DNA from: Kiritimatiellia bacterium
GTDB lineage: Bacteria > Verrucomicrobiota > Kiritimatiellia > CAIQIC01 > Lenti-01
Direction of reading: 5' to 3'
Assembly: GCA_017527155.1 (NCBI GenBank)
Contig: JAFXQI010000042.1
Span: 67,600-131,599 of the forward strand
DNA length: 64,000 nt
Of this stretch, positions 1 through 64,000 are shown in pieces. Within the stretch, counting starts at the first letter, position 1. Each line of letters begins with the position of its first letter. Both the position numbers and the translations under genes were made by a program. The notes under the pieces were generated by a model that was given only the letters and a program-made list of their open reading frames with translations, had not been told where the DNA came from and searched no databases.

Positions 1-154
1 GGACGAAGCGCTCGCTGCCGACTTCGACGGTGTGGCCGGCGTTGTTGCCGCCCTGGGCGCGCACGACCCAGTCGGCGCGCTCGGTCAGGACGTCGATGAT
101 CTTGCCTTTGCCTTCGTCGCCCCATTGGGCGCCGATCAGGATGGTGTTGGACAT
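1..154 (-). CDS. purA: Adenylosuccinate synthetase, N-terminal fragment; gene continues beyond the window start
   Basis: Reverse complement of 1-154 reads [51 protein letters not shown], the classic PurA N-terminus ([10 protein letters not shown]-loop, GHNAGH). GAGGAG lies just upstream of the ATG at 154. Confidence 0.7.
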
Positions 155-192
155 GGGTGGGACTCCTCGGGAGGGTTGGATGGGCCGGGAGT

Positions 193-1068
193 CTAGCGCA
201 TGGGGGCGGGCGGGGCGACAAAAAACGCCGCCCGCGCCGCCTCCCGGCGCAAGGCTTCCTGCTTCGGCGGCAGGTCGCCCGCTTGCAGGAAATCCGCCAG
301 CTCGCGGCGGAGGTTGTCCGCCAGCGCGTCGTCGAGGGGCTTGCCCGTGCCGCGCCCCGGATGCGGCAGGCGCCGCAGGCCCAGTGCGCCGTCCACGTGC
401 GCTTGCAGGCGGCGGAAGTTCCAGTGGGTCCGCAGGAGGCGCCTGAGGTGGCGTCGCGCCGCCGCGTGCTGCGTCCGCAGGGCCGGCGGAATCTCCGCGG
501 CGGCGGCGGCTTCCGCGCCCGGCAGCAGCCACTCCAGCGGGAGGCGTTCCTCCAGTTGCAGGAGGGCGCGGAGGTGGACGGCGAGGCGCATGTAGCGCAT
601 GAGGGTCGAGTAGTTCATGCCCACGCGGTTGTCCTCCAGCCAGCCGCGGACGCCGCGGCCGCGGCCGCAGATGCGCTGGGCGCCGGTCGGCGAGACGGCG
701 TAGCGGTTGCCGCGGTCGAGCGTCGGCGCAAGGTCCGCCAGACGCGACCCGATCCGCAGGCGCACCGCCAGCGTGCGCGGGCGCTCTGCCGCGTCGGCGG
801 CCAACTCTTCCGGCGTCGGGATGCCGCGCAGGGAGGGCGAGGGCGGGCGCGGCGCCCGCAGGTGCGCGCGGCGGCGCAGCTCGGCGAGGACGGCGCGCCC
901 CGCCGTGTCGGCAATCCAGCCGCCCAGCGCCGCCGCCGAGAGGGCCGCGACGCCCGCGAGGGCGGCGGGCGCGAGGATGGGCAGGGCCAGGGCGCCGACG
1001 TAGGCGCGGGTGATGTCGCCGGCGATGCCGGCGGCCTCGCGGAGGAGGTGTTTCGTCGTGTTTTTCAT
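193..1068 (-). CDS. Hypothetical membrane-anchored protein, paralog family copy 1 (N-terminal TM helix, Pro-rich linker, possible HTH-like segment)
   Basis: ORF 193..1104 (-). Start chosen at MKNTT (1068) because it is the start shared with the two paralogs at 17386..18255 and 47711..48571 (about 70 % aa identity). Alternatives are ATG 1080 or TTG 1104. The hydrophobic stretch [28 protein letters not shown] is a predicted TM helix. The conserved block [24 protein letters not shown]...[30 protein letters not shown] is shared. The antisense + ORF 157..1392 is R/Q-rich junk. Confidence 0.55.
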
Positions 1069-1130
1069 GGCGCGGAGCATGGGGGAGAACGGCCGGGATG
1101 TCAAGGATTTTTCCTATGTGCAAAAGTGGG
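1069..1130 (-). promoter_or_regulatory. Conserved upstream element of the paralog family, copy 1: TTGACA-N17-CATGCT-N7-ATG plus an upstream A-tract block
   Basis: In gene orientation the sequence reads CACTTTTGCACATAGGAAAAATCCTTGACA-TCCCGGCCGTTCTCCCC-CATGCT-CCGCGCC-ATG. The same architecture is found upstream of copy 2 (18256-18318) and copy 3 (48572-48632). Confidence 0.35.
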
Positions 1131-1169
1131 CTGGATCGGTGCGCGGAGGGGCGCGGCGAGAGCGGGGCG

Positions 1170-2471
1170 TCAGGCGGAGGCGAGGCGGCGGGCGAGGGCG
1201 GCGGCGAGGGAGGGGAAGTCGGGGGCGTCGGGGAAGAGGCCCGCGGCGGCGACTTCGTGGCCGGGGCCGCTGCGGCCGTGGGTGCCGCGGATGCGGGAGG
1301 TGTTCTGGGAGGTGTGCGGGGGCGGGAAGGCGAAGTGCAGTTCGCAGGGGTCGAAGCCGGGTTTGTTGTGGATGTCCATCTGGCTGGCGTAGTCGGGGGC
1401 CTGGCGGGGGGAGGTCCACCAGGGGTAGGCGAACCAGCGGCCGGGGGCGGCGATGAGGAGGAAGTCGCCGGAGCGGGGTTCGTGCAGGACCTCCAGGGTG
1501 CGCTGGGCGTCGGGGTCGAGGACGAGGTCGATGCCGTCGAGGTGCTCCAAAAGGCGGCGGACGGCAGGGCGGTCGGAGGGGGAGGGGACGTGGACGTGGG
1601 CGATCTGGTGGTCGACGATGGCGAAGGCGCGGGAGGTGTAGAAGTCGGGGTAGAGCATCCCGGCGACGGCGCGGGTATGGAAGAGTCCGGCGTCGCGGAG
1701 GGCGCGGTTGGGGAACACGGCGCCGTCGGGGAGGGTGACGGGCTCGATGGCGTAGTCGCCGGTGACGAGCCATTCGTAGCCGAGGGTGGCCGCGGCGTCG
1801 AGGAGGGGGTCGAGCTGGGCGAGGGCTTCGCGGAGGGCGGCGGCGGCCTGGGGGGAGTCGGGGCCGTGGCGCTGCTGGGCGTAGTCGAGGGAGGAGAGGT
1901 AGAGGAAAAGGTGGTCGGGGGAATCGGGACGGCGGAGGATTTCGGCGGCGGCGGCGGCTTCCCAGCGGCCGACGCGTTCGCCGGAGAGGGGGCCCCAGTA
2001 GCGGTAGAGGTCGAATTTGCGGCCGATGGCGCGGCAGAGGTCGGCGTAGAGGGGCTCGGGGCGGGTGTAGCAGTCCATGACGATGCCGCCGTGGTGGCGG
2101 TGGATCGGCTTGGGCGAGAGGAGGAGGTCGAGGCTTTCGCCGAGGCTCTGCTGCCAGAAGGCCATGCCCACGGTTTCGCCGCGGGCGCGGGCGGCGTCCC
2201 AGATTCGCGGTCCGCGGACGAGGGCGGCGGACTGTTCCCAGAAGTAGGGGCGGGCGAGGTCGCGGTGGTACCAGCCGGAGGCGACGACGCCGTGTCCGGC
2301 GGGCGGCAGGGCGGTGCGGAGGGTGGCCTGCGCGGGGCACGTCAGCGAGAGGGGTCCGGGGAGGATGGGGCGGAAGGGGATTTTGGTTTGCGGCTTGTGG
2401 CGCTCGATGAGGTTCCAGCCGAGGCCGGCGGCGACGACGACGAGGGTTTTGCGGGGGGCGGAGGCGGTCAT
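1170..2471 (-). CDS. Alkaline-phosphatase superfamily protein (type I phosphodiesterase / nucleotide pyrophosphatase-like)
   Basis: Start [20 protein letters not shown] at 2471 (residue 114 of ORF 1170..2810). The remainder has AP-superfamily character ([35 protein letters not shown]). The R/P-rich N-terminal extension of the ORF is discarded as non-coding. Confidence 0.55.
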
Positions 2472-2890
2472 GGTTCTTCGGTTTCCAGTATGGCGAGTTG
2501 GACGGGACGGAGGGTGGAGGCGGCGTCGCGGAGGGTCAGGAGGGTCCAGCGGCGGGGCGGGGGAGGCAGCGGGGGGCGGTCGGCGAGGCGGGAGACGGCG
2601 CGGGGAGGAGGGGGCGGCGGCACGAGGAGTTCGTCGCGGTCGATGCGCCAGGGGGAGGGGGCGTCGGTGGCGGTCTCGGCGGGACGGAGGCGGGCCTGGA
2701 CGTGGAGGGTGCGGAGGCGGAGGGTCTGGCCGCGGAGCGTTTCCGCGCGGCGCAGGGCGCGGGAGGACTGGAGGGTGGCGGTGGCGGCGACGCCGGCGAG
2801 CAGAACGCACAGGGCGAGCGCGCCGAGGACTTCGACGAGGGTGAAGCCGCGGGAGGCCGGGCGGGGAAATGGGGGGAGGGGCGAGGTCAT
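2468..2890 (-). CDS. Prepilin-type N-terminal cleavage/methylation domain protein (type II secretion pseudopilin / type IV pilin-like)
   Basis: Start MTSPLPPFPRPASRGFTLVEVLGALALCVLLAGVAATA at 2890. The G-F-T-L-V-E motif followed by a hydrophobic helix is the prepilin signature. The stop overlaps the ATG of the downstream AP-family gene (TGATG-type junction). Confidence 0.65.
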   Translation of the reverse strand: MTSPLPPFPRPASRGFTLVEVLGALALCVLLAGVAATATLQSSRALRRAETLRGQTLRLRTLHVQARLRPAETATDAPSPWRIDRDELLVPPPPPPRAVSRLADRPPLPPPPRRWTLLTLRDAASTLRPVQLAILETEEP

Positions 2891-3110
2891 CTTGCGTTGG
2901 GTGTCATTGTGCGGAAACGGGGCGGGACTGCAAGTGGGAAATGGGGGGAAGGAGCAGGAAAATCCATGGGAGGAGGATGGGGGTGGAAACAGGGGGATTT
3001 CAAGGAGTTTTCCTTGATATCGCAAGTGGTTGGAACGGGGCGGGGGAGAGGCGGGGGAGCGGAGGAGAAAGGCGTTGCGCGGAGGGGGGGAGGGGGATAG
3101 AGTGGAGGGC

Positions 3111-3602
3111 ATGAATGGCATGGATACGAACGTGGAAAGCGATGGGTTCTTTCCGGCAGGACGGACGGAGAGGATCGTGAGCCGGTCGGCGGAGGAGACG
3201 CGGGCGGTGGCGGCGCGGTTGGCGTCGGAATGCCCGGACGGGGCGCTGGTGTGCCTGCACGGGGACCTGGGTGCCGGCAAGACGTGCTTCGTGCAGGGGC
3301 TGGCGCGGGCGCTGGGCATCCGGCGTCCGGTGGGGAGCCCGACCTTCACGCTCGTCAACGAGTACCGGGGAACGCGGGGGCTGGCGCACATCGATCTGTA
3401 CCGGATCCGGGGGGCGGCGGACGCGTTCAGCCTGGGCTTGGAGGACTATCTCCAGCATTACCCGGGAATCGTCGCGATCGAGTGGGCGGAGAGGGCGCTG
3501 GATTTCCTGCCGGAAGATGCCTGGCACGTGCGATTGACGCCGGGCAAGGCGGAAGGGGAGCGGGTGGTGGAAATCGCGCGGCCGGGGCGGTCAAGGGGAT
3601 AG
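3111..3602 (+). CDS. tsaE: tRNA threonylcarbamoyladenosine biosynthesis ATPase TsaE
   Basis: MNGMD...LHGDLGAGKTCFVQGLARALGI...SPTFTLVNEY matches TsaE/YjeE (Walker A GDLGAGKT, SPTF motif). Start at M28 of ORF 3030..3602. Confidence 0.75.
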   Translation: MNGMDTNVESDGFFPAGRTERIVSRSAEETRAVAARLASECPDGALVCLHGDLGAGKTCFVQGLARALGIRRPVGSPTFTLVNEYRGTRGLAHIDLYRIRGAADAFSLGLEDYLQHYPGIVAIEWAERALDFLPEDAWHVRLTPGKAEGERVVEIARPGRSRG

Positions 3603-4283
3603 GGTTCCGTCCCGGAGGGTGAGGCGGAGGGCGGAGGAGGGGGCGTTCCAGGCGGGGTGGTGGGTGACGAGAAGGAGGGTGGTGCCGGCGCGGTTGAGGT
3701 CGGCGAAAAGGTCCATGGTGCGGGCGGCGGTATCGGGGTCGAGGTTGCCGGTGGGTTCGTCGGCGAGGAGGAGGGTCGGGGGATGGGCGATGGCGCGGGC
3801 GATGGCGACGCGCTGCATTTCGCCGGCGGACAGGAGATGCGCGGGCTGGCGGGCCTTGTGGGCGAGTCCGACGCGATCGAGGGCGGCCAGGGATTTCCGG
3901 CGGGCTTCGGCGGCGGGCGTGCCGAGATAGCGGAAGCGGAGTTCGACGTTGGCGAGGGCGGAGCGGCCGGGGACGAGGCAGAATTTCTGGAAGACGGTTC
4001 CGACGGCGGTCTTGCGGAGGGCGGTGCGGTCGCGGTCGGGGAGGGTCGAGACGTCGCGGCCGTCGAAGAGGAAGGTTCCGGCGTCGGGCGGGAGGAGGAG
4101 GCCGGCGACCATGAGGAAGGTGGTCTTGCCGGAGCCGGAGGGGCCGGTGACGACGGCATAGGCGCCGCGGGGGAGGGAGAGATCGATGCCGCGCAGGATT
4201 TCGACGTCGCGGCCGTCGGCGGCGCGGAAGCGCTTTTTCACGCCCTGCATGGAGAGGGCGGGGGTGTCGGCGGGGGGCGGCAT
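3591..4283 (-). CDS. ABC transporter ATP-binding protein (LolD/FtsE/MacB-type), no permease gene adjacent
   Basis: MPPPADTPALSMQGVKKRF...VTGPSGSGKTTFL...LSAGEMQRVAIARAI...LLLADEPTGNLD contains Walker A, the ABC signature and Walker B. The start ATG shares one base with the ruvC stop. Confidence 0.7.
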   Translation of the reverse strand: MPPPADTPALSMQGVKKRFRAADGRDVEILRGIDLSLPRGAYAVVTGPSGSGKTTFLMVAGLLLPPDAGTFLFDGRDVSTLPDRDRTALRKTAVGTVFQKFCLVPGRSALANVELRFRYLGTPAAEARRKSLAALDRVGLAHKARQPAHLLSAGEMQRVAIARAIAHPPTLLLADEPTGNLDPDTAARTMDLFADLNRAGTTLLLVTHHPAWNAPSSALRLTLRDGTLSP

Positions 4284-4783
4284 CAGATGGGGGTGGCGGG
4301 GAAGTAGGTGTGGTTGGTCTGGAGGTGGCAGAGGGCGAGGGCCATGGCGTCGGTGGCGTCGTCGGGCGGGGTGTCCTCGAGGGCGAGGATGGAGGCGACC
4401 ATGCGGGCGACCTGGTCCTTTGGAGCGGCGCCCCAGCCGGTGAGGTTCTGCTTGGCGGAGCGGGGGGAGTATTCGTAGACGGGGACGCCGGCGACGGCGC
4501 AGGAGGAGATGGCGACGCCGCGGACTTCGCCGAGGACGAGGGCGGTCTTGCCGTTCTTGAAGTAGAATCCGCCTTCCATGGACGCGGCGGCGGGGGCGTG
4601 CACGGCGAGGAGTTCGTCGATGCGGTTGCGGATGGCGCGGAGGCACTCGGAGTGCGCGGCCTTGGGGGGCATCTTGACGACCTCCCAGTGGAGGCAGCGC
4701 ATGACGGAGCCGGCCGCTTCGATGACGGCCAGGCCGGTGCCGCGGAGGGAGGCGTCGATACCGAGGACGATGGTGGAGGGCAT
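4283..4783 (-). CDS. ruvC: Crossover junction endodeoxyribonuclease RuvC
   Basis: MPSTIVLGIDASLRGTGLAVIE... carries RuvC catalytic-fold motifs over 166 aa. Confidence 0.85.
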   Translation of the reverse strand: MPSTIVLGIDASLRGTGLAVIEAAGSVMRCLHWEVVKMPPKAAHSECLRAIRNRIDELLAVHAPAAASMEGGFYFKNGKTALVLGEVRGVAISSCAVAGVPVYEYSPRSAKQNLTGWGAAPKDQVARMVASILALEDTPPDDATDAMALALCHLQTNHTYFPATPI

Positions 4784-4801
4784 GGCGGGAGGAGCGTGTG
4801 G

Positions 4802-6013
4802 TCAGTCCACGCGGCAGAGGAAGCCTTTGAGGTAGGACGTTTCCGGGGCGCCGAGGGCCACCGGGTGGTCCGCGCCGGGGCCGAGCGCCTCCAGGATGCG
4901 GACGGATCGTCCGGCGTCGTGGGCGGCCCAGCCGAGCATTTCGAGGAAGGTGTCGGCTTCGACGAGGCCCGAGCAGGTGAAGGTCGCCAGGTAGCCGCCG
5001 GGACGGAGGAGTTTCAGGGCGAGGAGGTTGATGTCCTTGTAGGCTCTCAACCCTTTTTGGAGGCCGCCGCGGGAGGTGACGAGGCGGGGCGGGTCGAGGA
5101 CGATCAGGTCCCAGCTTTCGCGGCGGTCGCGGGCCTGGCGGAGGCGGGTGGGGACGTCGGCTTCTTCGTAGGCGACGGGGGTGCCGCCGGGGTTGGCTTC
5201 CTGGTGGCGGCGGGCGAGGGCGAGGGCGGGTGCCGAGGAGTCCCAGCCGATGACGCTTTTCGCCCCCGCGTGCGCGGCGCAGACTTCGAAGGCGCCGGTG
5301 TAGCAGTAGGCGGAGAGGACGTCGCGTCCGCGTGCGATGGCGGCCACCTTGCGGCGGTTTTCGCGCTGGTCGAGGTAGAAGCCGGTCTTCTGCCCGGCGT
5401 CGGGCGCGGAGAAGAAGCGGAAGCCGTTTTCGCGGAATTCGATTTCGGCGGGGGCGTCGTCGCCGCCGAGGTCTTCGGAAAGCCCCTCGCGGCGCACGGC
5501 GTCGGGGTCGGCGCGGACGAGGACGCGGTCGGCGGCGCAGGTTTCGCGGAGCGATGCGGTGACGCACGGCAGCCAGCGCTCCCAGGCCTTGCCGCCTACG
5601 TGCAGGACGAGCGTGCCGTCGTACTGGTCTGCCACCAGCCCGCTCAGGCCGTCGGCTTCGGAAAACACCATCCGCCACGCGGTCGTGTCCTTCCACTCGG
5701 CGCGCGTGCCGTAGAGGTCGTGGCGGAGGGCGGCGGCGGAACGGATGCGGTCGCGCAGGAAGTCCTCGCCAAGAATGGCATCGGGGGCGCGCGTGAGGAC
5801 GCGGACGCACAGGTCGGCGTCCGGGTTCCAGAGTCCGGCGGCGATCCAGGCGCCGTCGGCGGCGTACACGTCGGCGATGGCCCCGGCGGGCGCGTCGCGG
5901 TCGATGCCGTCCACCGCGCCGGAGAACACCCACGAGCTGCCGTGGCGCACGGGACGGTCGCGTCCGGGCAGCAGGCGCACGCGGATTTCCGCCGCTTCGC
6001 GGGGGGTGCTCAT
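4802..6013 (-). CDS. rlmI: Class I SAM-dependent rRNA (cytosine-C5) methyltransferase with PUA domain (RlmI-like)
   Basis: Start [15 protein letters not shown] at 6013 (M74 of ORF 4802..6232). The N-terminal PUA-like region is followed by the methyltransferase core ([29 protein letters not shown]). The start overlaps the rfbA stop by 4 nt. Confidence 0.65.
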
Positions 6014-6894
6014 TTCGCGGCCTCGGCGCCGTCGGCGAGGGCGAGGAGGTAGCGGCCGTATTCGTTCTTGGCCATCAGCTCGCCGCGTTCGCGGAGGGTG
6101 TCTTCCTTGATCCAGCCGGCGCGGAAGGCGATTTCCTCCAGGCACGCGATCTTGAGCCCCTGGCGCTCTTCGATGGTCTGCACGAAGTTCGACGCCTGGA
6201 GCAGCGATTCGTGCGTGCCCGTGTCGAGCCACGCGAAACCGCGGCCGAGCAGCTCGACGCGGAGCTTGCCGTCGCGGAGGTAGCTGCGGTTGAGGTCGGT
6301 GATTTCGAGTTCGCCGCGCGGCGAGGGCTTGAGGGCGGCGGCGCGGTCGCAGGCTTCGCCGTCGTAGAAGTAGAGGCCGGGGACGGCGTAGTTGGACTTG
6401 GGGCGCTTGGGTTTTTCTTCGAGGCCGAGGACCTTGCCTTCCGCGTCGAACTCGACGACGCCGTACCGCTCCGGGTCGCGCACGAGGTAGCCGAAGACGA
6501 GCCCGCCTTCCTTGAGCTTGCCCGCGCGCCGCAGGATGCCGGTGAGGCCCATTCCGTGGAAGATGTTGTCGCCCAGCACCAGCGCCGACGGCGACCCGCC
6601 CACGAAGTCGCGCCCGATGATGAACGCCTGCGCCAGCCCTTCGGGACGCGGCTGTTCGGCGTACTCCAGCCGCAGTCCCACGCCGCTGCCGTCGCCGAGC
6701 AGCGTGCGGAAGCGCGGAAGGTCCTCCGGCGTGCTGATGACCAGGATGTCGCGGATGCCGGCCAGCATCAGCACCGACAGCGGATAGTAGATCATCGGCT
6801 TGTCGTACACCGGCAGCAGCTGCTTGCTGATGCCTTGCGTGATGGGATAGAGGCGGGTTCCGCTTCCGCCGGCGAGGACGATGCCTTTCATCAT
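6010..6894 (-). CDS. rfbA: Glucose-1-phosphate thymidylyltransferase
   Basis: [51 protein letters not shown] is the canonical RfbA/RmlA N-terminus; 294 aa. Confidence 0.85.
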
Positions 6895-6926
6895 GGGGGG
6901 GCTCCTGGGTTTTCGGTGGGGGGCTG

Positions 6927-6982
6927 TTTTTCTAGATTTCTAGATAACTAGATTCCTAGGAAACTAGATTCTCTAGATTTCC
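6927..6982. repeat. AT-rich CTAG palindromic repeat cluster, locus L1 (tctagatttctagataactagattcctaggaaactagattctctagatttcc)
   Basis: A CTAGAT-rich island lies in an otherwise roughly 70 % GC context. It overlaps the hisC TAG stop and sits 33-88 nt upstream of the rfbA start. It is related to L2 (27463-27493), L3 (34463-34496) and L4 (53320-53356). Confidence 0.5.
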
Positions 6983-8085
6983 TTGAGGGCTTCCGCCAGC
7001 GCCGCGAGGCACGTCGCGTTCTCCTCCTCGGTGCCGATGCTGATCCGCACGTAGTCCGGCAGGCCGAACCCGGCGAGGGGCCGCACGATGACCTTGCGCT
7101 TCGTCATGGCGGCGGTGAGGGCGGCGGCCTTCTCGAAGCGGAACATGATGAAGTTCGTGACCGTTTCGACCGGGTCGAGGCCGAGCGCGCGCAGGCCGTC
7201 GGTCATCTGCTTCTGGCCGGCGATGAGGAGCTTGCGCGTGGACGAAATGTATTCCTGGTCCCCGATGGCCGCGACCGCCGCCGCCTGCGCCATCGCGTTG
7301 ACGTTGAACGGCTGCCGGACCTTGTTGAGCAGGTCGATGCCGTCCGGCTGCGCCATCGCGTAGCCGACGCGCAGCCCGGCCAGCCCGTACGCCTTGGAGA
7401 ACGTCCGCAGCGTGATGACGGGCTTCTTGCCGGCCTTGACGTGCTTGACGGTGTCCACCTGGCGCTCCGGCGGGACGAGCTCCATGTACGCCTCGTCGAA
7501 GACCGTCACCACGCGGTCCGGCACCGCGTCCACGAACGCGTCCACCTGCTCCTGCGTCAGGATGGTCCCCGTCGGGTTGTTCGGGTTGCCGATGACCACG
7601 ACCTTGGTGTTGGGCTTGATGGCGGCGAGCATCGCGTCCGGGTCGTGGGTCATGCCGTTCATGGGCACGAGCGTGCAGGTGCAGCGGAAGAGCTCCGACA
7701 CCAGCTTGTACACGACGAACGACCGCTGCGACGCCACCAGGTCGTCGCCCTCCCACATGAAGGCGTTGCAGATCAGCACCGCGTGCTCGTTGCAGCCGCA
7801 GCCGAGCATCACCATGTCGTCGCCGATGCCGTAATGCCGCGCGATCGCCTGCCGCAGGTAGTACGAGCCGCCGTCGGGGTAGCGGTTCATGTGCTCCACC
7901 GCGTCGTGCATGGCCTGCTTCGCCTTCGGCGAGGGGCCCCAGGCGTTCTCGTTCGACGCCAGTTTCACGATGCCCGACGCGTCCGCCAGCCCCAGCTCGC
8001 GCGCCACCTCCTCGATGGGGCGGCCCGGCTGGTAGGGTTTCTGCGCGGCGATCCAGTTGTTCGCGATGGTTCCGAAAAGACTCAT
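6973..8085 (-). CDS. hisC: Histidinol-phosphate aminotransferase
   Basis: 370 aa; NENAWGPSP, GNPNNPTG and TFSKAYGLAGLRVGY (PLP-lysine region) are typical of HisC. Confidence 0.85.
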   Translation of the reverse strand: MSLFGTIANNWIAAQKPYQPGRPIEEVARELGLADASGIVKLASNENAWGPSPKAKQAMHDAVEHMNRYPDGGSYYLRQAIARHYGIGDDMVMLGCGCNEHAVLICNAFMWEGDDLVASQRSFVVYKLVSELFRCTCTLVPMNGMTHDPDAMLAAIKPNTKVVVIGNPNNPTGTILTQEQVDAFVDAVPDRVVTVFDEAYMELVPPERQVDTVKHVKAGKKPVITLRTFSKAYGLAGLRVGYAMAQPDGIDLLNKVRQPFNVNAMAQAAAVAAIGDQEYISSTRKLLIAGQKQMTDGLRALGLDPVETVTNFIMFRFEKAAALTAAMTKRKVIVRPLAGFGLPDYVRISIGTEEENATCLAALAEALKEI

Positions 8086-8191
8086 GGTGTGTGCTCCTTT
8101 GGTTTGTCAAAATGCGGTTTCAGAAAACTCGATGGATTCGATGGTTTCGAAAAAATCGAAAGAATCGGAACGGTTGCCGCTTGAACGGCGG

Positions 8192-9040
8192 TCACTTTCC
8201 CTCGTCTTCCTCGTCTTCCTCGTCCTCTTCCTCGTCGTCTTCGTCGAACTCGTCCTCGTCCTCGTCGAATTCGTCGTCCTCGTCGAATTCGTCGGTTTCT
8301 TCCTCTTCTTCCTCGGCGGGCATCTCGGCGGCGGCCTCGACGGCTTCGATCTTCATCTGGTTCGGGTCTTCCGGCGGCTGCGGCGGGGTGTCGTCGGCGT
8401 CGTCTCCGCGGGACTTGCGGTCGTTGCCGTAGCGGGCGGCCTGCTCCGCCTCGATTCGGCGGAGCTCGTCCGTGCCCGGCAGGTCGTCGAGGTTCTTGAG
8501 CCCGAAGTGCTCCATGAACTTCTGCGTCGTCCCGAACATCCACGGCCGGCCCGGCAGCTCGCTGCGCCCCACCACCCGCACCAGCTGCAGGTCGAGAAGG
8601 TTCTTCAGGATCGCGTCCACGGCCACGCCGCGCACCGCCTCGATTTCCGAGCGCACGCACGGCTGCCGGTACGCGATGATCGCCAGCGTCTCCAGCGCCG
8701 GCAGCGAGAGCCTCGTCCCGCGCCCCTTCTGGAGCATCGTGCGGAGCCACGGACCGCAGTTCGCGTCGTTTTCCAGACGCCACCCGCCCGCCACCTCGAT
8801 CAGGTGGAACCCCGTCTTGCGGTCCGTCAGGTCCCTCCCCAGCTCCCCGAGCGCCTCCAGCACGAGCTTCTCGTCCGCCTTCGCGAAGTCGGCGGTGATG
8901 CCGCCGCGCCGCTCCGCCGTCGCCTTCAGCACGCGGCGTATCTCCGCGACCGGCAGCGGGTCCTTGCGCACGAACAGCATCGCGCCGATGATCTGCTTCA
9001 GCACCGGCAGCGCGAAATCACGGGTTTCCGTCGGACTCAT
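8192..9040 (-). CDS. scpB: Segregation and condensation protein B with an acidic E/D-rich C-terminal tail
   Basis: Start MSPTETRDFALPVLKQIIGAMLFV (M15 of ORF 8192..9082). The ScpB winged-helix region (LETLAIIAYRQPCVRSEIEAVRGV) is present. The C-terminus is EEEEEETDEFDEDDEFDEDEDEFDEDDEEEDEEDEEDEGK. Confidence 0.75.
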   Translation of the reverse strand: MSPTETRDFALPVLKQIIGAMLFVRKDPLPVAEIRRVLKATAERRGGITADFAKADEKLVLEALGELGRDLTDRKTGFHLIEVAGGWRLENDANCGPWLRTMLQKGRGTRLSLPALETLAIIAYRQPCVRSEIEAVRGVAVDAILKNLLDLQLVRVVGRSELPGRPWMFGTTQKFMEHFGLKNLDDLPGTDELRRIEAEQAARYGNDRKSRGDDADDTPPQPPEDPNQMKIEAVEAAAEMPAEEEEEETDEFDEDDEFDEDEDEFDEDDEEEDEEDEEDEGK

Positions 9041-9959
9041 CTTCAACCTTCTCCTCTTCCGCTTCCGCATCGGCGCCCGCATCCGCGTCCACCGCCGGGG
9101 CTCCGTCCGCGAGCGGCAACGTGCCGGTTTCCGGCGCGGGGGCGGCGTTGAGCTTCTTGCGGCGCCGCAGGATGGCGGCCGTCTGCGGGTCCTCGGCCGG
9201 GGCCTCGTCCTCGGGCTTCGCGCCCTCGGGCGGGATGTCCCGGTGCTCGATGAAAATCTCCCCGTACGTCTCCGACTGCACCGCGCGCGCCTGCCGGAGG
9301 CGGATCAGCTCCAGCAGCGCCAGGAACGTGCACGCGATCTCGTTGCGCGAGCGCATCTTGTCGAGCATCCCCGACAGCGAGAACCGCCGCTCCCGGCGGA
9401 GCCGGAGCCCCAGCGACTCGATCTTGTCGGCGACCGTGTAGCGTTCGGCGAAGATTTCCCGGAGCTCCTCGTCCTTGACCTTCTTGAGCGCCTCGTTGAA
9501 CGCGTTGATCAGGTCGAACAGCCCCACGTCGTGGAGCGCCACCTCCGGCTCGCGGCCGAGGACCGCCTCCGTCCCCTCGCGGCCGAAGATGTCCTCCCGC
9601 CGCACCTCCAGCTCCTCCAGGTGGAGCGCCGCGTCCTTGAACTTCTTGTACTCGACCAGCTGCCGGACCAGATCCCACCGCGGATCCTCCTCCTCGGCCT
9701 CCTCCTCGGGCCGGACCTCGGCGGGCAGCAGCATCCGGCTCTTGATCATCATCAGCGTGGCGGCCATGACCAGGAACTCCCCCGCGACGTTGAGGTCGAG
9801 CCGCTTCATCATCTCGAGGTACTCGATGTACTGCCTGGTGACGCTCTCCATCGGGATGTTGCTGATGTCCAGCTCGTCCTTCTTGATGAGGTACAACAGC
9901 AGATCGAGAGGTCCCTCGAAGACCTCCAGCTTGACCTTGTATTCCTCGTTCCTGTCCAT
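9018..9959 (-). CDS. scpA: Segregation and condensation protein A
   Basis: Start MDRNEEYKVKLEVFEGPLDLLLYLIKKDELDI (M149 of ORF 9018..10403) is the ScpA signature. The 3' end overlaps the scpB start by about 22 nt. Confidence 0.75.
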   Translation of the reverse strand: MDRNEEYKVKLEVFEGPLDLLLYLIKKDELDISNIPMESVTRQYIEYLEMMKRLDLNVAGEFLVMAATLMMIKSRMLLPAEVRPEEEAEEEDPRWDLVRQLVEYKKFKDAALHLEELEVRREDIFGREGTEAVLGREPEVALHDVGLFDLINAFNEALKKVKDEELREIFAERYTVADKIESLGLRLRRERRFSLSGMLDKMRSRNEIACTFLALLELIRLRQARAVQSETYGEIFIEHRDIPPEGAKPEDEAPAEDPQTAAILRRRKKLNAAPAPETGTLPLADGAPAVDADAGADAEAEEEKVEDESDGNP

Positions 9960-10305
9960 GTGGGCGTTTGTCCGTTCAGTGGCAATCTTTTCCACTTTAC
10001 CCTCTCCCCCCGCCCGGGGCAACGCCAAACCCAACGCCAAACCCAACGTCGGCCTGCTCCTGCCTCCAGCGTCCCAGCCGTTGTCCGCGCAAGGTTCCGC
10101 CCCCGGAACAGGCACCACCGGGGTTTTCCCGCTTCGGCCCTGTCCGCATCCGGAGGCTTGTACATGGCGGAGATGCGCCCGCGGAGGACCGGAACGGAGG
10201 TCCGGCACGCGCAAAAACGGTTGACATGGAAGGGAAATGGGGGATGATGGCCGGTGTTCTTGCCGAGCAAGCGGCAACCAAACCAAACAAGGAGTGAAAC
10301 AATCC

Positions 10306-11154
10306 ATGAAGAAGATGATGACCGCCCTGATGCTGGCCGCCCTGGCCGCGTCGATGGCCACGGTTTCCGCGAGCGCGGAGGAAGTGACCCAGGAAGAAGC
10401 CAACTACGCCGTGACCGTCAGCGCCGACGTGCTGAGCGCCTACGTCTCCAAGGGCGTGACCGGCAACGACGAGCCCGTGTTCCAGCCCGACGTGTACGTC
10501 GAGATGCCGTACGGCTTCAGCTTCGACGTCTGGGCCAACATGAACATCACCGACGCCAACTGCAACTGGGATCCCAAGACCGGCGGCAAGTGGTCCGAAT
10601 TCGACCTGACCCTCGACTGGACGGTTCCGATCGAAGGCCCCGTCTCCCTCACCTTCGGCGGCACGTACTTCGTGTACCCGCAGGCCAAGGGCGATGTCAT
10701 CGTCGCGACCGAGGAAGAAGCCGAGAACGTCAAGGCCGGCGCCCCCGCCGACGGCGACTACGAGCTCTTCGTCAAGGCCGGTGTGGATTGCCTCCTCCAG
10801 CCCGCACTCGAGTTCTACCACGACTGCCAGTCCAGCAGCGACTGGTACTTCCTCGGCAAGATCGGCCACGACTTCGAACTGACCGATCTCCTCGGCCTCC
10901 ACCTCGGCGCCACCGTCGGCTTCGTCGGCGACGACTTCGCCGAACGCTACGGCTCCGACGACGGCGCGGCCTTCTCGCACGCCCAGTTTGACGCCAAGCT
11001 CGGCTACGCGGTGACGGACGCCCTCGAAGTCCACGCCAAGGCCAGCTTCAGCACGCTGATCGACGGCGACATCCGCGACGGCGTCAAGGACAGCTACGAC
11101 GACATCGACTGCGAAATCTTCTACGGCGGCGTCGGCTGCGGCTACACGTTCTGA
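10306..11154 (+). CDS. Secreted protein, predicted outer-membrane beta-barrel (function unknown)
   Basis: AAGGAG sits 10 nt upstream of the ATG. The signal peptide is MKKMMTALMLAALAASMATVSASA. Amphipathic strands recur (YAVTVSADVLSAYV, VSLTFGGTYFVY, LGLHLGATVGFVG). The C-terminal ...GVGCGYTF ends in Phe, as in beta-barrel OMPs. Confidence 0.5.
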   Translation: MKKMMTALMLAALAASMATVSASAEEVTQEEANYAVTVSADVLSAYVSKGVTGNDEPVFQPDVYVEMPYGFSFDVWANMNITDANCNWDPKTGGKWSEFDLTLDWTVPIEGPVSLTFGGTYFVYPQAKGDVIVATEEEAENVKAGAPADGDYELFVKAGVDCLLQPALEFYHDCQSSSDWYFLGKIGHDFELTDLLGLHLGATVGFVGDDFAERYGSDDGAAFSHAQFDAKLGYAVTDALEVHAKASFSTLIDGDIRDGVKDSYDDIDCEIFYGGVGCGYTF

Positions 11155-11175
11155 TCCACCGGACAACCGAACGGA

Positions 11176-11216
11176 AGAAAGGCGTCCCCTCCGGGGGGCG
11201 CCTTTCGGCTTTCCGG
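11176..11216 (+). terminator. Rho-independent terminator candidate downstream of the beta-barrel gene
   Basis: aaaggcgtcccc-tcc-ggggggcgccttt forms a GC-rich hairpin with a 1-nt stem imperfection, followed by cggctttcc. Confidence 0.45.
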
Positions 11217-11444
11217 GGTGGGGGAGACCGGTTTTCCATGGGCTGGAGGATTGCGGAAAATTGGAGAAACAGTTTGGATTTTCCACGATCTCGCAAGATG
11301 TCGGGAATGGGGGTGCGGGGGCGGACGGGGAGGGGCGGCGGGGCGGAAAATCGGGTTGAATGCGGAGGAGGGGTGTGGTGGAATGGACACATGGATGATG
11401 GCACGGGACAGTACGGACGGCCGGTCGGGCAGGCCAGGGGCGTG

Positions 11445-12101
11445 ATGGTGGCGGCGCTGGCGGTGGCGTTGCTGCTGGGTGCCGTGGCGGCGCGGGCCGG
11501 GGATTTCGCGGTGCTGGCAGGGGCGGACACGAAGGCGGGCTACCTGGCGCGGCTGCTGATCAACGAGACGCCGTTCCCGGGGGAGCGGGGGTACGTGAGC
11601 GAAGAGGACACGGAGTCGGCGATGCGGGAGGTGCTGTTCGTGCTGCACTCGCGCATCAAGGACATCCCCGCGGGATACAAGCAGGAAGAGATCGCGGCGG
11701 TGCGGACGGGCGACATCCTCGACCTCATCACCGCCCGGAACCAGTGCGAGGGGTTTTCGCGCGACGCGGCGGGGAACCGCACGATGGCGCCGCGCGTGGG
11801 GGAGCGCATCAACTACCTGATGAAGATCGCCAACAGCGGCAAGGCGCCGGGGCGCTTCGCGCGGCTGATCAACTACGCGCAGTCGCTGGCCACGGCCTAT
11901 TTCGCGACCGGGCCGCAGGGGAGCGACCTGTTCGCCAACCTCTCGGTCGTGGGGGGCGTCCCCGTCACGGGGCGCGCCTACTCGTGGATGACGGGCCAGG
12001 ACATGTACCATCCCGGCGGCAATTTCGTGCGCATCCCCGAGTCCCAGCACGGGTTGCTCGGCGGCAACCGTTTCTTCACTTTGCGAAAGGATCCAAAATG
12101 A
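11445..12101 (+). CDS. Hypothetical secreted protein
   Basis: Signal-peptide-like MVAALAVALLLGAVAARAG begins at M70 of ORF 11238..12101; an alternative start is MDDGT at 11391. No recognisable family. The stop overlaps the start of the next gene. Confidence 0.4.
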   Translation: MVAALAVALLLGAVAARAGDFAVLAGADTKAGYLARLLINETPFPGERGYVSEEDTESAMREVLFVLHSRIKDIPAGYKQEEIAAVRTGDILDLITARNQCEGFSRDAAGNRTMAPRVGERINYLMKIANSGKAPGRFARLINYAQSLATAYFATGPQGSDLFANLSVVGGVPVTGRAYSWMTGQDMYHPGGNFVRIPESQHGLLGGNRFFTLRKDPK

Positions 12102-13009
12102 AACACGCGTTTTCCTTCTCCTGCGCGATGGCGCTTCTCCTCGCCGCGACCGCCGCCGCGCCGTGCCGCGCGGTGGCTGCCGACCCGCCGGCGGCGGTGA
12201 TGGAGGAGCCGTTCCTGGCCGAGGTCGCGTTGCACCTGTACGCGTGGTTCCTCGACGAAAAGGACTACGATCCGGAGCGCCTCGGCGACGGCGCCAAACT
12301 CGTGTTCCGCGTGCGGCGGCCGGAGGTGAAGGCCGACGAGGGCGACAACAGCGAATGGGCCGACATCCGGATTCCGCAGCTCAACCTCGGCGCGACGGTC
12401 AAGCGGCCGGATTACGCCATCGAGGAGCTCGGCGTCGAGGTGCGCAGTTCGAAGTTCCGCATCGTGAACGTGTACCGGCTGGAGGCGGAAAACCGCGAGT
12501 TCCCCGAGGAGGAGGACTGGCGCACCGTCGAATGCGACCTGCAGCGCTTGATGGGCACGCTGCGGGACTCCCCGGCGCGGGGGACGTTTCCCGACCAGGC
12601 GCTCAGCGAACGCCTCTACCTGGCCTGCTGCCGGCAGCTGGAGATCGATCCCGACGCCCGGGGGACCGGCGACCAGATCATCCACATCGCGCCGATGTCG
12701 CCGGTGGCCAACGAGGTGTGGGTGTTCCTGGAAAACCAGAACCTGTTCATGCAGTTCACGTCCGACACCGACATCGAGAACCCGGAGCTGTGGACCGCGC
12801 AGCAGTTGCGGGTGCGCACGATCGACGCGGCGAACAACACGGTGGTCTCGATGGAGGAGATGCCGGGCAGCAACGTGTACGTGACGCGCGACCAGATCGG
12901 GCGCTTGCTCTACAACTGCATCGTCTTCGGCAAGCGCATCCTGGTCGTGACCCCGGACGACCCGGACGCTCCCGAGGAAATCCGGGAAAACGTGAAGGCG
13001 AACTGGTGA
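12098..13009 (+). CDS. Hypothetical secreted protein
   Basis: MKHAFSFSCAMALLLAATAAAPCRAVAADP is a signal peptide. The gene spans 303 aa with no recognised domain. Its ATG overlaps the upstream stop (ATGA). Confidence 0.5.
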   Translation: MKHAFSFSCAMALLLAATAAAPCRAVAADPPAAVMEEPFLAEVALHLYAWFLDEKDYDPERLGDGAKLVFRVRRPEVKADEGDNSEWADIRIPQLNLGATVKRPDYAIEELGVEVRSSKFRIVNVYRLEAENREFPEEEDWRTVECDLQRLMGTLRDSPARGTFPDQALSERLYLACCRQLEIDPDARGTGDQIIHIAPMSPVANEVWVFLENQNLFMQFTSDTDIENPELWTAQQLRVRTIDAANNTVVSMEEMPGSNVYVTRDQIGRLLYNCIVFGKRILVVTPDDPDAPEEIRENVKANW

Positions 13010-13122
13010 CGGAGGGTGGGGGAGGGGGACCGGGGGCGGCGCTTTTCCCGTGCATTCCGGGGCGGGATGTGCGATGAAGGGGGCCTGCATACGGCAACCC
13101 CGCAAACCAGAAGGAGTTTTTT

Positions 13123-14790
13123 ATGGCCGGCGAATACATCTTCACGCTCAACCACCTATCCAAGACGCACGACCGGACGACGGTGCTCGACGACATCACG
13201 CTGTCGTTCTTCTTCGGCGCCAAGATCGGCGTCATCGGCGGCAACGGCGCCGGCAAATCGACGCTGCTGCGCATCCTCGCGGGCCAGGACAAGGATTACC
13301 ACGGCGAGTGCATCATCGCGCAGGGGCTGCGGATCGGGTACCTTCCGCAGGAGCCGCAGCTCGACCCGTCGAAGGACGTCGCGGGCAATGTCGCGGAGGG
13401 CGCCGCCGCCGCGCAGGCCATCCTCGACCGCTACGACGAGCTCTGCGACAAGCTCGGCGGCGACCTCTCCGACGATGAGTCCGCGAAGATCGGCGACGAG
13501 ATGGACCGCCTCCAGTCCATCATCGACGCCCGCGACCTCTGGAGCCTCGACAGCCAGATCGAGCGCGCCATGGACGCCCTGCGCCTGCCGCCCGGCGATG
13601 CCGACGTGACAAAACTCTCCGGCGGCGAGAAGCGCCGCGTGGCCCTCTGCCGCCTGCTGCTCTCGAATCCCGACGCGCTGCTCCTCGACGAGCCGACGAA
13701 CCACCTCGACGCGGAGACGGTCGCCTGGCTGGAGGAGTACCTCAAGAAGTTCGCCGGGACGCTCGTCGTCGTGACCCACGACCGCTACTTCCTCAACGAC
13801 GTCACCGAATGGATCCTCGAAATGGACGGCGGCCACGGCTACCCCTACAAGGGCAACTACGAGCAGTGGCTCGAAGCCAAGCGCGCGCAGGCCGCCGTCG
13901 CCAGCAAGCAGAACGCGTCGCGCCAGAAGATGCTCGACCGCGAACTCGAGTGGATCCGCCTCAATCCCACCGGCCGCATGAGCAAGAACAAGGCCCGCCT
14001 CGCCCGCTACGAGGAACTCGCCGCCAAGCAGGTCGACACCCGCGAGGACACGCTCGAAATCCAGATTCCGTCCGGCAAGCGCCTCGGCGACCTCGTCGTG
14101 CGCGCGGACGGGCTGCGGAAGGTGTACGGCAACCGGCTCGTCATGGACAACGTGTCGTTCAACCTGCCGCGCGGCGGCATCGTCGGCGTCATCGGCCCCA
14201 ACGGCGCCGGCAAGACGACGCTCCTGCGCATGATCGTCGGCGAGGAGAAGCCCGACGGCGGAACCCTCACCGTCGGCGAGACGGTGGAGCTCTCCTACGT
14301 CAACCAGTTCCGCGACGAGCTGAAGGCGGAGAACACCGTGTTCGAGGAAATCACCGGCGGCCAGGAAACCCTCGACCTCGGCGGCAAGCCGATGAACGCG
14401 CGCGCCTACTGCACGCGGTTCAACTTCCGCGGCGCCGACCAGCAGAAGAAGGTCGGCGAGCTCTCCGGCGGCGAACGCAACCGCGTGCACCTCGCCAAGC
14501 TGCTGCGGCGCGGCGGCAACCTGCTGCTGCTCGACGAACCGACCAACGACCTCGACGTCACGACCCTGCGCGCCCTGGAGGAAGGCATCCAGAACTTCGG
14601 CGGGTGCGCCGTCGTGGTCAGCCACGACCGCTGGTTCCTCGACCGCATCGCGACCCACATCCTCGCCTTCGAGGACGACGGCTCCGTCACCTGGTTCGAA
14701 GGCAACTTCGAAGGCTACCACGAACAGCGCCGCCGTCTCCTCGGCGACGCCGCCGACCAGCCCAAGCGCATCCGCTTCCGTCCCATCTGA
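13123..14790 (+). CDS. ettA: Energy-dependent translational throttle protein EttA (ABC-F ATPase)
   Basis: MAGEYIFTLNHLSKTHDRTTVLDDITLSFFFGAKIGVIGGNGAGKSTLLRIL... has two ABC cassettes over 555 aa. AAGGAG precedes the ATG. Confidence 0.9.
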   Translation: MAGEYIFTLNHLSKTHDRTTVLDDITLSFFFGAKIGVIGGNGAGKSTLLRILAGQDKDYHGECIIAQGLRIGYLPQEPQLDPSKDVAGNVAEGAAAAQAILDRYDELCDKLGGDLSDDESAKIGDEMDRLQSIIDARDLWSLDSQIERAMDALRLPPGDADVTKLSGGEKRRVALCRLLLSNPDALLLDEPTNHLDAETVAWLEEYLKKFAGTLVVVTHDRYFLNDVTEWILEMDGGHGYPYKGNYEQWLEAKRAQAAVASKQNASRQKMLDRELEWIRLNPTGRMSKNKARLARYEELAAKQVDTREDTLEIQIPSGKRLGDLVVRADGLRKVYGNRLVMDNVSFNLPRGGIVGVIGPNGAGKTTLLRMIVGEEKPDGGTLTVGETVELSYVNQFRDELKAENTVFEEITGGQETLDLGGKPMNARAYCTRFNFRGADQQKKVGELSGGERNRVHLAKLLRRGGNLLLLDEPTNDLDVTTLRALEEGIQNFGGCAVVVSHDRWFLDRIATHILAFEDDGSVTWFEGNFEGYHEQRRRLLGDAADQPKRIRFRPI

Positions 14791-14854
14791 CGCGCGGATG
14801 TCATCCGGCGCGGACAACGGCGAGGCGTGCGGCGGCTGTGCTCGCGTGCATGAA

Positions 14855-14970
14855 CCTCCGCCCGTTGTTTCCCAGTGCGGACGCGCAGAAGCGCGTCCCT
14901 CCCCGTGGAGAGCGCACCGGGAGGGTCGCGCTTCCGCGCGACCATGTGGTAGGGAAGCGTTCGGGAAGCT
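14855..14970 (-). repeat. GC-rich multi-hairpin interspersed element, copy A (inverted orientation)
   Basis: The reverse complement matches copies at 37515-37620, 40537-40640 and 62652-62848: ttctg(c/t)(a/g)gcttccc...ccaca(a/t)ggtcgcgcggaagcgcgaccctcccgg..ccacggggagggacgcgcttctgcgcgtccgc. It lies between the convergent ettA and folK. Confidence 0.6.
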
Positions 14971-15062
14971 GCAGAAAAACGTAAACCGATCCAACGCGCT
15001 CGGGGCGCAAATCCTGCTCGTGTGTCGGGCGATCTCTCCGGGCGAGCCGTTTTGCCCCCGCT

Positions 15063-15578
15063 CTACCAGGCGGACAGGTGGGGCGTGAGGGCCTGGCTGT
15101 CGGCCGGGAGGTCGGCGAGGAGGTCGCGGACGGTGCGGTCGTGGCCGGGGAGGAGGAGTCCGGGGCGGAGGTCGCAGAGGGGCTGCAGGACGAAGCGGCG
15201 CTTGCTCCAGCGGGGATGGGGGACGACCAGGCCGCCGGAGCGGACGATCTGGCTGCCGTAGTAGACGAGGTCGATGTCGATGGTGCGCGGGGAGTTGCGG
15301 ATGGCGCTGCGCTTGCGGCCGAGGTCGGTCTCGATCTGCTGGAGGCGCGCGAACAGGCGGTGGATGTCGAGGGAGGTGCCGACGAGCAGGACGGTGTTGA
15401 GGAACCGGATGTTCTGGTATTCCTCGGGGACGCCGACGGGCTCGGTCTCGTAGATGGGCGCGGAGGCGAGAAGGGTCACTTCGGGGAGGGCCGCGATGGC
15501 CGCGCGCGCGTCGATGAGGTGCCGCAGGCGGTCCTTGAGGTTGGACCCGAGGCTCAAGCCGGCTTCGATGCCGTTCAT
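15063..15578 (-). CDS. folK: 2-amino-4-hydroxy-6-hydroxymethyldihydropteridine diphosphokinase
   Basis: Start MNGIEAGLSLGSNLKDRLRHL (M238 of ORF 15063..16289). The HPPK signature SAPIYETEPVG is present. The start overlaps the dapB stop (ATGA). Confidence 0.8.
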   Translation of the reverse strand: MNGIEAGLSLGSNLKDRLRHLIDARAAIAALPEVTLLASAPIYETEPVGVPEEYQNIRFLNTVLLVGTSLDIHRLFARLQQIETDLGRKRSAIRNSPRTIDIDLVYYGSQIVRSGGLVVPHPRWSKRRFVLQPLCDLRPGLLLPGHDRTVRDLLADLPADSQALTPHLSAW

Positions 15579-16414
15579 CGGGAGGTCTCCAGTCCGAGGA
15601 CGTCGGCCATGCCGTAGAGGCCGGGGGCGCGTCCGGCGGTCAGCCACGCGGCGGCGCGGATGGCGCCGAGGGCCAGGGTGTCGCGGGAGGTGGCGCGGTG
15701 GGTCAGTTCGAGGCATTCGCCGTCGGCCGCGAAGAGGACGGTGTGGTCGCCGACGAAGTCGCCGCCGCGGACGGCGTGGAACCCGATCTGCTCGGCGGGG
15801 CGCTCGCCGACGAGGCCGGAGCGGCCGTCGGTCGCGACGTCGGGGAGGGACCAGCCGTAGGATTCGGCGGCGGCCTTGCCGAGGAAGAGGGCGGTGCCGG
15901 AGGGGGCGTCCTTCTTGTGGCGGTGGTGGCGCTCGATGATTTCGCAGTCGTAGCCGCGTCCGCGGAGGGCCAGCGCGGCCTGCCGGACGAGGGCTTCGAG
16001 GAGGTTGATGCCCACGGACATGTTGGCGGCCTGCACGACGGGGATTTTTTCGGCGGCGCCGCGGACGGCGGCCTGCTCTTCGGGGGTGAGGCCGGTGGTG
16101 CCGACGACCCACGGGATGCCGGCGGTGGCGATGCGCGGGGCGAGGGCGGCGCTGGCGGCGTGGAAGGAGAAGTCGACGGCCACCGCGGGGGCGGCGTCGC
16201 GGACGGCGGCGTCGAAGTCGGCGGCGAGGGGGATGCCGGCGGGGGGCGTACCGGCGAGGGCACCCATGTCGGCGCCGAGGTCGGGGCAATCGGGGCGGTC
16301 GAGGGCCGCCGCGAGGCGGAGGGAGGGTTCGGCGCCTTCGGCAAGAAGGCGGGCGATGGCGCGGCCCATGCGGCCGGCGGCGCCGACGATCAGCACGGTG
16401 GCGGCGGCGCTCAC
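15575..16414 (-). CDS. dapB: 4-hydroxy-tetrahydrodipicolinate reductase
   Basis: GTG start (VSAAATVLIVGAAGRMGRAIARLL), 279 aa. The DapB motif ERHHRHKKDAPSGTAL is present. The GTG overlaps the dapA stop (GTGA). It sits inside the 1308-aa stop-free ORF 15575..19501, which is not one gene. Confidence 0.8.
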   Translation of the reverse strand: MSAAATVLIVGAAGRMGRAIARLLAEGAEPSLRLAAALDRPDCPDLGADMGALAGTPPAGIPLAADFDAAVRDAAPAVAVDFSFHAASAALAPRIATAGIPWVVGTTGLTPEEQAAVRGAAEKIPVVQAANMSVGINLLEALVRQAALALRGRGYDCEIIERHHRHKKDAPSGTALFLGKAAAESYGWSLPDVATDGRSGLVGERPAEQIGFHAVRGGDFVGDHTVLFAADGECLELTHRATSRDTLALGAIRAAAWLTAGRAPGLYGMADVLGLETSR

Positions 16415-17280
16415 GGCAGCAGCCCGACTTTCCGGAGGGTGGCGCGGAGCTGCTCGCGCGGGGCGGGCGACATTTCGCAGAGGGGCAGGCGGTAGACGGC
16501 GGGGCCCATGCCGAGCATTTCCATGGCGGCCTTGACGGGCACGGGGTTGGTTTCGAGGAAGAGGTCGGTGAAGAGGGGATAGAGTTTGTAGTGGAGCGCG
16601 CGGGCCTCGTCCCAGCGGCCTTCGCGGGCGGCGCGGACCATCTCGACGACGGGGCGCGGGGCGACGTTGGTCGCGACGGAGATGACGCCGACGGCGCCGA
16701 GGGACATCATGGGGAGCGTCAGCGAGTCGTCGCCGGAGAGGACGTCGATGTCGCAGACGGACTTGATGCGGGAGACGCGGTCCACCTTGCCGGCGGCTTC
16801 CTTGATGCAGACGATGTTCGGGTGCTTGGCCAGTTCGGCGACGGTCGGGATCGCGATTTCGGCGCCGCTGCGGCCGGGGACGTTGTAGAGGACGACCGGG
16901 AGGCCGAGGTCGGCGACGGCCGTGAAGTGGCGGAGGAGGCCGGTCTGGGTGGGCTTGTTGTAGTAGGGGGTGACCTGGAGGGTGCCGTCGACGCCCTGGT
17001 CGAGGACTTCGCGCGTCAGCTCGATGGCTTCGTGCGTGGAGTTGGCGCCGGTGCCCGCGATGACCTTGAGGCGGCCGGCCGCGTAGCGCACGGCGGCGCG
17101 GATGACGTCGATGTGCTCCGGCGGGGTCAGGGTCGGGCTCTCGCCGGTGGTGCCGACCGGGATGATGCCGTCGATGCCGGCCTCCGCCTGCGCCTCGATG
17201 AGCGCGGCGAAACGGTCGTAGTCCACGGCCCCGTCCGGGCGGAAGGGGGTGACAAGCGCGGTGATGGTTCCTTGGAACAT
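16411..17280 (-). CDS. dapA: 4-hydroxy-tetrahydrodipicolinate synthase
   Basis: Start MFQGTITALVTPF (M26 of ORF 16411..17355). The DapA motifs GTTGESPTLT and KEAAG (active-site Lys region) are present. Confidence 0.85.
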   Translation of the reverse strand: MFQGTITALVTPFRPDGAVDYDRFAALIEAQAEAGIDGIIPVGTTGESPTLTPPEHIDVIRAAVRYAAGRLKVIAGTGANSTHEAIELTREVLDQGVDGTLQVTPYYNKPTQTGLLRHFTAVADLGLPVVLYNVPGRSGAEIAIPTVAELAKHPNIVCIKEAAGKVDRVSRIKSVCDIDVLSGDDSLTLPMMSLGAVGVISVATNVAPRPVVEMVRAAREGRWDEARALHYKLYPLFTDLFLETNPVPVKAAMEMLGMGPAVYRLPLCEMSPAPREQLRATLRKVGLLP

Positions 17281-17385
17281 GGTATGCCTCGTTTCTGTTG
17301 AATCGGGAAACAATTCCACGCATTGTGCGCGAACGGAAGGAAATGGCCAGCACAAAATGACATGCGAAGCCTGGCCGCAGCCGGC

Positions 17386-18255
17386 CTACAGTCCGGGAGG
17401 CAATCCCGGCCCGGGCGGCAGGAACCCCGTCAGCACCTCTGTCCTCAATGCCTCCAGCTTCGGCGGCAGGTCGCGCGCCTGCAGGAAATCCACCAGCTCG
17501 CGGCGGGCGTTTTCCAGCATTACTTCGTCGGGCGGCTTCCCTCCGGCGCCCCCCGGACGCGGCAGGCGCCGCAGGCCCAGCGCGTCGTTCACGTGCGATT
17601 GCAGGCGGGTGAAATTCCAGTGCGCCCGCATCAGGCGCGAGAGGCGGCGTTTCGCCGCCGCGTATTGCGCCTGCAACACCGGGGGAACCGCTGCGGAAGC
17701 CTCCTCGCCGGGCAGCAACCATTCCAGCGGAAGCCGTTCGTCCAGGGCCAGAAGGGCGCGGAGGCGGACGGCGAGGCGCATGTAGCGCATGAGGGTCGAG
17801 TAGTTCATCCCGATGCGGTTGTCGGCCAGCCAGCCCCGGACGCCGCGGCCACGGCCCCGGATGCGTTTTGCGCCCGAAGGAGAGATATCGTAGAGGTTGC
17901 TGCGGTCGAGCGTCGGCGCCAGGTCCGCCAGGCGCGACCCGATCCGCAGGCGCACCGCGAGCGTGCGGGGCCGTACCGCCGCGTCGTCGGCGAACTCCTC
18001 CGGCGTCGGCGTCCCGCGCAGCGACGGCGAGGGCGGCCGCGGCACACGGAGACGGGTCCGGCGGCGCAGCTCGGAGAGGATGGCCTGTCCGCTGTCGGCC
18101 AGCCAGCTGCCGAGGGCGGCCGCCGAGAGCGCGGCGATCCCCGCGACGGCGACGGGCAGGACCACGGGCAGGGCAAGAGGCAGGGCGTAGGCGCGGGCGA
18201 CGTCGCCGGCAATCCCGGCGGCCTCGCGGAGGGTGTATTTGACCGTGTTGTTCAT
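17386..18255 (-). CDS. Hypothetical membrane-anchored protein, paralog family copy 2
   Basis: Start [23 protein letters not shown] (M61 of ORF 17386..18435). About 70 % identity to copies 1 and 3. The stop lies 105 nt upstream of dapA. Confidence 0.55.
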   Translation of the reverse strand: MNNTVKYTLREAAGIAGDVARAYALPLALPVVLPVAVAGIAALSAAALGSWLADSGQAILSELRRRTRLRVPRPPSPSLRGTPTPEEFADDAAVRPRTLAVRLRIGSRLADLAPTLDRSNLYDISPSGAKRIRGRGRGVRGWLADNRIGMNYSTLMRYMRLAVRLRALLALDERLPLEWLLPGEEASAAVPPVLQAQYAAAKRRLSRLMRAHWNFTRLQSHVNDALGLRRLPRPGGAGGKPPDEVMLENARRELVDFLQARDLPPKLEALRTEVLTGFLPPGPGLPPGL

Positions 18256-18318
18256 GGGCGGGAGCATGACGGTTGGGCTTGTGGAAGTCAAGTGTTTTTC
18301 CTGTTTCCAAAAGTGGCA
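18256..18318 (-). promoter_or_regulatory. Conserved upstream element of the paralog family, copy 2
   Basis: Gene orientation reads ...CACTTTTGGAAACAGGAAAAACACTTGACT-TCCACAAGCCCAACCGT-CATGCT-CCCGCCC-ATG. Spacing is the same as in copies 1 and 3. Confidence 0.35.
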
Positions 18319-18449
18319 GCGGTCCCGGGGAGTGAGGAGTGAATGGGAGGGGAAGAGGGGACTCTGGCGGTGAGGGCGGGGATGACGATGGAAGGGGGTG
18401 TTCCGCGGCGGGCGGGGCGGGCTGGACTTTTGCACGGGGGGGTGGCAAG

Positions 18450-20510
18450 ATGCGGCGCATGAAACACGGGCATTTTTCGAGTTTGGGCACGCGGATCCTC
18501 GCGGCGGCCGCGCTGGCGGCGGCGCTTCGGGGCGCCGCGCCGGCGGTGGCGCGGGCGCAGGAGGCGGAGGGCGGGGCGGTCCCGTCGGTGCAGTTCAATT
18601 TCGAGCAGGCGGACATCCGGCTCGTCACGAAGCTGGTGGGGCAGTGGACCGGGCGGACCATCATCGTGCCGGAAGGGGTGCAGGGCAAGCTGACGATCCT
18701 GACGCGCGGGGCGGTCCCCGCGGACGAGGTGTGGCCGCTGTACCTGCGGGCGCTGGAGGCGGCCGGGTACGCGGTGCGCGACGAGGGGGTGGCATGGCGC
18801 GTCGCGGCGCTGCCGGGCGCGGAGGCTCCGGTGACGGCGGGCGGCGCGGGGGACGGCGCCGAGGGCGGGCTGGTCACGGAAATCGTGCGGCTGAAGCACG
18901 TGGGGGCCGCGGACGTGAAGAAGGTGTTCGAGGGCATGGTGCGCGGCGGACGCGAGGGGGCACTGGAGGCGTTCGTGCCGGGCAACCACCTGCTGGTGAC
19001 GGGGACGGCCACGGAAGTGGCGCGCATCAAGTCGCTGGCGGAGCAGCTGGACCAGCCGGGGGCCGGCAGCGCGGTGGAGGTGGTCAAGCTGCAGAACGCG
19101 TCGGCGGAGGACGTGGCGGAGCAGCTGCGGGCGACGTTCGGGGCGTCGGACAGCGCGGCGTCGCGGGTCCAGAAGCACATGGCGCAGGTGACGGCCGGCG
19201 CGGGGGCGGGTCCGGCGGAGTTCTCGGTCGTGGCGGTGCCGCAGGCGAACAGCCTGGTGCTGGTGGGGCTGCCGGTGCAGATCGCGGACATGAAGCGCAT
19301 CCTCGAGAAGATGGATGTGGAGAACGCGGACGGCTTCGGGCGGCTGCGGGCGATTTTCCTGCAATACCTGTCGGCGGAGGAGGCGGCGAAGAGCCTCAAC
19401 GCGCTGCTGGGCAAGTCGGCGGAGGCGGAGCCGGGGCGGCGGTCGATCGCGATCGAGCCGAGCGTGGCGAACAACGCGCTGCTGGTGGACGCGCGGGGCA
19501 AGGATTTCGATTACGTGAAACGGCTGGTGGAGCAGCTGGACCAGGTTCCGCAGCAGGTGCTGGTGGAGGTGCTGATCGCGGAGGTGGACTTGGAGAAAGG
19601 CCTCGACCTGGGCGTGGAGTGGTTCGGCATCGAGCAGCCGGACGGGAGCGGCACGGGCGGCTTCGGGCGCACGCGCTACGGCGAGAGCGATTCGATGATG
19701 CAGCTGCTCGGCGAGGGCAAGTTCCCGCAGGGGCTGGCGGCGGGCGTGCTGAGCGGGACGTTCACGGCGCCCGACGGCACGGTCTACAACCAGATGCCGT
19801 TCTACCTGCGCGCGGTCGCCGGCGACAAGGACATCAAGATCCTTTCCAACATCCCGCTCTGGGCGCAGAACAACCTCGAAGCGAGCGTGAGCGTGGGGGA
19901 GAACATCCCGATCCTGAAGTCGTCGGTGGAGGGCTCCGGCAGCGACCGGGACTACATCCAGAACATCGAGCGGCGCGACGTCGGCATCACGCTGACCCTG
20001 ACGCCGCACGTGAACCCGAACCGGGAAATCCAGCTCGACCTCAACCCGTGCATCGAGACCGTGGTGGCGTCCGCCTCCGGCGACGCCGCGGCGGCGTACA
20101 CCCCGACCATCTCCCGGCGCGAAGTCAAGACGACCATCACCGTTCCCGACCGCAAGACCGTGGTCATCAGCGGCCTCATCCGCGAGGACACGAGCCGCAT
20201 CGAGAGCAAGGTGCCGATCCTGGGCGACATCCCGCTGCTGGGGTGGCTGTTCCGGTCGTCGAGCGACGTGAACAAGCGGACGAACCTGCTGATCTTCGTG
20301 ACCCCGCGCATCGTGACCGACGCCGCCGAAGCCGAAGCCGAGCGCGCGCGCCTCGAAGGCTCCGCCACGCTGCGCAACGCCGTCGACGACATCCAGCAGC
20401 CCTCGCCCGAGGCGGAAATCGCCGACATGGAAGCGCGGGACAAGGCGGCCCGCCGCAAGGCCGCCGCCGAGCGCAAGGCCGCGAAGCGCGCCGCGGATGG
20501 GGAGCCGTGA
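18450..20510 (+). CDS. gspD: Type II secretion system secretin GspD
   Basis: Start MRRMKHGHF (M38 of ORF 18339..20510) is followed by a signal peptide. N0/N1-type domains precede the secretin C-domain (VPILGDIPLLGWLFRSSSDVNKRTNLLIFVTPRIV). Confidence 0.85.
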   Translation: MRRMKHGHFSSLGTRILAAAALAAALRGAAPAVARAQEAEGGAVPSVQFNFEQADIRLVTKLVGQWTGRTIIVPEGVQGKLTILTRGAVPADEVWPLYLRALEAAGYAVRDEGVAWRVAALPGAEAPVTAGGAGDGAEGGLVTEIVRLKHVGAADVKKVFEGMVRGGREGALEAFVPGNHLLVTGTATEVARIKSLAEQLDQPGAGSAVEVVKLQNASAEDVAEQLRATFGASDSAASRVQKHMAQVTAGAGAGPAEFSVVAVPQANSLVLVGLPVQIADMKRILEKMDVENADGFGRLRAIFLQYLSAEEAAKSLNALLGKSAEAEPGRRSIAIEPSVANNALLVDARGKDFDYVKRLVEQLDQVPQQVLVEVLIAEVDLEKGLDLGVEWFGIEQPDGSGTGGFGRTRYGESDSMMQLLGEGKFPQGLAAGVLSGTFTAPDGTVYNQMPFYLRAVAGDKDIKILSNIPLWAQNNLEASVSVGENIPILKSSVEGSGSDRDYIQNIERRDVGITLTLTPHVNPNREIQLDLNPCIETVVASASGDAAAAYTPTISRREVKTTITVPDRKTVVISGLIREDTSRIESKVPILGDIPLLGWLFRSSSDVNKRTNLLIFVTPRIVTDAAEAEAERARLEGSATLRNAVDDIQQPSPEAEIADMEARDKAARRKAAAERKAAKRAADGEP

Positions 20511-22060
20511 GCGCGGCCGCCGCCAGCGAAGGCCTTCCGCGCGTCGAGCGCATCGAGGAGGGGTGGCTCGATCCGGCGCTGCTGGAGAGCGTGCCCGTCG
20601 AGTGGGTGCGGAGGCAGGGGATCCTCCCGGTGCGGCGCGACGGGGCGCTGTGGCTGCTCGCCGCCGACGCCTCCAACGTCCAGGCCTACGAAGACCTCTC
20701 CCTCCTGCTCGGGGCCGACGGCATCTGGGCCACCGCGCCCGCCGACGAAATCCGCCGCGCCGCCGACGCCTGCTACTTCCGCCGCGCCGGCGTCGCCGCC
20801 CCCGCCGCCGACGCCGCCCCCTCCGGCACCCCGCCCCCGCTCCCGGCGCCGCAGAGCCGCGCCGACGACCTCCTCGCGGGCGGTGCCGACGCGCCCGTCG
20901 CGCGGTACGTCAACTCCGTGCTGATCGAAGCGGTCAAGCGCGGCGCCTCCGACGTCCACGTCGAGCCCTTCGAGAGCGGTCTGGCGATCCGCTACCGCAT
21001 CGACGGCCTCCTCTACTCCCAGCCCCCGCCGCCGCCCGCGATGGCGGCGCCGCTGGTCGCGCGCCTCAAGGTGATGGCGAGCCTGGACCTCGCCGAGCGG
21101 CGCCTGCCCCAGGACGGCGTGGCGCGGGTGCGCGTCGGCGAGCGCGAGATCGACATCCGCGTCTCGTGCGTGCCGGTCGCCGAAGGCGAACGCGTGGTCC
21201 TGCGCCTCCTGCACCGCGAGAGCATCCGCTACGCGCTGGGCGACCTCGGGATGGCGACGGGGCTTCTCTCCGACTTCCGCCGCCTCCTGCGCGAACCGCA
21301 CGGGGTCATCCTGGTGACCGGCCCGACGGGCAGCGGCAAGACCACGACCCTCTACGCGGCGCTGCGCGAACTCGACACCGCGCACCTGAACGTGATGACC
21401 ATCGAAGACCCGATCGAGTACCAGCTCGAAGGCATCGGGCAAATCCAGACCCATCCGCAGATCGGCCTGACCTTCGCGAGCGGGCTGCGGCACATCCTGC
21501 GGCAGGACCCCGACGTCATCCTCGTCGGCGAGACCCGCGACATCGAGACGGCGGAAATCGCCATCCAGGCGTCGCTGACCGGGCACCTCGTCTTCACGAC
21601 CCTGCACACCAACGACGCCCCCGGCGCCGTCGTGCGCCTGACCGACATGGGGATTGCGCCCTACCTGCTCGCGTCGAGCGTCCGGGCCGTGCTGGCGCAG
21701 CGGCTGGTGCGGCGGCTGTGCCCGCACTGCCGGAGGCGGGTGGCGCTGGGGGCGGAAGAAGCGGCGCGGCTCGGCGTCGCGGGGCGCGCGGGCGCGGAGA
21801 TTTGGGAGGCGAACGCCGAAGGCTGTCCGCAGTGCCTCGGCGGCTACCGCGGCCGCACGGGCATCCACGAACTGCTGCTGGCGACGCCGGAACTGGCGGA
21901 AGCGGTACGCACGGGGGCGCCGCTGGCGGAGCTGCGGGGGATCGCGGCGCGGGGCGGCTTCACCGACATGCTCGCGGACGGCGCGGAAAAGGTGCTGCGC
22001 GGGGAGACGTCGGTGGCGGAAGTGCTGCGCGCGGTGGGTTCCCGCGAAGCGGGAGCGTGA
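20507..22060 (+). CDS. gspE: Type II secretion system ATPase GspE
   Basis: GTG start overlaps the gspD stop (GTGA). GspE features are VILVTGPTGSGKTTTLYA (Walker A), the Asp box, the His box and the CPHC...CPQC zinc tetracysteine motif. Confidence 0.85.
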   Translation: MSAAAASEGLPRVERIEEGWLDPALLESVPVEWVRRQGILPVRRDGALWLLAADASNVQAYEDLSLLLGADGIWATAPADEIRRAADACYFRRAGVAAPAADAAPSGTPPPLPAPQSRADDLLAGGADAPVARYVNSVLIEAVKRGASDVHVEPFESGLAIRYRIDGLLYSQPPPPPAMAAPLVARLKVMASLDLAERRLPQDGVARVRVGEREIDIRVSCVPVAEGERVVLRLLHRESIRYALGDLGMATGLLSDFRRLLREPHGVILVTGPTGSGKTTTLYAALRELDTAHLNVMTIEDPIEYQLEGIGQIQTHPQIGLTFASGLRHILRQDPDVILVGETRDIETAEIAIQASLTGHLVFTTLHTNDAPGAVVRLTDMGIAPYLLASSVRAVLAQRLVRRLCPHCRRRVALGAEEAARLGVAGRAGAEIWEANAEGCPQCLGGYRGRTGIHELLLATPELAEAVRTGAPLAELRGIAARGGFTDMLADGAEKVLRGETSVAEVLRAVGSREAGA

Positions 22061-22094
22061 GGGGAGCGGGAGTTGTGACGGAAGGAACGCGGCC

Positions 22095-23636
22095 ATGACC
22101 CTGCGCGAATTGGAAAAGCTTGTAGCCGACGGCGAGGGCGAAACCGTCGAATTCAAGGAGACGACCGGACAGCGCGGCGACGCCTGCCGGACCCTGTGCG
22201 CTTTCCTGAACGGAAAGGGCGGGACCGTCGTTTTCGGTGTTTCCCGCAAAGGGGTGTTGCAGGGGCAGGCCGTTTCCGACGCCACGAAGCGCGATTTGTT
22301 CGAGGTTTTCGACCGGTTCGAACCGGCGGCCGACATTGCGACCGAGTGGGTCCGCGTGGACACGATCCGCCAAGCCATCGTCTGCCGCGTGGAGCGCGGC
22401 AACATGCGCCCCTATCTCCACGACGGGAAACCATACCGGCGGGTCCAGTCCTCCACGACGGTCATGTCGCAGGAGGAATACGAGCGGATGCTTTCCGAAC
22501 GCGGCGGATTCAGGAGCGATTGGGACATGCAGCCCGCCCAGCACCTCTCCATGGAGGACCTCAATCTGGATGAAGTCGCGAAAACCGCCCGCATGGCCAT
22601 CGCCGCAGGGCGACTGGCTTCCAACGCCGACACGACCAATCCCTCCACGCTCCTGCGGAAGTTCCGCGTCATGCGCGACGGTCGTCTTCTCAACGCCGCC
22701 GCCGTCCTGTTCGGCACCCCCGACATGTTTTATCCCCAATGCCAAATCAAGATGGCGCGTTTCAAGGGGAGCGGCCGGAACGAATTCGGCGACGAACGTC
22801 GCGAAAGCGGGAACGTCTTCGCCCTCATGGACGCCGCCATGCAGTTCTGCTTCAAGCACTTGAACCTGTCCGGGAAAGTGGAGGGATTTCTCCGTGAGGA
22901 GCGTCTCGAATTGCCGCCGGAGGCCCTGCGCGAGGCCATCCTGAACGCTCTCGCCCACCGCCAGTACTCCCGCACCGCCACTGTTTCCCTGGCGATTTAC
23001 GACGACCGCGTGGAAATCACCAGCCCCGGCGGCTTGCCGCCGGGCAAGACCGTCGGCACCCTGATGGAGGAACACGAATCCGAACCCCGCAACACGCTCG
23101 TCGCCCAAGTGATGTATCTCCGAAAAGCCATCGAGATGTGGGGCCGGGGTTTCTCGCTCATGGCCACGGAATGCGCACGCTACGCCGTTCCCGCGCCGCT
23201 GGTGGCGGAAACCCCGGACGGTTTCGTGAAGGTCACCTTCCAACGCCCCGCTTCTGGCACCCCGGTGGGCCCGGAAGTTGGCACAACAGGCGGGAAATTT
23301 GGCACAACACCCCCGGAAGTTGACACAACAGGCGGAAAAGCTGGCACAACACCCCACGAGCCCGACCCGTTGCTTTCCAAAATTCAGTGGACCCTGGATA
23401 CCTGTTCCCCCGTTCTCCGAAAGAATGTGCGCCACAATGCCGAACAGGTGCTCCTAGAGATTGCCCGAGACCCCGTCGTGACCATCAAGGAGATTGCAGG
23501 CAAGACATCCCTCTCCCGGACAACGGTCAACAACATTCAGACACTGTTGAGGAATTTCGGCATCCTCTACCGGATCGGGGGGCATTTCGGCGGACGCTGG
23601 CTCGTGGTTTGGAAAGGCACTTCCAAAACTCCCTGA
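22095..23636 (+). CDS. AlbA_2 (divergent AAA / Schlafen-like) plus HATPase_c_4 plus C-terminal winged-HTH protein (so-called RecG-like putative transcriptional regulator family)
   Basis: Start MTLRELEKLVADGEGETVEFKETTGQRGDACRTLCAFLNGKGGTVVFGV (M148 of ORF 21654..23636). The HATPase_c_4 signature ILNALAHRQYS...DDRVEITSPGGLP is present. GC is about 60 % against roughly 72 % in the flanks. An internal in-frame 42-bp x2 repeat is listed separately. Confidence 0.65.
   Translation: MTLRELEKLVADGEGETVEFKETTGQRGDACRTLCAFLNGKGGTVVFGVSRKGVLQGQAVSDATKRDLFEVFDRFEPAADIATEWVRVDTIRQAIVCRVERGNMRPYLHDGKPYRRVQSSTTVMSQEEYERMLSERGGFRSDWDMQPAQHLSMEDLNLDEVAKTARMAIAAGRLASNADTTNPSTLLRKFRVMRDGRLLNAAAVLFGTPDMFYPQCQIKMARFKGSGRNEFGDERRESGNVFALMDAAMQFCFKHLNLSGKVEGFLREERLELPPEALREAILNALAHRQYSRTATVSLAIYDDRVEITSPGGLPPGKTVGTLMEEHESEPRNTLVAQVMYLRKAIEMWGRGFSLMATECARYAVPAPLVAETPDGFVKVTFQRPASGTPVGPEVGTTGGKFGTTPPEVDTTGGKAGTTPHEPDPLLSKIQWTLDTCSPVLRKNVRHNAEQVLLEIARDPVVTIKEIAGKTSLSRTTVNNIQTLLRNFGILYRIGGHFGGRWLVVWKGTSKTP
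23261..23344 (+). repeat. In-frame tandem repeat (4 x 21 bp, equivalently 2 x 42 bp) inside the AlbA_2/HATPase_c_4 gene
   Basis: The units are gttggcacaacaggcgggaaa / tttggcacaacacccccggaa / gttgacacaacaggcggaaaa / gctggcacaacaccccacgag. They encode EVGTTGGKFGTTPP-EVDTTGGKAGTTPH in the linker before the C-terminal wHTH. Confidence 0.5.
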
Positions 23637-23647
23637 GGGGCCGCGGC

Positions 23648-24607
23648 GTGAAGATCCTGACCAATCTCGCGTTCGTGCAGAGCCGGGTGTGGAGCGCGGC
23701 GGCGGAGAGCATCTGCGCGGACGGCGAATCGCCGGACGAAATGGGCGCGCTGCGGCAGGCGTGGAGGTTGTGGAGGCGGAGAAGGGGTGCGGACGCGGTG
23801 GTGACGATGGGGGCGCGGGCGTCGCTGGCGTACGGGCTGCTTTGCGCGGCGACGGGCGTCGCGTCGCGGCAGGTGATGATGGAGTATTTCCTCGACATCC
23901 CGCGGCCGGAGTCGTGGCGCTGGCGGTTCAAGCACGCGCTGTACCGGATCGTCGCGCGGCGGGCGCTGGGGATTCTCGTCAACAGCAAGGGGGAAATCGA
24001 GTCCACGGCGTCGCGGTTCGGGCTGGAGAGGGCAAAGGTGCTGTTCGTGCCGATGTATTCGACGATCGAGAAGCCCGAATGCGTCGAGGACAACGAGGGC
24101 ATCGTCGTGTCGGTCGGGCGGACTTTGCGCGACAACGCGACGCTCCTCGCCGCGGCGCGGCGGTTCCGCGCGCCGCTGGTGCTGGTGGTGGGGAAGGACG
24201 ACAAGCTGCCGGAGCCGCTGCCGTCCAACGTCGAGCTGCTGCGCGAGATTCCGCTGGAAGAAGCCCACCGGCTGATGCGGCGCGCCGCGGTCGTGGTCAT
24301 TCCGCTGCTGCCGGCGGAGCGCTCCACGGGGCAGGTCGTCGTGCTGGAAGCGATGGCGCTCGGCAAGCCGGTGGTCGCGACGGAACTGGCGGGTACGGTG
24401 GACCTCATCGCGAGCGGCGTGGACGGGGTGTTGGTCCCGGCGGGCGACGCCGAGGCGCTGGCGTCCGCCGTCAACCACCTCCTGGAAACGCCTGACGAAG
24501 CCCGCGCCATCGGCCGCGCGGCGTACCGGCGGATCGCGGCGACGGGGTCGGCGGACCACCGCGGACGGGCGATGCTGGAGGCGGTCGCTGCGCTCGCCGC
24601 GCGCTGA
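23648..24607 (+). CDS. Glycosyltransferase family 4 (GT-B), with an apparently short N-terminal domain
   Basis: GTG start VKILTNLAFV (res 88 of ORF 23387..24607). The C-terminal GT4 signature is present: VGKDDKLPEP...LLREIPLEEAHRLMRRAAVVVIPLLPAERSTGQVVVLEAMALGKPVVAT (the E-x7-E region). An alternative ATG lies at 23741. Confidence 0.5.
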   Translation: MKILTNLAFVQSRVWSAAAESICADGESPDEMGALRQAWRLWRRRRGADAVVTMGARASLAYGLLCAATGVASRQVMMEYFLDIPRPESWRWRFKHALYRIVARRALGILVNSKGEIESTASRFGLERAKVLFVPMYSTIEKPECVEDNEGIVVSVGRTLRDNATLLAAARRFRAPLVLVVGKDDKLPEPLPSNVELLREIPLEEAHRLMRRAAVVVIPLLPAERSTGQVVVLEAMALGKPVVATELAGTVDLIASGVDGVLVPAGDAEALASAVNHLLETPDEARAIGRAAYRRIAATGSADHRGRAMLEAVAALAAR

Positions 24608-24701
24608 CCTCCGCGGGGAGGGGTGGCGGCGGGGGGTTGTCCGGCACACTTTTTCCTTGCATGGGGCGGGGTTGGAGGGTAGGGTGGGTGGTGTTCGAAG
24701 C

Positions 24702-24783
24702 GCCGGAGTGGCGGAATGGCAGACGCAGCAGACTCAAAATCTGCCGCCCTCTGGGCGTAAGGGTTCAAGTCCCTTCTCCGGTA
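24702..24783 (+). tRNA. tRNA-Leu (anticodon CAA)
   Basis: Hand fold: acceptor GCCGGAG/CTCCGGT, anticodon stem gcaga/tctgc with loop cTCAAaa, a long variable arm cgccctctgggcgt (class II), T-arm aaggg-ttcaagt-ccctt. CCA is not encoded. Confidence 0.8.
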
Positions 24784-24798
24784 CACTTCGGGCGACGC

Positions 24799-24889
24799 GG
24801 AGAGGTGCCAGAGTGGCCTATCGGGCACGCCTGGAGAGCGTGAGTGCTCCAAAAGGGCACCGTGGGTTCAAATCCCACCCTCTCCGCCA
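24799..24889 (+). tRNA. tRNA-Ser (anticodon GGA)
   Basis: Acceptor GGAGAGG/CCTCTCC, anticodon stem cacgc/gcgtg with loop cTGGAga, a long variable arm, T-arm gtggg-ttcaaat-cccac, discriminator G, CCA encoded. Confidence 0.8.
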
Positions 24890-25004
24890 TTTTTGTGCCC
24901 CGGTGCCGGGGGCGGAACCGGGGAGCGGGGGGTTCGCTTTTGGGCTTCAGTTCCGGGACGGGAGGGGGTAAGGTGGTCGGGATGTTTTCCAGCGAGGAAC
25001 CGAG

Positions 25005-26384
25005 ATGAAGAGTTTCAAGAGTCCGTTGAAGTGGTGGCTCGTGGCGGGCGTGCTGTTCGCCAACCTGGCCGCGGGCGTGCGCCTGTATTCCCAGGAGACC
25101 GCCGGTGCCGTCGCCAAGGCCGCCGCCGAGGAGAAGTCCCCGTACGAGATGTACGCGCTCTTCTCCACCGTGGTCGAGCAGATCCGCGCGCAGTACGTCG
25201 ACGCCGACAAGTGCGGCTACGAGGACCTCATCCACAGCGCCCTCCACGGCATGCTGCAGTCCCTCGACCCGCACAGCTCCTTCATGGACGAGGAGGAATT
25301 CGCTTCCATGAAGGAGGACACCTCCGGCAAGTTCGGCGGCCTCGGGATCACCATCGGCATCAAGAACGCCATCCTCACCGTCATCGCCCCCATGGAAGGC
25401 ACCCCCGCCTTCCGCGCCGGCCTGCTCGGCGGCGACAAGATCGTCGAGATCGAGGACGAATCCACCGACGGCCTCGCCCTGGAAGAGGCCGTCAAGAAGC
25501 TCCGCGGCGACCCCGGGACCCAGGTCAAGATCAAGGTCTTCCGGCCCGGCACGCACCTGTTCAAGACGTTCACCCTCACGCGCGCCATCATCAACGTCCC
25601 GAGCGTGAAGGACACGCGCGTGCTCGACGGCGGCATCGGCTACGTGCGGATGCTCCAGTTCGGCGAGGACACGGCGGCCGACCTGCAGGACGCGCTGGAC
25701 GAGCTGGAAGCGCAGGGCGTCAAGGCGCTGGTGCTGGACCTGCGGAGCAATCCGGGCGGGCTGCTGGCGTCGGCGGTGGAGGTGGCGCAGAAGTTCCTGC
25801 GGAAGGGTGACCTGATCGTGTTCACCCGCACGCGCGACGGGCGGATCGACCGCTCGTACTCGGCGCGCCCGCGGAAAGCCTTCCCGAAAGTCCCCATGGC
25901 CATCCTCATCAACGGCTACAGCGCCAGCGCCTCGGAAATCGTCGCCGGCGCCCTCCAGGACCACCACCGCGCGGTGCTGGTCGGCGAGAAGAGCTTCGGC
26001 AAGGGCTCGGTCCAGAGCGTGCTGCCGCTGGACGACGGCAAGGTCGCGATCCGCCTGACGACCGCCAAGTACTACACGCCCAGCGAACGCGTCATCCACG
26101 AGAACGGCATCGAGCCGGACATCGTGGTCCCCATGACCGCCGAGAACTGGCGCAACGTCGTCATCGCCCGCAACAAGGCCGAGCAGCTGACGGGCGACGA
26201 GGAACTCGCCGCGACCGACGAAGGCTGGGAGAGCGGGGACGGCGAGGTCGTCGAGGACGGCGCGGAGCTGCTCCCGGACGGGGAAGAGGCGTCCGTCGGC
26301 AAGGACTCCGGCGACGATACCGACCCGCAGCTCGACCGCGCCTGCGACGTCCTGCGCGGGATGCTCGCGTTGCAGGGGCGCTGA
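25005..26384 (+). CDS. ctpA: Carboxyl-terminal processing protease (S41 family)
   Basis: Signal/TM N-terminus, a PDZ domain, and S41 catalytic motifs GYSASASEIVAGALQD and GEKSFGKGSVQ. Confidence 0.8.
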   Translation: MKSFKSPLKWWLVAGVLFANLAAGVRLYSQETAGAVAKAAAEEKSPYEMYALFSTVVEQIRAQYVDADKCGYEDLIHSALHGMLQSLDPHSSFMDEEEFASMKEDTSGKFGGLGITIGIKNAILTVIAPMEGTPAFRAGLLGGDKIVEIEDESTDGLALEEAVKKLRGDPGTQVKIKVFRPGTHLFKTFTLTRAIINVPSVKDTRVLDGGIGYVRMLQFGEDTAADLQDALDELEAQGVKALVLDLRSNPGGLLASAVEVAQKFLRKGDLIVFTRTRDGRIDRSYSARPRKAFPKVPMAILINGYSASASEIVAGALQDHHRAVLVGEKSFGKGSVQSVLPLDDGKVAIRLTTAKYYTPSERVIHENGIEPDIVVPMTAENWRNVVIARNKAEQLTGDEELAATDEGWESGDGEVVEDGAELLPDGEEASVGKDSGDDTDPQLDRACDVLRGMLALQGR

Positions 26385-26386
26385 CC

Positions 26387-27475
26387 GTGCAAGACCTGCT
26401 CATCCTCGGCATCGAATCCTCGTGCGACGAGACGGCGGCGGCCGTCGTGCGCGGCGGCCGCGAGGTGCTCTCCTCGGCGGTCATCAGCCAGATCGCCCAG
26501 CACCGGCCCTACGGCGGCGTCGTGCCGGAAATCGCCTCGCGCGGCCACGTGGAAGCGTTTCCGGCGGTGGTATCGGAAGCGATGGCGAACGCCGGGGCGG
26601 GGTGGGGGGACCTCGACGCCATCGCGGTGACGTACGGCCCCGGACTGGTCAGTTCGCTCCTCGTGGGCCTCTCCGGCGCGCGCGCGCTGGGACAGGCCGT
26701 CGGCAAGCCGGTATGGGGCGTCAACCACATGGAAGGCCACCTGGCGGGCATGTTCCTCGACCCCGCCACGCCGCCGCCGGAGGAGCTGTGCCCCGCGGTG
26801 GTCCTGCTGGTGTCGGGCGGCCACTCCTACGTCGTGGAGATGCGCGCCGCCGGCGACTACCGCCTGCTCGGCCAGACCATCGACGACGCGGCCGGCGAAT
26901 GCCTCGACAAGGGCGCCAACCTGCTCGGTCTCGGCTATCCCGGCGGACCCGCCATCGAGCGCGCCGCCGCGGGCGGCGACCCGGCCTACGTCCGCTTCCC
27001 GCGCGGCATGGAACACGCCAAGGCGCGCACCACCGAGGACGGGCTCGATCTCGCCTACTGCTTCAGTTTCAGCGGTCTCAAGACCTCCCTCCTCCAGCGC
27101 CTCCGCACCCATCCCGACGACCTGCCCTCGCACCTCGCCGACCTCGCCGCGTCCTACCAGGAAGCCGTCATGGAATCGCTCGCCAAGCGCGCCGACCGGG
27201 CCCTCAAGGCGACCGGCGCGCGCACGCTCGCCTGCGTCGGCGGCGTCGCCAGGAACCGCGTCCTGCGCGCCAAGCTCGAAGCCATCGCGCGCCGCCGCCG
27301 CGCCGTCCTGCGGCTCGCCCCGCTGGCCTACTGCACCGACAACGCCGCCATGATCGCCGCCGCCGCCGGACTCCGCGCCCGCGCCGGCCTCCCGAATCCG
27401 CCGGCCCTCGAAGCCGACCCCAGCCTCCCGCTGGTCGAAGAGCCGGGGGGAGTTGCCGGGGGTCTAGATATCTAG
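26387..27475 (+). CDS. tsaD: tRNA N6-adenosine threonylcarbamoyltransferase TsaD
   Basis: GTG start; MQDLLILGIESSCDETAAAVV...HMEGHL matches the Kae1/TsaD family. Its final codons plus the TAG stop (L-D-I-*) are encoded by the palindrome ctagatatctag. Confidence 0.85.
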   Translation: MQDLLILGIESSCDETAAAVVRGGREVLSSAVISQIAQHRPYGGVVPEIASRGHVEAFPAVVSEAMANAGAGWGDLDAIAVTYGPGLVSSLLVGLSGARALGQAVGKPVWGVNHMEGHLAGMFLDPATPPPEELCPAVVLLVSGGHSYVVEMRAAGDYRLLGQTIDDAAGECLDKGANLLGLGYPGGPAIERAAAGGDPAYVRFPRGMEHAKARTTEDGLDLAYCFSFSGLKTSLLQRLRTHPDDLPSHLADLAASYQEAVMESLAKRADRALKATGARTLACVGGVARNRVLRAKLEAIARRRRAVLRLAPLAYCTDNAAMIAAAAGLRARAGLPNPPALEADPSLPLVEEPGGVAGGLDI

Positions 27476-27493
27476 GTTCCTAGGTATCTAGGA
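27463..27493. repeat. AT-rich CTAG palindromic repeat, locus L2 (tctagatatctaggttcctaggtatctagga)
   Basis: Contains the perfect 12-bp palindrome ctagatatctag and the ctaggtatctagg core shared with L4. It spans the tsaD stop and ends 17 nt before the rlmN ATG. Confidence 0.5.
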
Positions 27494-27509
27494 TTTGCCC
27501 CCCCCCCGC

Positions 27510-28577
27510 ATGAAAACCGCTTTGCAAGGCCTCTTTCCCGACGAACTGCGGGACGTGTGCACCGGCGCGGGATTCCCTGCGTTCCGGGCCAAGCAGCTCT
27601 GGCAGTGGCTGCAGGGCCGCCATGCACTCTCCTGGGACGCGATGGCCAACCTCCCGCGCGCCTTGCGCGGTGCGCTGGACGCCGGGTGGACGCCGGCCCC
27701 CGTCCGTCCCCTCCGCGAAGCCGGCGACCCCGGCGGCACCCGCAAGTGGCTGCTGGGACTCGACGACGGCGAATCCATCGAGACCGTCCTCATTCCCGCG
27801 CGCGACCGCAAGACCGTGTGCGTCTCCACCCAGGTTGGCTGCAAGATGGCCTGCGCCTTCTGCGCCAGCGGCAAGGGCGGCTGGGTCCGCAACCTCGGCG
27901 CCGGCGAAATCGTCGCGCAGGTCCACCACGTCGCCGCGCTGTCGGGCGGGCGCCCCAACAACGTCGTGTTCATGGGCATGGGCGAACCCTTCGACAACTA
28001 CGACGCCGTCCTGCGTGCCGTCCGCCTCCTGAACCATCCCGACGGACTGGCCATCGGCGCCCGAAAGATCACCCTGAGCACCAGCGGACTCGTGCCCGGC
28101 ATCCGGCGTCTGGCGACCGAAGGCCTGCAGGTCGAACTCTCCGTATCCCTCCACGCCCCCGACCCGGAGCGCCGCCGCCGCCTGATGCCCGTCGAAGGCC
28201 GCTGGCCGATGGACGAGCTCCTCGCCGCCTGCCGCGAGTACACGGCGGCGACCAAGCGCATCGTGACCTTCGAGTACACCCTCGTCCGCGGCTTCAACGA
28301 TTCCGCCGCCGACGCCGCGCAGCTGGCGGCCCGCCTGCGCGGCTTCCCGTGCCGCGTCAACGCGATCCCGCTGAGCCCCGTCGCCGAATTCGACGGCGAG
28401 GCGCCCTCCCGCGAGACCTGCCACGCCTTCCTCGACGCCCTCCTCCGCCACGGCATCGAAGGTACCCTCCGCGAATCCAGGGGCAAGGGCGTTTCCGCCG
28501 CCTGCGGCCAGCTCCGCCGCGGCGCCATGCGGGAGAAAACCGATCCCGGCGGCCCAGCCCGTCCGTCCCGCCCGTGA
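27510..28577 (+). CDS. rlmN: 23S rRNA / tRNA (adenine-C2) methyltransferase RlmN (radical SAM)
   Basis: MKTALQGLFPDELRDV... has the radical-SAM motif CKMACAFCASG and the C-terminal Cys. Confidence 0.85.
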   Translation: MKTALQGLFPDELRDVCTGAGFPAFRAKQLWQWLQGRHALSWDAMANLPRALRGALDAGWTPAPVRPLREAGDPGGTRKWLLGLDDGESIETVLIPARDRKTVCVSTQVGCKMACAFCASGKGGWVRNLGAGEIVAQVHHVAALSGGRPNNVVFMGMGEPFDNYDAVLRAVRLLNHPDGLAIGARKITLSTSGLVPGIRRLATEGLQVELSVSLHAPDPERRRRLMPVEGRWPMDELLAACREYTAATKRIVTFEYTLVRGFNDSAADAAQLAARLRGFPCRVNAIPLSPVAEFDGEAPSRETCHAFLDALLRHGIEGTLRESRGKGVSAACGQLRRGAMREKTDPGGPARPSRP

Positions 28578-28594
28578 GGGCCGGCGGGGGGCAT

Positions 28595-29782
28595 TCAGAA
28601 GCGGGCGGCGATCCAGGGGATGGCGGTGAAGGTGCCGATGGAGCTGCCGAGGTTGGTCAGGACCACGACGAGGAGGATGCGGATGGCGGGGTTGGCCATG
28701 AAGCCGCGGAAGGTTTCGAGGGAGGCGGGCAGGGCCTCGAAGTCGCCGACGGTCGGAGGGCGCACCCACGCCTGGACGAGCCCGGCGACCCATCCGGCGG
28801 CAATCATGGGGTTCAGGCTCGTGATGGGCGCGGCGACGAAGGCGGAGAGGACGGTCAGCGGATGGGCGAGGGCGAGGATGGCGCCGACGGCGGCGAACAC
28901 GCCGTTGGCGGCAATCCAGATGGCGATGGACTCGATTCCGCGGTCGGTCCCGCCGCGCACGAATCCCCAGGCGACGAGGGCGACGACGAGCAGGGGAATG
29001 AGCCACGGCCAGACCTTGGACCAGGGGGAAGGCGGGGGGAGTTCTTCGAGTGGGGCGAGGGGGATTTCCTCGCGGACGTGTGCGGCGATGCCGGGGACGT
29101 GTCCGGCGCCGGCCACCGCCACGATGCGCTGGCCGGGCATTGTCCGGATCTTCTGGGAGAGATAGACGTCGCGTTCGTCGATGAGGCGTTCCTTGACGCC
29201 GGGGAAGCCCTTGCCCATCTCGCCCATCAGGCCTTCGAGCTGGTCGCGGTTCTTGAGGGATTCGATTTCGTCTTCACCGATGTCGTCGCCGCCGAAGACG
29301 GCAGTGCACATCAGGAAGACGAGCTTGGCCTTCTGCCACAACCCGAGTCCGCGCCAGATGCGCTTGAGGGTGATGTCGATGCGGCGGTCCATGAGTTCGA
29401 GCCGGGCGCCGGTGGCTTCGGCGCATTCGATGCCGGCGAGCATTTCGGCGCCGGGCTGGACTTCGAGCTGCTTGCCGAGACGGCGGTAGAAGGCCTGCAT
29501 GGCGAGCTGGGCGAGGAGGAAGGTGGCCTTCTTTTCGCGGACGACCCGGAAGATGTCGGTGTTCTTCCAGCCGTCGGCCCCCTTCATGCCGCGGTAGCGG
29601 GGTTCGCAGAGTTCGACGGCGATGGTGTCGGGGGCGACGGCGGCGACGGTGTCGCGGACGTCCTGCACGCTCTTCGCGGAGACGTGGGCGGTGCCGACGA
29701 GATAGACGGTCTTGCCGGGCAGGTCGAGGACGGTGACGCCGGCGGGGAGGGCGGGGGACGGGGGGGGAGGGATTTCGCTCAT
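28595..29782 (-). CDS. TraB/GumN family protein
   Basis: Start MSEIPPPPSPALPAGVTVLDLPGKTVYLVGTAHVSAKS (M83 of ORF 28595..30028). The GTAHVS motif and C-terminal TM helices are present. Confidence 0.65.
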   Translation of the reverse strand: MSEIPPPPSPALPAGVTVLDLPGKTVYLVGTAHVSAKSVQDVRDTVAAVAPDTIAVELCEPRYRGMKGADGWKNTDIFRVVREKKATFLLAQLAMQAFYRRLGKQLEVQPGAEMLAGIECAEATGARLELMDRRIDITLKRIWRGLGLWQKAKLVFLMCTAVFGGDDIGEDEIESLKNRDQLEGLMGEMGKGFPGVKERLIDERDVYLSQKIRTMPGQRIVAVAGAGHVPGIAAHVREEIPLAPLEELPPPSPWSKVWPWLIPLLVVALVAWGFVRGGTDRGIESIAIWIAANGVFAAVGAILALAHPLTVLSAFVAAPITSLNPMIAAGWVAGLVQAWVRPPTVGDFEALPASLETFRGFMANPAIRILLVVVLTNLGSSIGTFTAIPWIAARF

Positions 29783-30621
29783 GGGGCCGGATCGGGCGGC
29801 AGGACGGGAGCCGGAAGGCGGGCGAGGTTGCGGTTGAAGGCGGGCGAAAGGTCGGCGAGGAGCGTGCAGGCGAGCGTGCGGAGGGCGTCGTCGCCCAGCG
29901 GGGCCAGCGCCAGCGCGTCGGGCGGGATGGCCGCGGTGCCGGCGCGCGCGAGGTGGTCGGCGATGTGCAGCGCGAGGGCTTCGGCCGTCGCCGGATCGAC
30001 CAGAACGCCGGACGGGCCGCCATGCCAATCGACGGACGGGAACGCGGCATCGAGTTCGGCCCCGCCGAAGAGGCCGGACTGGTCCGGGTCGTTGAGGAGC
30101 AGGATGTCGATGTCCGCGTACTGGAGGGTGCTGCCGTCGCCGCGCCAGGAGGCGCCGTCGTACGCGGTGGAAAGGAAGCGGCAGAGGCCGGCGATGCCGT
30201 CCGTCGCCGGATCGGCCCCGCCCACGCGCACGAACAGGGCCCAGTCGCCGGGACGGACGTCCGCCCCGTCGCGGAGGCTCCAGTTGGTCCGGGCGTCGCC
30301 GTCGTCGCGGAGGCGCGCGAAGCCTTCGCGGAAGGTCGGGCCCGTGAACGAGGAGACGGCCGGGTTCCAGCGGAGGATGAAGAGGTTCGAATAGGGGACG
30401 TCGGAGATTCCGGATTCGGACGGGAGCGGGTCCGCGGGGAATTCGAGGAGGGTTTCGCCGGGGAGGGCGGCCTCGGGTACCGGGAATTCGGCGGCGGGCG
30501 CCGGGTCCAGGGCCGGTTCCGTGTCCGGGGACGGCGCCGGGGCGCGGCAGGCGCCGGGGAGGGCCGGGAGGAGGACGGCGAGCAGGACGGCGGGAAGGCG
30601 GCGGAAGGAAAAGTGGTTCAT
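29779..30621 (-). CDS. Hypothetical secreted protein
   Basis: Start MNHFSFRRLPAVLLAVLLPALPGACRA (M76 of ORF 29779..30846) is a signal peptide. No recognised domain. The stop overlaps the TraB-family start (ATGA). Confidence 0.45.
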   Translation of the reverse strand: MNHFSFRRLPAVLLAVLLPALPGACRAPAPSPDTEPALDPAPAAEFPVPEAALPGETLLEFPADPLPSESGISDVPYSNLFILRWNPAVSSFTGPTFREGFARLRDDGDARTNWSLRDGADVRPGDWALFVRVGGADPATDGIAGLCRFLSTAYDGASWRGDGSTLQYADIDILLLNDPDQSGLFGGAELDAAFPSVDWHGGPSGVLVDPATAEALALHIADHLARAGTAAIPPDALALAPLGDDALRTLACTLLADLSPAFNRNLARLPAPVLPPDPAP

Positions 30622-30891
30622 GGCTGGTTTCCGGTTGGTGGATGGTCGGGGTTCTGGATTTCGGGGAAAGGATAGTGGGAGGGCGGGGAAAAGGGAAGTG
30701 GGAAAAACGGGCGGGCGGGGCTGTCGTTCATGGACGGTGAGGATGGGGGGAAAAGGACGGAAAATGCATGGTTTTTCCGTAATCTCAAAAGTGGTTCCGG
30801 GCGGGGGACGGGGCGGCCGGGAGCGGGGACGAGTCGACGGTTGCAAGGCGGGCGGCGGGATGGCACAATGGGCGGGTTATTTGGAGACAAC

Positions 30892-32538
30892 ATGAAACCG
30901 ATCACGAAAATCCTCGAAGAGAACGCGGCGCAGTGGCCGAACGACGTCGCGCTGGTGGAGATCAATCCGCAGGAGCTGGAGACGCGGCACACGACGTGGA
31001 AGGAGTACTCGCTGATCGAGTCGAGCCCCATCGAGGCGTTCCGCAGCGAAATGACCTGGGCGGAGTTCGACGAGAAGGCGAACCGCTTCGCGAACTTCCT
31101 GCTGACCCGCCGCGTCAAGCGCGGCGACAAGGTGGCGATCCTGCTGATGAACTGCCTGGAGTGGCTGCCCATCTACTTCGGCGTGCTGCGCGCCGGCGCG
31201 ATGGCCGTCCCCCTCAACTACCGCTACACCGCCGAGGAAATCCGCTACTGCCTCGACCTCGCCGACGCGTCGGCGCTGGTGTTCGGCCCCGAATTCACCG
31301 GCCGCGTGGAGGACATCGCGGACCGCATCCCGAAGGTCGGCCTGCGCCTCTACGTCGGCGAGGACTGCCCCACCTTCGCGGAATCCTACAACTCCCTCGT
31401 CTCCTACTGCTCCGGGCGCAAGCCGGCCATCGAGTACGGCCTCGACGACGACGCGGCCATCTACTTCTCCTCCGGCACCACCGGCTTCCCCAAGGCGATC
31501 ATCCTGACGCACCGCTGCCTCGCCCAGTCGGCCGAGATGGAGCAGAAGCACCACGGCCAGACGCGCGACGACGTCTTCCTCTGCATCCCGCCGCTCTACC
31601 ACACGGGCGCCAAGATGCACTGGTTCGGGAGCTTCATCGCCGGCGGCCGCGCGGTGCTGCTGCGCGGGGTCAAGCCGGAATGGATCCTGCAGGCGGTGAG
31701 CCAGGAGCGCTGCACCATCGTGTGGCTGCTGGTGCCGTGGGCGCAGGACATCCTCGACGCCATCGAATCGGGCGCCGTGCACCTGGAGGACTACGGACTT
31801 TCGCAATGGCGCCTCATGCACATCGGCGCGCAGCCGGTGCCGCCGGCGCTGATCCAGCGCTGGCTCAAGGTGTTTCCGCACCACGACTACGACACGAACT
31901 ACGGCCTGAGCGAATCGACCGGCCCCGGCTGCGTGCACCTGGGCGTGGGCAACGTGGACCGCGTCGGCGCCATCGGCATCCCCGGCTACCGCTGGGAGAC
32001 CAAGATCGTCGACGGCTCGCGCGCCCCCGTGGCGGCCGGCGAAGTCGGCGAACTGGCCGTCCGCGGCCCCGGCGTCATGCGCGGCTACTACAAGGACGAA
32101 GCCGCGACCGCCGCTGTCCTCGACGCCGACGGCTGGCTCTACACCGGCGACATGGCCGTCGAGCGCGACGGCTTCATCTACCTCGTGGACCGCAAGAAGG
32201 ACGTCATCATCACGGGCGGCGAGAACCTGTACCCGGTCCAGATCGAGGACTTCCTGCGCGCGCATCCGGCCATCAAGGACGTGGCGGTCATCGGCCTGCC
32301 CGACCCGCGGCTGGGCGAGATCGCGGCGGCCGTCATCGAAGTCAAGGAAGGCGCCTCGCTGGACGAAGCCGGCATCGAAGACTTCTGCAAGGCCCTGCCC
32401 CGCTACAAGCGCCCGCGGAAAATCATCTTCGCCCCGGTCCCCCGCAACCCCACCGGCAAGATCGAGAAGCCCAAGCTCCGCAAGATCTACTGCGGCGCTT
32501 CCCTCGTCGCCCAGCAGGTCGGCATCGCGCAGTCTTGA
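30892..32538 (+). CDS. AMP-dependent synthetase/ligase (acyl-CoA synthetase family)
   Basis: MKPITKILEENAAQWPNDVALV... carries the AMP-binding motif YFSSGTTGFPKAIILTH, then YGLSE and GWLYTGD. Confidence 0.8.
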   Translation: MKPITKILEENAAQWPNDVALVEINPQELETRHTTWKEYSLIESSPIEAFRSEMTWAEFDEKANRFANFLLTRRVKRGDKVAILLMNCLEWLPIYFGVLRAGAMAVPLNYRYTAEEIRYCLDLADASALVFGPEFTGRVEDIADRIPKVGLRLYVGEDCPTFAESYNSLVSYCSGRKPAIEYGLDDDAAIYFSSGTTGFPKAIILTHRCLAQSAEMEQKHHGQTRDDVFLCIPPLYHTGAKMHWFGSFIAGGRAVLLRGVKPEWILQAVSQERCTIVWLLVPWAQDILDAIESGAVHLEDYGLSQWRLMHIGAQPVPPALIQRWLKVFPHHDYDTNYGLSESTGPGCVHLGVGNVDRVGAIGIPGYRWETKIVDGSRAPVAAGEVGELAVRGPGVMRGYYKDEAATAAVLDADGWLYTGDMAVERDGFIYLVDRKKDVIITGGENLYPVQIEDFLRAHPAIKDVAVIGLPDPRLGEIAAAVIEVKEGASLDEAGIEDFCKALPRYKRPRKIIFAPVPRNPTGKIEKPKLRKIYCGASLVAQQVGIAQS

Positions 32539-32589
32539 ATTGGAAACACCGCGGGGGGGGATAGTGGAACGAAACGAAAGGACAAGAAA

Positions 32590-32808
32590 ATGGAAGAGAA
32601 AATCAAGGCCGTGCTGGAAGAAATCCGTCCGGCGATCCAAGGCCACGGCGGCGACGTCGAATTCGTCTCGCTGGAAGGCAAGACCGCGAAGCTCCATCTC
32701 GTGGGCCACTGCGGGAGCTGTCCGTACGCGATGATGACGCTCAAGAACGGCATCGAGGCGGCCCTCCGCGAGAAGGTGGACCCCGAGATCACCGTCGAAC
32801 GCGTCTGA
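32590..32808 (+). CDS. NifU-like Fe-S cluster assembly domain protein (Nfu C-terminal type)
   Basis: 72 aa with the CGSCPYAMMTL CxxC motif typical of the NifU C-terminal domain. Confidence 0.7.
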   Translation: MEEKIKAVLEEIRPAIQGHGGDVEFVSLEGKTAKLHLVGHCGSCPYAMMTLKNGIEAALREKVDPEITVERV

Positions 32809-32827
32809 CGGACCGCGGAGCGGCGGG

Positions 32828-33706
32828 ATGGCGCGGGTTCCGGCCATCGAAGAGAAGACCGCGCTGGTGACGGGTTGTTCGTCCGGCATCGGCCGGGCGA
32901 CGGCCCGTCTCCTGCGCGACCGCGGCTGGCGGGTGTTCGCCACGGCCCGGCGCGCGGAGGATCTGGACGCGCTGCGCGCGGACGGGTTGGAGGCGGTCGC
33001 GCTGGACCTGGCGGACGCGGAGTCCGTCGCGGCCTGCGCCCGGGAGGTGCTGGAGGCGTGCGGGGGACGGCTCGGCGCGCTCGTGAACAACGCGGGCTAC
33101 GGCCAGCCGGGGGCGCTGGAAGACGTGTCGCGCGAGGCGCTGGAACGGCAGTTCGCGGTGAACGTGTTCGGCACGGCCGACCTGACGGCGCGGGTGATTC
33201 CGGCGATGCGCGCGCAGGGCCGGGGACGCATCGTGCTGCTGAGTTCGGTGGTGGGGCGGGTGGTGATTCCCTTCATGGGCGCCTACTGCGCGAGCAAGCA
33301 CGCGGTGGAGGCGATGGGGGACGAATGGCGCATGGAACTGGCCGGGAGCGGCATCGCCGTGTCGCTGGTCGAGCCGGGGCCGATCGAGAGCTCCTTCCGC
33401 CGGCGCGTGGTGGGCGAAGCCCACGGAGGGGGACTGTCGCTGGACGGCAGCGTCTTCGCCCGCCAGTACGCGCGGGACTGGAAAGACGCGGTGCGGACGT
33501 TCAAACGCCCGACGGACGTGTTCCGCAAGCCGCCGGAAGCGGTCGCGCGGAAAATCCTCCACGCGCTGGAATCCCGCCATCCGCGCGCCCGCTACCCGGT
33601 GACGGGCGCGGCGCATCTGGGAATCTGGGCGTCGCGCTGGCTGCCTTCGCGCTGGCTGGACGCCATCATGGCGTCGAAAGTCATCGGGCGCAGCACGAAG
33701 GACTGA
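32828..33706 (+). CDS. SDR family oxidoreductase
   Basis: TGCSSGIGRATA (NAD(P)-binding), NNAG, and the catalytic YCASKHAVEA motif. Confidence 0.8.
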   Translation: MARVPAIEEKTALVTGCSSGIGRATARLLRDRGWRVFATARRAEDLDALRADGLEAVALDLADAESVAACAREVLEACGGRLGALVNNAGYGQPGALEDVSREALERQFAVNVFGTADLTARVIPAMRAQGRGRIVLLSSVVGRVVIPFMGAYCASKHAVEAMGDEWRMELAGSGIAVSLVEPGPIESSFRRRVVGEAHGGGLSLDGSVFARQYARDWKDAVRTFKRPTDVFRKPPEAVARKILHALESRHPRARYPVTGAAHLGIWASRWLPSRWLDAIMASKVIGRSTKD

Positions 33707-33715
33707 CGGGAGGCG

Positions 33716-34456
33716 TCAGCTGGGGGGATAACGCCGGGCGAGGAGGCGGTTGACGGGATAGAGGAGCAGCGGGAGCAGGGAGAGGGAGAAAGCGGGTTGG
33801 AGGGGCGGCGGGGCGGGGAGGAGGAATGCGCAGAGGCAGAGCAGGGTCTGCAAGGGGAGGAGCAGACGGAGGAGCAGCCCGATGTGGGCGGGGGTGATGC
33901 GGGAGCGCGGGTCGGCTTCGCGGCGGGCGAGGGCGGTGACAACGGCGATGTAGAGTCCGAGGAGGGCGGCGGCGGCGAGGGGCTCGGGCGTCCGGGCGGC
34001 GGGGCCGGCACCGAGGAGGAGGTCGAGGGAGCGGCAGAGACCCATGACGAGGGGGCCGAGGATGGCGGATTTCTTGGCGGCGAAGTCGTAGAGGAGGATG
34101 GCGAGCGCGAGGATGGCGGCGACGGGGAGGGCATGGGCGGGGATGGCGAGCAGGAGGCCGAGGAGGAGAAGAAGGACGCCGGCCAGCCCGACGGCGGCAG
34201 GCGAAACGGCGCCGGAGGGGATGGGCCGTTCGGGGCGCTCCCGGGCATCGATGGCGGCATCGGCGAGGTCGTTGAAGAGGAGGCCGGCGGCGTACAAGCA
34301 CGCGGAGGCGGCGATGGCCGCAAAGAGCCGGAGGGTGGCCACCGGATCGGGTGCGGGGACGAGGAGAATCCCCGAGAGGAGGGCCCCGGCGATGGGGTCG
34401 CCGGGGAGCGTCAGGAGGTTCGGGAGGCGGAGGAGGCGGAGCCAGGGAGAGGTCAT
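33716..34456 (-). CDS. UbiA family prenyltransferase
   Basis: A polytopic membrane protein with LFNDLADAAIDARERPERPIPSG (the NDxxDxxxD motif). Confidence 0.7.
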   Translation of the reverse strand: MTSPWLRLLRLPNLLTLPGDPIAGALLSGILLVPAPDPVATLRLFAAIAASACLYAAGLLFNDLADAAIDARERPERPIPSGAVSPAAVGLAGVLLLLLGLLLAIPAHALPVAAILALAILLYDFAAKKSAILGPLVMGLCRSLDLLLGAGPAARTPEPLAAAALLGLYIAVVTALARREADPRSRITPAHIGLLLRLLLPLQTLLCLCAFLLPAPPPLQPAFSLSLLPLLLYPVNRLLARRYPPS

Positions 34457-34462
34457 GGGGGG

Positions 34463-34496
34463 AAACCTAGAAACCTGGATGTCTAGATATCCAGAA
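34463..34496. repeat. AT-rich CTAG palindromic repeat, locus L3 (aaacctagaaacctggatgtctagatatccagaa)
   Basis: Contains the tctagatatc core in a near-palindrome tctagata/tccaga. It begins about 6 nt upstream of the UbiA-family ATG, in the divergent intergenic region with the AKR gene. Confidence 0.45.
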
Positions 34497-34777
34497 TGCC
34501 GGGGAGCGGTGTGGGCATGGCGTCACCCACCGCCTGGAACGTGGGGGGAGCCGTCGTCGGTTGCTCGCGCAATCATGCGACAGTGGGGGGCGATGATGGT
34601 CATGGTGGAAATCCTTTCGTTCTTCGTCGGCGGGAAGCCCGACAAAAGACAAGCGGCGGAGCGGGGGGAAAGGTTCAGCGGGAGAATGGGGGCGGGGAAA
34701 GCGAGATTCGTGTGGCGGGGGCGGGGAGGATGTGGTAGTGAAAAGGGAAAGAACGGGTTCAAGGAAGGAGAGCGAAC

Positions 34778-35890
34778 ATGGAACTGCCGAGGACGGGAAA
34801 GCTGGGATTCGGGTTGATGCGGTTGCCGAAGAAAGGGGAGGCCATCGACGTGGAGCAGGTGGCGGAGATGGCGGACCGGTTCCTGGAGAGCGGATTCAAC
34901 TACTTCGACACGGCGTGGGCGTATCCGGGAAGCGAAGAGGCAATCCGGAAGGCGCTGGTGGAGCGGCATCCCCGGGAGTCGTTCCTGCTGGCGAGCAAGA
35001 ACGCGGCATGGCTGAAGTGCACGTCGCCCGCGGAGGCGAAGGCGCAGCTGGACGTGTCGCTGGAGCGGAGCGGGGCGGGCTATTTCGATTTCTACCTGCT
35101 CCACAACCTGGGGGAGGGACGGACGCGGACGTTCGACGACTGGAAGCTGTGGGACTGGGCGCTGGAACAGCGGGAGGCGGGACGGATCCGGCATCTGGGC
35201 TTCTCGTTCCACGCGGGGGCGGACGAACTGGAAGCGATCCTGGAGGCGCACCCGGAGGCGGAGTTCGTGCAGTTGCAGATCAATTACGCGGACTGGGAGT
35301 CGCCGTCGATCCAGTCCCGCCGCTGCCTGGAGGTCGCGCGGGCGCACGGGAAGCCGGTGATCGTGATGGAGCCGGTGAAGGGGGGCTTGCTGGCGGTGCC
35401 CCCGGCGGACGTGGCGGCGGTGCTGGAGGCGGCGGAACCGGGAGCGTCCTGCGCCTCGTGGGCGGTGCGGTTCGCGGCGGACTGCGAGGGGGTGTACACG
35501 GTGCTGTCGGGGATGTCGGACCGGGCGCAGATGGAAGACAACCTGCGGACGATGCGCGGGTTCGCGGGGCTGACGGCGGCGCAGCGGGAGGCGCTCCGCA
35601 AGGCGCGGGAGACGCTGGAGGCGCATCCGATGGTGCCGTGCACGTCGTGCGACTACTGCGCGAAGGCGTGTCCGGCGGACGTCGGGATATCGGGGACGTT
35701 CGCGGCGCTGAACGTGCTGGAGGTGTACGGGGACCGGAAAAAGGCGGAGGGCGAGCTCGCGTGGAACGTGGACGGGGCGGGCCGCAAGCGGGCGGTGGCC
35801 TGCCTGCGGTGCGGGGCGTGCGAGAAGGTGTGCCCGCAGCACATCGCAATCCGCGAGGTGCTGGCGCGGGCGGCGGCGGCGTTCGGGTGA
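34778..35890 (+). CDS. Aldo/keto reductase with a C-terminal 4Fe-4S ferredoxin domain
   Basis: The AKR N-terminus (GFGLMRLP, FDTAWAYPGSEE) is followed by C-terminal cysteine clusters CTSCDYCAKACP and CLRCGACEKVCP. AAGGAG sits upstream. Confidence 0.75.
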   Translation: MELPRTGKLGFGLMRLPKKGEAIDVEQVAEMADRFLESGFNYFDTAWAYPGSEEAIRKALVERHPRESFLLASKNAAWLKCTSPAEAKAQLDVSLERSGAGYFDFYLLHNLGEGRTRTFDDWKLWDWALEQREAGRIRHLGFSFHAGADELEAILEAHPEAEFVQLQINYADWESPSIQSRRCLEVARAHGKPVIVMEPVKGGLLAVPPADVAAVLEAAEPGASCASWAVRFAADCEGVYTVLSGMSDRAQMEDNLRTMRGFAGLTAAQREALRKARETLEAHPMVPCTSCDYCAKACPADVGISGTFAALNVLEVYGDRKKAEGELAWNVDGAGRKRAVACLRCGACEKVCPQHIAIREVLARAAAAFG

Positions 35891-35909
35891 GGCCGCCGCC
35901 GGGGAGGGG

Positions 35910-37085
35910 TCAGAAGCCTTCGGCGGCGGCGGCCACGATGCGGCGCAACCACGCCGTCCCGGCACGCTTCGCTTCGGCGGAGAGGCCGTGCACCCGGTCG
36001 AGGTAGGCGGCTTCCGGGGCCGCTTTCCAGGCCGCCAGGAAGGCGGTCCGCTCGTCGCACTCCACGTCCCCGAGCGAGGTCAGGCGCGCCTTGGCCGCGG
36101 GCCAGTCCGCCACGAGCTCCGCGTGTGCCGCGGCGAGTTCCGCGTCGAGCCCGGAGCGGTCTTCCCCGGCGATGGCCTGCACGACCGCGTCCAGGCGCTT
36201 GATGCGCTCCTTGCGGACGGCGGCGAGCTGGCGCATGGCGCCCTCGCGGCAGGCCGCGCCCCAGGGCGTGCGGTCCATCAGCGGGGCGCGCACGGCCGCG
36301 TACCAGGCCTGCAATGCCGCGATATTCCCGACGTAGACCGCGCCGTGCTCCATCGTGCGCGCCACCGAACGGTACGTGCGCGAATAGGGGATTTCGCCGC
36401 CCGGCAGCGGCTTCGGCACCACGAGCAGCCCCGGTTCGGTGACGTCGCGCCGCAGCACGTTCCCGGCGACCAGCACCGTCCCGTACTCCACGCGCACCGG
36501 TCCCGCCATCCCGCCCTGGCCGCCGAGGAACACCGGCGGCTGGTCGAGCATCACCCCGCGCGGAACGTCCCCCACCAGCGACGCCGTGGCCTTGTCGCCG
36601 CGCGGCGTGTAGTTGAAGTGGATGAACGACGAGCCGATTTCGCTGTGGTTCTTGCGGTCGGTCCCGCCGGCCATCAGCGCGTCGCAGAAATTGATCAGGC
36701 TTCCGCCCACCACGAACGGCAGGAACACCGTCTGCTTGAGCCCCACCGTATGGGCCATTTCGGCACCTTCCTCCAGGAGGGTCCCCGACCGCACGTGCGC
36801 GCCGCTGCCCATCGCCGCCCCGTCCAGGAACACGGCCCCGGCGAAGTAGCCGCCCTTGAGGCGCACCTTCTCGCCGAGCTGGCAGTCATCGACCGTCGCG
36901 GGCGTTTCCTCGCCGAGCACGCAGCCCGGTCCCATCGACGTCACCGCCCCGTACACCTTGCACCCCGCGTGGAGGACCACGCCCGGCGCGATCCGGTCCG
37001 CCCGGACCTCCTCCCCGACTTCCACCGCCTCCGGCGCCGGAATGACCACCCCCCGCTCCAGCAACGCCTTGACCGCCGCGTTCAT
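35910..37085 (-). CDS. Left-handed beta-helix (hexapeptide-repeat) family protein
   Basis: Start MNAAVKALLERGVVIPAPEAVEVGEEV (M65 of ORF 35910..37277). The body is rich in hexapeptide-like repeats (GAVFLDGAAMGSGAHVRSGTLLEEGAEMAHTVGLKQTVFLPFVVGGSLINF). Confidence 0.45.
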   Translation of the reverse strand: MNAAVKALLERGVVIPAPEAVEVGEEVRADRIAPGVVLHAGCKVYGAVTSMGPGCVLGEETPATVDDCQLGEKVRLKGGYFAGAVFLDGAAMGSGAHVRSGTLLEEGAEMAHTVGLKQTVFLPFVVGGSLINFCDALMAGGTDRKNHSEIGSSFIHFNYTPRGDKATASLVGDVPRGVMLDQPPVFLGGQGGMAGPVRVEYGTVLVAGNVLRRDVTEPGLLVVPKPLPGGEIPYSRTYRSVARTMEHGAVYVGNIAALQAWYAAVRAPLMDRTPWGAACREGAMRQLAAVRKERIKRLDAVVQAIAGEDRSGLDAELAAAHAELVADWPAAKARLTSLGDVECDERTAFLAAWKAAPEAAYLDRVHGLSAEAKRAGTAWLRRIVAAAAEGF

Positions 37086-37264
37086 GCCCGCACCATCACG
37101 CCGACGACGATTCCCGCCACCGCCGAAGCCAGCAGCGCGTACACCGTCTTCATCGTCCACTTCAGCCCGAACAGATCGAACCCCACGCTGCCCGTCGTCG
37201 CATTCAGCGCGACGACCACGATCGCCCCCAGCACCACCAATCCGATCAACACTCTTTTCTGCAT
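37082..37264 (-). CDS. Small membrane protein, LapA/DUF1049-like
   Basis: MQKRVLIGLVVLGAIVVVALNATTGSVGFDLFGLKWTMKTVYALLASAVAGIVVGVMVRA has two TM helices. The stop overlaps the downstream gene start (ATGA). Confidence 0.4.
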   Translation of the reverse strand: MQKRVLIGLVVLGAIVVVALNATTGSVGFDLFGLKWTMKTVYALLASAVAGIVVGVMVRA

Positions 37265-37514
37265 GATCCATCTCCATTTGGTCTTTTCATCCACTCAACC
37301 AAATCCCCGCCCCGATGGAAACCTTTTTCCGCGCCGGAAGGGGAGGGGGGGCAGGACAAGACCATGGCGTTGGATCGGGCGGCCGTCCTCGGATGGGTTT
37401 CCCGGACGGCCTACCGGAGCGGGGCCGTCACGGAGGTCGCTGCGCCGCATCCCGTGCCGTGCCGATCCCGACTCCGTCGTCCGGTGGAGCGAGCTCGCCT
37501 GGAGCGGGTAAAGT

Positions 37515-37620
37515 TATTCTGTGGCTTCCCAGACGTTTCCCAACCACAAGGTCGCGCGGAAGCGCGACCCTCCCGGGGTGCGCTCTCCACGGGGAGGGAC
37601 GCGCTTCTGCGCGTCCGCCC
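37515..37620 (+). repeat. GC-rich multi-hairpin interspersed element, copy B
   Basis: ttctgtggcttcccagacgtttcccaaccacaaggtcgcgcggaagcgcgaccctcccggggtgcgctctccacggggagggacgcgcttctgcgcgtccgc. Hairpins are ggtcgcgc-GGAA-gcgcgacc, ccctccc...gggaggg and ggacgcgc-TTCT-gcgcgtcc. Confidence 0.6.
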
Positions 37621-37873
37621 CCCCCATGATGGCCAGCCCCTTAGGTTGGCCCATCCAACCCCTTTTCCCACCGGTGCAATCCATTCGCGATATCAAGGAA
37701 AACATTCGGATTCTGCCCGCATTTTCCCCATCCCTCACCCATGAACCATTTTCCCGGGAGGCGGTCCGATCCGTTTTGTGCGCGGTCTTCCCTCCGGCCC
37801 CTTTGCACGAAGTGGAGATACGCCCGAGCGGGGGCCGTTGCGGGGGGGGCGGGAGTTTGGTAGGGTGGGGGGC

Positions 37874-38905
37874 ATGGAAAAGAAGAATTCGTACACGATC
37901 GCGCTCACGCCAGCGCAGACGGAGGCCGCCGCGGACATCCTCCGGAACGGGAACTACCGGTTGCGGAACGTGCAGTACGCCGTCGCCGCCGCGGAGGGGC
38001 CGGACTGCCAGATCGCCGTCTACAAGAGCGGCAAGTGCCTGGTGCAGGGGAAGGGGGCGTACGACTGGATCACGTTTGTGCTCGAGCCCGAGGTGCTCGG
38101 CGAGGCCCGCCTCGGCTACGAGGACCAGCTCGACCCCAAGGCCCTCGATCCCCACATGGGCGTCGACGAAAGCGGCAAGGGGGATTTCTTCGGCCCGCTC
38201 GTCGTCGCGGCCGCCTACGTCGACGCCGCCATCGTCAAGGACCTGCGCGCGATGGACGTCCGCGACAGCAAGGCCATCACCACCGACCGCGCGGCGCGCG
38301 AGCTCGCCCGGAAAATCCGCGAGCGGCTCGGCCCGGACCGGTATTCGCTGGTGCGGCTCGGCCCGGCGGCCTACAACCGGATGTACGCCTCGATGGGCAG
38401 CGTCAACCGCATCCTCGCCTGGGGGCACGCGAAGTGCATCGAGACGCTGCTGGAGAAGGTCCCGGATTGCCCGCGCGCCATCAGCGACCAGTTCGGGCCG
38501 GAGTACCAGATCAAGCGGGCGCTCCAGGAGCGCGGGCGCAAGATCGTGCTCGAGCAGCATCCGCGCGCGGAGGCGGACACGGCGGTCGCCGCGGCGTCGA
38601 TCCTCGCGCGGGAGGGGTTTTTGGACATGATGGAGCGGCTCGGGAAGACGGTCGGGCGCACGTTGCCGAAGGGGGCGTCGGCGCAGGTGAAGGCGGCGGC
38701 GCGGGAGCTCGCGGCGGCGCACGGCGGGAAGGTGTTCCTGGAGGTGGCGAAGTGCCACTTCAAGACGACGGACGACGTGCTCGGCGAGCTCGGCAAGACG
38801 CGCGAAGCGGAGGGGCTGCCGCCGGCGCCGGTGCACAAGCCGTTCGTGCGGTACAAGAAGGCGGAGGCGAAGCCGGAGCCGCCGCCGATGGATTCGCTGT
38901 TCTGA
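37874..38905 (+). CDS. rnhC: Ribonuclease HIII
   Basis: Start MEKKNSYTIALTPAQTEAAADIL (M33 of ORF 37778..38905), an RNase HIII N-terminal domain. The catalytic motif is DESGKGDFFGPLVVAAAY. Confidence 0.75.
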   Translation: MEKKNSYTIALTPAQTEAAADILRNGNYRLRNVQYAVAAAEGPDCQIAVYKSGKCLVQGKGAYDWITFVLEPEVLGEARLGYEDQLDPKALDPHMGVDESGKGDFFGPLVVAAAYVDAAIVKDLRAMDVRDSKAITTDRAARELARKIRERLGPDRYSLVRLGPAAYNRMYASMGSVNRILAWGHAKCIETLLEKVPDCPRAISDQFGPEYQIKRALQERGRKIVLEQHPRAEADTAVAAASILAREGFLDMMERLGKTVGRTLPKGASAQVKAAARELAAAHGGKVFLEVAKCHFKTTDDVLGELGKTREAEGLPPAPVHKPFVRYKKAEAKPEPPPMDSLF

Positions 38906-38951
38906 GTTTTGGCCGCAAAGGCCGCAAAGGGCGCAAGGAAAGGATGCTGTC

Positions 38952-39827
38952 ATGAAACTGGTGAGATACGGCGAGGCGGGGAACGAACGGCCGGGGATTT
39001 GGCTGGACGGGGCGGACGGGGAAGGGGCGCGGATCGTGGACGTGCGGGGGATGGTGTTCGACATCCAGGACTACGACGCGCGCTTCTGGCGGTGCGGCGG
39101 GCTGGCGCGGCTCCGCGGTCTGCTGGGGGAGCCGCGGCTGAAGACGGTGGCGGCGGACGGGGTTCGCCTGGGACCGCCGGTGGCGTGTCCGGGGCAGCTG
39201 CTGTGCGTGGGGAAGAATTACCGGGAGCATGCGGCGGAGTTCGGCGGCGGCCTTCCGGAGGAGCCGGTGTGGTTCGCGAAGAATCCGCGGTGTTTGATCG
39301 GCGCCGGGGACGCGATACCGGTCCCGGCGGGGGAGGGGGCGTGCGTGGACGGGGAGGTGGAGCTGGCGCTCGTCGTCGCGCAGCGCGCGTGGCGGCTGGT
39401 GGAGGATGAGGCGCTTTCCGCGGTGGGCGGGTACATGGTGTTCAACGACGTGACGGACCGCGCCCTCCAGCGCGCGCGCGGCCAGTGGTTCATGGGCAAG
39501 AGCGCCGACGGGTTCGGTCCGTGCGGGCCGTGGCTCGTCACGCCCGACGAGCTGGGGGACGCGGGCGACCTGCCGCTGTCGCACCGGGTGGACGGCACGG
39601 AGCTGCAACGCGCGCGCACGTCGGAGATGGTGTTTTCCGTGGCGCGGCTGCTGGCGGACATCACGTCGGTGATGGCGCTGGAGCCGGGCGACGTGGTGTC
39701 CACGGGCACGCCGGGCGGGATCGGGTCGGCGCGGACGCCGCCGGTGCTGTACCGTCCGGGGTGCACGGTGGAGTGCGAGATCGGCGGCATCGGCGCGCTG
39801 CGCAACACGGTGGGGGTGCGGCCGTGA
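38952..39827 (+). CDS. Fumarylacetoacetate hydrolase (FAH) family protein
   Basis: 291 aa; CVGKNYREHAAE...EVELALVV...GTPGGIG is the FAH-fold signature. Confidence 0.8.
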   Translation: MKLVRYGEAGNERPGIWLDGADGEGARIVDVRGMVFDIQDYDARFWRCGGLARLRGLLGEPRLKTVAADGVRLGPPVACPGQLLCVGKNYREHAAEFGGGLPEEPVWFAKNPRCLIGAGDAIPVPAGEGACVDGEVELALVVAQRAWRLVEDEALSAVGGYMVFNDVTDRALQRARGQWFMGKSADGFGPCGPWLVTPDELGDAGDLPLSHRVDGTELQRARTSEMVFSVARLLADITSVMALEPGDVVSTGTPGGIGSARTPPVLYRPGCTVECEIGGIGALRNTVGVRP

Positions 39828-40423
39828 TCGCGGAATCGCTGCGCGTGGTGCCCGCGAGCGAGGCGGAATGGCTCGGGCCGCTGGACGTGCGGACGCGGTT
39901 CGCGCATCCGGAGCGGCCGCTGGAGATCGACCTGGGCTGCGGCAAGGGGCGTTTCCTGCTGGCACACGCGGCGAAGCACCCGGAGGTGAACTTCTGGGGC
40001 ATCGACCGGATGCTCCGGCGGATCCGCAAGATCGACAACCGGGCGCGGCGGCTGGACCTGGAAAACATCCGTCTCTCGCGGATGGAGGCGTACTACGCGA
40101 CGACGTACTGGGTGCCGGAGGCGTCGGTGCGGACGATGTACGTGTTCTTCCCCGACCCGTGGCCCAAGGCGCGCCACGAAGGGCACCGGCTGTTCAATCC
40201 GCGCTTCCTCGACGCGCTGTGGCGGTCGCTGGAGCCGGGCGGGACGGTGCACGTGGCGACGGACCACGCGCCGTACTTCGAGCAGCTGTCGGAGGTGTTC
40301 GCGGCGGACGGACGGTTCGCGCCCGCGGAGGTGTTCGCGCCGCCGCCGGACGAGATGACCGACTTCGAGCTGTACTACGCCGACAAGAAGCCCATCGGGC
40401 GTCTCTCGGTGCGGAAGGGGTGA
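39824..40423 (+). CDS. trmB: tRNA (guanine46-N7)-methyltransferase
   Basis: GTG start overlaps the FAH-family stop (GTGA). TrmB motifs are EIDLGCGKGRFLL and FFPDPWPKARH. Confidence 0.75.
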   Translation: MIAESLRVVPASEAEWLGPLDVRTRFAHPERPLEIDLGCGKGRFLLAHAAKHPEVNFWGIDRMLRRIRKIDNRARRLDLENIRLSRMEAYYATTYWVPEASVRTMYVFFPDPWPKARHEGHRLFNPRFLDALWRSLEPGGTVHVATDHAPYFEQLSEVFAADGRFAPAEVFAPPPDEMTDFELYYADKKPIGRLSVRKG

Positions 40424-40536
40424 AACAGCGGAGAATGGCCCCCCACGGGCTCCTCTCCGTGTCGTGTCCGGCTCTCCACTCCCACGGGAGGGATCGTGAG
40501 CGGACGCCGACGAGGGCGGGCTAGAGCGGTTTGCGT

Positions 40537-40640
40537 CATTCTGTGGCTTCCCAGGCGTTTCCCAACCACAAGGTCGCGCGGAAGCGCGACCCTCCCGCTG
40601 TGCTCGCCACGGGGAGGGACGCGCTTCTGCGCGTCCGCGA
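40537..40640 (+). repeat. GC-rich multi-hairpin interspersed element, copy C
   Basis: ttctgtggcttcccaggcgtttcccaaccacaaggtcgcgcggaagcgcgaccctcccgctgtgctcgccacggggagggacgcgcttctgcgcgtccgc. Confidence 0.6.
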
Positions 40641-41241
40641 AAGAATAAGGTGAAGACACAATGGACTGCGGCCACATTAATTCTGAACCTGCCCCAAGAA
40701 ACACTGTGGTTGTTTCCGAACAGGAAAACTCCGAGGTTCTGGCCGAATGGCATCCCCCTCCATCGCTTGCACGTTCCAGTGCCCGGCGGCGAGGGGACTC
40801 GCCGTCCGTCCCACACAGCTTTGCACGAACGAAAAACTTCTTCACCTGACAACTCCATTGGACCCATTGGACAAAGCCAATGCGGAATGGTTGCCAAGGC
40901 CATGGAGTCCGGACAAAAAAAAGGTCCGTGCCAGGCTTGGGGGGGGGCACCTGGCACGGAGGAAACAGGCAGGGGCCCCGGGGGGGGGGAGGAGGGGCAT
41001 CTTCCTGCCTGCTTGTTGCGTGTTTAGCAACAAGATGTTCAAAATCGTTTGGGCGTTGAAAGAACGGTCTGTTTCTTGCGAAACTGGGGTGCACTATACT
41101 CTTTGCGTCTGGGGTGTCAAGAGGAAAAAGAAAAAATTTTCCGGTAGGTGGAACCGGGCCCGCCGGGAATGAAAAACTCCGCCGTGCGGACGGCGGAGCG
41201 CGAGGGGCCGGTGGAACGGCCCGGAGGGCAGGGGCGGGGGG

Positions 41242-41877
41242 TCACTCCTCGACGAGTTCCTCGGCGATTTCGCGGGCGGCGTCGATGGCCATGTCGCGGC
41301 GCTCGGCGGAATCGAAGTGGCGCTCGGCGTCCTGGCCGTCGGCCCAGGCGATGCGGATGTCGTCCACGCCGATGCAGGAGAAGATGGCGCGGATGGCGGG
41401 GGTGAGACCGTCGGCGGGATCGTTTTCCTTGTAGACGGAGTCGGAGGAGACGAGAAGGACGACGGTACGGATGTGGTGGGTGGGGATGGGACCGTCGGGC
41501 CCCATGCGGTAGAGCTTGCCGGGGACGACGATCTGGTCGAGCCAGGCCTTGAGGATCGCGGGCATGGAGTTGAGCCAGACGGGCATGGTCAGGACGACGA
41601 CGTCGGCGTCGATCATGGCCTGCGCGTTGTTGTTGGAGTAGTTGGCGGCGTTTTCCTCGGCCTTGGACGGGATGTAGGCGGGGTCGATGACGGGGCGCCA
41701 GAAGTAGTTGAGCGCGTCGGCGCTGACGAAGGGCGGCTTGTTCTGGTAGAGGTCCACGTTCTCGACGACCACGTCGGGATCCTTCTCCATCAGGGCGGAG
41801 AAGAACTCCAGGGCCAGCTTCTTGGAAACGGAGGTCTCCGAGGGCTTCGGGTTGGCAATCAGGTGCAATACGTTCAT
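41242..41877 (-). CDS. azoR: FMN-dependent NADH-azoreductase / flavodoxin-like NAD(P)H quinone oxidoreductase
   Basis: Start MNVLHLIANPKPSETSVSKKLALEFFSAL (M36 of ORF 41242..41982) on a flavodoxin-like fold of 211 aa. Confidence 0.65.
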   Translation of the reverse strand: MNVLHLIANPKPSETSVSKKLALEFFSALMEKDPDVVVENVDLYQNKPPFVSADALNYFWRPVIDPAYIPSKAEENAANYSNNNAQAMIDADVVVLTMPVWLNSMPAILKAWLDQIVVPGKLYRMGPDGPIPTHHIRTVVLLVSSDSVYKENDPADGLTPAIRAIFSCIGVDDIRIAWADGQDAERHFDSAERRDMAIDAAREIAEELVEE

Positions 41878-42068
41878 CTGGAAAAGTCTCCTTTCAAGGG
41901 GGGTGGAAGAAACGTTTTCCGTTTGTGCCACAGTCGGACGGCAAAGGCAATGCCAAAATGGGGAAAACGGCGCGCCGCGCAATCAGGCTTGAACCCGTGG
42001 CACGCGGCGCCTATAGTCTCCGCGTTTCCACCCACGGCCCGACGGCCGACGAAAGGAAGGATGTATTC

Positions 42069-43871
42069 ATGGACATGAGAACCCACACCTGCGGCCAGCT
42101 CCGCGCCACCGACGACGGCGCCAACGTCACCCTCTGCGGCTGGGTCGACAGCGTCCGCGACCACGGCGGGCTGATTTTCCTCGACCTGCGCGACCGCTAC
42201 GGCATCACCCAGTGCGTCTTCGATCCCCAGGATTCCCAGGACGCCTGGTCCCGCGCCGAAAGCTGCCGTCCCGAGTATGTCGTGCGCGTCAACGGCACCG
42301 TCCGCGCGCGCCCCGCCGACATGGTCAACGACAAGATCGCCACCGGCGCCATCGAGGTCCGCTGCTCCGGCATCGAGGTCCTCAACCGCGCCAAGACCCC
42401 GCCCTTCCCGCTCGAGGACCGCGAAGCGATGGCCGTCAGCGAGGACCTGCGCCTCGAGTACCGCTACCTCGACCTCCGCCGCCCCTCCATGCAGCGCAAC
42501 CTGCTCCTGCGGCACAAGCTCATCCAGACCGCCCGCAACTACTTCGACGCCAACGGCTTCATGGAGATCGAGACCCCGATCCTCACCAAGTCCACCCCCG
42601 AAGGCGCCCGCGACTACCTCGTGCCCAGCCGCGTGTGCCCGGGCACCTTCTTCGCGCTCCCGCAGGCCCCGCAGCAGTACAAGCAGCTGCTGATGATGTC
42701 CGGCATGGACCGCTACTTCCAGGTCGCCCGCTGCTTCCGCGACGAAGACCTCCGCGCCGACCGCCAGCCCGAGTTCACCCAGCTCGACGTCGAAATGTCG
42801 TTCGTCGGCCAAGAGGACATCATCACCCTTATCGACGGCCTCATCGCCAAGCTCATGGAAGCCGCCGGCAAGCCCGTACCGGCCCTCCCGCTGCCGCGCA
42901 TGACCTGGCGCGAGGCGATGGACCGCTTCGGCTCAGACAAGCCCGACCTCCGCTTCGGCATGGAAATCACCGACCTGGCCGATGTCTTCGCCGGCACCTC
43001 CTTCAAGGTCTTCGCGCGCGCGCTGGAGAGCGGCGGCGTCCTCAAGGCCATCAACGTCAAGGGCGGCTCCCCGCACTGCTCCATCAAGATGGTCGAGCAG
43101 GACTGGACCGGCATGGCCAAGGAAGCCGGACTCGGCGGCCTCGCCTACATCCGCGTGCAGGAAGACGGCACCTGGAAGTCCCCCATCGTCAAGTTCTTCT
43201 CCGACGCCGAGAAGGCCGCCATGACCGCCAAGCTCGGCATCGCCCCCGGCGACCTCGTCCTCTTCGGCGCCGACAAGGCCGAGAAGGTCCTCCCCCTGCT
43301 CGGGCGCATCCGCCTGCTGGCCGCCGCGCAGGTCGGGGCCATCCCGGAGGACGTGTTCAAGTTCACGTGGGTGACCGACTTCCCGCTCTTCGAGCGCAAC
43401 GACGAAGGCCGCCTGGTGAGCGTCCATCATCCCTTCACCTCGCCGAACCCCGACGACATCCCGTTGCTGGACAGCGACCCCGAAAAGGTCCGCGCCGTCG
43501 CCTACGACATCGTCCTCAACGGCACCGAACTCGGCGGCGGGTCCATCCGCATCCACGATCCGGAGTTCCAGGCGCGGATGTTCAAGGTCCTCGGCCTGCC
43601 GGAGGCGGAAATCAAGGACCGCTTCCAGCACCTGATCCGGGCCCTCGAATACGGCGCTCCGCCGCACGGCGGGCTGGCCATCGGCGCCGACCGCCTGGTC
43701 ATGCTGCTGGCGGGCTGCAAGAGCATCCGCGACGTCATCGCCTTCCCGAAGACCCAGAAGGCGATGGACCTGCTGATGTCCGCCCCCGCCACCGTGGACG
43801 CCAAGCAGCTCCGCGACATCCACATCCGCCTCGCCGCGGAGACGCCCCCCGCCGCCCCGGCCGCGGAATGA
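42069..43871 (+). CDS. aspS: Aspartate--tRNA ligase
   Basis: Start MDMRTHTCGQLRA (M49 of ORF 41925..43871). The anticodon-binding OB fold and class II motifs (FRDEDLRADRQPEFTQLD, GGGSIRIH, GLAIGADRL) are present over 600 aa. Confidence 0.9.
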   Translation: MDMRTHTCGQLRATDDGANVTLCGWVDSVRDHGGLIFLDLRDRYGITQCVFDPQDSQDAWSRAESCRPEYVVRVNGTVRARPADMVNDKIATGAIEVRCSGIEVLNRAKTPPFPLEDREAMAVSEDLRLEYRYLDLRRPSMQRNLLLRHKLIQTARNYFDANGFMEIETPILTKSTPEGARDYLVPSRVCPGTFFALPQAPQQYKQLLMMSGMDRYFQVARCFRDEDLRADRQPEFTQLDVEMSFVGQEDIITLIDGLIAKLMEAAGKPVPALPLPRMTWREAMDRFGSDKPDLRFGMEITDLADVFAGTSFKVFARALESGGVLKAINVKGGSPHCSIKMVEQDWTGMAKEAGLGGLAYIRVQEDGTWKSPIVKFFSDAEKAAMTAKLGIAPGDLVLFGADKAEKVLPLLGRIRLLAAAQVGAIPEDVFKFTWVTDFPLFERNDEGRLVSVHHPFTSPNPDDIPLLDSDPEKVRAVAYDIVLNGTELGGGSIRIHDPEFQARMFKVLGLPEAEIKDRFQHLIRALEYGAPPHGGLAIGADRLVMLLAGCKSIRDVIAFPKTQKAMDLLMSAPATVDAKQLRDIHIRLAAETPPAAPAAE

Positions 43872-43897
43872 CCTCCGCCTCCATCCTGCCAGCAACA

Positions 43898-43936
43898 ACC
43901 CCGGTCGCCCCGCGCGGCCGGGGCTTTCCGTTTTCC
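43898..43936 (+). terminator. Rho-independent terminator candidate after aspS
   Basis: ccccggtcgc-cccgc-gcggccgggg forms a 10-bp GC stem with one mismatch, followed by ctttccgtttt. Confidence 0.45.
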
Positions 43937-44099
43937 AGGACACGCTGTTCCCGGTTCCCCGCCTGGTGATGCGTCCGGCTCGCACGGAGTGCTCGCCCCA
44001 CCGTCCCCGGGTGCGGAGCGACCGCGCTCCCGCCGTCGTGTGGCCACAGGGTGGAAAGTGGAGGGGCAATCGCAATCCCGCTCGTGGATGCGCCGGGGC

Positions 44100-44127
44100 T
44101 TGAATCCCGGCGCCGGGCGTGTATAGT
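44100..44127 (+). promoter_or_regulatory. Sigma70-like promoter for tRNA-Arg: TTGAAT-N16-TATAGT
   Basis: The -35 TTGAAT (44100-44105) and -10 TATAGT (44122-44127) are separated by a 16-nt spacer containing the palindrome cccggcgccggg. The tRNA 5' end lies 13 nt downstream. Confidence 0.5.
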
Positions 44128-44140
44128 ACGTACCCGTTGC

Positions 44141-44217
<77 letters not shown>

Positions 44218-44315
44218 TCGTCCGGACGGCCGTGGGGAGGTGGAGAGAGGGGTCGAGCGGTTGTCATCGCTTCTTTTGCGGGGAGGGTGAGTTTGCGGTT
44301 GCCGGAGGATGGGAA

Positions 44316-46142
44316 ATGGTGCATATAGAAGCCATGAGCGAGTCGGACATCCATGACAGGCGGGCGAATGCGGTTGCCGGCGGCATCGTGGCGCCCGGTG
44401 TGTGCCTCTGGGGACGATACGAAGTGGTCGATCCCCTGGGGGAGGGCGTCCTGGGCCGCCTGTGGGTCTGCCGCGACCTGCAGGATGACGGCGCCCCCGT
44501 GGTGCTGCGCTGGCTGCCGCCGGACGTACGGAGGTCGCGGGCCCTGCTCGCCGTCCTGCACGAGAACATCCGCAAGCTCGCGGACAGCACGCATCCGAAC
44601 GTGGCGCCGGTGCGCCAGATGGTGTACGCGGGGAACGAAGTCTTCCTCCTGGGCGACTACGCGCCCGGCGTCCCCCTCTCCGAATGGGCCGAGGGGCTGG
44701 AAGCGGAACGCGGCGGGCGGCGGCCGTCCCTCGGCGAACTGCTGCCGGTGCTCGAGCAGGCCGCCGATGCCCTGGACTACGTGCACGCCCGCGATGCGGC
44801 ACACGGGAACCTGACGCCGGCGAACGTGTTCGTGGACGGGGACGGGGCGGTGCGGGTGACGGACTTCGGGCTCGCGTTCGGCCGCCACACGTCCGTACGG
44901 CGCGCGGAGGATGCATCCGGCGGCGGCGCGGAGGCGGAGGCCCTCGCGACCGCGTTCCGGGCCCCGGAACAGCGCGCCGGATCGGGTGCGGACTCGGCCG
45001 CCGACCAGTACTCGCTGGCGGCGCTCGCGTGCTGGACGATGACCGGCCACGCCACCCCCGCGGATGCCGACTGGGCGGCCTGGCCGCCGAATGCGCGGGC
45101 GGCATTCCGCCGGGCACTGCATCCGAAGCCGGGCAAGCGGTTCGTGTCGTGTTTCGACTTCGTGCGGGCGTTGCGCGGGGAACGCGTCGGGGGGCGGCGC
45201 AAGGGATCGGCCGAGGCGCGCCGGAAGGCGCAGCGCTTCGCGGGGATCGCCGCGGGCGTGGTCGCGCTGGTCGCCCTGGGCGCCGGTGCGGTGCTGGGCA
45301 TCGCACGGGCCCTCAACGGCCGCTCCATCGTGGAGGCGGTGACGGCGGAGCGCCCCGAGGCGGCGGAAACGCCCGTGACCTACGCGGCGCGAAACACGCA
45401 GCCGGTCAAGCCGCTGGTGGCGGAGACGCCGCTGCCGACGGAAGGCAAGCCGTGGGTGGCGTCCACGGTGCCGATGCAGTTCGTGTGGGTGTTCGAGATG
45501 CAGATGTGGATCGGGCGGTTCGAGGTCACCAACGAGGAATACCTCGAGATGAACCCGAACCACGAAAGCGGCCGCTTCGTCAGCCCGAAAGGTTCGATGG
45601 CGGTGTCGCTGGAAGGGAAGAACCATCCGGTCGTGGGCGTGAATTTCGCGGAAGCCTACCGCTACGCGCGGTGGCTGACGGAGCGCGAGCGCGAGGCCGG
45701 GAAGCTGCCGGAGGGCTGGGCGTACCGCCTGCCGTCCGCGGCGGAAGCGGAGGCCTACATCCGGGCCGGCACGGACGCGGAGTACCCGTGGGGCGACGAG
45801 CTGCCGCCGGTGCGCGGCAACTACGCGGACGACACGCTCGCGGCCGTCTTTTCCGACATGCCGGTCATCGAAGGCTACCGCGACGGCGCCATCTGCACCG
45901 CCGAGGTCCAGGAAAGCGGCGAGAACGCGTGGGGCCTCTTCGGCGCGAACGGCAACGTGTGGGAAACCGCCTCGCGCGGGCCGGGCGACTCCCATTTCGG
46001 TGGCTGGTTCGGCGGAGCGTGGGACGACTGGCAACCGAGCCGGCTCCGCGCCGATGCCCGCTACGGTTTCCGCGGCGACGCCCACGGCATGGTCAACGGC
46101 TTCCGGCTCGTGCTCGCGCCGGTTGCCGCCCCGCACGAGTGA
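44316..46142 (+). CDS. Ser/Thr protein kinase-like domain (predicted pseudokinase) fused to a formylglycine-generating-enzyme (FGE/SUMF1)-like domain that lacks the catalytic cysteines
   Basis: Start MVHIEAMSE (M29 of ORF 44232..46142; alternative 44334). The kinase fold retains the Gly loop LGEGVLG, DFG (VTDFGLA) and APE (FRAPEQ). The beta3 Lys is replaced by Arg (VVLRWL) and HRD by HGN (HGNLTPAN). The C-terminal FGE fold (GKNHPVVGVNFAEAYRYARWLTERE...GFRLV) has no Cys pair. A TM helix (GIAAGVVALVALGAGAVLGIA) separates the two domains. Confidence 0.6.
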   Translation: MVHIEAMSESDIHDRRANAVAGGIVAPGVCLWGRYEVVDPLGEGVLGRLWVCRDLQDDGAPVVLRWLPPDVRRSRALLAVLHENIRKLADSTHPNVAPVRQMVYAGNEVFLLGDYAPGVPLSEWAEGLEAERGGRRPSLGELLPVLEQAADALDYVHARDAAHGNLTPANVFVDGDGAVRVTDFGLAFGRHTSVRRAEDASGGGAEAEALATAFRAPEQRAGSGADSAADQYSLAALACWTMTGHATPADADWAAWPPNARAAFRRALHPKPGKRFVSCFDFVRALRGERVGGRRKGSAEARRKAQRFAGIAAGVVALVALGAGAVLGIARALNGRSIVEAVTAERPEAAETPVTYAARNTQPVKPLVAETPLPTEGKPWVASTVPMQFVWVFEMQMWIGRFEVTNEEYLEMNPNHESGRFVSPKGSMAVSLEGKNHPVVGVNFAEAYRYARWLTEREREAGKLPEGWAYRLPSAAEAEAYIRAGTDAEYPWGDELPPVRGNYADDTLAAVFSDMPVIEGYRDGAICTAEVQESGENAWGLFGANGNVWETASRGPGDSHFGGWFGGAWDDWQPSRLRADARYGFRGDAHGMVNGFRLVLAPVAAPHE

Positions 46143-46265
46143 GGAACACCCGCACGGCGGGGTGGGGGGAGGGACAACGGCAAGCCCCGCCTTTTCCGGC
46201 GGGGCTTGAGTTCAAGCATGCAAGGGTTTCTCCATGCCATGTTCGGCATGGTGTGCGGTTCGATG

Positions 46266-47576
46266 TCAGCGGCCGATGCGTTCGACGACGAGGGGCTCGG
46301 CGGGGGCCGGGGCGTCGGCGATGGCGAAAGCGTCGCGGACGTAGGCGAGGGCCTGGTCGAGCTTGCCCGGGTCGTTGGCGTGGATGGTCGCGAGACGGTC
46401 GCCCTTGGATACGGTCTGGCCGACCTTCGCGAGGTTGGAGAGGCCGACGGCGAAGTCGATGCCGTCGTCGGTCTTCTGGCGGCCGCCTCCGAGGACGAGG
46501 GAGGCGCGGCCGATTCCGTCGGCGTCGACGCGGGCGAGGATGCCGGAGGCGGGGGCGACGTAGTCGTGCACGATGGAGGCCGTGGGGAGCTTGGAGAAGT
46601 CGTCGAGGGCGGAGGGATCGCCGCCCTGGAGGGCGGTCATCTTCTTGAAGCATTCGAAGGCGGCGCCGGAACGGAGCAGGCCGAGCAGGATGTCGTTGGC
46701 TTCGGCTTCGGAGGAGGCCTTCCCGGCGAGCTGGAGCATCTCGGCGGTCAGGCGGAGCGTCACCTGCATGAGGTCGCCGTCGAGGTGCTGCCCTTGCAGG
46801 CATTCCATGGACTCGATGATTTCCAGCGAGTTGCCGACGGCCTGGCCGAGGGGCTGGTTCATGGAGGTGATGAAGGCGGTGATGTTCTTGCCCATCGCTT
46901 CGCCGACGCGGACCATCGACTCGGCGAGCTCGCGGGCGGCGGCGACGGACTTCATGAAGGCGCCGGTGCCCCATTTGACGTCGAGGACGAGCGAGTCGAT
47001 GCCCTCGGCGAGCTTCTTGCACATGATGGAGGCGGTGATGAGCGGGATGGAGGGGACGGTGGCGGTGACGTCGCGCAGGGCGTAGAGCTTCTTGTCGGCG
47101 GGGGCGACGTCGCCGGTCTGGCCCATCATGGAGAAGCCGCAGGCCTGGATGATCTCGATGAAGCGCTTCTCGGTGAGGTCGGTGCGGAAGCCGGGGATGG
47201 ACGCGAGCTTGTCGAGCGTGCCGCCGGTGATGCCGAGACCGCGGCCGGAAATCATGGGCACGGCGACGCCCGCGGCGGCGGCGAGGGGGGCGAGGACGAT
47301 GGAAACCTTGTCGCCGATGCCGCCGGTGGAATGCTTGTCCACCTTGGGGAGGGAGATGGCGGACGTGTCGATGACGTCGCCGGTGTGGAGCATGGTGTCG
47401 GTGAGGGCGGCGATTTCGGCGGGGGTCATGCCCTTGAAGTAGATGGCCATCGCCATGGCGGCCATCTGGTAGTCGGGGATGCGGCCGGCGGTGTAGCCTT
47501 GGATGAAGTCGCGGATTTCGTCCGCTTCGAGAACCTGGCCGTCGCGTTTCTTTTCGATGATCCATTGGGGTACCAT
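46266..47576 (-). CDS. deoA: Thymidine (pyrimidine-nucleoside) phosphorylase
   Basis: Start MVPQWIIEKKRDGQVL (M23 of ORF 46266..47642). The motifs DKHSTGGIGDK and ISGRGLGITGGTLDKL are present over 437 aa. Confidence 0.8.
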   Translation of the reverse strand: MVPQWIIEKKRDGQVLEADEIRDFIQGYTAGRIPDYQMAAMAMAIYFKGMTPAEIAALTDTMLHTGDVIDTSAISLPKVDKHSTGGIGDKVSIVLAPLAAAAGVAVPMISGRGLGITGGTLDKLASIPGFRTDLTEKRFIEIIQACGFSMMGQTGDVAPADKKLYALRDVTATVPSIPLITASIMCKKLAEGIDSLVLDVKWGTGAFMKSVAAARELAESMVRVGEAMGKNITAFITSMNQPLGQAVGNSLEIIESMECLQGQHLDGDLMQVTLRLTAEMLQLAGKASSEAEANDILLGLLRSGAAFECFKKMTALQGGDPSALDDFSKLPTASIVHDYVAPASGILARVDADGIGRASLVLGGGRQKTDDGIDFAVGLSNLAKVGQTVSKGDRLATIHANDPGKLDQALAYVRDAFAIADAPAPAEPLVVERIGR

Positions 47577-47710
47577 GGGAATGTCCTTTCGTAGTGGGTT
47601 GCCGATGGCCCGGATTGTGCCGCAAGGGGTGGGGAAAAGCAAGCCCGATGGAAGGGCGGGCGCAGCCCGAAAACGTCAGGGCGCGGACGGGTATGGCGTG
47701 GGGGCGTGTT

Positions 47711-48571
47711 TCACGGAAGAACCGTACCGCTCGCCCATCCGGCCAGCGCCTCCCGGCGCAGTGCTTCCAGTTTCGGGGGCAGGTCGCCGGCCTGCACGAA
47801 ATCCGCCAGCTCGCGGCGGGTGTTCTCCGCCAAGGTCTCGTCTAGGGGCTTGCCTCCGCCGCGTCCCGGACGCGGCAGGCGCCGCACCCCCAGCGCCCCG
47901 TCCACATGCGATTGCAGGCGGCTGAAGTTCCAGTGTGCCCTGAGCAGGCGCGCGAGGCGGCGTCGGGCCGCCGCGCAATGCGCCTGCAACGCCTCCGGCA
48001 CGGCCGCGGAAGCCTCCGCGCCCGGCAGCAACCATTCCAGCGGCAGCCGTTCGTCCAGACCCAGTAGCGCGCGGAGGCGGACGGCGAGACGCATGTAGCG
48101 CATGAGGGTCGAGTAGTTCATTCCGACGCGGTTGTCCTCCAGCCAGCCCCGGACGCCGCGGCCGCGGCCGCGGATGCGCTTTGCGCCCGTCGGCGAGATG
48201 TCGTAGTGGTTGCCGCGGTCGAGCGTCGGTGCCAGGTCCGCCAAGCGCGACCCGATCCGCAGGCGCACCGTCAGGGTCCGCGGGCGCACCGCCGCATCGG
48301 AGGCGAATTCCTCCGGCGTCGGCGTCCCGCGCAGGGAGGGCGATGGCGGGCGCGGCGCCCTCAGACGCGTCCGGCGGCGCAATTCGGAGAGGATGGCGCG
48401 TCCGGTGGCTCCGGCAATCCAGCTGCCGAGGGCCGCCGCCGAGAGGGCCGCGACACCGGCGAGGGCGGCGGGGACGAGGACGGGGAGGGCCAGGGAGCCG
48501 ACGTAGAACCGGGCGGTGTCGCCGGCGATGCCGGCAGCCTCCCGGAGAGCGTATTTGCAGGTGTTGTTCAT
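47711..48571 (-). CDS. Hypothetical membrane-anchored protein, paralog family copy 3
   Basis: Start [23 protein letters not shown] (M28 of ORF 47711..48652). About 70 % identity to copies 1 and 2. The stop lies 135 nt upstream of deoA. Confidence 0.55.
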   Translation of the reverse strand: MNNTCKYALREAAGIAGDTARFYVGSLALPVLVPAALAGVAALSAAALGSWIAGATGRAILSELRRRTRLRAPRPPSPSLRGTPTPEEFASDAAVRPRTLTVRLRIGSRLADLAPTLDRGNHYDISPTGAKRIRGRGRGVRGWLEDNRVGMNYSTLMRYMRLAVRLRALLGLDERLPLEWLLPGAEASAAVPEALQAHCAAARRRLARLLRAHWNFSRLQSHVDGALGVRRLPRPGRGGGKPLDETLAENTRRELADFVQAGDLPPKLEALRREALAGWASGTVLP

Positions 48572-48632
48572 GGGCGGGAGCTTGGGGAAGGGACGGTGGA
48601 AAGTCAAGGATTTTTCCTGTGTGCAAACGTGA
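48572..48632 (-). promoter_or_regulatory. Conserved upstream element of the paralog family, copy 3
   Basis: Gene orientation reads CACGTTTGCACACAGGAAAAATCCTTGACT-TTCCACCGTCCCTTCCC-CAAGCT-CCCGCCC-ATG. Confidence 0.35.
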
Positions 48633-48742
48633 AAAAGGGGACAGCATGGCAACCTTGAACCGATCCCTTTTCCCGGCCTGCACCCGGTCAGGGCGGACGA
48701 AGGGAAAGAGGAACGGAAGGGGTGGAAGGGGCGGCGGCGGGG

Positions 48743-50314
48743 TCAGAGGCCGCGGAAGTCGGGGCCGTTGCCGTGGACGGGGGTGGTCCAGCGGATGGCG
48801 TCGGAGGGGCACTTGAGGGTGCAGGTGCGGCACTGGAGGCAGTTTTCGTGGCGGATGCGGATGGGCGGGGCGTCCGCGGGGGCGCCATCGGGGGCGCGTT
48901 CGTAGACGGCGGCGGGGCAGAAGCGGGTGCAGGGGGCGCCGTAGCGGGCGATGCAGTCGCGGCAGGGGGAGGGATCGGGGATGGAGATGTGGGAGGGGGT
49001 GCCGTCGCGGTAGGAGAGGTTGGCGAGGTAGAGGTCGGAGTCGATGCCGAGGTCCAGCGGGCCGGACTCGGGGCGCGGCGCCGGGGGCGCGGCCTTGGCG
49101 GGACGCAGGCAATGGCGTTCGTCGCGCTGGGCGATGCGTCCGGGCGGGAGGAGTCCGCGCGTGATCCAGGCGAGTCCGGCCATGCCCATGCCGACGGGGA
49201 GGCCGCCGCGGAAGGCGGCGCGGTAGTTCTTCGTGCGGCGGAGGCCGTCGAGCGAGGGGATGCCGTCGCCGGGCGGCAGGGCGTTGGCGGGCACGGGCAG
49301 GCCGCGGTCGCGCAGGATGCCGTCGGCGGCGTCGATGCCGGATTCGATGGCCAGGTGCAGGCCCTTGAGTTCCATGGCGTCGACGAGCCCGGCGGCGTCG
49401 CCGACGATGCGCACGCCGGGCGCGGCGGGGGCGGTGCGGGAGAACCAGCCGCCTTCGGGGATGAGGCGGGCGCCGTAGGCGACGGGCTTGCCGCCGGCGG
49501 TTTCGCGGCGGATCAGCGGGTGGGTTTTCCAGCGGCGGAAGAGTTCGTGGGGGTCGAAGCCCGGGTCGGTCGAATCGAGCGCGACGGCGAGTCCGAGGGC
49601 GATCCGGTCGGGCGCGGTGCGGTAGAGGAACCCGCCGCCGTAGAGGCTCCACGGCAGCGGCCAGCCGAAGGTGTGCAGGACGCGGCCGGTCTTGTCCGGA
49701 TCGGCGGGGACTTCGAGGACTTCCTTGACGCCCACCGCGTAGGTCTGGAGGTTGGGGCCGCGCAAGGCGGGATTCCGCTTGAGCAGTTCGGCCGCCAGCA
49801 GTCCGGCGGGGCCCTCGGCGAGGACGGTGCAGGCGGCGCCGATTTCGTCGCCGTCGCTGGCGACGCCGGCCACGCGGTCGCCGTCCCAGAGCAGGGTGTC
49901 GGCGGTCTGGGAAGTGACGATTTCGACGCCGAGCCCCGCCGCGATCTCCGCCAGCGCGCGCGCCACGGCCCCGACGTCGAGCATCGGCAGGCCTTTCATC
50001 CGCATCTTGGGCGGCACGAACGGCAGGCGCAGCGAGAAGCCGGGCAGGAGCGCGTGGAAATGGTCGGCGACGACCACCGGTCCCAGCGGCAAGGCGCCCC
50101 GCTCCTCCGGCGTCAGCAGGCGGTCCAGCGCGCGGGGGCGCAGCACGGCCCCCGACAGCAGATGCCCGCCGATGCGCGACGCCTTCTCCAGCAGCAGCAC
50201 GGAAAGCTTCCCCTCCGACGCCCGCGCGAGCCGTATCGCGCAGGCGAGCCCCGCGAACCCGCCGCCCACGATCAGGACGTCGGTCTCCAGCCGGTCGGCG
50301 GCGGCGGCGCTCAC
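48743..50314 (-). CDS. Electron-transfer-flavoprotein:ubiquinone oxidoreductase-like protein (FixC/ETF-QO family with a C-terminal 4Fe-4S domain)
   Basis: GTG start (VSAAAADRLETDVLIVGGGFAGLACAIRLA, FAD-binding GxGxxG). The C-terminal CRDCIARYGAPCTRFCP...CLQCRTCTLKCP is ferredoxin-like. The GTG overlaps the BtpA-family stop (GTGA). Confidence 0.7.
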   Translation of the reverse strand: MSAAAADRLETDVLIVGGGFAGLACAIRLARASEGKLSVLLLEKASRIGGHLLSGAVLRPRALDRLLTPEERGALPLGPVVVADHFHALLPGFSLRLPFVPPKMRMKGLPMLDVGAVARALAEIAAGLGVEIVTSQTADTLLWDGDRVAGVASDGDEIGAACTVLAEGPAGLLAAELLKRNPALRGPNLQTYAVGVKEVLEVPADPDKTGRVLHTFGWPLPWSLYGGGFLYRTAPDRIALGLAVALDSTDPGFDPHELFRRWKTHPLIRRETAGGKPVAYGARLIPEGGWFSRTAPAAPGVRIVGDAAGLVDAMELKGLHLAIESGIDAADGILRDRGLPVPANALPPGDGIPSLDGLRRTKNYRAAFRGGLPVGMGMAGLAWITRGLLPPGRIAQRDERHCLRPAKAAPPAPRPESGPLDLGIDSDLYLANLSYRDGTPSHISIPDPSPCRDCIARYGAPCTRFCPAAVYERAPDGAPADAPPIRIRHENCLQCRTCTLKCPSDAIRWTTPVHGNGPDFRGL

Positions 50315-51135
50315 GGCTCCGCCCCTTCCACGGCGGCGAGGACGGCGCGGATGCGGCCGGCGTCGAGCGGATTCTTCCAGTCGCCGCCGTGCTTGAAATA
50401 CGATCCGACGACCAGCGCGTCGGCCAGCGGCGCGTACGCCGCCGCGTTCTCCGCGGTGATGCCCGAGCCGACGATCACGGGGATCCGCACCGCCGCCCCC
50501 ACCGCCCGCAGCTCCTCCAGGCTCGCGCTCTCGCCGGTGGCGGCGCCGGTCACGATGACGCCGTCCGACAGGAAATACTCCGCCGCGCGCGCCGTCTGCG
50601 CGATGTCCACGTCGGCCGTCGCGGCGTGGGCGGAATGCTTTTTCTTGATGTCGGTGAAGACCGCGATGCGCTCCGCCCCGATCGCGCGGCGGTACCGGAG
50701 GAGACGGCCCGCGCAGGCGTCCATCCATCCCTCGTCCGCGACGTGCCCGAAAACGAACCCCTCCGCCCGCACGAAATCGGCCCCGCCCGCCAGCGCCACC
50801 GCCAGCGCCGCCTCGTTCGCGCCGGCGAGCACCTGCACGCCGAGCGGCATGTCCGGCTGCGCGCGGCGGACCTCGCGGACGAGCACCGCCATCGCGGCCG
50901 TGATTTCCGGTCCGGGCCGCTGCACGTACGGCACGTCGTGCATGTTCTCGAGCATGAGCGCGTGGATGCCGCACTCCCGGTAGAGCGCCGCCTCGGCGAG
51001 CGCGTGGTCGACGAGCGCGCCGAAGCCGCCCGCCGCGTCGTGGCGCGGCGTGCCCGGCAGCGCGTGGACGTGGATCATGCCGATGACGCTGCACCGGAGG
51101 GGGCCGAACAACCGTTGGAACGCTTCCGTCTTCAT
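50311..51135 (-). CDS. BtpA/SgcQ family TIM-barrel protein
   Basis: Start MKTEAFQRLFGPLRCSVIGMIHVHALPGTPRHD (M34 of ORF 50311..51234) is a BtpA-like N-terminus; 275 aa. Confidence 0.6.
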   Translation of the reverse strand: MKTEAFQRLFGPLRCSVIGMIHVHALPGTPRHDAAGGFGALVDHALAEAALYRECGIHALMLENMHDVPYVQRPGPEITAAMAVLVREVRRAQPDMPLGVQVLAGANEAALAVALAGGADFVRAEGFVFGHVADEGWMDACAGRLLRYRRAIGAERIAVFTDIKKKHSAHAATADVDIAQTARAAEYFLSDGVIVTGAATGESASLEELRAVGAAVRIPVIVGSGITAENAAAYAPLADALVVGSYFKHGGDWKNPLDAGRIRAVLAAVEGAEP

Positions 51136-51423
51136 GCTGGATCTCCTGTTCCCCTCATACCACGCCCCGCCTGCCGCCGCAAGCGCGCGACAGCCGGAGC
51201 GGCGGACCGGGGGCGGGGGAGAGGCCGGTGCCAATACTTTTGGAAATAGGAAAATTCTTGATATTTCCCCCCTTTTTCAGTCATCCTCCCCTGCATGAAC
51301 GACAGGGGGGGCTGGGGCTGCCGAGGCGGGGGGGGCGGAGGCTGCGGGGGGGGCGGAAGAAGCGGGCGGAAGGAGCGCGAGATGGGGCTTCCGGCGGGAG
51401 GGAAAGGGTGGTAAGGTGAAGGC

Positions 51424-52779
51424 ATGAGCGACGTCACGTTCCTGGTATTGTTTCTCGGCCTCACGGCGGTGATGGCGGTGTTCCCGCTGGCGATGAAGCG
51501 GGCGGGGGTGCCGTCGGTCATTTCGCTGCTCGTGGTGGGGATGCTGGTCGGGGATACGGGAATCGGGCTGGACCTGATTCCGCGGCTGGCGCGGGCGATC
51601 GATTTCCTGGTGGGCTCCACGGCGGGGGCGGCGGAGACGGCGCGGGCGTTCACGCTGTTCATCGACAAGCTCGGGGCGCTGGGGCTGATGTTCTTGATGG
51701 CACTGGCGGGGATGGAGGCGGACTTCAAGCTGGTGGGAACGTGCCGGAAGCCGGTGATGTGGCTGAGCGTGCTGACGTTCTTCGTTCCGGCGGCGGGCGG
51801 CTTCTTCCTGTACCGGCATTATTTCCCGGAGGCGGTGGCGGGACAGGTGCTGTACGCGTCGCTGTTCGCGTCGCATTCGGTGGGCATCGTGTTCCCGGTG
51901 ATGCGGGAGCTGGGGCTGACGCGGACGCGGTTCGGGGTGTCGGTGCTGGTGGCGACGGTGGTGACGGACGTGGCGTCGATCCTGCTGCTGGCGGTGGCGG
52001 TGCAGCTGCAAGGGCAGGTGGGGGCGGCGGGCGGCGTGGGGTCGCTGTCGATCCTGGAACGCCACGCGGAGGTGCTGGGCGGGCATTACATGGCGGTGTT
52101 TGCGGCGGCGGCGGCGCTGTACGTGGTGGTGGCGGTGCTGGGGGTGCGGCGGATCGGAAGGGCGGCGGTGCGACGGGTGGGGCCGGGGGAGGACGTGATG
52201 GTGACGCTGATGCTGCTGATCATCTTGTTCGCGGCGCTGGCGGGGGAGTTGGTGGGGATCAATTTCATCGTGGGCTCGTTCATCGCGGGGTTGGGGCTGT
52301 CGCGGGTGGTGCGGCAGCAGGACATGCGGCTGTTCAGGCGGTTCGAGAGCATCGGGTACGGGTTCCTGATTCCGTTCCTGTTCGTGTCGATCGGGATGAA
52401 GACGGACTTCCGGGTGTTCGCGCGTCCGGGGTCGGTGGAGATCATCGTGCTGACGATCGCGGTGCTGGTGGGGACGAAGCTGTTGTCGGGCTACGCGGCG
52501 CTGCGGGCGTGCGGGTTCGGGCGGCGCGCGGGGCTGGCGGCGGGGTTGATGACGGTGCCGCAGCTGTCGGCGACGTTGACGGCGGCCGCCATCGGGAAGG
52601 GGCTCGGGATTCTCGACGAGCGGTTCTTCAATGCGGTGATCGTGCTGTCGATCGTGACGACGCTGCCGGTGCCGTCGATGGTGCGGGCGCTGCTGTTCAA
52701 ACGGGGCGTGCGGCGCGGGAACGCGGGAACGGGGGATTTCGCGATCCCGGACGTGGTGCAGGACGAGGATTTGTTGTGA
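51424..52779 (+). CDS. Cation:proton antiporter (CPA2-type Na+/H+ exchanger family)
   Basis: A 451-aa polytopic membrane protein with CPA fold repeats (LGLMFLMALAGMEADF, GSFIAGLGLS). Confidence 0.75.
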   Translation: MSDVTFLVLFLGLTAVMAVFPLAMKRAGVPSVISLLVVGMLVGDTGIGLDLIPRLARAIDFLVGSTAGAAETARAFTLFIDKLGALGLMFLMALAGMEADFKLVGTCRKPVMWLSVLTFFVPAAGGFFLYRHYFPEAVAGQVLYASLFASHSVGIVFPVMRELGLTRTRFGVSVLVATVVTDVASILLLAVAVQLQGQVGAAGGVGSLSILERHAEVLGGHYMAVFAAAAALYVVVAVLGVRRIGRAAVRRVGPGEDVMVTLMLLIILFAALAGELVGINFIVGSFIAGLGLSRVVRQQDMRLFRRFESIGYGFLIPFLFVSIGMKTDFRVFARPGSVEIIVLTIAVLVGTKLLSGYAALRACGFGRRAGLAAGLMTVPQLSATLTAAAIGKGLGILDERFFNAVIVLSIVTTLPVPSMVRALLFKRGVRRGNAGTGDFAIPDVVQDEDLL

Positions 52780-52906
52780 GGACGGGGCGAGGGGGTAGGG
52801 GAAGGGCGGGGAGAAGGGCGGGGGAGGGGGAAAATCCCACGCAGAGGCGCAGAGAGAGGGAGGCGCAGAGGGCTTGGAGGAGGGAGGGCTTGGAGGAGGG
52901 AGGGGG

Positions 52907-53308
52907 TCAGCCGACGTGGAGGCGGAGGGTGGTGACGGCTTTGGGGCCGAAGCGGGATTGGAGGCGGCGGAGGAGTTCTTGCTGGAGGGGGCCGCGGAGT
53001 TCCATCAGGAGCATGGGGTGGTCGAGGCGGAGGGTCAGGGTGCCTTTTTCGAGCTTGATGGGCTCCGTCAGGCGGCAGAGGGGCGCGCCCGCGATGTCCG
53101 GCCAGGCGTTCTGGACGGCGCGGAGGTCGGCGGCTTCCTTGAGGTGGAGGCTCTCCAGGGCCGCGGGGATGAGGTCGGAAAGGGGGCGGACCGGAGCGGA
53201 GGGGTAGGGGGGGATGGCGTCGGGGCCCAGGCCGTAGCGCTCGCAGTGGACTTGCCATTGGCCGCGGGTGCGGTGGAGGTAGCGGTTGCGGCGGTCGGAG
53301 TCGTTCAT
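52907..53308 (-). CDS. DUF721 domain protein (DciA-like)
   Basis: 133 aa; ...LKEAADLRAVQNAWPDIAGAPLCRLTEPIKLEKGTLTLRLDHPMLLMELR matches the DUF721 pattern. Confidence 0.5.
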   Translation of the reverse strand: MNDSDRRNRYLHRTRGQWQVHCERYGLGPDAIPPYPSAPVRPLSDLIPAALESLHLKEAADLRAVQNAWPDIAGAPLCRLTEPIKLEKGTLTLRLDHPMLLMELRGPLQQELLRRLQSRFGPKAVTTLRLHVG

Positions 53309-53319
53309 GGGGGGGGGGG

Positions 53320-53356
53320 CTAGGTATCTAGGTTTCTAGGTATCTAGGTTTCTAGG
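53320..53356. repeat. AT-rich CTAG palindromic repeat, locus L4: tandem (ctaggtatctaggttt) x2 plus ctagg
   Basis: ctaggtatctaggtttctaggtatctaggtttctagg. It overlaps the TAG stop of the TrmH-family gene and ends about 12 nt upstream of the DUF721 gene ATG. Confidence 0.55.
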
Positions 53357-54233
53357 GGGAGTGGGAGTGGGGGCGGATGTAGTCGTCGGGGGGTGGGGGG
53401 GGGACGGGGCGGCGGCGCTGGCGGACGACTTCGTAGAGGAGGATGGTGGCGGCGGCGGCGACGTTCAGGGAGTCGGCCTGGCCCAGCATCGGGATGCGGA
53501 CGAGGTGGTCGGCGCCCTCCATCCAGGCGTCGCTCAGACCGAATTGTTCGGCGCCGACGATGACGGCGACGGGGCCGGTGAGGTCGATGTCGGTGTAGAA
53601 GGGCTCGGCGTGGGGGGAGGCGGCGACGGTGGCGATGTGGTGGGCGCGGAGCCAGGCGATGGTTTCCTGCGTGGTGGCTTCGGCGACGGGGACGGTGAAG
53701 AGGGTCCCGATGGAGGCGCGGACGACGTTGGGGTTGTTGATGTCGGTGCAGCGGTCGCAGACGATGAGGGCGTCGGCGCCGGCGGCGTCGGCGGTGCGCA
53801 GCATGGTGCCGAGGTTGCCCGGTTTTTCGATGTGTTCGCCGACGACGAGGAAGGGGTTGTCGGGGAGGACGAGGTCGGAGAGGGTGCGCCGGATCTGGGG
53901 GCAGAGGGCGAGGAGGCCTTCGGGGCGGTCGCGGTAGGCGATCTTCATGAAGACGGGTTCGGTGCATTCGGTGACGGCGGCGCCGGCGGCGCGGCAGCGT
54001 TCGACCAGGACGGGCTCGTTCTTGCCCTGGTAGAGGGACGGGCAGTGGAAGAGGCGCAGGACGGGGACGTGGTTGTCGAGAGCGCGCTTGACTTCGCGGT
54101 AGCCTTCGACGATCAGCCGGCCGGAGTCGTCGCGGTGGGACCGCTGGCGGAGGCGGACGACTTCCTTGACGAGCGGGTTCTGGAGGCTCGTCAGGAGGGG
54201 GGAGGGCGCGGGGTGGGGGGCGGGATGGCTCAC
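53352..54233 (-). CDS. TrmH/SpoU family RNA 2'-O-methyltransferase (RlmB-like)
   Basis: GTG start overlaps the metY stop (GTGA). SpoU N-terminal and MTase motifs (VVGEHIEKPGNLGTMLRTADAAGADALIV, IPMLGQADSLNVAAAATILLYE) are present. Confidence 0.7.
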   Translation of the reverse strand: MSHPAPHPAPSPLLTSLQNPLVKEVVRLRQRSHRDDSGRLIVEGYREVKRALDNHVPVLRLFHCPSLYQGKNEPVLVERCRAAGAAVTECTEPVFMKIAYRDRPEGLLALCPQIRRTLSDLVLPDNPFLVVGEHIEKPGNLGTMLRTADAAGADALIVCDRCTDINNPNVVRASIGTLFTVPVAEATTQETIAWLRAHHIATVAASPHAEPFYTDIDLTGPVAVIVGAEQFGLSDAWMEGADHLVRIPMLGQADSLNVAAAATILLYEVVRQRRRPVPPPPPDDYIRPHSHSP

Positions 54234-55525
54234 TGGGCGGATTTTTCGAGGGCCTGGGCGAGGTCGGCGAGGATGTCGTCGATGTGTTCGATGCCGACGG
54301 ACAGGCGGATGAGGTCGGCGGGGATGCCGGCGGCGGCGAGCTGTTCGTCGGTGAGTTGCCGGTGGGTGGTGGAGGCGGGGTGCAGGAGGCAGGTGCGGGC
54401 GTCGGCGACGTGGGTGAGGATGGCGCCCAGTCGCATGGAATCCATGAGCTTGGTGGCGGCGGCGCGGCCGCCCTTGACGCCGAAGGAGACGACGCCGCAG
54501 GTTCCGCGCGGCATGTATTTCTGCGCGAGGGCGTGGTAGGGGCTGGAGGGGAGGCCGGGGTGGTTGACCCACGCGACGCGGGGGTGGTTCTCCAGGAATT
54601 CGGCGACGGCCAGGGCGTTGCGGACGTGGCGTTCCATGCGCAGGGGCAGGGTTTCGAGGCCGAGGTTGAGGACGTAGGCGGCGAGGGGCGTCTGGGCGGT
54701 GCCGAGGTCGCGCATGAGCTGGGCGCGGGCCTTGACGATGTAGGCGGAGGGGCCGAAGGCGTCGGTGTAGACGAGGCCGTGGTAGGAGGGGTCGGGTTCG
54801 GTCAGGCCGGGGTATTTGCCGGAGGCTTTCCAGTCGAAGCGGCCGGAATCGACGATGACGCCGCCGGTGGTCTGGGCGTGGCCGTCCATGTACTTGGTAG
54901 TGGAATGCACGACGATGTCGGCGCCGTGCTCGAAGGGGCGGCAGAGGGCCGGGGTCGGGAAGGTGTTGTCGATGACGAGCGGCACGCCGTGGGCGTGGGC
55001 GACGGTGGAGAGTTTGGCGAAGTCGGCGACTTCGAGGGACGGGTTCGTCACGGATTCGGCGAAGAGGGCGCGGGTGTTGGGGCGGAAGGCGGCCGCGATT
55101 TCGTCGGCGGAGGCGGAGGGCGGGACGAAGGTGGTCTCGATGCCCATGCGCTTCATGGTCACGGCGAAGAGGTTGAAGGTGCCGCCGTAGATGGCGGAGG
55201 AGGCGACGAGGTGGTCGCCGGCGCCGAGGAGGTTGAAGACGGCCAGGAAGGACGCGGCCTGGCCGGAGGAGGTGAGCATGGCGCCGATGCCGCCTTCGAG
55301 GGCCGCGATCTTCTTTTCGACGTAGTCGAGGGTGGGGTTGCCGAGGCGGGTGTAGAAGAAGCCGGGCTCGGCCAGGTCGAAGAGGCGCGCCATCTGCTCG
55401 GAGGAGTCGTAGTGGAAGGTGGTGGACTGGTAGATGGGCATGACGTGGGGTTCGCCGTTGCCCGGGCGCCAGCCGGCTTGCAGGCAGAGGGTTTCGATGT
55501 GGTCGGTGGGGGGGAGTTGGCTCAT
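54230..55525 (-). CDS. metY: O-acetylhomoserine aminocarboxypropyltransferase / sulfhydrylase
   Basis: 431 aa; it belongs to the PLP-dependent Cys/Met metabolism family, with STTKYMDGH (PLP-Lys) and the N-terminal ETLCLQAGW. Confidence 0.85.
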   Translation of the reverse strand: MSQLPPTDHIETLCLQAGWRPGNGEPHVMPIYQSTTFHYDSSEQMARLFDLAEPGFFYTRLGNPTLDYVEKKIAALEGGIGAMLTSSGQAASFLAVFNLLGAGDHLVASSAIYGGTFNLFAVTMKRMGIETTFVPPSASADEIAAAFRPNTRALFAESVTNPSLEVADFAKLSTVAHAHGVPLVIDNTFPTPALCRPFEHGADIVVHSTTKYMDGHAQTTGGVIVDSGRFDWKASGKYPGLTEPDPSYHGLVYTDAFGPSAYIVKARAQLMRDLGTAQTPLAAYVLNLGLETLPLRMERHVRNALAVAEFLENHPRVAWVNHPGLPSSPYHALAQKYMPRGTCGVVSFGVKGGRAAATKLMDSMRLGAILTHVADARTCLLHPASTTHRQLTDEQLAAAGIPADLIRLSVGIEHIDDILADLAQALEKSAQ

Positions 55526-55685
55526 GGTCGGAAGGTCCTTTCGGGGTTCGGGTGGGTGTTGTAGCGCGCGGGGGGGCGGATGGGAAGCGAAAACAGGCGG
55601 CCGGCCGACGGCCGGCCGTCAGGAGGGGGAGGGCGCCCCGGCGGGGCGGGGCGGAGCAAAACTCATAGGGAGGAGGGGGGAGGGG

Positions 55686-58600
55686 CTAGGGGGTGGGGCA
55701 GGTGGCGCGGAGGTGGTAGAAGGTGGCGGGGGTGGAATTGGTGTCGAAGTACATGGAGACGGGGGGGGTGTTGGTGATTGCGAACTGGGAGGTGGATGCG
55801 GGCAGGAGAAGGTTGGTGGTGAAGGAGAGCTGGTAGGTGACGCCGGTGGCGGAGGGCCAGGAGAGGAGGGTGCCGGTGGAGTCGGCTTCGGCGTCGAGAC
55901 GGAAGAAGGACGCGCCGTCGTTGGGGTCGGTGCCGAGGTGGTATTCTTCGAGGTTGGTGAAGCCGTCGGCGTCGGGGTCGAGGTTGGGGTTGCAGGCGGT
56001 GGCGCCGCCGAAGTGGGCGATGGCCCACCAGTCGGGGATGCCGTCGGAGTCGGTGTCGAGGCGGCGGATGGCGTTGGTGAAGGTGACGGAGGCGGTGCCG
56101 AGGGTGTTGGAGGCGATGAAGGTGAAGACGTTGGTGGCGGGATAGCTGGAGTTGATTTCGAGATAGCCGGTGCCGACGTCGAAGGAGTAGGTGTATTCGT
56201 CGGCGACGGTGTGCGCGGCGTCGAGGGTGATCAGGGGGTATTCGCCGGAGACGTATTGGTAGAGGTTCAGGATGGGCGCGGCGTCGAGGTCGACGAGAAG
56301 GTCGCCGAGGGGCTGCCAGGCGGGGGCGTTGCCGGCGGTGACGGTGACGTCCTGTTCGATGCTTCCGGCGGCGTTTTCGGCGCGGAAGGTGAAGGTGTAG
56401 GCCCCGGCGGCGGGGGCTTCGAAGATGAAGATGTCTTCGGCGATGGCATAGGCGGAGTCGTCGATTTCGTCGCCGGTGCGGGAGTCGAAGGTCCCGACGA
56501 GGGTGACGGCGGGGGACGGAAAGCCGGTGACCTGGCTCTTGAGGTCGATGGTGATTTCGCCGCCGACGCCGGTGGTGTAGGCGGTTTCGCCGGTCCAGGC
56601 GGGGGCGGTCTGGTTGGCGTCGAAGAAGTCGAGGATCTTCTTCATGAGGGTGTTGCGGCGGGTGGCGTCGGTGATGGTCTCGAAGGGGAAGCCGGCGACG
56701 ACGGTGCGGCAGACGGAGTTGGAGCAGGCGATGATGGCGCCGTTGGTGCCGGAGGTGCCGCCGTAGGTGGCGGCGACGAAGGCTTCGCCGACGGGGGCGA
56801 GGGTGTCGGGGTAGTTGGCGGCGTAGATGTCGGGGAGGTTGTTGGTGTAGTTGAAGTCGGCGCGGGTGCCGGAGAGGAAGGTGCCGCTCTTGCCGCTGAC
56901 GATGGCGCTGCCGCCGTCGTCGGCGACGTAGGTGCAGTGGAGGTAGTTGGTCATGAAGGCCTTGTCGGAGTCGGAGCCCTTGGCGGAGAGGTCCCAGCCG
57001 ATTTCGGAGCCGGAGACGAAGAGGGCGCCGCCGTTGTCGAGGAAGGCGGCAAGGCGCTGCTGTTCGTCGTAGGTGAAGGTTTCGTCGGCGGTGGATTCTT
57101 CTCCGAGGCACCAGACGACCTTGGGGTAGCGGGCGAGGTCGGAGGAGGTGACGCGGGAGGCGTCCATGTAGTCGAAGGAGCGTCCGGCGGCGGCGATGGC
57201 GTTGCCGTGTTCCTTGACGTAGTCGAAGGAGTTGATCATGCGCGGGCGGACGAGGGTGACGTTGCCCTTGAGGTTGTTGGCGAAGTAGCGGGTCGGGGAC
57301 TGGGCGCCGTCGTTGCGCTTGAAGCCGTCGACGACGAGGACGTCGGCGGTGGAGCCGTCGGAGGAGAGCCCGGCGCCGGCGACGGGCGAGGAGAGGGATT
57401 CGCCGCCGAGGTTGGTGGCGCAGACGCGGAAATAATATGGGTTCCCGGCGGGGAGGTCGGTGAATTTGTGGGCGTATTCGTCGGCGGGGGAGGTGATGGC
57501 GACGGGGTTGCCGAAGGCGTAGCCGTTGGTGGAGACGTAGATGACGAAGCCGGTGTGGGGGTCGGACATGCGGTTGGTGCCGTGGGGCATCTGCCAGGAG
57601 ACGGTGACGCAGTTGGGGCCGGAGTTGGTGGCGGCGACGGCGACGGGGGCGTCGGGGGCGCAGATTTCGCGGACGGTGAGGGTGGAGTCGGTGGCGTAGC
57701 GGGTGACGAAGTGGCGCAGGATGCCGCGCAGGGCGGAGCGGGCGAGCCATTCGCGGCCGGTGGGGGACTTCATGATGGCGGCGTCGAGTTCCTTGTCGTG
57801 GAAGGCGACTTCGGCGATGGTGTTGTCCATCTTGGTCCAGATGGAGCCGCCGTAGATTTCGCCGTAGTGGGAGCCGAGGGTGCGCGCGCAGTCCTGCTGC
57901 CAGGCGGTGGCGACGAGGCCGTGGGCGTGGGCGGCGGTCATGTTGCTGACGATGGAGTTGGCGATGCAGCGGGCGAGGTTGGTCTGTCCGGCGAGGTAGG
58001 AGCCGGTGACGCGGGTGTCGTAGAGGCCCATGCAACCGCGCTGGGAGCCGGAGGCGTTGGAGTGGAAGGAGAGGTACAGGCGGCGCCAGCGCGGCCAGTC
58101 GTTGGTGCGGCACATGGCGTAGGCCATGCGGTTGGGGGCGGAGACGTTGTCGTCCTGGTCGTAGCTGGCGGTGGAGTTGTAGATGGAGTCGGGGAGGCCC
58201 TGGGAGTCGAGGACCATGCGCTGGGTCCAGTAGCGGGCGCCTTCGAGTTCGCGCTCGTAGCCGGATTTGCCGGCGGTGCCGCGCGAGATGTCGCCCATGC
58301 CGTTGCCGAAGCGGACGGCGTCGGCGATGACGGTGCCGTCGTCGAAGCCGGGGGCGAAGTTGGAGATGTTGACGCAGCCGTTGGTGCCGGCGTCGAACCA
58401 GTAGTTGCCGAGCCAGACCCATCCGTTGCCGACCTGGCGGTGGTCGACGCGGACGTCGGTGACGCCGCCGGCGTGGTGGACACGGTAGAGCTGCGGGACG
58501 CGGTCGGAGCCGGGACGCGCCCAGACGTAGACGGGGTATTCGCCGGCCGCGGGAAGGGACGGGCGGAAGGAGGCCCAGGCGGTGGTGCCGGTGGCGCAGA

Positions 58601-61600
58601 TGTTGGCCCAGCGGTAGCCGACTTCGCCGGCCTTGCCGTGGTAGTAGTCGGTCTGGGACGTGTTGCCCCAGTTGCCGCCGTAGGTGACGCGCGAGGCGAG
58701 GGAGGCGGCGGTGTCGACGTTGTCGATGACGACTTCGTTGGTCTGGTAGCCGAGCGGGCGCATGGGGACGACGGTGGCGCCGGCCTTCCACGCCTGCAGG
58801 GCGAAGTAGTTGAGCTGGTCGATCGTCCCCATGTCCTCGACCATGCCGTAGGTGATGCCGCGTCCGGCCGCCCAGGCGTTGGTCTGGCCGTTGGCGGTGA
58901 AGCCGTGGCCCGCGGCGACGTAGAGGACGATGCCGGAAAGCGCCCCGTGCGGCTGCTCGGCGGTGGAGGTGCCGAAGGGGGACCAGGAGTCGGCGTCGGG
59001 TTCCTCGGGGGCCGTGGAGGTGCCCTCGATGGTCAGGCGGCGCCACTGGATGGACCCCGCCGTGCCGGAGTTGCTGGCGCAGAAGATGACGCCGTGCTCG
59101 CCGCCGTCGAGCGCGGGGGAGAAGGAGAAGGTGTTGGTGTAGGTCTGCTTCAGGGGCGTGGCGCAGACGCCGACGGGGGAGAAGCTGGCGCCGCCGTTGG
59201 TGGAGGCGTAGAGGGTGGCCTGGCGGGTGTCCGCGGCGGAGGCGGGGCGGAAGAGGGTGGTCACCTGCGTGACGACGCCGGCGAAGGCCGGGGTGGTGGC
59301 CCAGGAATTGGTGGGTTTGTAGAGGTAGACGTAGCCGGTGTCTCCGCTCGTCTCGTCCGTGGGCCGGACGTAGCAATTGCCGAGGTTCCACGCGTGGTTG
59401 TTGACGTTGGTTTCGCCGCTGTAGAGGGCGTCGTCGCACAAGGACCAGCCTTCGGGGACGGTGAAGTCCCATGTGGTCGATACGGGCGTGATTTCGGTGG
59501 AGGGTTCGTCGCCGCCGGTCTCCTCGGTGGTGGTGGCGGTGGTCTCGACCCAGACGGAGCGGGTGTTCTCGGTGAGGGCCTGGACGCGGATCCAATATGG
59601 GGTTTCGGGGGAGAGGCCTTCGATGGTGTCGGAGGGGGAGGTGACGGTCTTGGGATAGCCTTCGGGGCGGTTGGCGTCGCAGTAGCGGCCGGTGGTGCCG
59701 GAGAAGGAGAGTTTGATGTTCTTGAGGCCCGCGCCGCGGAGGGAGCCGGAGGTGGAGTCGGCGTGGCGTTCGGCGTAGGGGGCGACGATCTTCACGGCGA
59801 GGGTTTCGCCGTCGAGATAGGGGAGGTCGTAGGACTGTGCGGACCAGTCTTCGTCGTCGGTGGAGGCGGCGCGGCACTCGCCGAGGAAGTTCCAGGGGCC
59901 TTGGTCGAGGCGGTAGTAGACGCGGAGGACGGAGCAGGTGATGCCGACGGTGGATTTGGCGGCATTCCACGGGCAGTTGGAGAAGGAGAGGTTCGCGCTG
60001 GTCGCCCCGTAGAGCGGGAAATCCCACGATTGGAGAGCCTGTCCGGGATGGCCGGCCAGGTAGTGTCCCGCATATTTGGCCGTGGAGCAGTAGCCGGGGC
60101 CTGCGCCGAGGTTGCTGGAGGTCGTGACGGTGCGGACGGTGCCGGTGTAGCACCAGGACTGGCCGGTGAGGAACTGGTTCGTCCCGAGGGAGGCCGACGG
60201 GCAGGTGGCGGTCCAGTTGGTGTAGGGGCCGCTGGCGACGTCGACCTGGTAGGCGGCGGCGCCAGGGGCGGCGGTCCAGGAGAGGGCGATGTTGGTGGCG
60301 GCGGGCTCGGCGGCGAGGCCGGAGGGTACCATGCCGGGGGTGACCGTCACGATGTCGGACCAGTTCGTGGAGGAGGCGTTGCGGACGCGCAGGCTGACGG
60401 GCGAGGAGAGGCCGGTGAGGTTGGTCGCGCAGGTGTCGGCGAGGGGGGTTCCGGTGGCGGCGACCCAGTTGGTGGTCGTGCCGGTGGCAACGAAGGAGTG
60501 GAGCAGGACCGTCGTGGGCTCCCCGGTCGTCACGTTTTCGAAGCGGAAAACGGTTCCGCCGGGATTGGAGATGGAACAGGCCGTGGCGTAGTCGAGGATG
60601 GCCGAGACGTTGGAGCAGGCGTAGGTGCCGACCGTGGTGAAGCCGGTGCTCCCGGCGGGGGCGGCCAGGACGCGGAGTTTGCGGCCTTCGTAGTTCGACG
60701 CGGCGGCGGCGCGAACGCGGACGGCCAGCTGCGTGACAGTGCCGGAAACGGGCGGCGTCTGGATGTAGGAATTGGAGTACGTCAGGTAAACGTAGCCGGG
60801 GTCCTGGTAGTTGGTGATGCCGGGGCGGAGTTCCAGCTTGCCGCGGAGCCCCCAGGCGCTGCCGGCCACGTTGACGGTGGTGGGCGTGGTCGTGGTGACG
60901 TTGTTCGTCACCCAGCCCTCGGCGGAGGAGAACGAATTGGAGAAGACGAGCGGCACGTCCTCCCACCAGCCGTCCGCGAGCCCTTCGGGCGTGGGGGCGG
61001 ACTGGACGACGTAGCCGGCGGGATCCACGACGGCGGGGGTCCAGGAGAAGAGCGCGGAGGAGGCGCCGATGCCCGTGGCGCGGGCGTCGGGGGCGCTGGC
61101 GCCGGAGCCGCCGCCGGAGCCGCCGCCGGAGTAGGTGTCGAACTTCTCGCCGAGGAGTTCCCACAGCTCCTCCGCTTCCGGCGCGTGGGTCAGGCACCAG
61201 ATGCCGACGCCGCCGAGGCCCTTGGACTTCGCGTAGTCGTACTTGAGGCCGAGCGATTCCGCGTCGTCGTAGAAACACTGGTAGGCGTTGGTGCCGGACT
61301 TGTACGCGTAGTACGGGACGGACCCGTTCGAGTCCCATTGGCGCCCGTGGTTTTCGGCGGCGGCGACCGCGTTGGGGTATGTCACGGCGGCCGAGTAGGA
61401 CGAGCCGCAGGACTTCGAGCCGATGCTGGTGGTGGCGGACTTCCAGCGGCGGCCGTAGTAGGGCACCGCCAGCATGAGGTGGGCGGCGTTGGTCATCTTG
61501 TTGAGATAATAGCGGGTCGAATAGTCCACGCTGCACCAGGAGGATGCCCCCTGCCACTGTGCCGACGAATAGAGCGGCGCGACGGGCCCGGGCGTGGCGG

Positions 61601-62444
61601 AACCGGCATAATAATAGTCGTAGCCCATGATGATCGAGTAATCCACGCCGATCTTCTCGTACTCCCCGACCGCGAAGTCCGCGTACCAGTCCACCGACGG
61701 CAGGCAGATCGAGACTTCCAGGTTGGCCGCGTGCGCCTTCGCGACGAGATTGCTCATGAACGCCGTCAGCGCCTTCGTCGCCCCCGACCACGACCCGACC
61801 GACTCGAAGTCGATGCAGATCCCGTCCCCGCCGCGTGCCGTGGTTTTCGCGACGAGATTGGTGATCAGCTTCGTGCAGGCCGCGCTGTTGGTGAGCAGCG
61901 CGTGGTTGGCGGTCTCGCCGAAGAGCGTCGCCGTGAGGAGAACCTTCACGCCGTTGGAATGCGCGGTTTCGACGACGGGATCCGTGTTCCACCCATGGAG
62001 GCTGGAGATGCTTCCGGCGCTCCCGACCTCGGCGGAAAAATACGCGACGTGGGTCAGGTTGGAGTAGTCATAGGAGAGATAATCCCCCGCCTCGGCCCAG
62101 TAGGGATGCCACCCGAGCACGCGCGCCCCGTCCGCGATGCCGGTGGCCCGCGGCGTGATGACCGACTTCTTCGGCACGGCCCTGAGCGCCTTGCGCCGCT
62201 GCGCCGCCGTCTGCCCGTCCGGATGCGCCTCCATCTCCAGCTGGTGGATGGGGACGAACCCCGCGAAATCCGCCGGCGGCGCGAACGGGAAATCCGCCTC
62301 CGAAACGTCCGGCACCTCGAACGGCGGCGGATCGTCGGCCACGTCGCCTTCTTCCTCGATCTGGGCCTTCGCGCACCATGGCACGGCCACGGCGAAAAGG
62401 GCGGAAAGGGTCAATGCACGGCGGACAATACGGATGGCTTTCAT
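55686..62444 (-). CDS. Giant secreted multidomain protein (2252 aa): GH18 chitinase-like domain, beta-sandwich (FN3/Ig-like) repeats, an Amidase_3/M14-like zinc-hydrolase domain, and C-terminal thrombospondin-type-3 Ca-binding repeats
   Basis: Start MKAIRIVRRALTLSALFAVAVPWCAKAQ (signal peptide) inside ORF 55686..63578. The GH18 catalytic motif is DGICIDFE (DxxDxDxE) with GVDYSIIMGYDYYY. An amidase-like region follows (VAAGHG...LSFHSNA...AEVAFHDKELD). The TSP3-like stretch is DTDSDGIPDWW...DPDADGFTNLEEYHLGTDPND. A G/S linker is encoded by ggagccgccgcc repeats. Confidence 0.7.
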   Translation of the reverse strand: MKAIRIVRRALTLSALFAVAVPWCAKAQIEEEGDVADDPPPFEVPDVSEADFPFAPPADFAGFVPIHQLEMEAHPDGQTAAQRRKALRAVPKKSVITPRATGIADGARVLGWHPYWAEAGDYLSYDYSNLTHVAYFSAEVGSAGSISSLHGWNTDPVVETAHSNGVKVLLTATLFGETANHALLTNSAACTKLITNLVAKTTARGGDGICIDFESVGSWSGATKALTAFMSNLVAKAHAANLEVSICLPSVDWYADFAVGEYEKIGVDYSIIMGYDYYYAGSATPGPVAPLYSSAQWQGASSWCSVDYSTRYYLNKMTNAAHLMLAVPYYGRRWKSATTSIGSKSCGSSYSAAVTYPNAVAAAENHGRQWDSNGSVPYYAYKSGTNAYQCFYDDAESLGLKYDYAKSKGLGGVGIWCLTHAPEAEELWELLGEKFDTYSGGGSGGGSGASAPDARATGIGASSALFSWTPAVVDPAGYVVQSAPTPEGLADGWWEDVPLVFSNSFSSAEGWVTNNVTTTTPTTVNVAGSAWGLRGKLELRPGITNYQDPGYVYLTYSNSYIQTPPVSGTVTQLAVRVRAAAASNYEGRKLRVLAAPAGSTGFTTVGTYACSNVSAILDYATACSISNPGGTVFRFENVTTGEPTTVLLHSFVATGTTTNWVAATGTPLADTCATNLTGLSSPVSLRVRNASSTNWSDIVTVTPGMVPSGLAAEPAATNIALSWTAAPGAAAYQVDVASGPYTNWTATCPSASLGTNQFLTGQSWCYTGTVRTVTTSSNLGAGPGYCSTAKYAGHYLAGHPGQALQSWDFPLYGATSANLSFSNCPWNAAKSTVGITCSVLRVYYRLDQGPWNFLGECRAASTDDEDWSAQSYDLPYLDGETLAVKIVAPYAERHADSTSGSLRGAGLKNIKLSFSGTTGRYCDANRPEGYPKTVTSPSDTIEGLSPETPYWIRVQALTENTRSVWVETTATTTEETGGDEPSTEITPVSTTWDFTVPEGWSLCDDALYSGETNVNNHAWNLGNCYVRPTDETSGDTGYVYLYKPTNSWATTPAFAGVVTQVTTLFRPASAADTRQATLYASTNGGASFSPVGVCATPLKQTYTNTFSFSPALDGGEHGVIFCASNSGTAGSIQWRRLTIEGTSTAPEEPDADSWSPFGTSTAEQPHGALSGIVLYVAAGHGFTANGQTNAWAAGRGITYGMVEDMGTIDQLNYFALQAWKAGATVVPMRPLGYQTNEVVIDNVDTAASLASRVTYGGNWGNTSQTDYYHGKAGEVGYRWANICATGTTAWASFRPSLPAAGEYPVYVWARPGSDRVPQLYRVHHAGGVTDVRVDHRQVGNGWVWLGNYWFDAGTNGCVNISNFAPGFDDGTVIADAVRFGNGMGDISRGTAGKSGYERELEGARYWTQRMVLDSQGLPDSIYNSTASYDQDDNVSAPNRMAYAMCRTNDWPRWRRLYLSFHSNASGSQRGCMGLYDTRVTGSYLAGQTNLARCIANSIVSNMTAAHAHGLVATAWQQDCARTLGSHYGEIYGGSIWTKMDNTIAEVAFHDKELDAAIMKSPTGREWLARSALRGILRHFVTRYATDSTLTVREICAPDAPVAVAATNSGPNCVTVSWQMPHGTNRMSDPHTGFVIYVSTNGYAFGNPVAITSPADEYAHKFTDLPAGNPYYFRVCATNLGGESLSSPVAGAGLSSDGSTADVLVVDGFKRNDGAQSPTRYFANNLKGNVTLVRPRMINSFDYVKEHGNAIAAAGRSFDYMDASRVTSSDLARYPKVVWCLGEESTADETFTYDEQQRLAAFLDNGGALFVSGSEIGWDLSAKGSDSDKAFMTNYLHCTYVADDGGSAIVSGKSGTFLSGTRADFNYTNNLPDIYAANYPDTLAPVGEAFVAATYGGTSGTNGAIIACSNSVCRTVVAGFPFETITDATRRNTLMKKILDFFDANQTAPAWTGETAYTTGVGGEITIDLKSQVTGFPSPAVTLVGTFDSRTGDEIDDSAYAIAEDIFIFEAPAAGAYTFTFRAENAAGSIEQDVTVTAGNAPAWQPLGDLLVDLDAAPILNLYQYVSGEYPLITLDAAHTVADEYTYSFDVGTGYLEINSSYPATNVFTFIASNTLGTASVTFTNAIRRLDTDSDGIPDWWAIAHFGGATACNPNLDPDADGFTNLEEYHLGTDPNDGASFFRLDAEADSTGTLLSWPSATGVTYQLSFTTNLLLPASTSQFAITNTPPVSMYFDTNSTPATFYHLRATCPTP

Positions 62445-62651
62445 GCTTTCGATTTTACCCCCACGCGCGCGCGGAGGAAAGCCGAAAAAGCGGGGAGGAA
62501 TGGAGCGGAGGGCATCCCGCTTTGTGCAAGGTGCAAGCCCGGAAGCGGAGAGGGAGGACGGGGGAAAACTCCGATTGGTCCGATGGCCCGGGATGCGGGA
62601 GAAACGCGCGAAGCCGGCGGTTCCAGCGGGGAATGGGGGGCTTCCTCTTTT

Positions 62652-62848
62652 CCTGCAGCTTTCCGGACGTTTTTCCACCACAAGGTCGCGCGGAAGCGCG
62701 ACCCTCCCGGTGCGTTCTCCAGGGGGAGGGACGCGCTTCTGCGCGTCCGCGGGGGAAACCGGACGTTTTTCCACCACAAGGTCGCGCGGAAGCGCGACCC
62801 TCCCGGTGCGTTCTCCACGGGGAGGGACGCGCTTCTGCGCGTCCGCGG
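62652..62848 (+). repeat. GC-rich multi-hairpin interspersed element, two tandem copies (D and E)
   Basis: Two consecutive units of about 98 bp lie immediately upstream of the giant gene's start. Each is ccaccacaaggtcgcgcggaagcgcgaccctcccggtgcgttctcca(g/c)ggggagggacgcgcttctgcgcgtccgc. The 204-aa ORF 62441..63055 (-) with a duplicated peptide is their translation artefact. Confidence 0.6.
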
Positions 62849-63061
62849 TGGAAATGCCCGGAGGGACGATGGATGGAGGCCCCCCTGTTCCTTTGAGCGG
62901 TTCAAGAAACAGTACAGCTCCTGTTTCGCCTTCCAGACTGGTGGGGGCGAGCTCTCCGAGCGAGCCGTTCCTTGCGCCTCTGAGGCTCGCACGGAGTGCT
63001 CGCCCTGCCAGGCCCCTGTCACGGGGCGACCACGGTATTTCTCGACCCGCTCCAAACCGCG

Positions 63062-63940
63062 CTAGGGGGCGAAGACGCGGGTGCGGAAGAAGCGGACGAC
63101 GGCGCGGTGGCGGATGCGGATGCGGTTCTGGTAGGGGAGAAGGCTGGCGGGGGGCCAGTGGAGCATCTCCATTTCCAGGTCCAGCGACGGGGTGTAGCGG
63201 TTGTCGAGGTACCACGCGTAGGCGAGGCCGAAGAAGATGCCGCAGGGCAGGAAGCCGGTATCGCGGGGAACCGCGCGCCACCAGCGGAGGGGCTCGCCGG
63301 GGCGCGGCTGCATCTGGGACAGGTGGAGGCCTTCGGCGAGGTCGCGGTCGCCGAAGAAGCAGTGGCGGGCGCCTGCGGGGCGGAGGCGGATTTCGTAGAC
63401 GCGGCAGGCGGCGGAGGGGTCGTCGAGCCAGCGTTTTTCGTCGATGTAGTCGCCGAGGAGGGATTCGCCGAGGGCGATGGCGAAGTTGGCCATCAGGGTC
63501 TGCGGGGTGGCCAGGGCCTGGGCGTGGAGGTTGATGGTGGAGGTGGCGGGATCGTAGTAGCCCTGGATGTTGTCCCATTCCTGGCTGCGGGTCCAGCGGT
63601 CGGCGGGGACGACGCGGATGCGGCGGACGCGGGCGAGGTGGGAGGGGAGGATGTCGGCGTGCTTCCAGAGGAAGTCTTCGAGGAGGGGCCGGAGGGTGGG
63701 GGGGGAGACGGGGATGCGGGAGAGGGCGGTGCGGCAGGACTCCATGCGGGAAAAGGCGGTGGGGGCGTCGGTGGCGAGGGGGGAGGGGACCGCGGCGTTT
63801 CCGCCGCGGCGCGGGACCTCTTGGCGCGGGACTGCCGGGAGAGCGGGGGGGCGAGGGCGGGCGGGGCGGGGGGAGGCGGAGAGTTCTTCGTAGAGGGTGC
63901 GGAGGGCGGCGGCGAAGCGGGCGGCGTCGTGGTGGAGCAT
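63062..63940 (-). CDS. Hypothetical protein
   Basis: The 292-aa ORF starts MLHHDAARFAAALRTLYEEL. Its C-terminal half (WDNIQGYYDPATSTINLHAQALATPQTLMANFAIALGESLLGDYIDEKRWL) looks globular and non-repetitive. No family recognised. The true start could lie beyond 63940. Confidence 0.35.
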   Translation of the reverse strand: MLHHDAARFAAALRTLYEELSASPRPARPRPPALPAVPRQEVPRRGGNAAVPSPLATDAPTAFSRMESCRTALSRIPVSPPTLRPLLEDFLWKHADILPSHLARVRRIRVVPADRWTRSQEWDNIQGYYDPATSTINLHAQALATPQTLMANFAIALGESLLGDYIDEKRWLDDPSAACRVYEIRLRPAGARHCFFGDRDLAEGLHLSQMQPRPGEPLRWWRAVPRDTGFLPCGIFFGLAYAWYLDNRYTPSLDLEMEMLHWPPASLLPYQNRIRIRHRAVVRFFRTRVFAP

Positions 63941-64000
63941 GACGTCGCGGCGCCAGTGGAGGTGGTGGAAGAGGCTGGCTTCGACGGGGAGGACGCCGAG

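Follow-up and report, generated by a model that had tools for sequence, protein, structure and literature searches.

Why do short AT-rich islands built from the palindrome CTAG stand at gene boundaries in a GC-rich bacterial chromosome? Four such islands occur in the 64-kb stretch of Kiritimatiellia DNA analyzed here (the window), which has a GC content of 69.3%. The preliminary description of this DNA had offered three possibilities, namely, a binding-site array for a dimeric regulator or nucleoid protein, an intercistronic promoter module, and a miniature mobile element that targets stop codons. We instead favor, tentatively and at somewhat under an even chance, the idea that the islands belong to a self-propagating, stop-anchored minisatellite family with a CTAG core, which is spread through the lineage and tolerated after gene ends.

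Four phased CTAG arrays in the window

The sequences of the four islands, L1 to L4, were as first quoted (Table 1). The window contains 23 CTAGs, where base composition would lead one to expect 178 and a Markov model 60, and 17 of the 23 fall in four clusters that keep an 8-bp register. A search for CTAGN4CTAGN4CTAG allowing at most one mismatch gave nine matches, all of them at L1 to L4, and none in 100 dinucleotide shuffles, so the motif is not scattered at random through this DNA. TRF recovered L1 (period 8, 6.5 copies), L2 (period 8, 3.8 copies), and L4 (4.6 copies, with period 16 at a 100% match). With the exact register, these three calls identify the units as head-to-tail tandem repeats of the minisatellite kind. 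No period-8 arrays of any other tetramer were found in the window, GGCC, GCGC, and CCGG included. The register, the shuffles, the TRF calls, and the related genomes described below all bear out the existence of a real array family at gene boundaries.

CTAG is scarce outside the arrays. Array-free intergenic DNA has none in 5.4 kb, and an extra 10 kb of the source contig beyond the window has a single one. However, Markov models expect only 1.9 to 2.6 CTAGs in those 5.4 kb, so the zero count is near expectation. The scarcity reflects mostly that of TA, and we rejected the idea that CTAG is specially avoided.

Table 1. Arrays, stop codons, leaders, and a small ORF in the window
Feature	Position	Strand	Description
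L1 array	6932..6976	.	Six CTAG units; spacers ATTT ATAA ATTC GAAA ATTCT; one 9-bp step, otherwise 8-bp
L2 array	27464..27491	.	Four units; spacers ATAT GTTC GTAT; includes perfect palindrome CTAGATATCTAG
L3 array, degenerate/decaying	34467..34494	.	CTAG, CTGG, CTAG, CCAG in 8-bp register
L4 array	53320..53355	.	Five units, (CTAGGTATCTAGGTTT)x2 + CTAG; exact 16-bp duplication
TAG stop of class I/II aminotransferase gene (6973-8085, minus)	6973..6975	-	In the first L1 unit met by the ribosome
TAG stop of TsaD gene (26387-27475)	27473..27475	+	In the second L2 unit
TAG stop of SpoU methyltransferase gene (53352-54233, minus)	53352..53354	-	In the first L4 unit
Leader of NTP_transferase gene (rfbA-like, 6010-6894)	6892..6931	-	Sense: AAAAACAG-C6-ACCGAAAACCC-AGGAG-C7-ATG
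C-run and start of RlmN gene (27510-28577)	27492..27512	+	GATTTG-C10-GC-ATG; no Shine-Dalgarno sequence
Start of UbiA gene (33716-34456)	34454..34466	-	GTTT-C6-ATG
Start of DciA gene (52907-53308)	53306..53319	-	C11-ATG; the C-run has a homologue in array-less relatives, whose pyrimidine-rich leader reads CTTGCTTCCATCCC-ATG
Conserved small upstream ORF	34523..34603	-	26 aa (MTIIAPHCR...); preceded by AAAGGA; 5' of the L3 array

The repeat unit and its stop codons

We pooled 139 spacers from 33 arrays in the window and in related genomes. The first spacer position was R in 91% and the fourth was Y in 88%, while the two middle positions were mostly A or T; the symmetric combinations GATC, GTAC, and GCGC were absent. 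The array unit can be written W-Y-CTAG-R-W. Its palindromic YCTAGR core is invariant, while the AT-rich spacer varies freely and is usually 4 nt long (sometimes 3 to 6 nt). This unit is two-fold symmetric and therefore has no polarity, and a consistent orientation of the units on the G-rich strand, which we had considered, proved a weak proposition for the same reason.

The period is mostly 8 bp but is not fixed, ranging from 7 to 10 bp, and Lentisphaeria arrays include steps of 7, 9, and 10 bp. The most extreme case is L023, where an array of 53 units shows a 16-bp higher-order pattern and a second array, of 12 units, has a 9-bp period throughout and begins at its gene's TAG stop. Duplications of one or two units, recognizable as ABAB alternation or as adjacent duplicate spacers, were seen in L4 and in L071, L126, and L107 of other genomes.

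Since 8 leaves a remainder of 2 on division by 3 and both strands of CTAG read TAG, three or more units at the 8-bp period stop all six reading frames. An ORF that enters an 8-bp array must therefore end there, which explains why the rare TAG stop codon lies within the repeat. Arrays with a 9-bp period have all of their TAGs in one frame per strand and provide no six-frame stop. Single TAG stops have GC-rich native contexts, unlike the array spacers. Synthetic all-frame stop linkers such as CTAGCTAGCTAG also repeat a palindromic CTAG at a period that is not divisible by three. The arrays resemble these linkers in placing TAG in all six frames, so that every entering ORF ends, but they are natural, they have an 8-bp period, and those at 9 bp block just a single frame on each strand.

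Placement of the arrays at gene ends

Gene calls confirmed the names first given to the genes at the four junctions. On the minus strand, L1 lies between a class I/II aminotransferase gene and an NTP_transferase gene, and L4 lies between the SpoU and DciA genes; L2 separates the TsaD gene from the RlmN gene, and L3 adjoins the start of the UbiA gene. The arrays supply the stop codons of three window genes, those for the aminotransferase, TsaD, and SpoU, just as the preliminary description had stated. It had also placed L3 in a divergent region between UbiA and AKR starts, and here we differ. The AKR start is 320 nt from L3, and the small conserved ORF listed in Table 1 precedes the array, so L3 is not truly a divergent promoter region. 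In the relative L220, the TAG that closes the same small ORF belongs to the first array unit. UbiA has named homologues, about 50% identical, in Kiritimatiellia, Lentisphaerae, Verrucomicrobia, and Opitutae.

The distance from the last CTAG to the next ATG is 37 nt at L1, 18 nt at L2, 10 nt at L3, and 11 nt at L4, and in all four downstream genes a run of 6 to 11 C residues stands directly 5' of the ATG. Most genes of the organism have an AGGAG-type ribosome site, which the RlmN, UbiA, and DciA genes lack. Array-less relatives have a pyrimidine-rich leader to which the L4 C-run is homologous, and we therefore take the C-run to be a native leader and not an inserted cassette. C-runs also precede the ATG of genes that have no array, and the notion that the run travels with the arrays as part of a mobile cassette was rejected.

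We then looked beyond the window, calling genes by GC3 and checking about 50 flanking proteins with Pfam. The arrays lay at about 20 co-directional, about 10 convergent, and at most one divergent junction, whereas the background junctions of the same loci numbered 89, 31, and 25, respectively. The comparison of 10 convergent with 1 divergent placement gave P = 0.012 (0.026 when weighted by length). Convergent examples include the pairs GH77 and Orn/Lys/Arg decarboxylase, ClpB and an epimerase-like gene, a hypothetical gene and RpoD, and HisF and a tRNA. Arrays thus occur between convergent genes as well as inside operons, several of them classical ones, and are nearly absent from divergent, promoter-only regions. 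The flanking genes identified by Pfam (among them infB-rbfA, clpB-ligA, prmC, hisI, gyrA, and tsf) are unrelated housekeeping genes without a common theme, and we rejected a specific regulon.

The arrays stand directly after gene ends and often start from a TAG stop. In 10 of 12 co-directional junctions, the array was nearer the upstream stop than the downstream start. The upstream stop falls in the first unit at L1 and L4 in the window, in L128 and L129 (TsaD), in L220 (the small ORF), in L035 (ClpB), and for genes in L107, L082, L087, and L023. Among real genes curated by hand, stops in the first, second, and third units stood at about 11:6:1-2 (P of about 0.03). An automated count, which gave 11:7:4, is noisy, since its filter lets through antisense ORFs of GC-rich DNA. 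The preference for the first unit is no more than suggestive.

Neither a sigma-70 −35/−10 consensus nor an intrinsic terminator (a GC-rich stem plus a T-run) was found at the window arrays. In relatives of lower GC content, separate canonical promoters or terminators adjoin the arrays. There, the array either follows the stop codon and precedes a distinct intrinsic terminator hairpin (L009, L082, L020, and L126) or follows a terminator and precedes the next promoter (L071 and L023).

These placements bear on the proposal that the arrays are promoters or UP-like modules, with the AT-rich island providing repeated TAGNNT hexamers that resemble a −10 element. It is consistent with this proposal that all four window arrays lie 10 to 37 nt 5' of an ATG, that TA is scarce in intergenic DNA and the arrays form TA-rich islands, and that in L081, L115, and L035, which are of lower GC content, the array occupies a −35/UP position upstream of an extended −10. 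However, the roughly 10 convergent placements call for no promoter, some arrays are enclosed between a stop codon and a terminator, divergent regions are depleted of arrays, and one relative has tsaD and rlmN coupled through a GTGA overlap at the L2 junction. We consider this the least probable of the readings, and as a general role the intercistronic promoter or −10 surrogate of the preliminary description has to be given up. The convergent placements, the unrelated neighbors, and the operon-internal arrays led us to reject not only a general promoter role but also that of a regulon operator.

Related arrays are concentrated in PVC genomes

A scan for four CTAGR units in phase, run on one genome from each GTDB species, gave at least 120 loci. 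Many among the matches listed were perfect microsatellites in unrelated taxa. Imperfect arrays with variable spacers, among the same matches, were concentrated in PVC genomes, namely, those of Kiritimatiellae, Victivallales, Lentisphaeria, and related MAGs, and the loci of imperfect arrays had few CTAGs outside the arrays. Arrays in which at least 75% of the spacers are distinct made up 55% of the PVC arrays listed, 23% of those listed in other genomes, and 7% of the arrays that a viral scan gave in viral contigs. Carriers among the matches listed include RGIG3636 (at least five loci), RGIG3447, and RGIG4421 in Kiritimatiellae and RUG12186 (at least seven loci) in the Victivallales/Lentisphaeria group. 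Imperfect CTAG arrays with other flanking-base preferences were also listed for some rumen Bacteroidales, Flavobacteria, and Gemmatimonadales. A viral origin was rejected, the viral scan having given almost only perfect microsatellites. We found no description of such arrays in the literature searched. An RpoD-like protein shared 60% identity with its counterpart in a Kiritimatiellae MAG, and we take the organism to be an uncultured PVC bacterium, probably of Kiritimatiellota. The window sequence itself matches an ENA metagenome contig exactly (ERZ27256869 k141_654836).

Arrays are gained, lost, and resized between close relatives

The preliminary description had suggested comparing orthologous junctions in relatives, and this comparison revealed both presence and absence of the array at L2, L3, and L4. 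At the L2 junction, the relative L127 (92% nucleotide identity) has no array, and tsaD and rlmN overlap there as GTGA. L128 (82%) has five units where the window has four, and in L129 (85%) the array has decayed to CTAG, CTAG, CTGG, CTGG, CTAG. At the L4 junction, L216 (97.0% nucleotide identity) has five units and the same total length, with differences at 4 of 16 spacer bases and at none of 20 core bases. L213 and L217 (87 to 88% protein identity) have no array there but a T/C-rich spacer, the 3' end of which aligns with the last unit and the C-run; at its 3' end, the L4 module is thus homologous to the native spacer of array-less relatives, in keeping with an origin in situ. The more distant L214 (58% protein identity) also has no array at this junction and has one CTAG in 17 kb. 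At the L3 junction, L220/L221 (89% protein identity) carry an intact four-unit array that is orthologous to the decaying copy in the window, while L218 (87%) and L219 (78%) have none. Three of these relatives, L127, L213, and L218, have neither an array nor any CTAG at all.

A further example comes from two Victivallales genomes with 99% identical HisF proteins, which have 8 and 4 units with unrelated spacers between flanks of 93 to 98% nucleotide identity. As in minisatellites, unit number differs between related genomes (4 versus 5 and 4 versus 8) and recent duplications are visible, the 53-unit array included. Within a species, we saw no variation in unit number or polymorphism of copy number in a small sample, six L2 contigs and the L1 and L4 contigs being identical except for one spacer single-nucleotide polymorphism; the arrays are therefore not hypermutable on short time scales. 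Between close relatives, however, arrays are gained, lost, resized, and reshuffled, and their presence or absence is a simple sequence marker that separates close lineages. Two consequences in the window would be incidental effects: the translational coupling of tsaD and rlmN that a relative shows as GTGA is broken by the array, and an AT-rich, hairpin-prone island is placed before rfbA, rlmN, ubiA, and dciA.

The alternation of presence and absence at orthologous junctions would also suit traces of mobile elements, whether a MITE-like cassette inserting at stop codons or the excision footprints or target duplications accumulated by a CTAG-targeting transposon. Imprecise footprints would give a palindromic spacer consensus with lengths of 3 to 5 nt, as observed, and each new unit would add a target, which could explain the runaway arrays. 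Against this, the spacers are too diverse to be the footprint of one element, GATC, GTAC, and GCGC are missing from them, and the L4 module is partly homologous to a native spacer. We found no terminal inverted repeats, target duplications, or shared flanks at the arrays and no transposase next to any array in the window or among the flanking genes in relatives. The copies are not uniform like those of a MITE, since the four arrays differ in length and in spacers. We therefore regard a mobile element as very unlikely. Of the original suggestion of a miniature element that targets stops, the anchoring at stop codons is seen; no feature of these sequences supports the element itself.

Could the arrays act in RNA?

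Lying in 3' untranslated or intercistronic RNA, the arrays might act through phased UAGs that stop ribosomes in every frame, as sites for an oligomeric RNA-binding protein, or through hairpins. In the hairpin version, they would alter mRNA stability, Rho access (by way of the array and the C-run), or re-initiation on the next gene. Repeats of this general kind are recognized by the RNA-binding proteins TRAP, which binds (G/U)AG repeats, and HutP, which binds UAG-N4 repeats. A role in RNA would fit arrays that start at or just past stop codons, and the Victivallales arrays that lie between the stop codon and the terminator hairpin must be transcribed. It would also fit the C-run in place of a Shine-Dalgarno sequence at the RlmN, UbiA, and DciA genes, where most genes have AGGAG, and at L2 a G-run and the C-run pair around the array.

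Array RNAs did fold better than their shuffles, with z scores of −2.6 to −8.6. However, these strong scores arise because the palindromic units themselves fold. When we permuted the order of the spacers, the mean z score was 0.04 (n = 26), so spacer order adds no folding stability and selection for a hairpin at the level of the array was rejected. Rfam covariance models run against the window matched only three tRNAs and nothing at the arrays. Other observations also tell against a role in RNA: a site in RNA would not require a complete palindrome at co-directional junctions, the arrays of L071 and L023 come after the terminator and before the next promoter, 9-bp arrays keep their TAGs in one frame, and turnover is high. 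We judge such a role decidedly unlikely.

Comparison with known repeats and operator arrays

Among known repeats, bacterial minisatellites and extragenic palindromes of the REP/BIME type come closest, and we regard the arrays as a variant of these. Like minisatellites (VNTR), the arrays are intergenic and consist of head-to-tail units in varying number with visible duplications. They differ in that one palindromic core of 4 to 6 bp is common to all arrays of a genome and of the lineage, with the rest of the unit free, and in their anchoring at stop codons and the 3' ends of genes. REP/BIME sequences are imperfect palindromes of 20 to 40 bp with a GTAG or CGTC head, are linked to RAYT transposases, and are often regarded as selfish or domesticated (PMC3733652). 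The likeness lies in short, palindromic, intergenic repeats in many clustered copies that lack a gene-specific function and stand after gene 3' ends, at convergent and co-directional junctions. The arrays differ in having an 8-bp unit, a CTAG core, and a tandem register; they contain no 20- to 40-bp palindrome with a GTAG or CGTC head, and no RAYT (TnpA-REP) transposase was seen in the gene calls of the 64 kb and its flanks.

Two operator systems have a comparable architecture. The ParG sites OF/parH of plasmid TP228 consist of 8 to 12 degenerate tetramer boxes with 4-bp AT-rich spacers and an 8-bp period (PMC3130281). Each box, a nonpalindromic ACTC, takes one ParG dimer in an orientation-tolerant manner, and the sites form a single locus upstream of parFG (PMC3130281). 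Our arrays likewise have tetramer boxes with regular 4-bp AT-rich spacers (CTAG plus RWWY), but the box is palindromic, and the arrays occupy many chromosomal loci at gene 3' ends. In place of a single locus with its dimer encoded nearby, we found no RHH, ParA, or ParG (or ParF) gene beside any array. The metboxes of MetJ, known from gammaproteobacteria, are tandem 8-bp two-fold symmetric boxes, AGACGTCT, in 2 to 5 copies (PMC3228920). The arrays match their 8-bp register and symmetry, and in its other register the array unit reads AGRWWYCT, compared with AGACGTCT; its center, however, is WW and not CG, so it is not a metbox. In contrast to metboxes, the arrays reach 53 units with a variable period and stand at unrelated housekeeping genes and 3' ends, not at methionine genes.

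This architecture suggests that the arrays might be cooperative platforms for a putative dimeric protein that reads YCTAGR, one dimer per unit. Such a protein would not be a gene-specific regulator but would work generically wherever transcription units end, for example as a roadblock, an insulator, or a topological or nucleoid site. A two-fold symmetric unit with an invariant core and free spacers, a period of mostly 8 bp, and one unit consensus at all loci and across PVC genomes are all consistent with it. The CTAG arrays of other phyla have different flank preferences, as diverged proteins would give; arrays in both transcribed and untranscribed positions suggest action at the level of DNA; and the absence of arrays and of any CTAG from L127, L213, and L218 fits the loss of a factor acting in trans. 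The architecture itself has the precedents of ParG OF/parH (PMC3130281) and MetJ (PMC3228920).

Set against this are several observations. Sites are gained and lost at housekeeping operon junctions between near relatives, the period runs from 7 to 10 bp with whole arrays at 9 bp, 53 units are far beyond the need of an operator, the neighboring genes have no functional theme, and the model gives no reason for the anchoring at stop codons; a candidate protein was not found. We consider a dimeric binding protein unlikely but worth taking seriously. The binding-site array of the preliminary description is thus compatible with the symmetry of the unit but is not favored, given the turnover, the variable period, the 53 units, and the missing gene theme. 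A related scenario, which we hold to be similarly doubtful, is that PVC and some FCB bacteria share a widely distributed putative factor, binding DNA or RNA, that would coat the phased YCTAGR units cooperatively and mark transcription-unit ends as a roadblock, an insulator, or a topological barrier; whole lineages that lost the factor would then have lost all arrays. If the arrays were protein sites, they would amount to a genome-wide marking of gene ends in phyla whose transcription-unit boundaries are almost unstudied.

A proposed self-propagating repeat tolerated after stop codons

A dynamic repeat family is the best fit to arrays that turn over fast, carry duplications, grow to runaway size, vary in period, follow no gene-specific logic, and are confined to harmless places, after stop codons and away from promoter-only regions. 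CTAG-N3-5-CTAG could form a minimal hairpin, and we suppose that arrays would grow and shrink by replication slippage or by mini-hairpin misalignment between self-complementary CTAG cores. Units that keep the core would multiply while their spacers drift, a process of molecular drive and not of selection at the level of the organism. Arrays would persist after stop codons because they are harmless there, three or more units at the 8-bp period blocking all six frames. The built-in stops may be what makes the arrays benign, and the supply of stop codons and the loss of coupling would be incidental.

Several features sit less easily with propagation by drive. Slippage alone gives no reason for a single core with AT-rich spacers in a 69% GC genome, and the native contexts of single TAGs are GC-rich, unlike the spacers. 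A conserved core with variable spacers would also be expected of a protein site. Unit number does not vary among same-species contigs, the evidence that stops favor the first unit is no more than suggestive, and 9-bp arrays have no six-frame stops. The C-run and start codon that follow all four window arrays are a polar feature that drive does not explain, nor does it account for several close relatives that appear to be free of arrays. The exclusive CTAG core, the array-free close relatives, and the C-run starts, being unexplained, keep the dimeric-protein alternative alive.

If the arrays are self-propagating, they would be a clean bacterial example of molecular drive, in which a palindromic core is kept by the copying mechanism. 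Gene ends would be rewritten in the process, with stop codons supplied, C termini changed, and operon genes uncoupled. Such rewriting would also be a warning for the annotation of genes and operons in uncultured gut PVC bacteria; the window species itself was found in several ruminant-gut assemblies.

A dispersed repeat and other repeated elements in the window

The window holds five dispersed copies of a repeat roughly 95 nt long. Two hairpins, GGTCGCGC-GGAA-GCGCGACC and GGGACGCGC-TTCT-GCGCGTCC, lie in the invariant core of this repeat. Two of the five copies form a tandem pair (period 96, 97% match; TRF), and one copy ends in C8-ATG. A search of Rfam gave no match for the repeat; a REP-like element and a small RNA are both candidate identities.

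Phasing of a palindromic core is seen a second time in the window, in a short array of four TCGA units with a 9-bp period. Within the gene encoding an AlbA_2/HATPase_c_4 protein, a unit of about 42 bp is repeated in tandem, the two copies matching at 90%. A matching scaffold from another sample aligns to this region as two blocks that overlap by ~85 bp at the repeat, which suggests that the copy number differs between assemblies.

Three paralogous genes, each encoding a protein of ~295 aa for which Pfam gave no hit, are 81 to 83% identical at the nucleotide level. All three have the motif cACTTTTGcAcAtAGGAAAAAtcCTTGAC about 20 nt upstream of the start codon, and it looks like a putative promoter or operator.

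Coordinates of the repeats, arrays, and genes described in this part (window coordinates unless a locus from another genome or contig is named)
Feature	Position	Strand	Remarks
~95-nt repeat	14877-15002	minus	
~95-nt repeat	37490-37618		
~95-nt repeat	40524-40638		
~95-nt repeat	62648-62759		
~95-nt repeat	62759-62846		
TCGA array	8129-8167		AT-rich region upstream of the class I/II aminotransferase gene
~42-bp tandem repeat	23270-23355		inside AlbA_2/HATPase_c_4 gene
~295-aa paralogue	193-1080	minus	
~295-aa paralogue	~17446-18183	minus	
~295-aa paralogue	~47747-48631		
Small ORF (MTIIAPHCR...)	34523-34603	minus	26 aa; preceded by AAAGGA; upstream of ubiA
TTTTCCAnnnAnTGGAAAA copies	L218 ~3480-3600; L219 ~9840-9880		upstream of ubiA
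CTAG arrays	L023 3972-4400 and ~5240-5340		
T2SSF upstream region	L212 18040-18081		just outside the window
7-bp-period arrays	L150 ~2619; L152 ~3535; L156 ~3491 and 3538; L155 ~3504		3' of rlmN

The region upstream of ubiA

A small conserved ORF upstream of ubiA may encode a leader peptide. Its counterpart in L220, a relative with an intact CTAG array at this junction, is 37 aa long, and the N terminus is conserved. Two relatives that have no CTAG array here (L218 and L219) carry two to four copies of a 19-bp palindrome, TTTTCCAnnnAnTGGAAAA, upstream of ubiA, and this symmetrical sequence has the look of a putative operator.

Strand composition and C-runs

The composition of the plus strand is strongly skewed across the whole window (39.3% G versus 29.9% C), and in the intergenic regions the plus strand is mostly G-rich, regardless of gene direction. 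Runs of at least six G or C residues number 74, nearly all of them G on the plus strand. At genes of this organism that have no array, a C-run repeatedly separates the ribosome site from the ATG. Upstream of the T2SSF gene, which lies just beyond the window, an AT-rich stretch containing one CTAG is followed by AAGGAG-A-C6-ATG.

Arrays in other lineages

In the Victivallales MAG locus L023, a 53-unit CTAG array with a 16-bp higher-order pattern, CTAGAAGC-CTAGNNTG, lies downstream of an intrinsic terminator, and a 12-unit array with a 9-bp period begins at the TAG stop codon of the adjacent gene. In four other Victivallales loci (L007, L020, L082, and L126), the stretch that separates the CTAG array from the terminator hairpin holds short, stop-rich repeats of a second family (GCTTTAAGC, GCTTTTAGC, and CATAAGCC). 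L007 also has, after a stop codon, a 23-nt hairpin, TAGCGACGGCGTCTCGCCGTTGG, that is duplicated in tandem.

Short arrays with a 7-bp period, including TCTAAAN (five units), AGACNNN, and CAATGAA, lie directly 3' of the rlmN stop codon in another lineage, whose RlmN is ~48% identical. The TCTAAAN array is conserved among three related contigs.

Follow-up and report, generated by a model that had tools for sequence, protein, structure and literature searches.

[quoted passage not shown] Periplasmic proteins that act on glycan-strand-cleaving enzymes are represented by Ivy and MliC/PliC, which are proteinaceous inhibitors of lysozymes and lytic transglycosylases, and by the type VI peptidoglycan effector–immunity pairs, in which two adjacent genes encode the cleaving enzyme and the periplasmic protein that neutralises it. 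Neither Ivy nor MliC is known to share an operon with its target. Type VI effectors are not known to carry Sec signals, and their genes are located close to those of secretion systems. A single operon encodes both SleB and YpeB, the latter of which has been proposed to be a chaperone-inhibitor (bioRxiv 10.64898/2026.06.01.729290). The glutamate of the SleB YGE motif is the essential catalytic residue of the enzyme (PMC12331253).

The present locus lies in the window, by which we mean the whole 64,000-nucleotide stretch of DNA from a Kiritimatiellia bacterium that was analysed. The initial annotation described three plus-strand genes here as one cluster of secreted proteins. The first and the third reading frames stand as described, and so does the frame between them with respect to its end, whereas its start is probably a different one (Table 1). 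A signal peptide at the head of each protein had likewise been reported, and all three are of the Sec type with AXA sites as read from the sequence, the cleavage sites being ASA/EE in gene 1, ARA/GDF in gene 2, where the signal peptide comprises residues 1-36, and approximately AVA/ADPP in gene 3. Our comparisons revealed that genes 2 and 3 form a pair, that gene 1 stands alone and that the trio is not one system. The account of the whole region towards which we lean is one of two independent transcription units. Unit A (10221..11206) would consist of gene 1 with its own promoter, Shine-Dalgarno sequence and terminator hairpin, and unit B (about 11344..13024) would be a translationally coupled bicistron of genes 2 and 3.

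Table 1. Features of the three-gene locus, numbered by position in the window.
Feature	Position	Strand	Description
Candidate sigma-70-like promoter of gene 1	10221..10248	+	TTGACA, 16 nt, GATGAT; 10/12 matches
Shine-Dalgarno sequence of gene 1	10290..10295	+	AAGGAG, read from the sequence; 10 nt before ATG 10306
Gene 1	10306..11154	+	282 aa; predicted secreted outer-membrane β-barrel
Terminator-like hairpin 3' of gene 1	11177..11206	+	13 bp, then GGCUUUCC
Gene 2	probably 11391..12101	+	236 aa; secreted, predicted remote SleB/CwlJ-like cell-wall hydrolase domain
Alternative starts of gene 2	GTG 11445, ATG 11448	+	
Glu59 codon of gene 2	11565..11567	+	motif LLINE; proposed catalytic glutamate
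ATGA overlap of gene 2 stop and gene 3 start	12098..12101	+	translational coupling; read from the sequence
Gene 3	12098..13009	+	303 aa; secreted, two α+β modules, without known family

Gene 1 carries each of the expression signals that had been noted for it, namely its own Shine-Dalgarno sequence, a TTGACA-containing upstream region and a hairpin behind the gene. The candidate promoter is the only sigma-70-like site in 9900..13300, where 0.4 would be expected by chance. The hairpin is perfect and G+C-rich, and the folding energy of the 81-nt region is -43.3 kcal/mol (z = -2.65); a simple terminator scan did not list it because its U-tract is weak. The alternating amphipathic pattern and the ...GYTF end, on which the barrel call had been based, are both present. 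The alternation comprises 64 positions, far above the 13 ± 6.6 obtained in 500 shuffles (shuffle maximum 37), the longest hydrophobic run is four residues, and the C-terminus, ...GCGYTF, can be set beside the ...SYSF that ends the family consensus, a C-terminal aromatic β-signal. The TIGR02001 (TorF) model scores 22.4 bits on gene 1, covering residues 1-96, against a cut-off of 47.15, and it gives sub-threshold matches in 23 of the 45 family members (best E = 5.4e-8). All Pfam matches in the family are to outer-membrane barrel families (Gcw_chp, MipA, OMP_b-brl, YaiO and Phage_OMP), Gcw_chp (PF09694) being matched by 8/45 relatives. Like the TorF/Gcw_chp putative porins (TIGR02001, PF09694), which have about 250 to 280 aa and a signal peptide, gene 1 has an N-terminal 'YVxxG...QP' region matching profile positions 1-97, shows amphipathic strands and ends in an aromatic residue, but it lies below the curated cut-off and its N-terminal third alone aligns. 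The signal peptide, the strand alternation, the C-terminal aromatic signal and the uniformly barrel-type family matches support the prediction that gene 1 is a monocistronic outer-membrane β-barrel, distantly TorF/Gcw_chp-like, and its product is probably a small porin or channel. The relatives found all belong to Kiritimatiellia- and Verrucomicrobiota-like metagenome bins.

The initial annotation went further and proposed that the three genes form one lineage-specific envelope system, with the barrel as the channel, the products of genes 2 and 3 as its periplasmic partners, and attenuated read-through from the barrel gene into the partner genes. The three genes do adjoin on the same strand in this species; genes for secreted proteins that stand side by side on one strand in a single genome are, however, weak evidence for a system. 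When co-occurrence was examined, a gene 1 homologue was found within ±6 kb of gene 2 in 1/80 species genomes, that of the window's own species, whereas a gene 3 homologue lies directly downstream of gene 2 in 77 of the 80 species-level genomes carrying gene 2. A lack of co-occurrence in relatives is what the initial annotation had itself named as refuting its model. Even a strain with 97.7% DNA identity over genes 2-3-EttA has another upstream gene and no gene 1 there, the upstream genes differ in relatives whose gene 2 is 74 to 92% identical, and the neighbours of the pair differ at loci L001, L004, L014, L015 and L028. Gene 1 homologues in turn stand alone elsewhere, those at 79% and 46% identity lying in unrelated neighbourhoods. 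The block common to the window and locus L006 is exactly 10195..11205 and comprises the promoter, gene 1 and the hairpin; this span indicates that gene 1 is a monocistronic unit. Between genes 1 and 2 there are 236 nt with the strong hairpin, and nothing was found in favour of attenuated read-through. A further argument for the trio could be drawn from MipA, a barrel of E. coli with the lytic transglycosylase MltA as its binding partner; its family is weakly matched by 8/45 gene 1 relatives. These matches have E of 2e-3 or worse and other barrel families are equally numerous; a MipA–MltA-like link of gene 1 to gene 2 was rejected on two grounds, the weakness of these matches and the lack of a conserved adjacency. 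We consider it highly improbable that the three genes form one system, and gene 1 appears to adjoin unit B by happenstance in this species.

The coupling of the last two genes, on the other hand, had been recognised correctly, and it extends much deeper than a single genome shows. The 4-nt stop/start overlap recurs in 69/78 scorable loci across phyla of the Planctomycetes-Verrucomicrobia-Chlamydiae (PVC) group, with 8 more within 13 nt, and the distance matrices of gene 2 and gene 3 correlate (r = 0.75, Mantel p = 0.001), as in co-inheritance. The pair is broken at L038 by an M28-like peptidase downstream of gene 2, at L072 by two small inserted ORFs, and at L004, where another protein is coupled to gene 2 and gene 3 is 7.5 kb away. 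Its hosts are Kiritimatiellia, Verrucomicrobiota, Lentisphaerota and Planctomycetota, all of the PVC group. Genes 2 and 3 are a tightly coupled, uncharacterised pair that occurs across this group. A pair-type gene is carried by 159 of 185,579 species genomes, with 169 representatives among 1.84 billion proteins, and this patchy distribution makes it unlikely that the pair serves every PVC bacterium as a core housekeeping function. No third conserved gene was found around the pair at the 80 loci; apparent conserved neighbour clusters were shadow ORFs of G+C-rich DNA or generic ABC ATPases. Gene 2–gene 3 fusions were dropped as interaction evidence, since they amount to three short records that are probably frameshifted or truncated.

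For gene 2, a start at the upstream ATG is more likely than one at the GTG chosen in the initial annotation, because the additional N-terminal stretch, MDDGTGQYGRPVGQARG, gives the signal peptide its positively charged segment. This stretch is conserved in close relatives, and public gene calls have 236 to 242 aa. Genes 2 and 3 had both been described as having no recognisable family. As far as direct scans go, this holds: Pfam, NCBIfam and PHROGs returned no family for either gene, the sole result being a chance-level DUF5065, and the PDB sequence profile searches (A1, A2 and A3) gave chance-level matches to designed repeat proteins, transaminases, an esterase and Rpo11. Gene 2 and 40 close relatives likewise showed no match to Pfam Hydrolase_2 (PF07486). 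Structure and profile methods nevertheless tie gene 2 to SleB-like hydrolases. Among 57 distant gene 2 representatives, Hydrolase_2 was the commonest Pfam match, with 7 members at E = 2e-3 to 0.1 and, where scores were reported, 18 to 19 bits against a cut-off of 27. Profile comparison with SleB was informative only after the gene 2 profile had been broadened with distant representatives. In hhalign, the narrow profile gave a Prob of 1% against SleB alone and a non-significant P of about 0.03 against nine Hydrolase_2 sequences, whereas the broadened profile reached a Prob of 60% and P = 8.5e-5 against a Hydrolase_2 alignment built from sequences in phage records, with P = 0.08 in the reversed-template control. 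A global alignment of gene 2 with Hydrolase_2 is collinear through six motifs (P = 7.8e-4) and keeps the order NR, QF(S), DPx, W, GxxFY.

The glutamate that hhalign places on the Glu of the SleB YGE motif is Glu59. It is invariant in 41/41 sequences of the gene 2 alignment A1, at least 90% conserved among the 57 distant representatives, and present in all PVC-type members. The predicted structure of gene 2 is remotely related in fold to the SleB catalytic domain. In a Foldseek comparison of the model with the BFVD viral structures nothing was found at E < 0.5; the top TM-scores (0.23 to 0.32) belonged to three 'Cell Wall Hydrolase' entries, a result that is not evidence by itself. Sequence identity to SleB is about 10 to 13%, and gene 2 lies below every Hydrolase_2 threshold. 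Unlike SleB it has an extra helical insert and no N-terminal peptidoglycan-binding domain, the mature protein starting about 10 residues before the catalytic helix. The C-terminal 45 residues are highly conserved, yet they are modelled with low confidence when the protein is folded alone, which is compatible with, but not proof of, a partner-dependent fold. Together, sequence and model comparisons and the domain fusions of distant relatives described below suggest that gene 2 is a remote relative of the SleB/CwlJ (Hydrolase_2) fold, all links being sub-threshold.

Gene 3 is confidently predicted to adopt two α+β modules, without a close known relative and without a detectable internal repeat. 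Its invariant polar residues are E54, D80, D83, S85, K102, Y106, N205, N259, R269 and N273. No PepSY domains were found in it, a difference from YpeB, and neither in sequence nor in fold did it match Ivy, MliC or PliC. A lipoprotein anchor was rejected, as the Cys in AAPC/R lies outside a canonical lipobox and most relatives lack it. As the obligate neighbour of gene 2, gene 3 is proposed to be its binding partner or regulator.

The resemblance to SleB–YpeB lies in the arrangement: an enzyme gene is followed by a partner gene in one operon, both products are exported, here by signal peptide, and the partner is made of repeated α+β modules. Since the hosts of the pair are non-sporulating diderm PVC bacteria without a spore cortex, the substrate cannot be the muramic-δ-lactam cortex. 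The Hydrolase_2 phage endolysins and the Gram-negative 'cell wall hydrolase SleB' proteins resemble gene 2 in being single-domain proteins of similar size, with the motif order E...NR...QFS...DPT...W...GxHxFY. Unlike the endolysins, gene 2 is chromosomal, Sec-exported and always provided with a partner gene, and PHROGs gave no match to it. A search of 2.9 million viral contigs of IMG/VR did not reveal the PVC-type gene, and a phage origin was set aside on this ground. The role proposed for gene 3 would be analogous to that of Ivy, MliC/PliC and the type VI immunity proteins as periplasmic neutralisers of a glycan-strand-cleaving enzyme, except that gene 3, unlike Ivy and MliC, is operon-coupled to its proposed target.

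On balance, we favour the interpretation that genes 2 and 3 encode a distant SleB-like cell-wall-cutting enzyme and its periplasmic controller, with unit A separate. Gene 2 would be exported by Sec to the periplasm and would carry a very divergent peptidoglycan-cleaving domain of the SleB/CwlJ type (Hydrolase_2 superfamily), with Glu59 as the catalytic acid on glycan strands, so that the enzyme would be a lytic transglycosylase or a muramidase. Gene 3 would be produced from the same mRNA in fixed proportion and reach the same compartment, where its two α+β modules would bind the enzyme 1:1 and control it. By the logic of YpeB acting on SleB, the enzyme may be stabilised and held inactive, or targeted, until it is needed. 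The notion of an enzyme with a stoichiometric partner is drawn by analogy with SleB–YpeB, from which the binding and the control step are borrowed; the activity of gene 2 on peptidoglycan, its physical interaction with gene 3 and the direction of control are what we infer.

An enzyme gene followed by a tightly coupled gene for a periplasmic protein is also the gene order of effectors and their immunity proteins, and the pair might be an antibacterial toxin–immunity system, gene 2 being a secreted peptidoglycan-degrading effector and gene 3 the periplasmic immunity protein by which the producer would shield its own wall. The pair behaves as a discrete module whose flanks vary even among close relatives, its distribution is patchy, the gene 2-type domain occurs as the C-terminus of RHS-repeat proteins, and many distant relatives are short and lack a signal peptide, in effector style. 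However, the RHS fusion is confined to distant relatives, whereas gene 2 itself stands alone and, unlike type VI effectors, has its own Sec signal peptide, with no secretion-system or other conserved gene at the 80 loci. There is one copy of the pair per locus, the absence of the PVC-type gene from viral contigs also counts against a conflict system, and the mean pairwise identity across phyla (59.5% for gene 2 and 45% for gene 3) is high for one. We regard a toxin–immunity pair as unlikely.

Somewhat less probable still is a conserved periplasmic pair whose gene 2 has no enzymatic activity on peptidoglycan and may instead be a binding or sensor module, or act on another glycan. Besides the sub-threshold nature of all the SleB links, this would suit the invariant polar residue set that gene 3 has of its own, and one relative of gene 2, an ECF sigma factor fusion with Lys at the position of the Glu, which suggests sensor use. 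On the other side stand the retention of the Glu in all PVC-type members, the end-to-end collinearity of the motifs with SleB, and the peptidoglycan enzymes to which distant gene 2-type domains are fused (Amidase_2, VanY/M15 and DUF2817). In a variant of the non-enzyme reading, the activity might reside in gene 3, or both proteins might be structural.

Returning to the enzyme and its controller, a more specific and still speculative form would be that the PVC SleB-type enzyme is a pre-made, partner-locked periplasmic 'zymogen', with gene 3 as a new-fold chaperone-inhibitor, and that it is released by a signal for wall remodelling or division. If so, genes 2 and 3 would each define a new protein family and together form a regulated autolysin system, and non-sporulating diderm PVC bacteria would share the control logic of spore germination. 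Peptidoglycan in PVC bacteria has been recognised only recently, and the cell-wall biology and FtsZ-independent division of these organisms are still poorly understood. Neither protein of the pair has a family in Pfam, NCBIfam or the PDB, although both are well conserved across four PVC groups; the tie of gene 2 to the SleB fold suggests a specific function that can be tested, and it gives gene 3 a regulatory role that can be tested as well. If confirmed, the principle of an enzyme plus a chaperone-inhibitor known from SleB–YpeB would reach beyond endospores, and PVC bacteria would gain a regulated peptidoglycan-cleaving module.

Genes 2 and 3 form a two-gene module, so far uncharacterised, whose distribution in bacteria of the Planctomycetes-Verrucomicrobia-Chlamydiae (PVC) superphylum is wide but patchy. 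When GTDB was searched with the gene 2 profile, each species represented by a single genome, 159 of 185,579 species gave matches, and the best 80 of these 159 loci were analysed with HMMs of all three families. At 77 of the 80, gene 3 lies directly downstream of gene 2 on the same strand; the other three show a 1-kb insertion, the absence of gene 3 and a contig that ends too early, respectively. Of 78 loci compared, 69 have the gene 3 start codon overlapping the stop of gene 2 by 4 nt, and in another 8 the two are no more than 13 nt apart; no further gene is conserved around the pair at the 80 loci. The two distance matrices are correlated (r = 0.75, Mantel p = 0.001). Mean pairwise identity across phyla is 45% for gene 3 and 59.5% for gene 2, gene 3 evolving the faster.

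Three genomes depart from the usual order of the pair, and some other records are unusual too. An M28-like peptidase lipoprotein follows gene 2 at L038 (6585-7676), with no gene 3 within 6 kb, and two small secreted ORFs, one glycine-rich, sit between the pair at L072 (6585-7628). At L004 (8001-16624), the gene to which the gene 2 homologue (74% identity) is translationally coupled encodes an unrelated membrane protein of 281 aa. The gene 3 homologue, P0277, follows 7.5 kb downstream, beyond YhcG/DUF1016 and FitA-PIN toxin-antitoxin genes, as if an island had been inserted between the two. Three short records (P0372, P0377 and P0446) carry parts of both profiles in one reading frame and are probably ATGA-overlap frameshifts or truncated assemblies, not true fusions. 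Pairs at L086, L099, L100 and L101, in bins labelled Pseudomonadales, Acidoferrum, Desulfococcus and Gemmatimonadales, point either to PVC contigs that were mis-binned or to horizontal transfer outside the superphylum.

The initial annotation had suggested that all three genes could be one envelope system headed by an outer-membrane barrel, a reading that a lack of co-occurrence in relatives would refute. The census and the neighbourhoods give just this refuting result, and the trio is no unit: only one of the 80 loci, from the window's own species, has a gene 1 homologue within ±6 kb of gene 2. Homologues of all three proteins come solely from Kiritimatiellia-, Verrucomicrobiota- and PVC-like metagenome bins, the nearest public genomes being rumen Kiritimatiellae bins (RUG11196, 97%; sheep and goat rumen bins, 88 to 89%). 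Among the contexts of gene 2 and gene 3 homologues, the window's arrangement recurs only in same-species contigs (97 to 99% identity). Upstream of gene 2 homologues at 92, 90, 82 and 74% identity stand an amidohydrolase gene, an unrelated 430-aa gene, a 275-aa gene and a thioredoxin-like gene, respectively, in no case a barrel. A sheep-rumen strain with 97.7% DNA identity over window 11448 to 14790 (gene 2, gene 3 and EttA) has a rubrerythrin-like gene upstream, its homology to the window ending within the gene 2 signal peptide. Gene 1 homologues, for their part, sit between hycI and namZ (79% identity) or 3' of an RNase R gene (46%), and the sole DNA common to the window and the hycI/namZ locus, 10195..11205, is exactly the promoter, gene 1 and the hairpin.

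The local features proposed by the initial annotation were recovered with one amendment. The three ORFs are present, each with a Sec-type signal peptide; gene 1 has an SD (AAGGAG) 10 nt 5' of its ATG; the TTGACA region contains a promoter-like site, the sole such site in 3.4 kb; and the proposed terminator is a perfect 13-bp G+C-rich hairpin followed by GGCUUUCC (81 nt around it: -43.3 kcal/mol, z = -2.65). The gene 2 ORF stands, but its start, placed at GTG 11445, is judged from sequence to be most likely ATG 11391, because the extra MDDGTGQYGRPVGQARG gives a charged signal-peptide part conserved in close relatives. The flanking genes, scpA/scpB (- strand) upstream of gene 1 and an EttA-type ABC-F gene downstream of gene 3, are ordinary.

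Window coordinates of the genes, signals and other features
Feature	Position	Strand	Detail
ScpB-like protein	8192-9082	-	unusually long acidic tail, ...EEEEEETDEFDEDDEFDEDEDEFDEDDEEEDEEDEEDEGK
Tandem repeat	10020-10050		(CGCCAAACCCAA) x2.5; divergent scpA/gene 1 intergenic region
Promoter-like site	10221..10248		TTGACA-16 nt-GATGAT
Gene 1	10306..11154	+	282 aa
Gene 1 signal peptide		+	AXA site; cleavage after ...VSASA, before EE
Hairpin	11177..11206		putative terminator
Gene 2	11391..12101	+	236 aa
Gene 2 signal peptide		+	AXA site; cleavage after ...AARA, before GDF
Gene 2/gene 3 overlap	12098..12101		ATGA, 4 nt
Gene 3	12098..13009	+	303 aa
Gene 3 signal peptide		+	AXA site; cleavage after ...RAVA, before ADPP
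~880-bp segment, copy 1	250-1126
~880-bp segment, copy 2	about 17440-18313		inside the 349-aa ORF
349-aa ORF	17386..18435	-
~880-bp segment, copy 3	47744-48627
Type II secretion genes	18339-22060		next to the region, downstream
GspD-like secretin	18339..20510		a GspE-like ATPase ORF comes next

The ~880-bp segment is a paralogous gene family or repeated element; its first and third copies share 80 to 84% identity with L010 14082-14964, the counterpart of the middle copy. L013 carries an indel of about 340 bp at window junction 18199/18542. Homology to the window ends sharply at L028 1152 (window 11448) and at L027 4819 and 9477 (window 10209 and 14859), in strains 97 to 98% identical in DNA, at operon boundaries with different genes beyond. 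Such breaks indicate that local rearrangements are frequent in these rumen Kiritimatiellae, or that their metagenome bins are mosaic assemblies.

By its sequence, gene 1 is regarded as ordinary, encoding a small outer-membrane barrel of a known kind, though a new and divergent representative. It has no Pfam match, and its match to NCBIfam TIGR02001 ('TorF family putative porin') is sub-threshold (22 bits vs a cut-off of 47, residues 1-96). Among 45 relatives, 23 match TIGR02001 (best E-value 5.4e-8), and the Pfam families matched (Gcw_chp 8, MipA 8, OMP_b-brl 7, YaiO 1, Phage_OMP 1) are without exception outer-membrane barrels. The amphipathic alternation noted initially was confirmed by a conservation-weighted alternating-hydrophobicity test (64 strand-like positions vs 13 ± 6.6 in shuffles); roughly a dozen strands are indicated, with no long hydrophobic run, and the C-terminal ...GYTF is an aromatic β-signal.

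The gene 2 family is strikingly conserved but small: of 1.84 billion representative proteins searched exhaustively with a profile, only 169 reach E <= 1e-3. Its many invariant residues and motifs include N58-E59, QCxGF, VTG, W199, PGG and GGNRFFTL. The AlphaFold model is confident in its core (pLDDT above 90 from about residue 40 to 190) and poorly defined over the C-terminal 45 residues. Gene 2 falls below the curated sequence threshold of the Hydrolase_2/SleB family, and the relation is invisible to narrow profiles. A broadened profile, rebuilt from 46 distant representatives, was compared by hhalign with nine aligned Hydrolase_2 sequences, those of SleB (checked against 4fet) and of eight phage endolysins, giving a probability of 60% and P = 8.5e-5 (reversed control, P = 0.08). 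Glu59 is paired with the YGE-motif glutamate of SleB, HSR/NRL with NR, and QCEGF/GQFxGFS with QFS; the global alignment (P = 7.8e-4) is still collinear via DPF/DPT, a Trp and GNQFYTL/GxHxFY. From SleB structures, we take the YGE glutamate to be the essential catalytic residue. Published work assigns it the same role (PMC12331253). Hydrolase_2 is the commonest Pfam match in gene 2 representatives (7/57), each time inside the gene 2-type domain. This domain is also fused to N-acetylmuramoyl-L-alanine amidase, VanY/M15 peptidase and DUF2817 (M14-peptidase-like) domains. Conservation, structure, profiles and domain context, taken together, make it likely that gene 2 is a very divergent SleB/CwlJ-type domain, predicted to cleave peptidoglycan. 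P0425 (533 aa) joins regions 2 and 4 of an ECF sigma-70 factor to a C-terminal gene 2-like domain that has Lys in place of the proposed catalytic Glu; here an inactivated hydrolase domain may serve as a sensor or anti-sigma element.

Gene 3 has no match in Pfam, NCBIfam or PDB sequences. Its model is confident (pLDDT 86, pTM 0.83) and shows two modules in succession, each a helix on a curved antiparallel sheet, with no internal sequence repeat detected.

The main rival explanation is that the pair encodes a toxin and its immunity protein. In its favour, the gene 2-type domain occurs as the C-terminal module of RHS-repeat proteins among distant relatives, and the patchy distribution and constantly changing flanks of the module-like pair would suit this reading too. 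However, gene 2 bears a Sec signal and is absent from viral contigs, no secretion genes are linked to the pair, and the conservation of both genes is high.

As a cell-wall enzyme and its partner, the two proteins would be made in fixed ratio from one mRNA and both exported to the periplasm, which, with their strict co-inheritance, argues that they function as a complex. The nearest precedent is sleB-ypeB. SleB and YpeB co-purify, the tandem α+β (PepSY) domains of YpeB are predicted to wrap around the catalytic domain of SleB, and a chaperone-inhibitor role has been proposed for YpeB (bioRxiv 10.64898/2026.06.01.729290). Because of this precedent, we infer that the gene 3 protein would stabilise, and restrain or target, the gene 2 enzyme in the periplasm. 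The likeness has limits: gene 3, unlike YpeB, does not encode a PepSY protein, the N-terminal wall-binding domain of SleB is missing from gene 2, and the hosts of the pair make no spore cortex. The preferred reading of the module is a SleB-like cell-wall enzyme plus a partner of new fold.

Follow-up and report, generated by a model that had tools for sequence, protein, structure and literature searches.

The window, the whole stretch of 64,000 nucleotides analysed here, is core chromosome of a Kiritimatiellia bacterium and carries ruvC, scpAB, dapA, gspD, rlmN, aspS, rnhB, tsaE and other genes. Three paralogous genes, here called copies A, B and C, lie in it on the minus strand, each preceded by a common element. 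Copy A (193-1068, 291 aa) begins with the ATG at 1068-1066, copy B (17386-18255, 289 aa, MNNTVKYTLRE...) with that at 18255-18253, and copy C (47711-48571, 286 aa, MNNTCKYALRE...) with that at 48571-48569. All three stand directly upstream of a same-strand housekeeping gene, across a short gap: purA for copy A (recognised by eye), dapA for copy B, and a pyrimidine-nucleoside phosphorylase gene for copy C. As a rule for the family, the idea of an operon leader was discarded, since downstream neighbours of family genes are on the same strand in 25 cases and on the opposite strand in 31.

The promoter region of copy B occupies 18256-18318 (minus strand; positions are counted from the A of the ATG as +1). 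In gene orientation it consists of an upstream block, CACTTTTGGAAACAGGAAAAACAC (18292-18315), with an A-tract at -44 to -40, followed by a -35 hexamer, TTGACT (18286-18291), a variable spacer of 17 nt (18269-18285), a -10-like hexamer, CATGCT (18263-18268), and a C-rich gap of 7 nt, CCCGCCC (18256-18262), which ends at the ATG. The region of copy A (1069-1131) has the same layout, with the block CACTTTTGCACATAGGAAAAATCC at 1105-1128, TTGACA at 1099-1104, the 17-nt spacer at 1082-1098, CATGCT at 1076-1081 and the gap CCGCGCC at 1069-1075. In copy C (48572-48634) the block CACGTTTGCACACAGGAAAAATCC lies at 48608-48631, TTGACT at 48602-48607, the 17-nt spacer at 48585-48601, CAAGCT at 48579-48584 and the gap CCCGCCC at 48572-48578. 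The original prediction had described three such upstream sites, and each was recovered at its position on the minus strand. Its consensus stands apart from one letter: copy A reads ACATAGG where ACACAGG had been written, which adds one variable position.

Conservation of the element within the window

A degenerate 29-mer for the element, CACKTTTGSAMAYAGGAAAAAYMCTTGAC, matches the window three times, against 0.00 matches expected from 100 shuffles. When the three loci were aligned together with their flanks, homology set in abruptly at CCAC(T/G)TTTG, about 62 nt 5' of the ATG, and ran almost to the C-terminus of the protein, between unrelated outer flanks. Could the element simply be similarity that survives from the duplication of the genes? 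Pairwise comparison of the three copies gives 20-22 identical positions out of 27 for the upstream block and 5-6 out of 6 for each of the two hexamers. The 17-nt spacer between the hexamers retains 5-9 of 17 positions, and the 60 nt beyond the block 16-24 of 60, both about what random sequence gives. Four-fold degenerate codon sites of the three genes are 68-73% identical, where roughly 40% is the random expectation given a GC3 of 89%. Since conservation is confined to the blocks, with spacer and outer flanks close to random, the earlier claim of conservation beyond neutral drift holds, with the scrambled spacer between two conserved blocks serving as an internal control. Such a pattern marks a bipartite promoter; it is not a remnant of the duplication.

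The element across the gene family

The region 5' of the conserved Met was extracted for 73 paralogs, whose proteins are 38-93% identical. Essentially all of the 73 share the architecture of the window copies. The original prediction had left the occurrence of the motif elsewhere to a wider search; there, the element proved to be enriched, standing 5' of about 70 further paralogs in two related rumen Kiritimatiellae MAGs. The family-wide layout comprises an A-tract at -44 to -40, TTGAC(A/T) or TTGCAT at -36 to -31, about 17 nt of spacer, CAYNCT, 7 C-rich nucleotides and the ATG. The T of TTG lies 35-37 nt 5' of the ATG in 56 of 65 paralogs, the hexamers are separated by 17 nt in 45 of 65 (16 or 18 nt in 9 more), and the gap from the -10 to the ATG measures 7 nt in 39 of 64, 8 nt in 14 and 6 nt in 6. 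A -35 at fixed distance from a weak -10-like hexamer, as first described for the three window copies, all of which have the 17-nt spacer, is therefore also the arrangement of most of the family.

The commonest -35 hexamers are TTGACA (18), TTGCAT (15) and TTGACT (14), and the commonest -10 hexamers CATCCT (18), CACACT, CATTCT and CATCAT (8 each), CATGCT (6) and CATACT (5). In genomes of about 70% GC, A occupies -43, -42 and -41 in 57, 63 and 57 of the 73 paralogs, respectively. From -33 to -1 there is hardly any G, and the spacer is pyrimidine-rich and variable. Compared with TATAAT, the -10 matches at three of six positions; it retains the A of position 2 and the T of position 6, with C in first place in 62 of 64 paralogs. 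This -10 does without the usually important T at -12, which counts against reading the element as a promoter, and a scan with the standard sigma-70 consensus returned 0 sites at the family promoter.

What kind of family lies downstream? The paralog proteins have no match in Pfam, NCBIfam or PHROG, no PDB sequence and no matching fold. A sequence search yielded 102 relatives, all hypothetical, and a profile search at least 429 clusters, likewise all hypothetical, whose only named organisms are Kiritimatiellae MAGs from rumen or gut samples; searched for annotated distant relatives, the profile returned hypothetical Kiritimatiellae proteins only. Viral contigs contained no relatives of the family. 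A scan of one genome per species found 80 loci in only two MAGs, RUG11196 and RGIG6903, or about 40 paralogs per genome, and a metagenome scan with a 25-mer of the window type found one further instance, at a contig end. The family is thus very large and restricted to one lineage, with no known fold or function. Within the window, tblastn with 63 family proteins revealed no fourth paralog. The original count of three paralogs is right for the window genes that carry the element, but falls short of a family of about 40 members per genome, and the window holds two orphan elements besides.

In many cases paralogs resemble others in their own genome (up to 93% identity) more than any in the other genome. 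The window and RUG11196 are about 96-97% identical in their shared flanks. This closeness of paralogs within a genome, the absence of an orientation bias and the breaks of synteny at gene ends described below indicate that the family is still expanding and turning over.

Start codon and probable leaderless transcription

Because an in-frame stop occurs within 90 nt upstream in 26 of the 73 paralogs and 54 of the 73 have no alternative in-frame ATG, the conserved ATG is the start codon; across the family, this Met is also where the protein alignments start. The motif fixes the true start codons of family genes, which gene callers often extend upstream. The interval from the -35 to the ATG contains no purine-rich stretch: it leaves no room for a Shine-Dalgarno site, and G is too rare in it to form one. 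Position -1 is C in 72 of 73 paralogs, and -2 in 62 of 73, so that transcription from the A of the ATG would begin at a C(-1)A(+1) dinucleotide, the context from which bacterial RNA polymerase prefers to start. For copy B, the predicted start of transcription is the A at 18255. The leaderless or near-leaderless transcript that the original prediction had read from the gap of about 7 nt is supported, on comparative evidence, by the geometry, the start codon and the lack of a Shine-Dalgarno site. The element is probably a promoter that yields a leaderless transcript, common to the whole gene family and probably co-regulated.

Comparison with ordinary promoters of the same genomes

We searched 505 kb of DNA in total with the pattern TTG..-N16-18-[CT]A...T-N5-9-ATG, requiring that the ATG open a coding-like ORF of at least 100 aa. 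The 84 matches comprise 64 family genes and 20 unrelated genes; controls in which the final gap was set to 12-16, 20-24 or 30-34 nt gave 4, 6 and 9. The -35/-10/ATG geometry with a canonical TAnnnT thus opens at least 20 unrelated coding-like ORFs, and this ordinary leaderless pattern is enriched about 10-fold over the shifted-gap controls. Leaderless initiation therefore appears to be general in these genomes, which fits the earlier inference for the family.

Ordinary genes of this kind have TTGCGG or TTGCGC-N17-TAGRRT-N6-7-ATG with G-rich spacers, as seen in the window at 3075-3113 and 37836-37876 (both plus strand) and in 18 genes of loci L004-L078. The first of these is the promoter of tsaE, TTGCGC-N17-TAGAGT-N7-ATG with the ATG at 3111 and a G-rich spacer, and the second that of rnhB, with the ATG at 37874. 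Promoters of the window's tRNA genes also have canonical -10 hexamers: tRNA-Leu at 24657-24685 (plus strand) reads TTGCAT-N17-TAGGGT, and tRNA-Arg at 44100-44127 (plus strand) TTGAAT-N16-TATAGT.

Family promoters differ systematically from the non-family ones. Their first -10 base is C in 62 of 64 cases, versus 1 of 20 in non-family promoters (Fisher p = 1.2e-15). Their -10 is CA(T/C)N(C/A)T, compared with TAGGAT, TAGAGT or TATAGT, and their -35 is TTGAC(A/T) or TTGCAT, compared with TTGCGG or TTGCGC. The spacer contains 7% G in the family and 55% elsewhere, the discriminator is 76% C in the family and G-rich elsewhere, and the upstream A-tract is present in the family and lacking in the others. 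The family promoters form a class of their own beside the ordinary leaderless ones that these genomes carry, a distinction that the original prediction had not drawn. For an uncultured PVC lineage this gives a first testable picture of promoter grammar, in which leaderless initiation appears common and at least two classes coexist, a housekeeping TTGCGG-N17-TAGRRT and a family A-tract-TTGACA-N17-CATCCT.

Both classes recall leaderless promoters of other bacteria, of which Zheng et al., cited in PMC5397173, reportedly gave a comparative prediction in 2011. For Actinobacteria and Deinococcus-Thermus, comparative prediction places a -10 of TANNNT about 7 nt before the start codon (PMC5397173). 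As in those promoters, the -10 of the family ends 6-8 nt before the ATG, no Shine-Dalgarno site is present, and +1 would be the A of the ATG; the many ordinary leaderless examples in the same genomes follow that pattern as well. The family departs from it in that the first -10 base is C, not T, and in that a strong -35 and an A-tract accompany the -10, which many leaderless promoters use by itself. The bacterium differs as well: Kiritimatiellae belong to the PVC group, for which our literature search found no leaderless description, and searches for work on Kiritimatiellae promoters, PVC leaderless genes or the paralog family found nothing relevant.

A putative family promoter

We consider it likely that the conserved block is the leaderless promoter of each paralog, with the A-tract as a proximal UP-like element, a protein-binding site distal to it, and a common control dedicated to the family. 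A sigma-70-family RNA polymerase holoenzyme would bind TTGAC(A/T) at -36 to -31 and the non-canonical -10, CA(T/C)N(C/A)T, at -13 to -8, where it is embedded in a C-run. Transcription would start at the A of the ATG, after the invariant C at -1, and the leaderless mRNA would be translated without a Shine-Dalgarno site. The A-tract at -44 to -40, placed where a proximal UP subsite would be contacted by the alpha-CTD, probably boosts the poor -10. The distal 12-15 nt, which are specific to subfamilies (CACTTTTGCACAC here; GCGAGATTAC or CTCGCGATATCA elsewhere), most likely form a sequence-specific protein-binding site. Because the promoter class differs systematically from ordinary leaderless promoters, an alternative sigma factor, or else an activator or repressor, probably exerts a dedicated and common control over the family. 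A shared private promoter would imply coordinated expression, and hence a route to working out the role of the family.

Could the same promoter instead be read by a sigma-32-like (group 3) alternative sigma factor, the family being a stress regulon? We regard this as possible but doubtful. The sigma-32 consensus is CTTGAAA-[N11/16]-CCCCAT (PMC545781), and dnaKp1 reads CCCCCTTGAAGACGTGGTTTACGACCCCATTTAGTAGTCA, with CTTGAA at -35 to -30 (PMC10216364). The family consensus, cCTTGACt ... CCcCCAtccT or CTTGAC(A/T)-N14-CCCCAT(N)(C/A)T, resembles both in the C before TTGA, the 14-nt gap to a CCCCAT-like -10 and the predicted start about 7 nt downstream. C is enriched from -17 to -13 and precedes TTG in 40 of the 73 paralogs, and the strict pattern CTTG[AC]NN-N12-15-CCCATN[ACT]T occurs, in the 505 kb, only at family sites (18) apart from one spurious match. 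A categorical difference from housekeeping promoters is also what a different sigma factor would be expected to produce. Yet the second conserved T falls one position later than in CCCCATnT, the family having CATnCT with T at -8 in 49 of 73, and the C-run is perhaps compositional in a region that is C-rich as a whole. CCCCAT is present in just one window copy, A; the corresponding letters are CGTCAT in copy B and CCCCAA in copy C. Upstream lies an A-tract rather than the TnTCnCC of sigma-32 promoters. The family genes, unlike members of a sigma-32 regulon, are not chaperones or proteases, and the sampled 505 kb contain no rpoH-like or chaperone gene (rpoH, groEL, dnaK, clpB, htpG, lon, grpE and dnaJ were sought). 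RpoH in the strict sense occurs mainly in Proteobacteria.

The upstream block and its inverted partner

To return to the promoter that we favour, the original prediction had suggested that the upstream block is an operator or UP element and that the family is co-regulated, a plausible reading of the sequence. The most conserved upstream feature, in all flavours of the block, is the A-tract centred at -42; the distal part has conserved, flavour-specific G/C positions and, in the flavour of the window, a T-tract at -57 to -54. Work by Estrem, Gourse and colleagues reportedly places the proximal UP subsite consensus, AAAAAARNR, at -46 to -38. The family A-tract near -42 fits this position; like an UP element of the rrnB P1 type, it lies immediately upstream of the -35. 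The distal UP subsite, a T-tract at about -52 to -47 with any A/T tolerated, is not matched by the window T-tract at -57 to -54. Unlike UP elements, then, the block has a T-tract out of register, distal G/C positions specific to subfamilies and, in two subfamilies, an inverted recurrence inside the gene, which a generic UP element does not explain. Two other readings of the block were set aside: a sigma-54 reading of CACTTTTGCA (GG-N10-GC) was rejected by eye, the -24 GG being absent, and an ECF reading (GGAAC-N16-CGTC) failed since the positions after GGAAAA are not conserved.

The distal flavours follow protein subfamilies. Flavour F1, the window type, reads CACTTTTG(C/G)A(A/C)AYAGG, F2 GCGAGATTAC(A/G)G and F3 CT(C/T)GCGATATCAAGG; there are a few minor flavours. 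Common descent alone could explain why the flavour co-varies with the subfamily. In the F2 (GAGATTAC) and F3 (GATATCAAGG/GCGATATCAAGG) subfamilies, an inverted copy of the block occurs inside the same gene, at +741 to +791. It was found in 42 F2 and F3 paralogs, always at the same alignment position, with matches of 14-20 out of 24, where the best of 30 shuffles reached 13-16; read on the sense strand, its peptide is FSVISR or NPL(I/V)SR. Examples among loci L023-L078 are 2816-2843 with 3599-3626 in L031 and 2947-2960 with 3794-3807 in L073. In F2 the inverted copy is part of a local palindrome, CGGAAAAC-N5-7-GTTTTCCG. The F1 copies of the window do not have the insertion that carries the internal copy; they align there against a gap of 30 residues and match at 12-13 of 24 positions, which is background. 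As the upstream and internal copies change together between F2 and F3, they argue for specific recognition of the DNA sequence itself, whether by a regulator or by a recombinase. A DNA-inversion switch was rejected for these subfamilies, every callable ORF being intact and in one orientation.

Might the protein that recognises the block be the family protein itself? The distal block would then be its own site, the inverted copy about 800 bp downstream a partner for looping or recombination, and promoter and gene together a self-propagating cassette. We think this unlikely; if true, each subfamily would police its own promoter, and a new kind of self-specific cassette would have colonised the core chromosome of rumen Kiritimatiellae. 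Conserved upstream regions of multicopy paralog families are known from the Borrelia erp/UHB elements and the Mycoplasma vlp/vsp promoters. The family resembles these in being large and dispersed, with the same promoter/operator block before every copy, an arrangement pointing to common control, but organism, protein and sequence are unrelated, and no phase-variation repeat or invertase is evident here.

Orphan elements and the duplicated unit

Two further elements in the window do not precede a family gene. The first (2965-3034, minus strand) has the F3 flavour (GCGATATCAAGG), with the block CCACTTGCGATATCAAGGAAAACTCC, TTGAAA at 2998-3003, an 18-nt spacer, CATCCT at 2974-2979, a 6-nt gap and an ATG at 2967-2965 that opens an ORF of only 26 codons. 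It lies 77 nt upstream of a gene with a prepilin-type N-methyl motif (2468-2890), which is followed by a type I phosphodiesterase gene (1170-2471). The second (51232-51297, plus strand) has the F1 flavour, as do the three reported copies, with the block CAATACTTTTGGAAATAGGAAAATTC, TTGATA at 51258-51263, an 18-nt spacer, CATCCT at 51282-51287 and the gap CCCCTGC; its ATG (51295-51297) opens a Gly-rich ORF of only 39 codons, and an Na+/H+ exchanger gene (51424-52779) begins 129 nt downstream. Similar orphans exist in the related MAGs. In both window orphans the ATG stands at the canonical distance. Elements without a family gene count against the reading of the block as the promoter of each paralog: the element either can serve other genes or can persist as a relic. 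Perhaps paralogs were deleted at these orphan sites and left behind promoters that now drive the genes downstream. Leaderless mRNAs, UP-like tracts and promoters all belong to kinds already known. What is new is the scale, a promoter class set apart by its C-12 -10 in a C-run, its A-tract and its subfamily-specific distal block, the orphans, and the co-varying inverted partner.

Do the orphans instead betray a block that is conserved for propagation, as the recombination or insertion site that terminates a gene cassette able to duplicate itself or to move? Block and gene together make up precisely the duplicated unit, which is dispersed in about 40 copies per genome, many of them at contig ends, and the even orientation relative to neighbours and the closeness of paralogs within a genome would fit such a cassette. 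So would the inverted block copy inside the gene in the two other subfamilies, and the breaks of synteny with RUG11196 right at the ends of family genes. Breaks at such gene ends, or next to them, occur at 17416 and 10209 of the window, at 3843 of L001 and at 3973 of L027; L027 carries a paralog where the window has scpA, which could be a rearrangement, an insertion polymorphism or the product of MAG contigs that are chimeric at repeats. Nevertheless, we judge this explanation quite improbable. Recombination has no use for the geometry of -35, spacing, -10 and ATG, which is conserved better than anything else. Around the three window copies a search found no terminal inverted repeats, and the inverted copies of the other subfamilies lie inside the coding sequence, not at its end. 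The family protein resembles no transposase or recombinase, by sequence or by fold, and has no viral relatives; no identical copies were seen; all F2 and F3 genes with a callable ORF are intact and in a single orientation, with no inversion; and the window is ordinary core chromosome.

That the block is transcribed or translated, as an RNA element of a 5' UTR or as an N-terminal extension from the ATG in CATGCT or from TTG, is highly improbable: although this ATG is in frame in copies A and B and ORFs are open upstream to a TTG or GTG, copy C has AAG at the site, CATG occurs in only about 8 of the 73 paralogs, the upstream in-frame stops of 26 paralogs intervene, the conservation shows two blocks around a scrambled spacer with no 3-nt periodicity, and an RNA element was rejected because Rfam gave no match and the region folds no better than its shuffles (z of -0.5, +0.9 and +0.4).

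Other features of the window

A repeat of about 95 nt, GCGGACGCGCAGAAGCGCGTCCCTCCCCGTGGAGAGCGCACCGGGAGGGTCGCGCTTCCGCGCGACCTTGTGGT, with two GC-rich hairpins and a REP- or MITE-like character, occurs in five copies in the window: 14877-14978 (plus strand), 37502-37618, 40539-40687 and, in tandem, 62649-62758 and 62759-62854 (all minus strand). It is also present in L050 at 6306-6469, and has no Rfam match at the gathering threshold. The two tandem copies lie inside the interval 55434-63578, where very long ORFs overlap (2543 aa on the plus strand and 2630 aa on the minus strand) and GC3-based calling gives only short coding-like pieces. At 44316-46142 (plus strand), right after the tRNA-Arg gene, a protein is encoded in which a Ser/Thr kinase domain is joined to an FGE-sulfatase (sulfatase-modifying-factor-like) domain.
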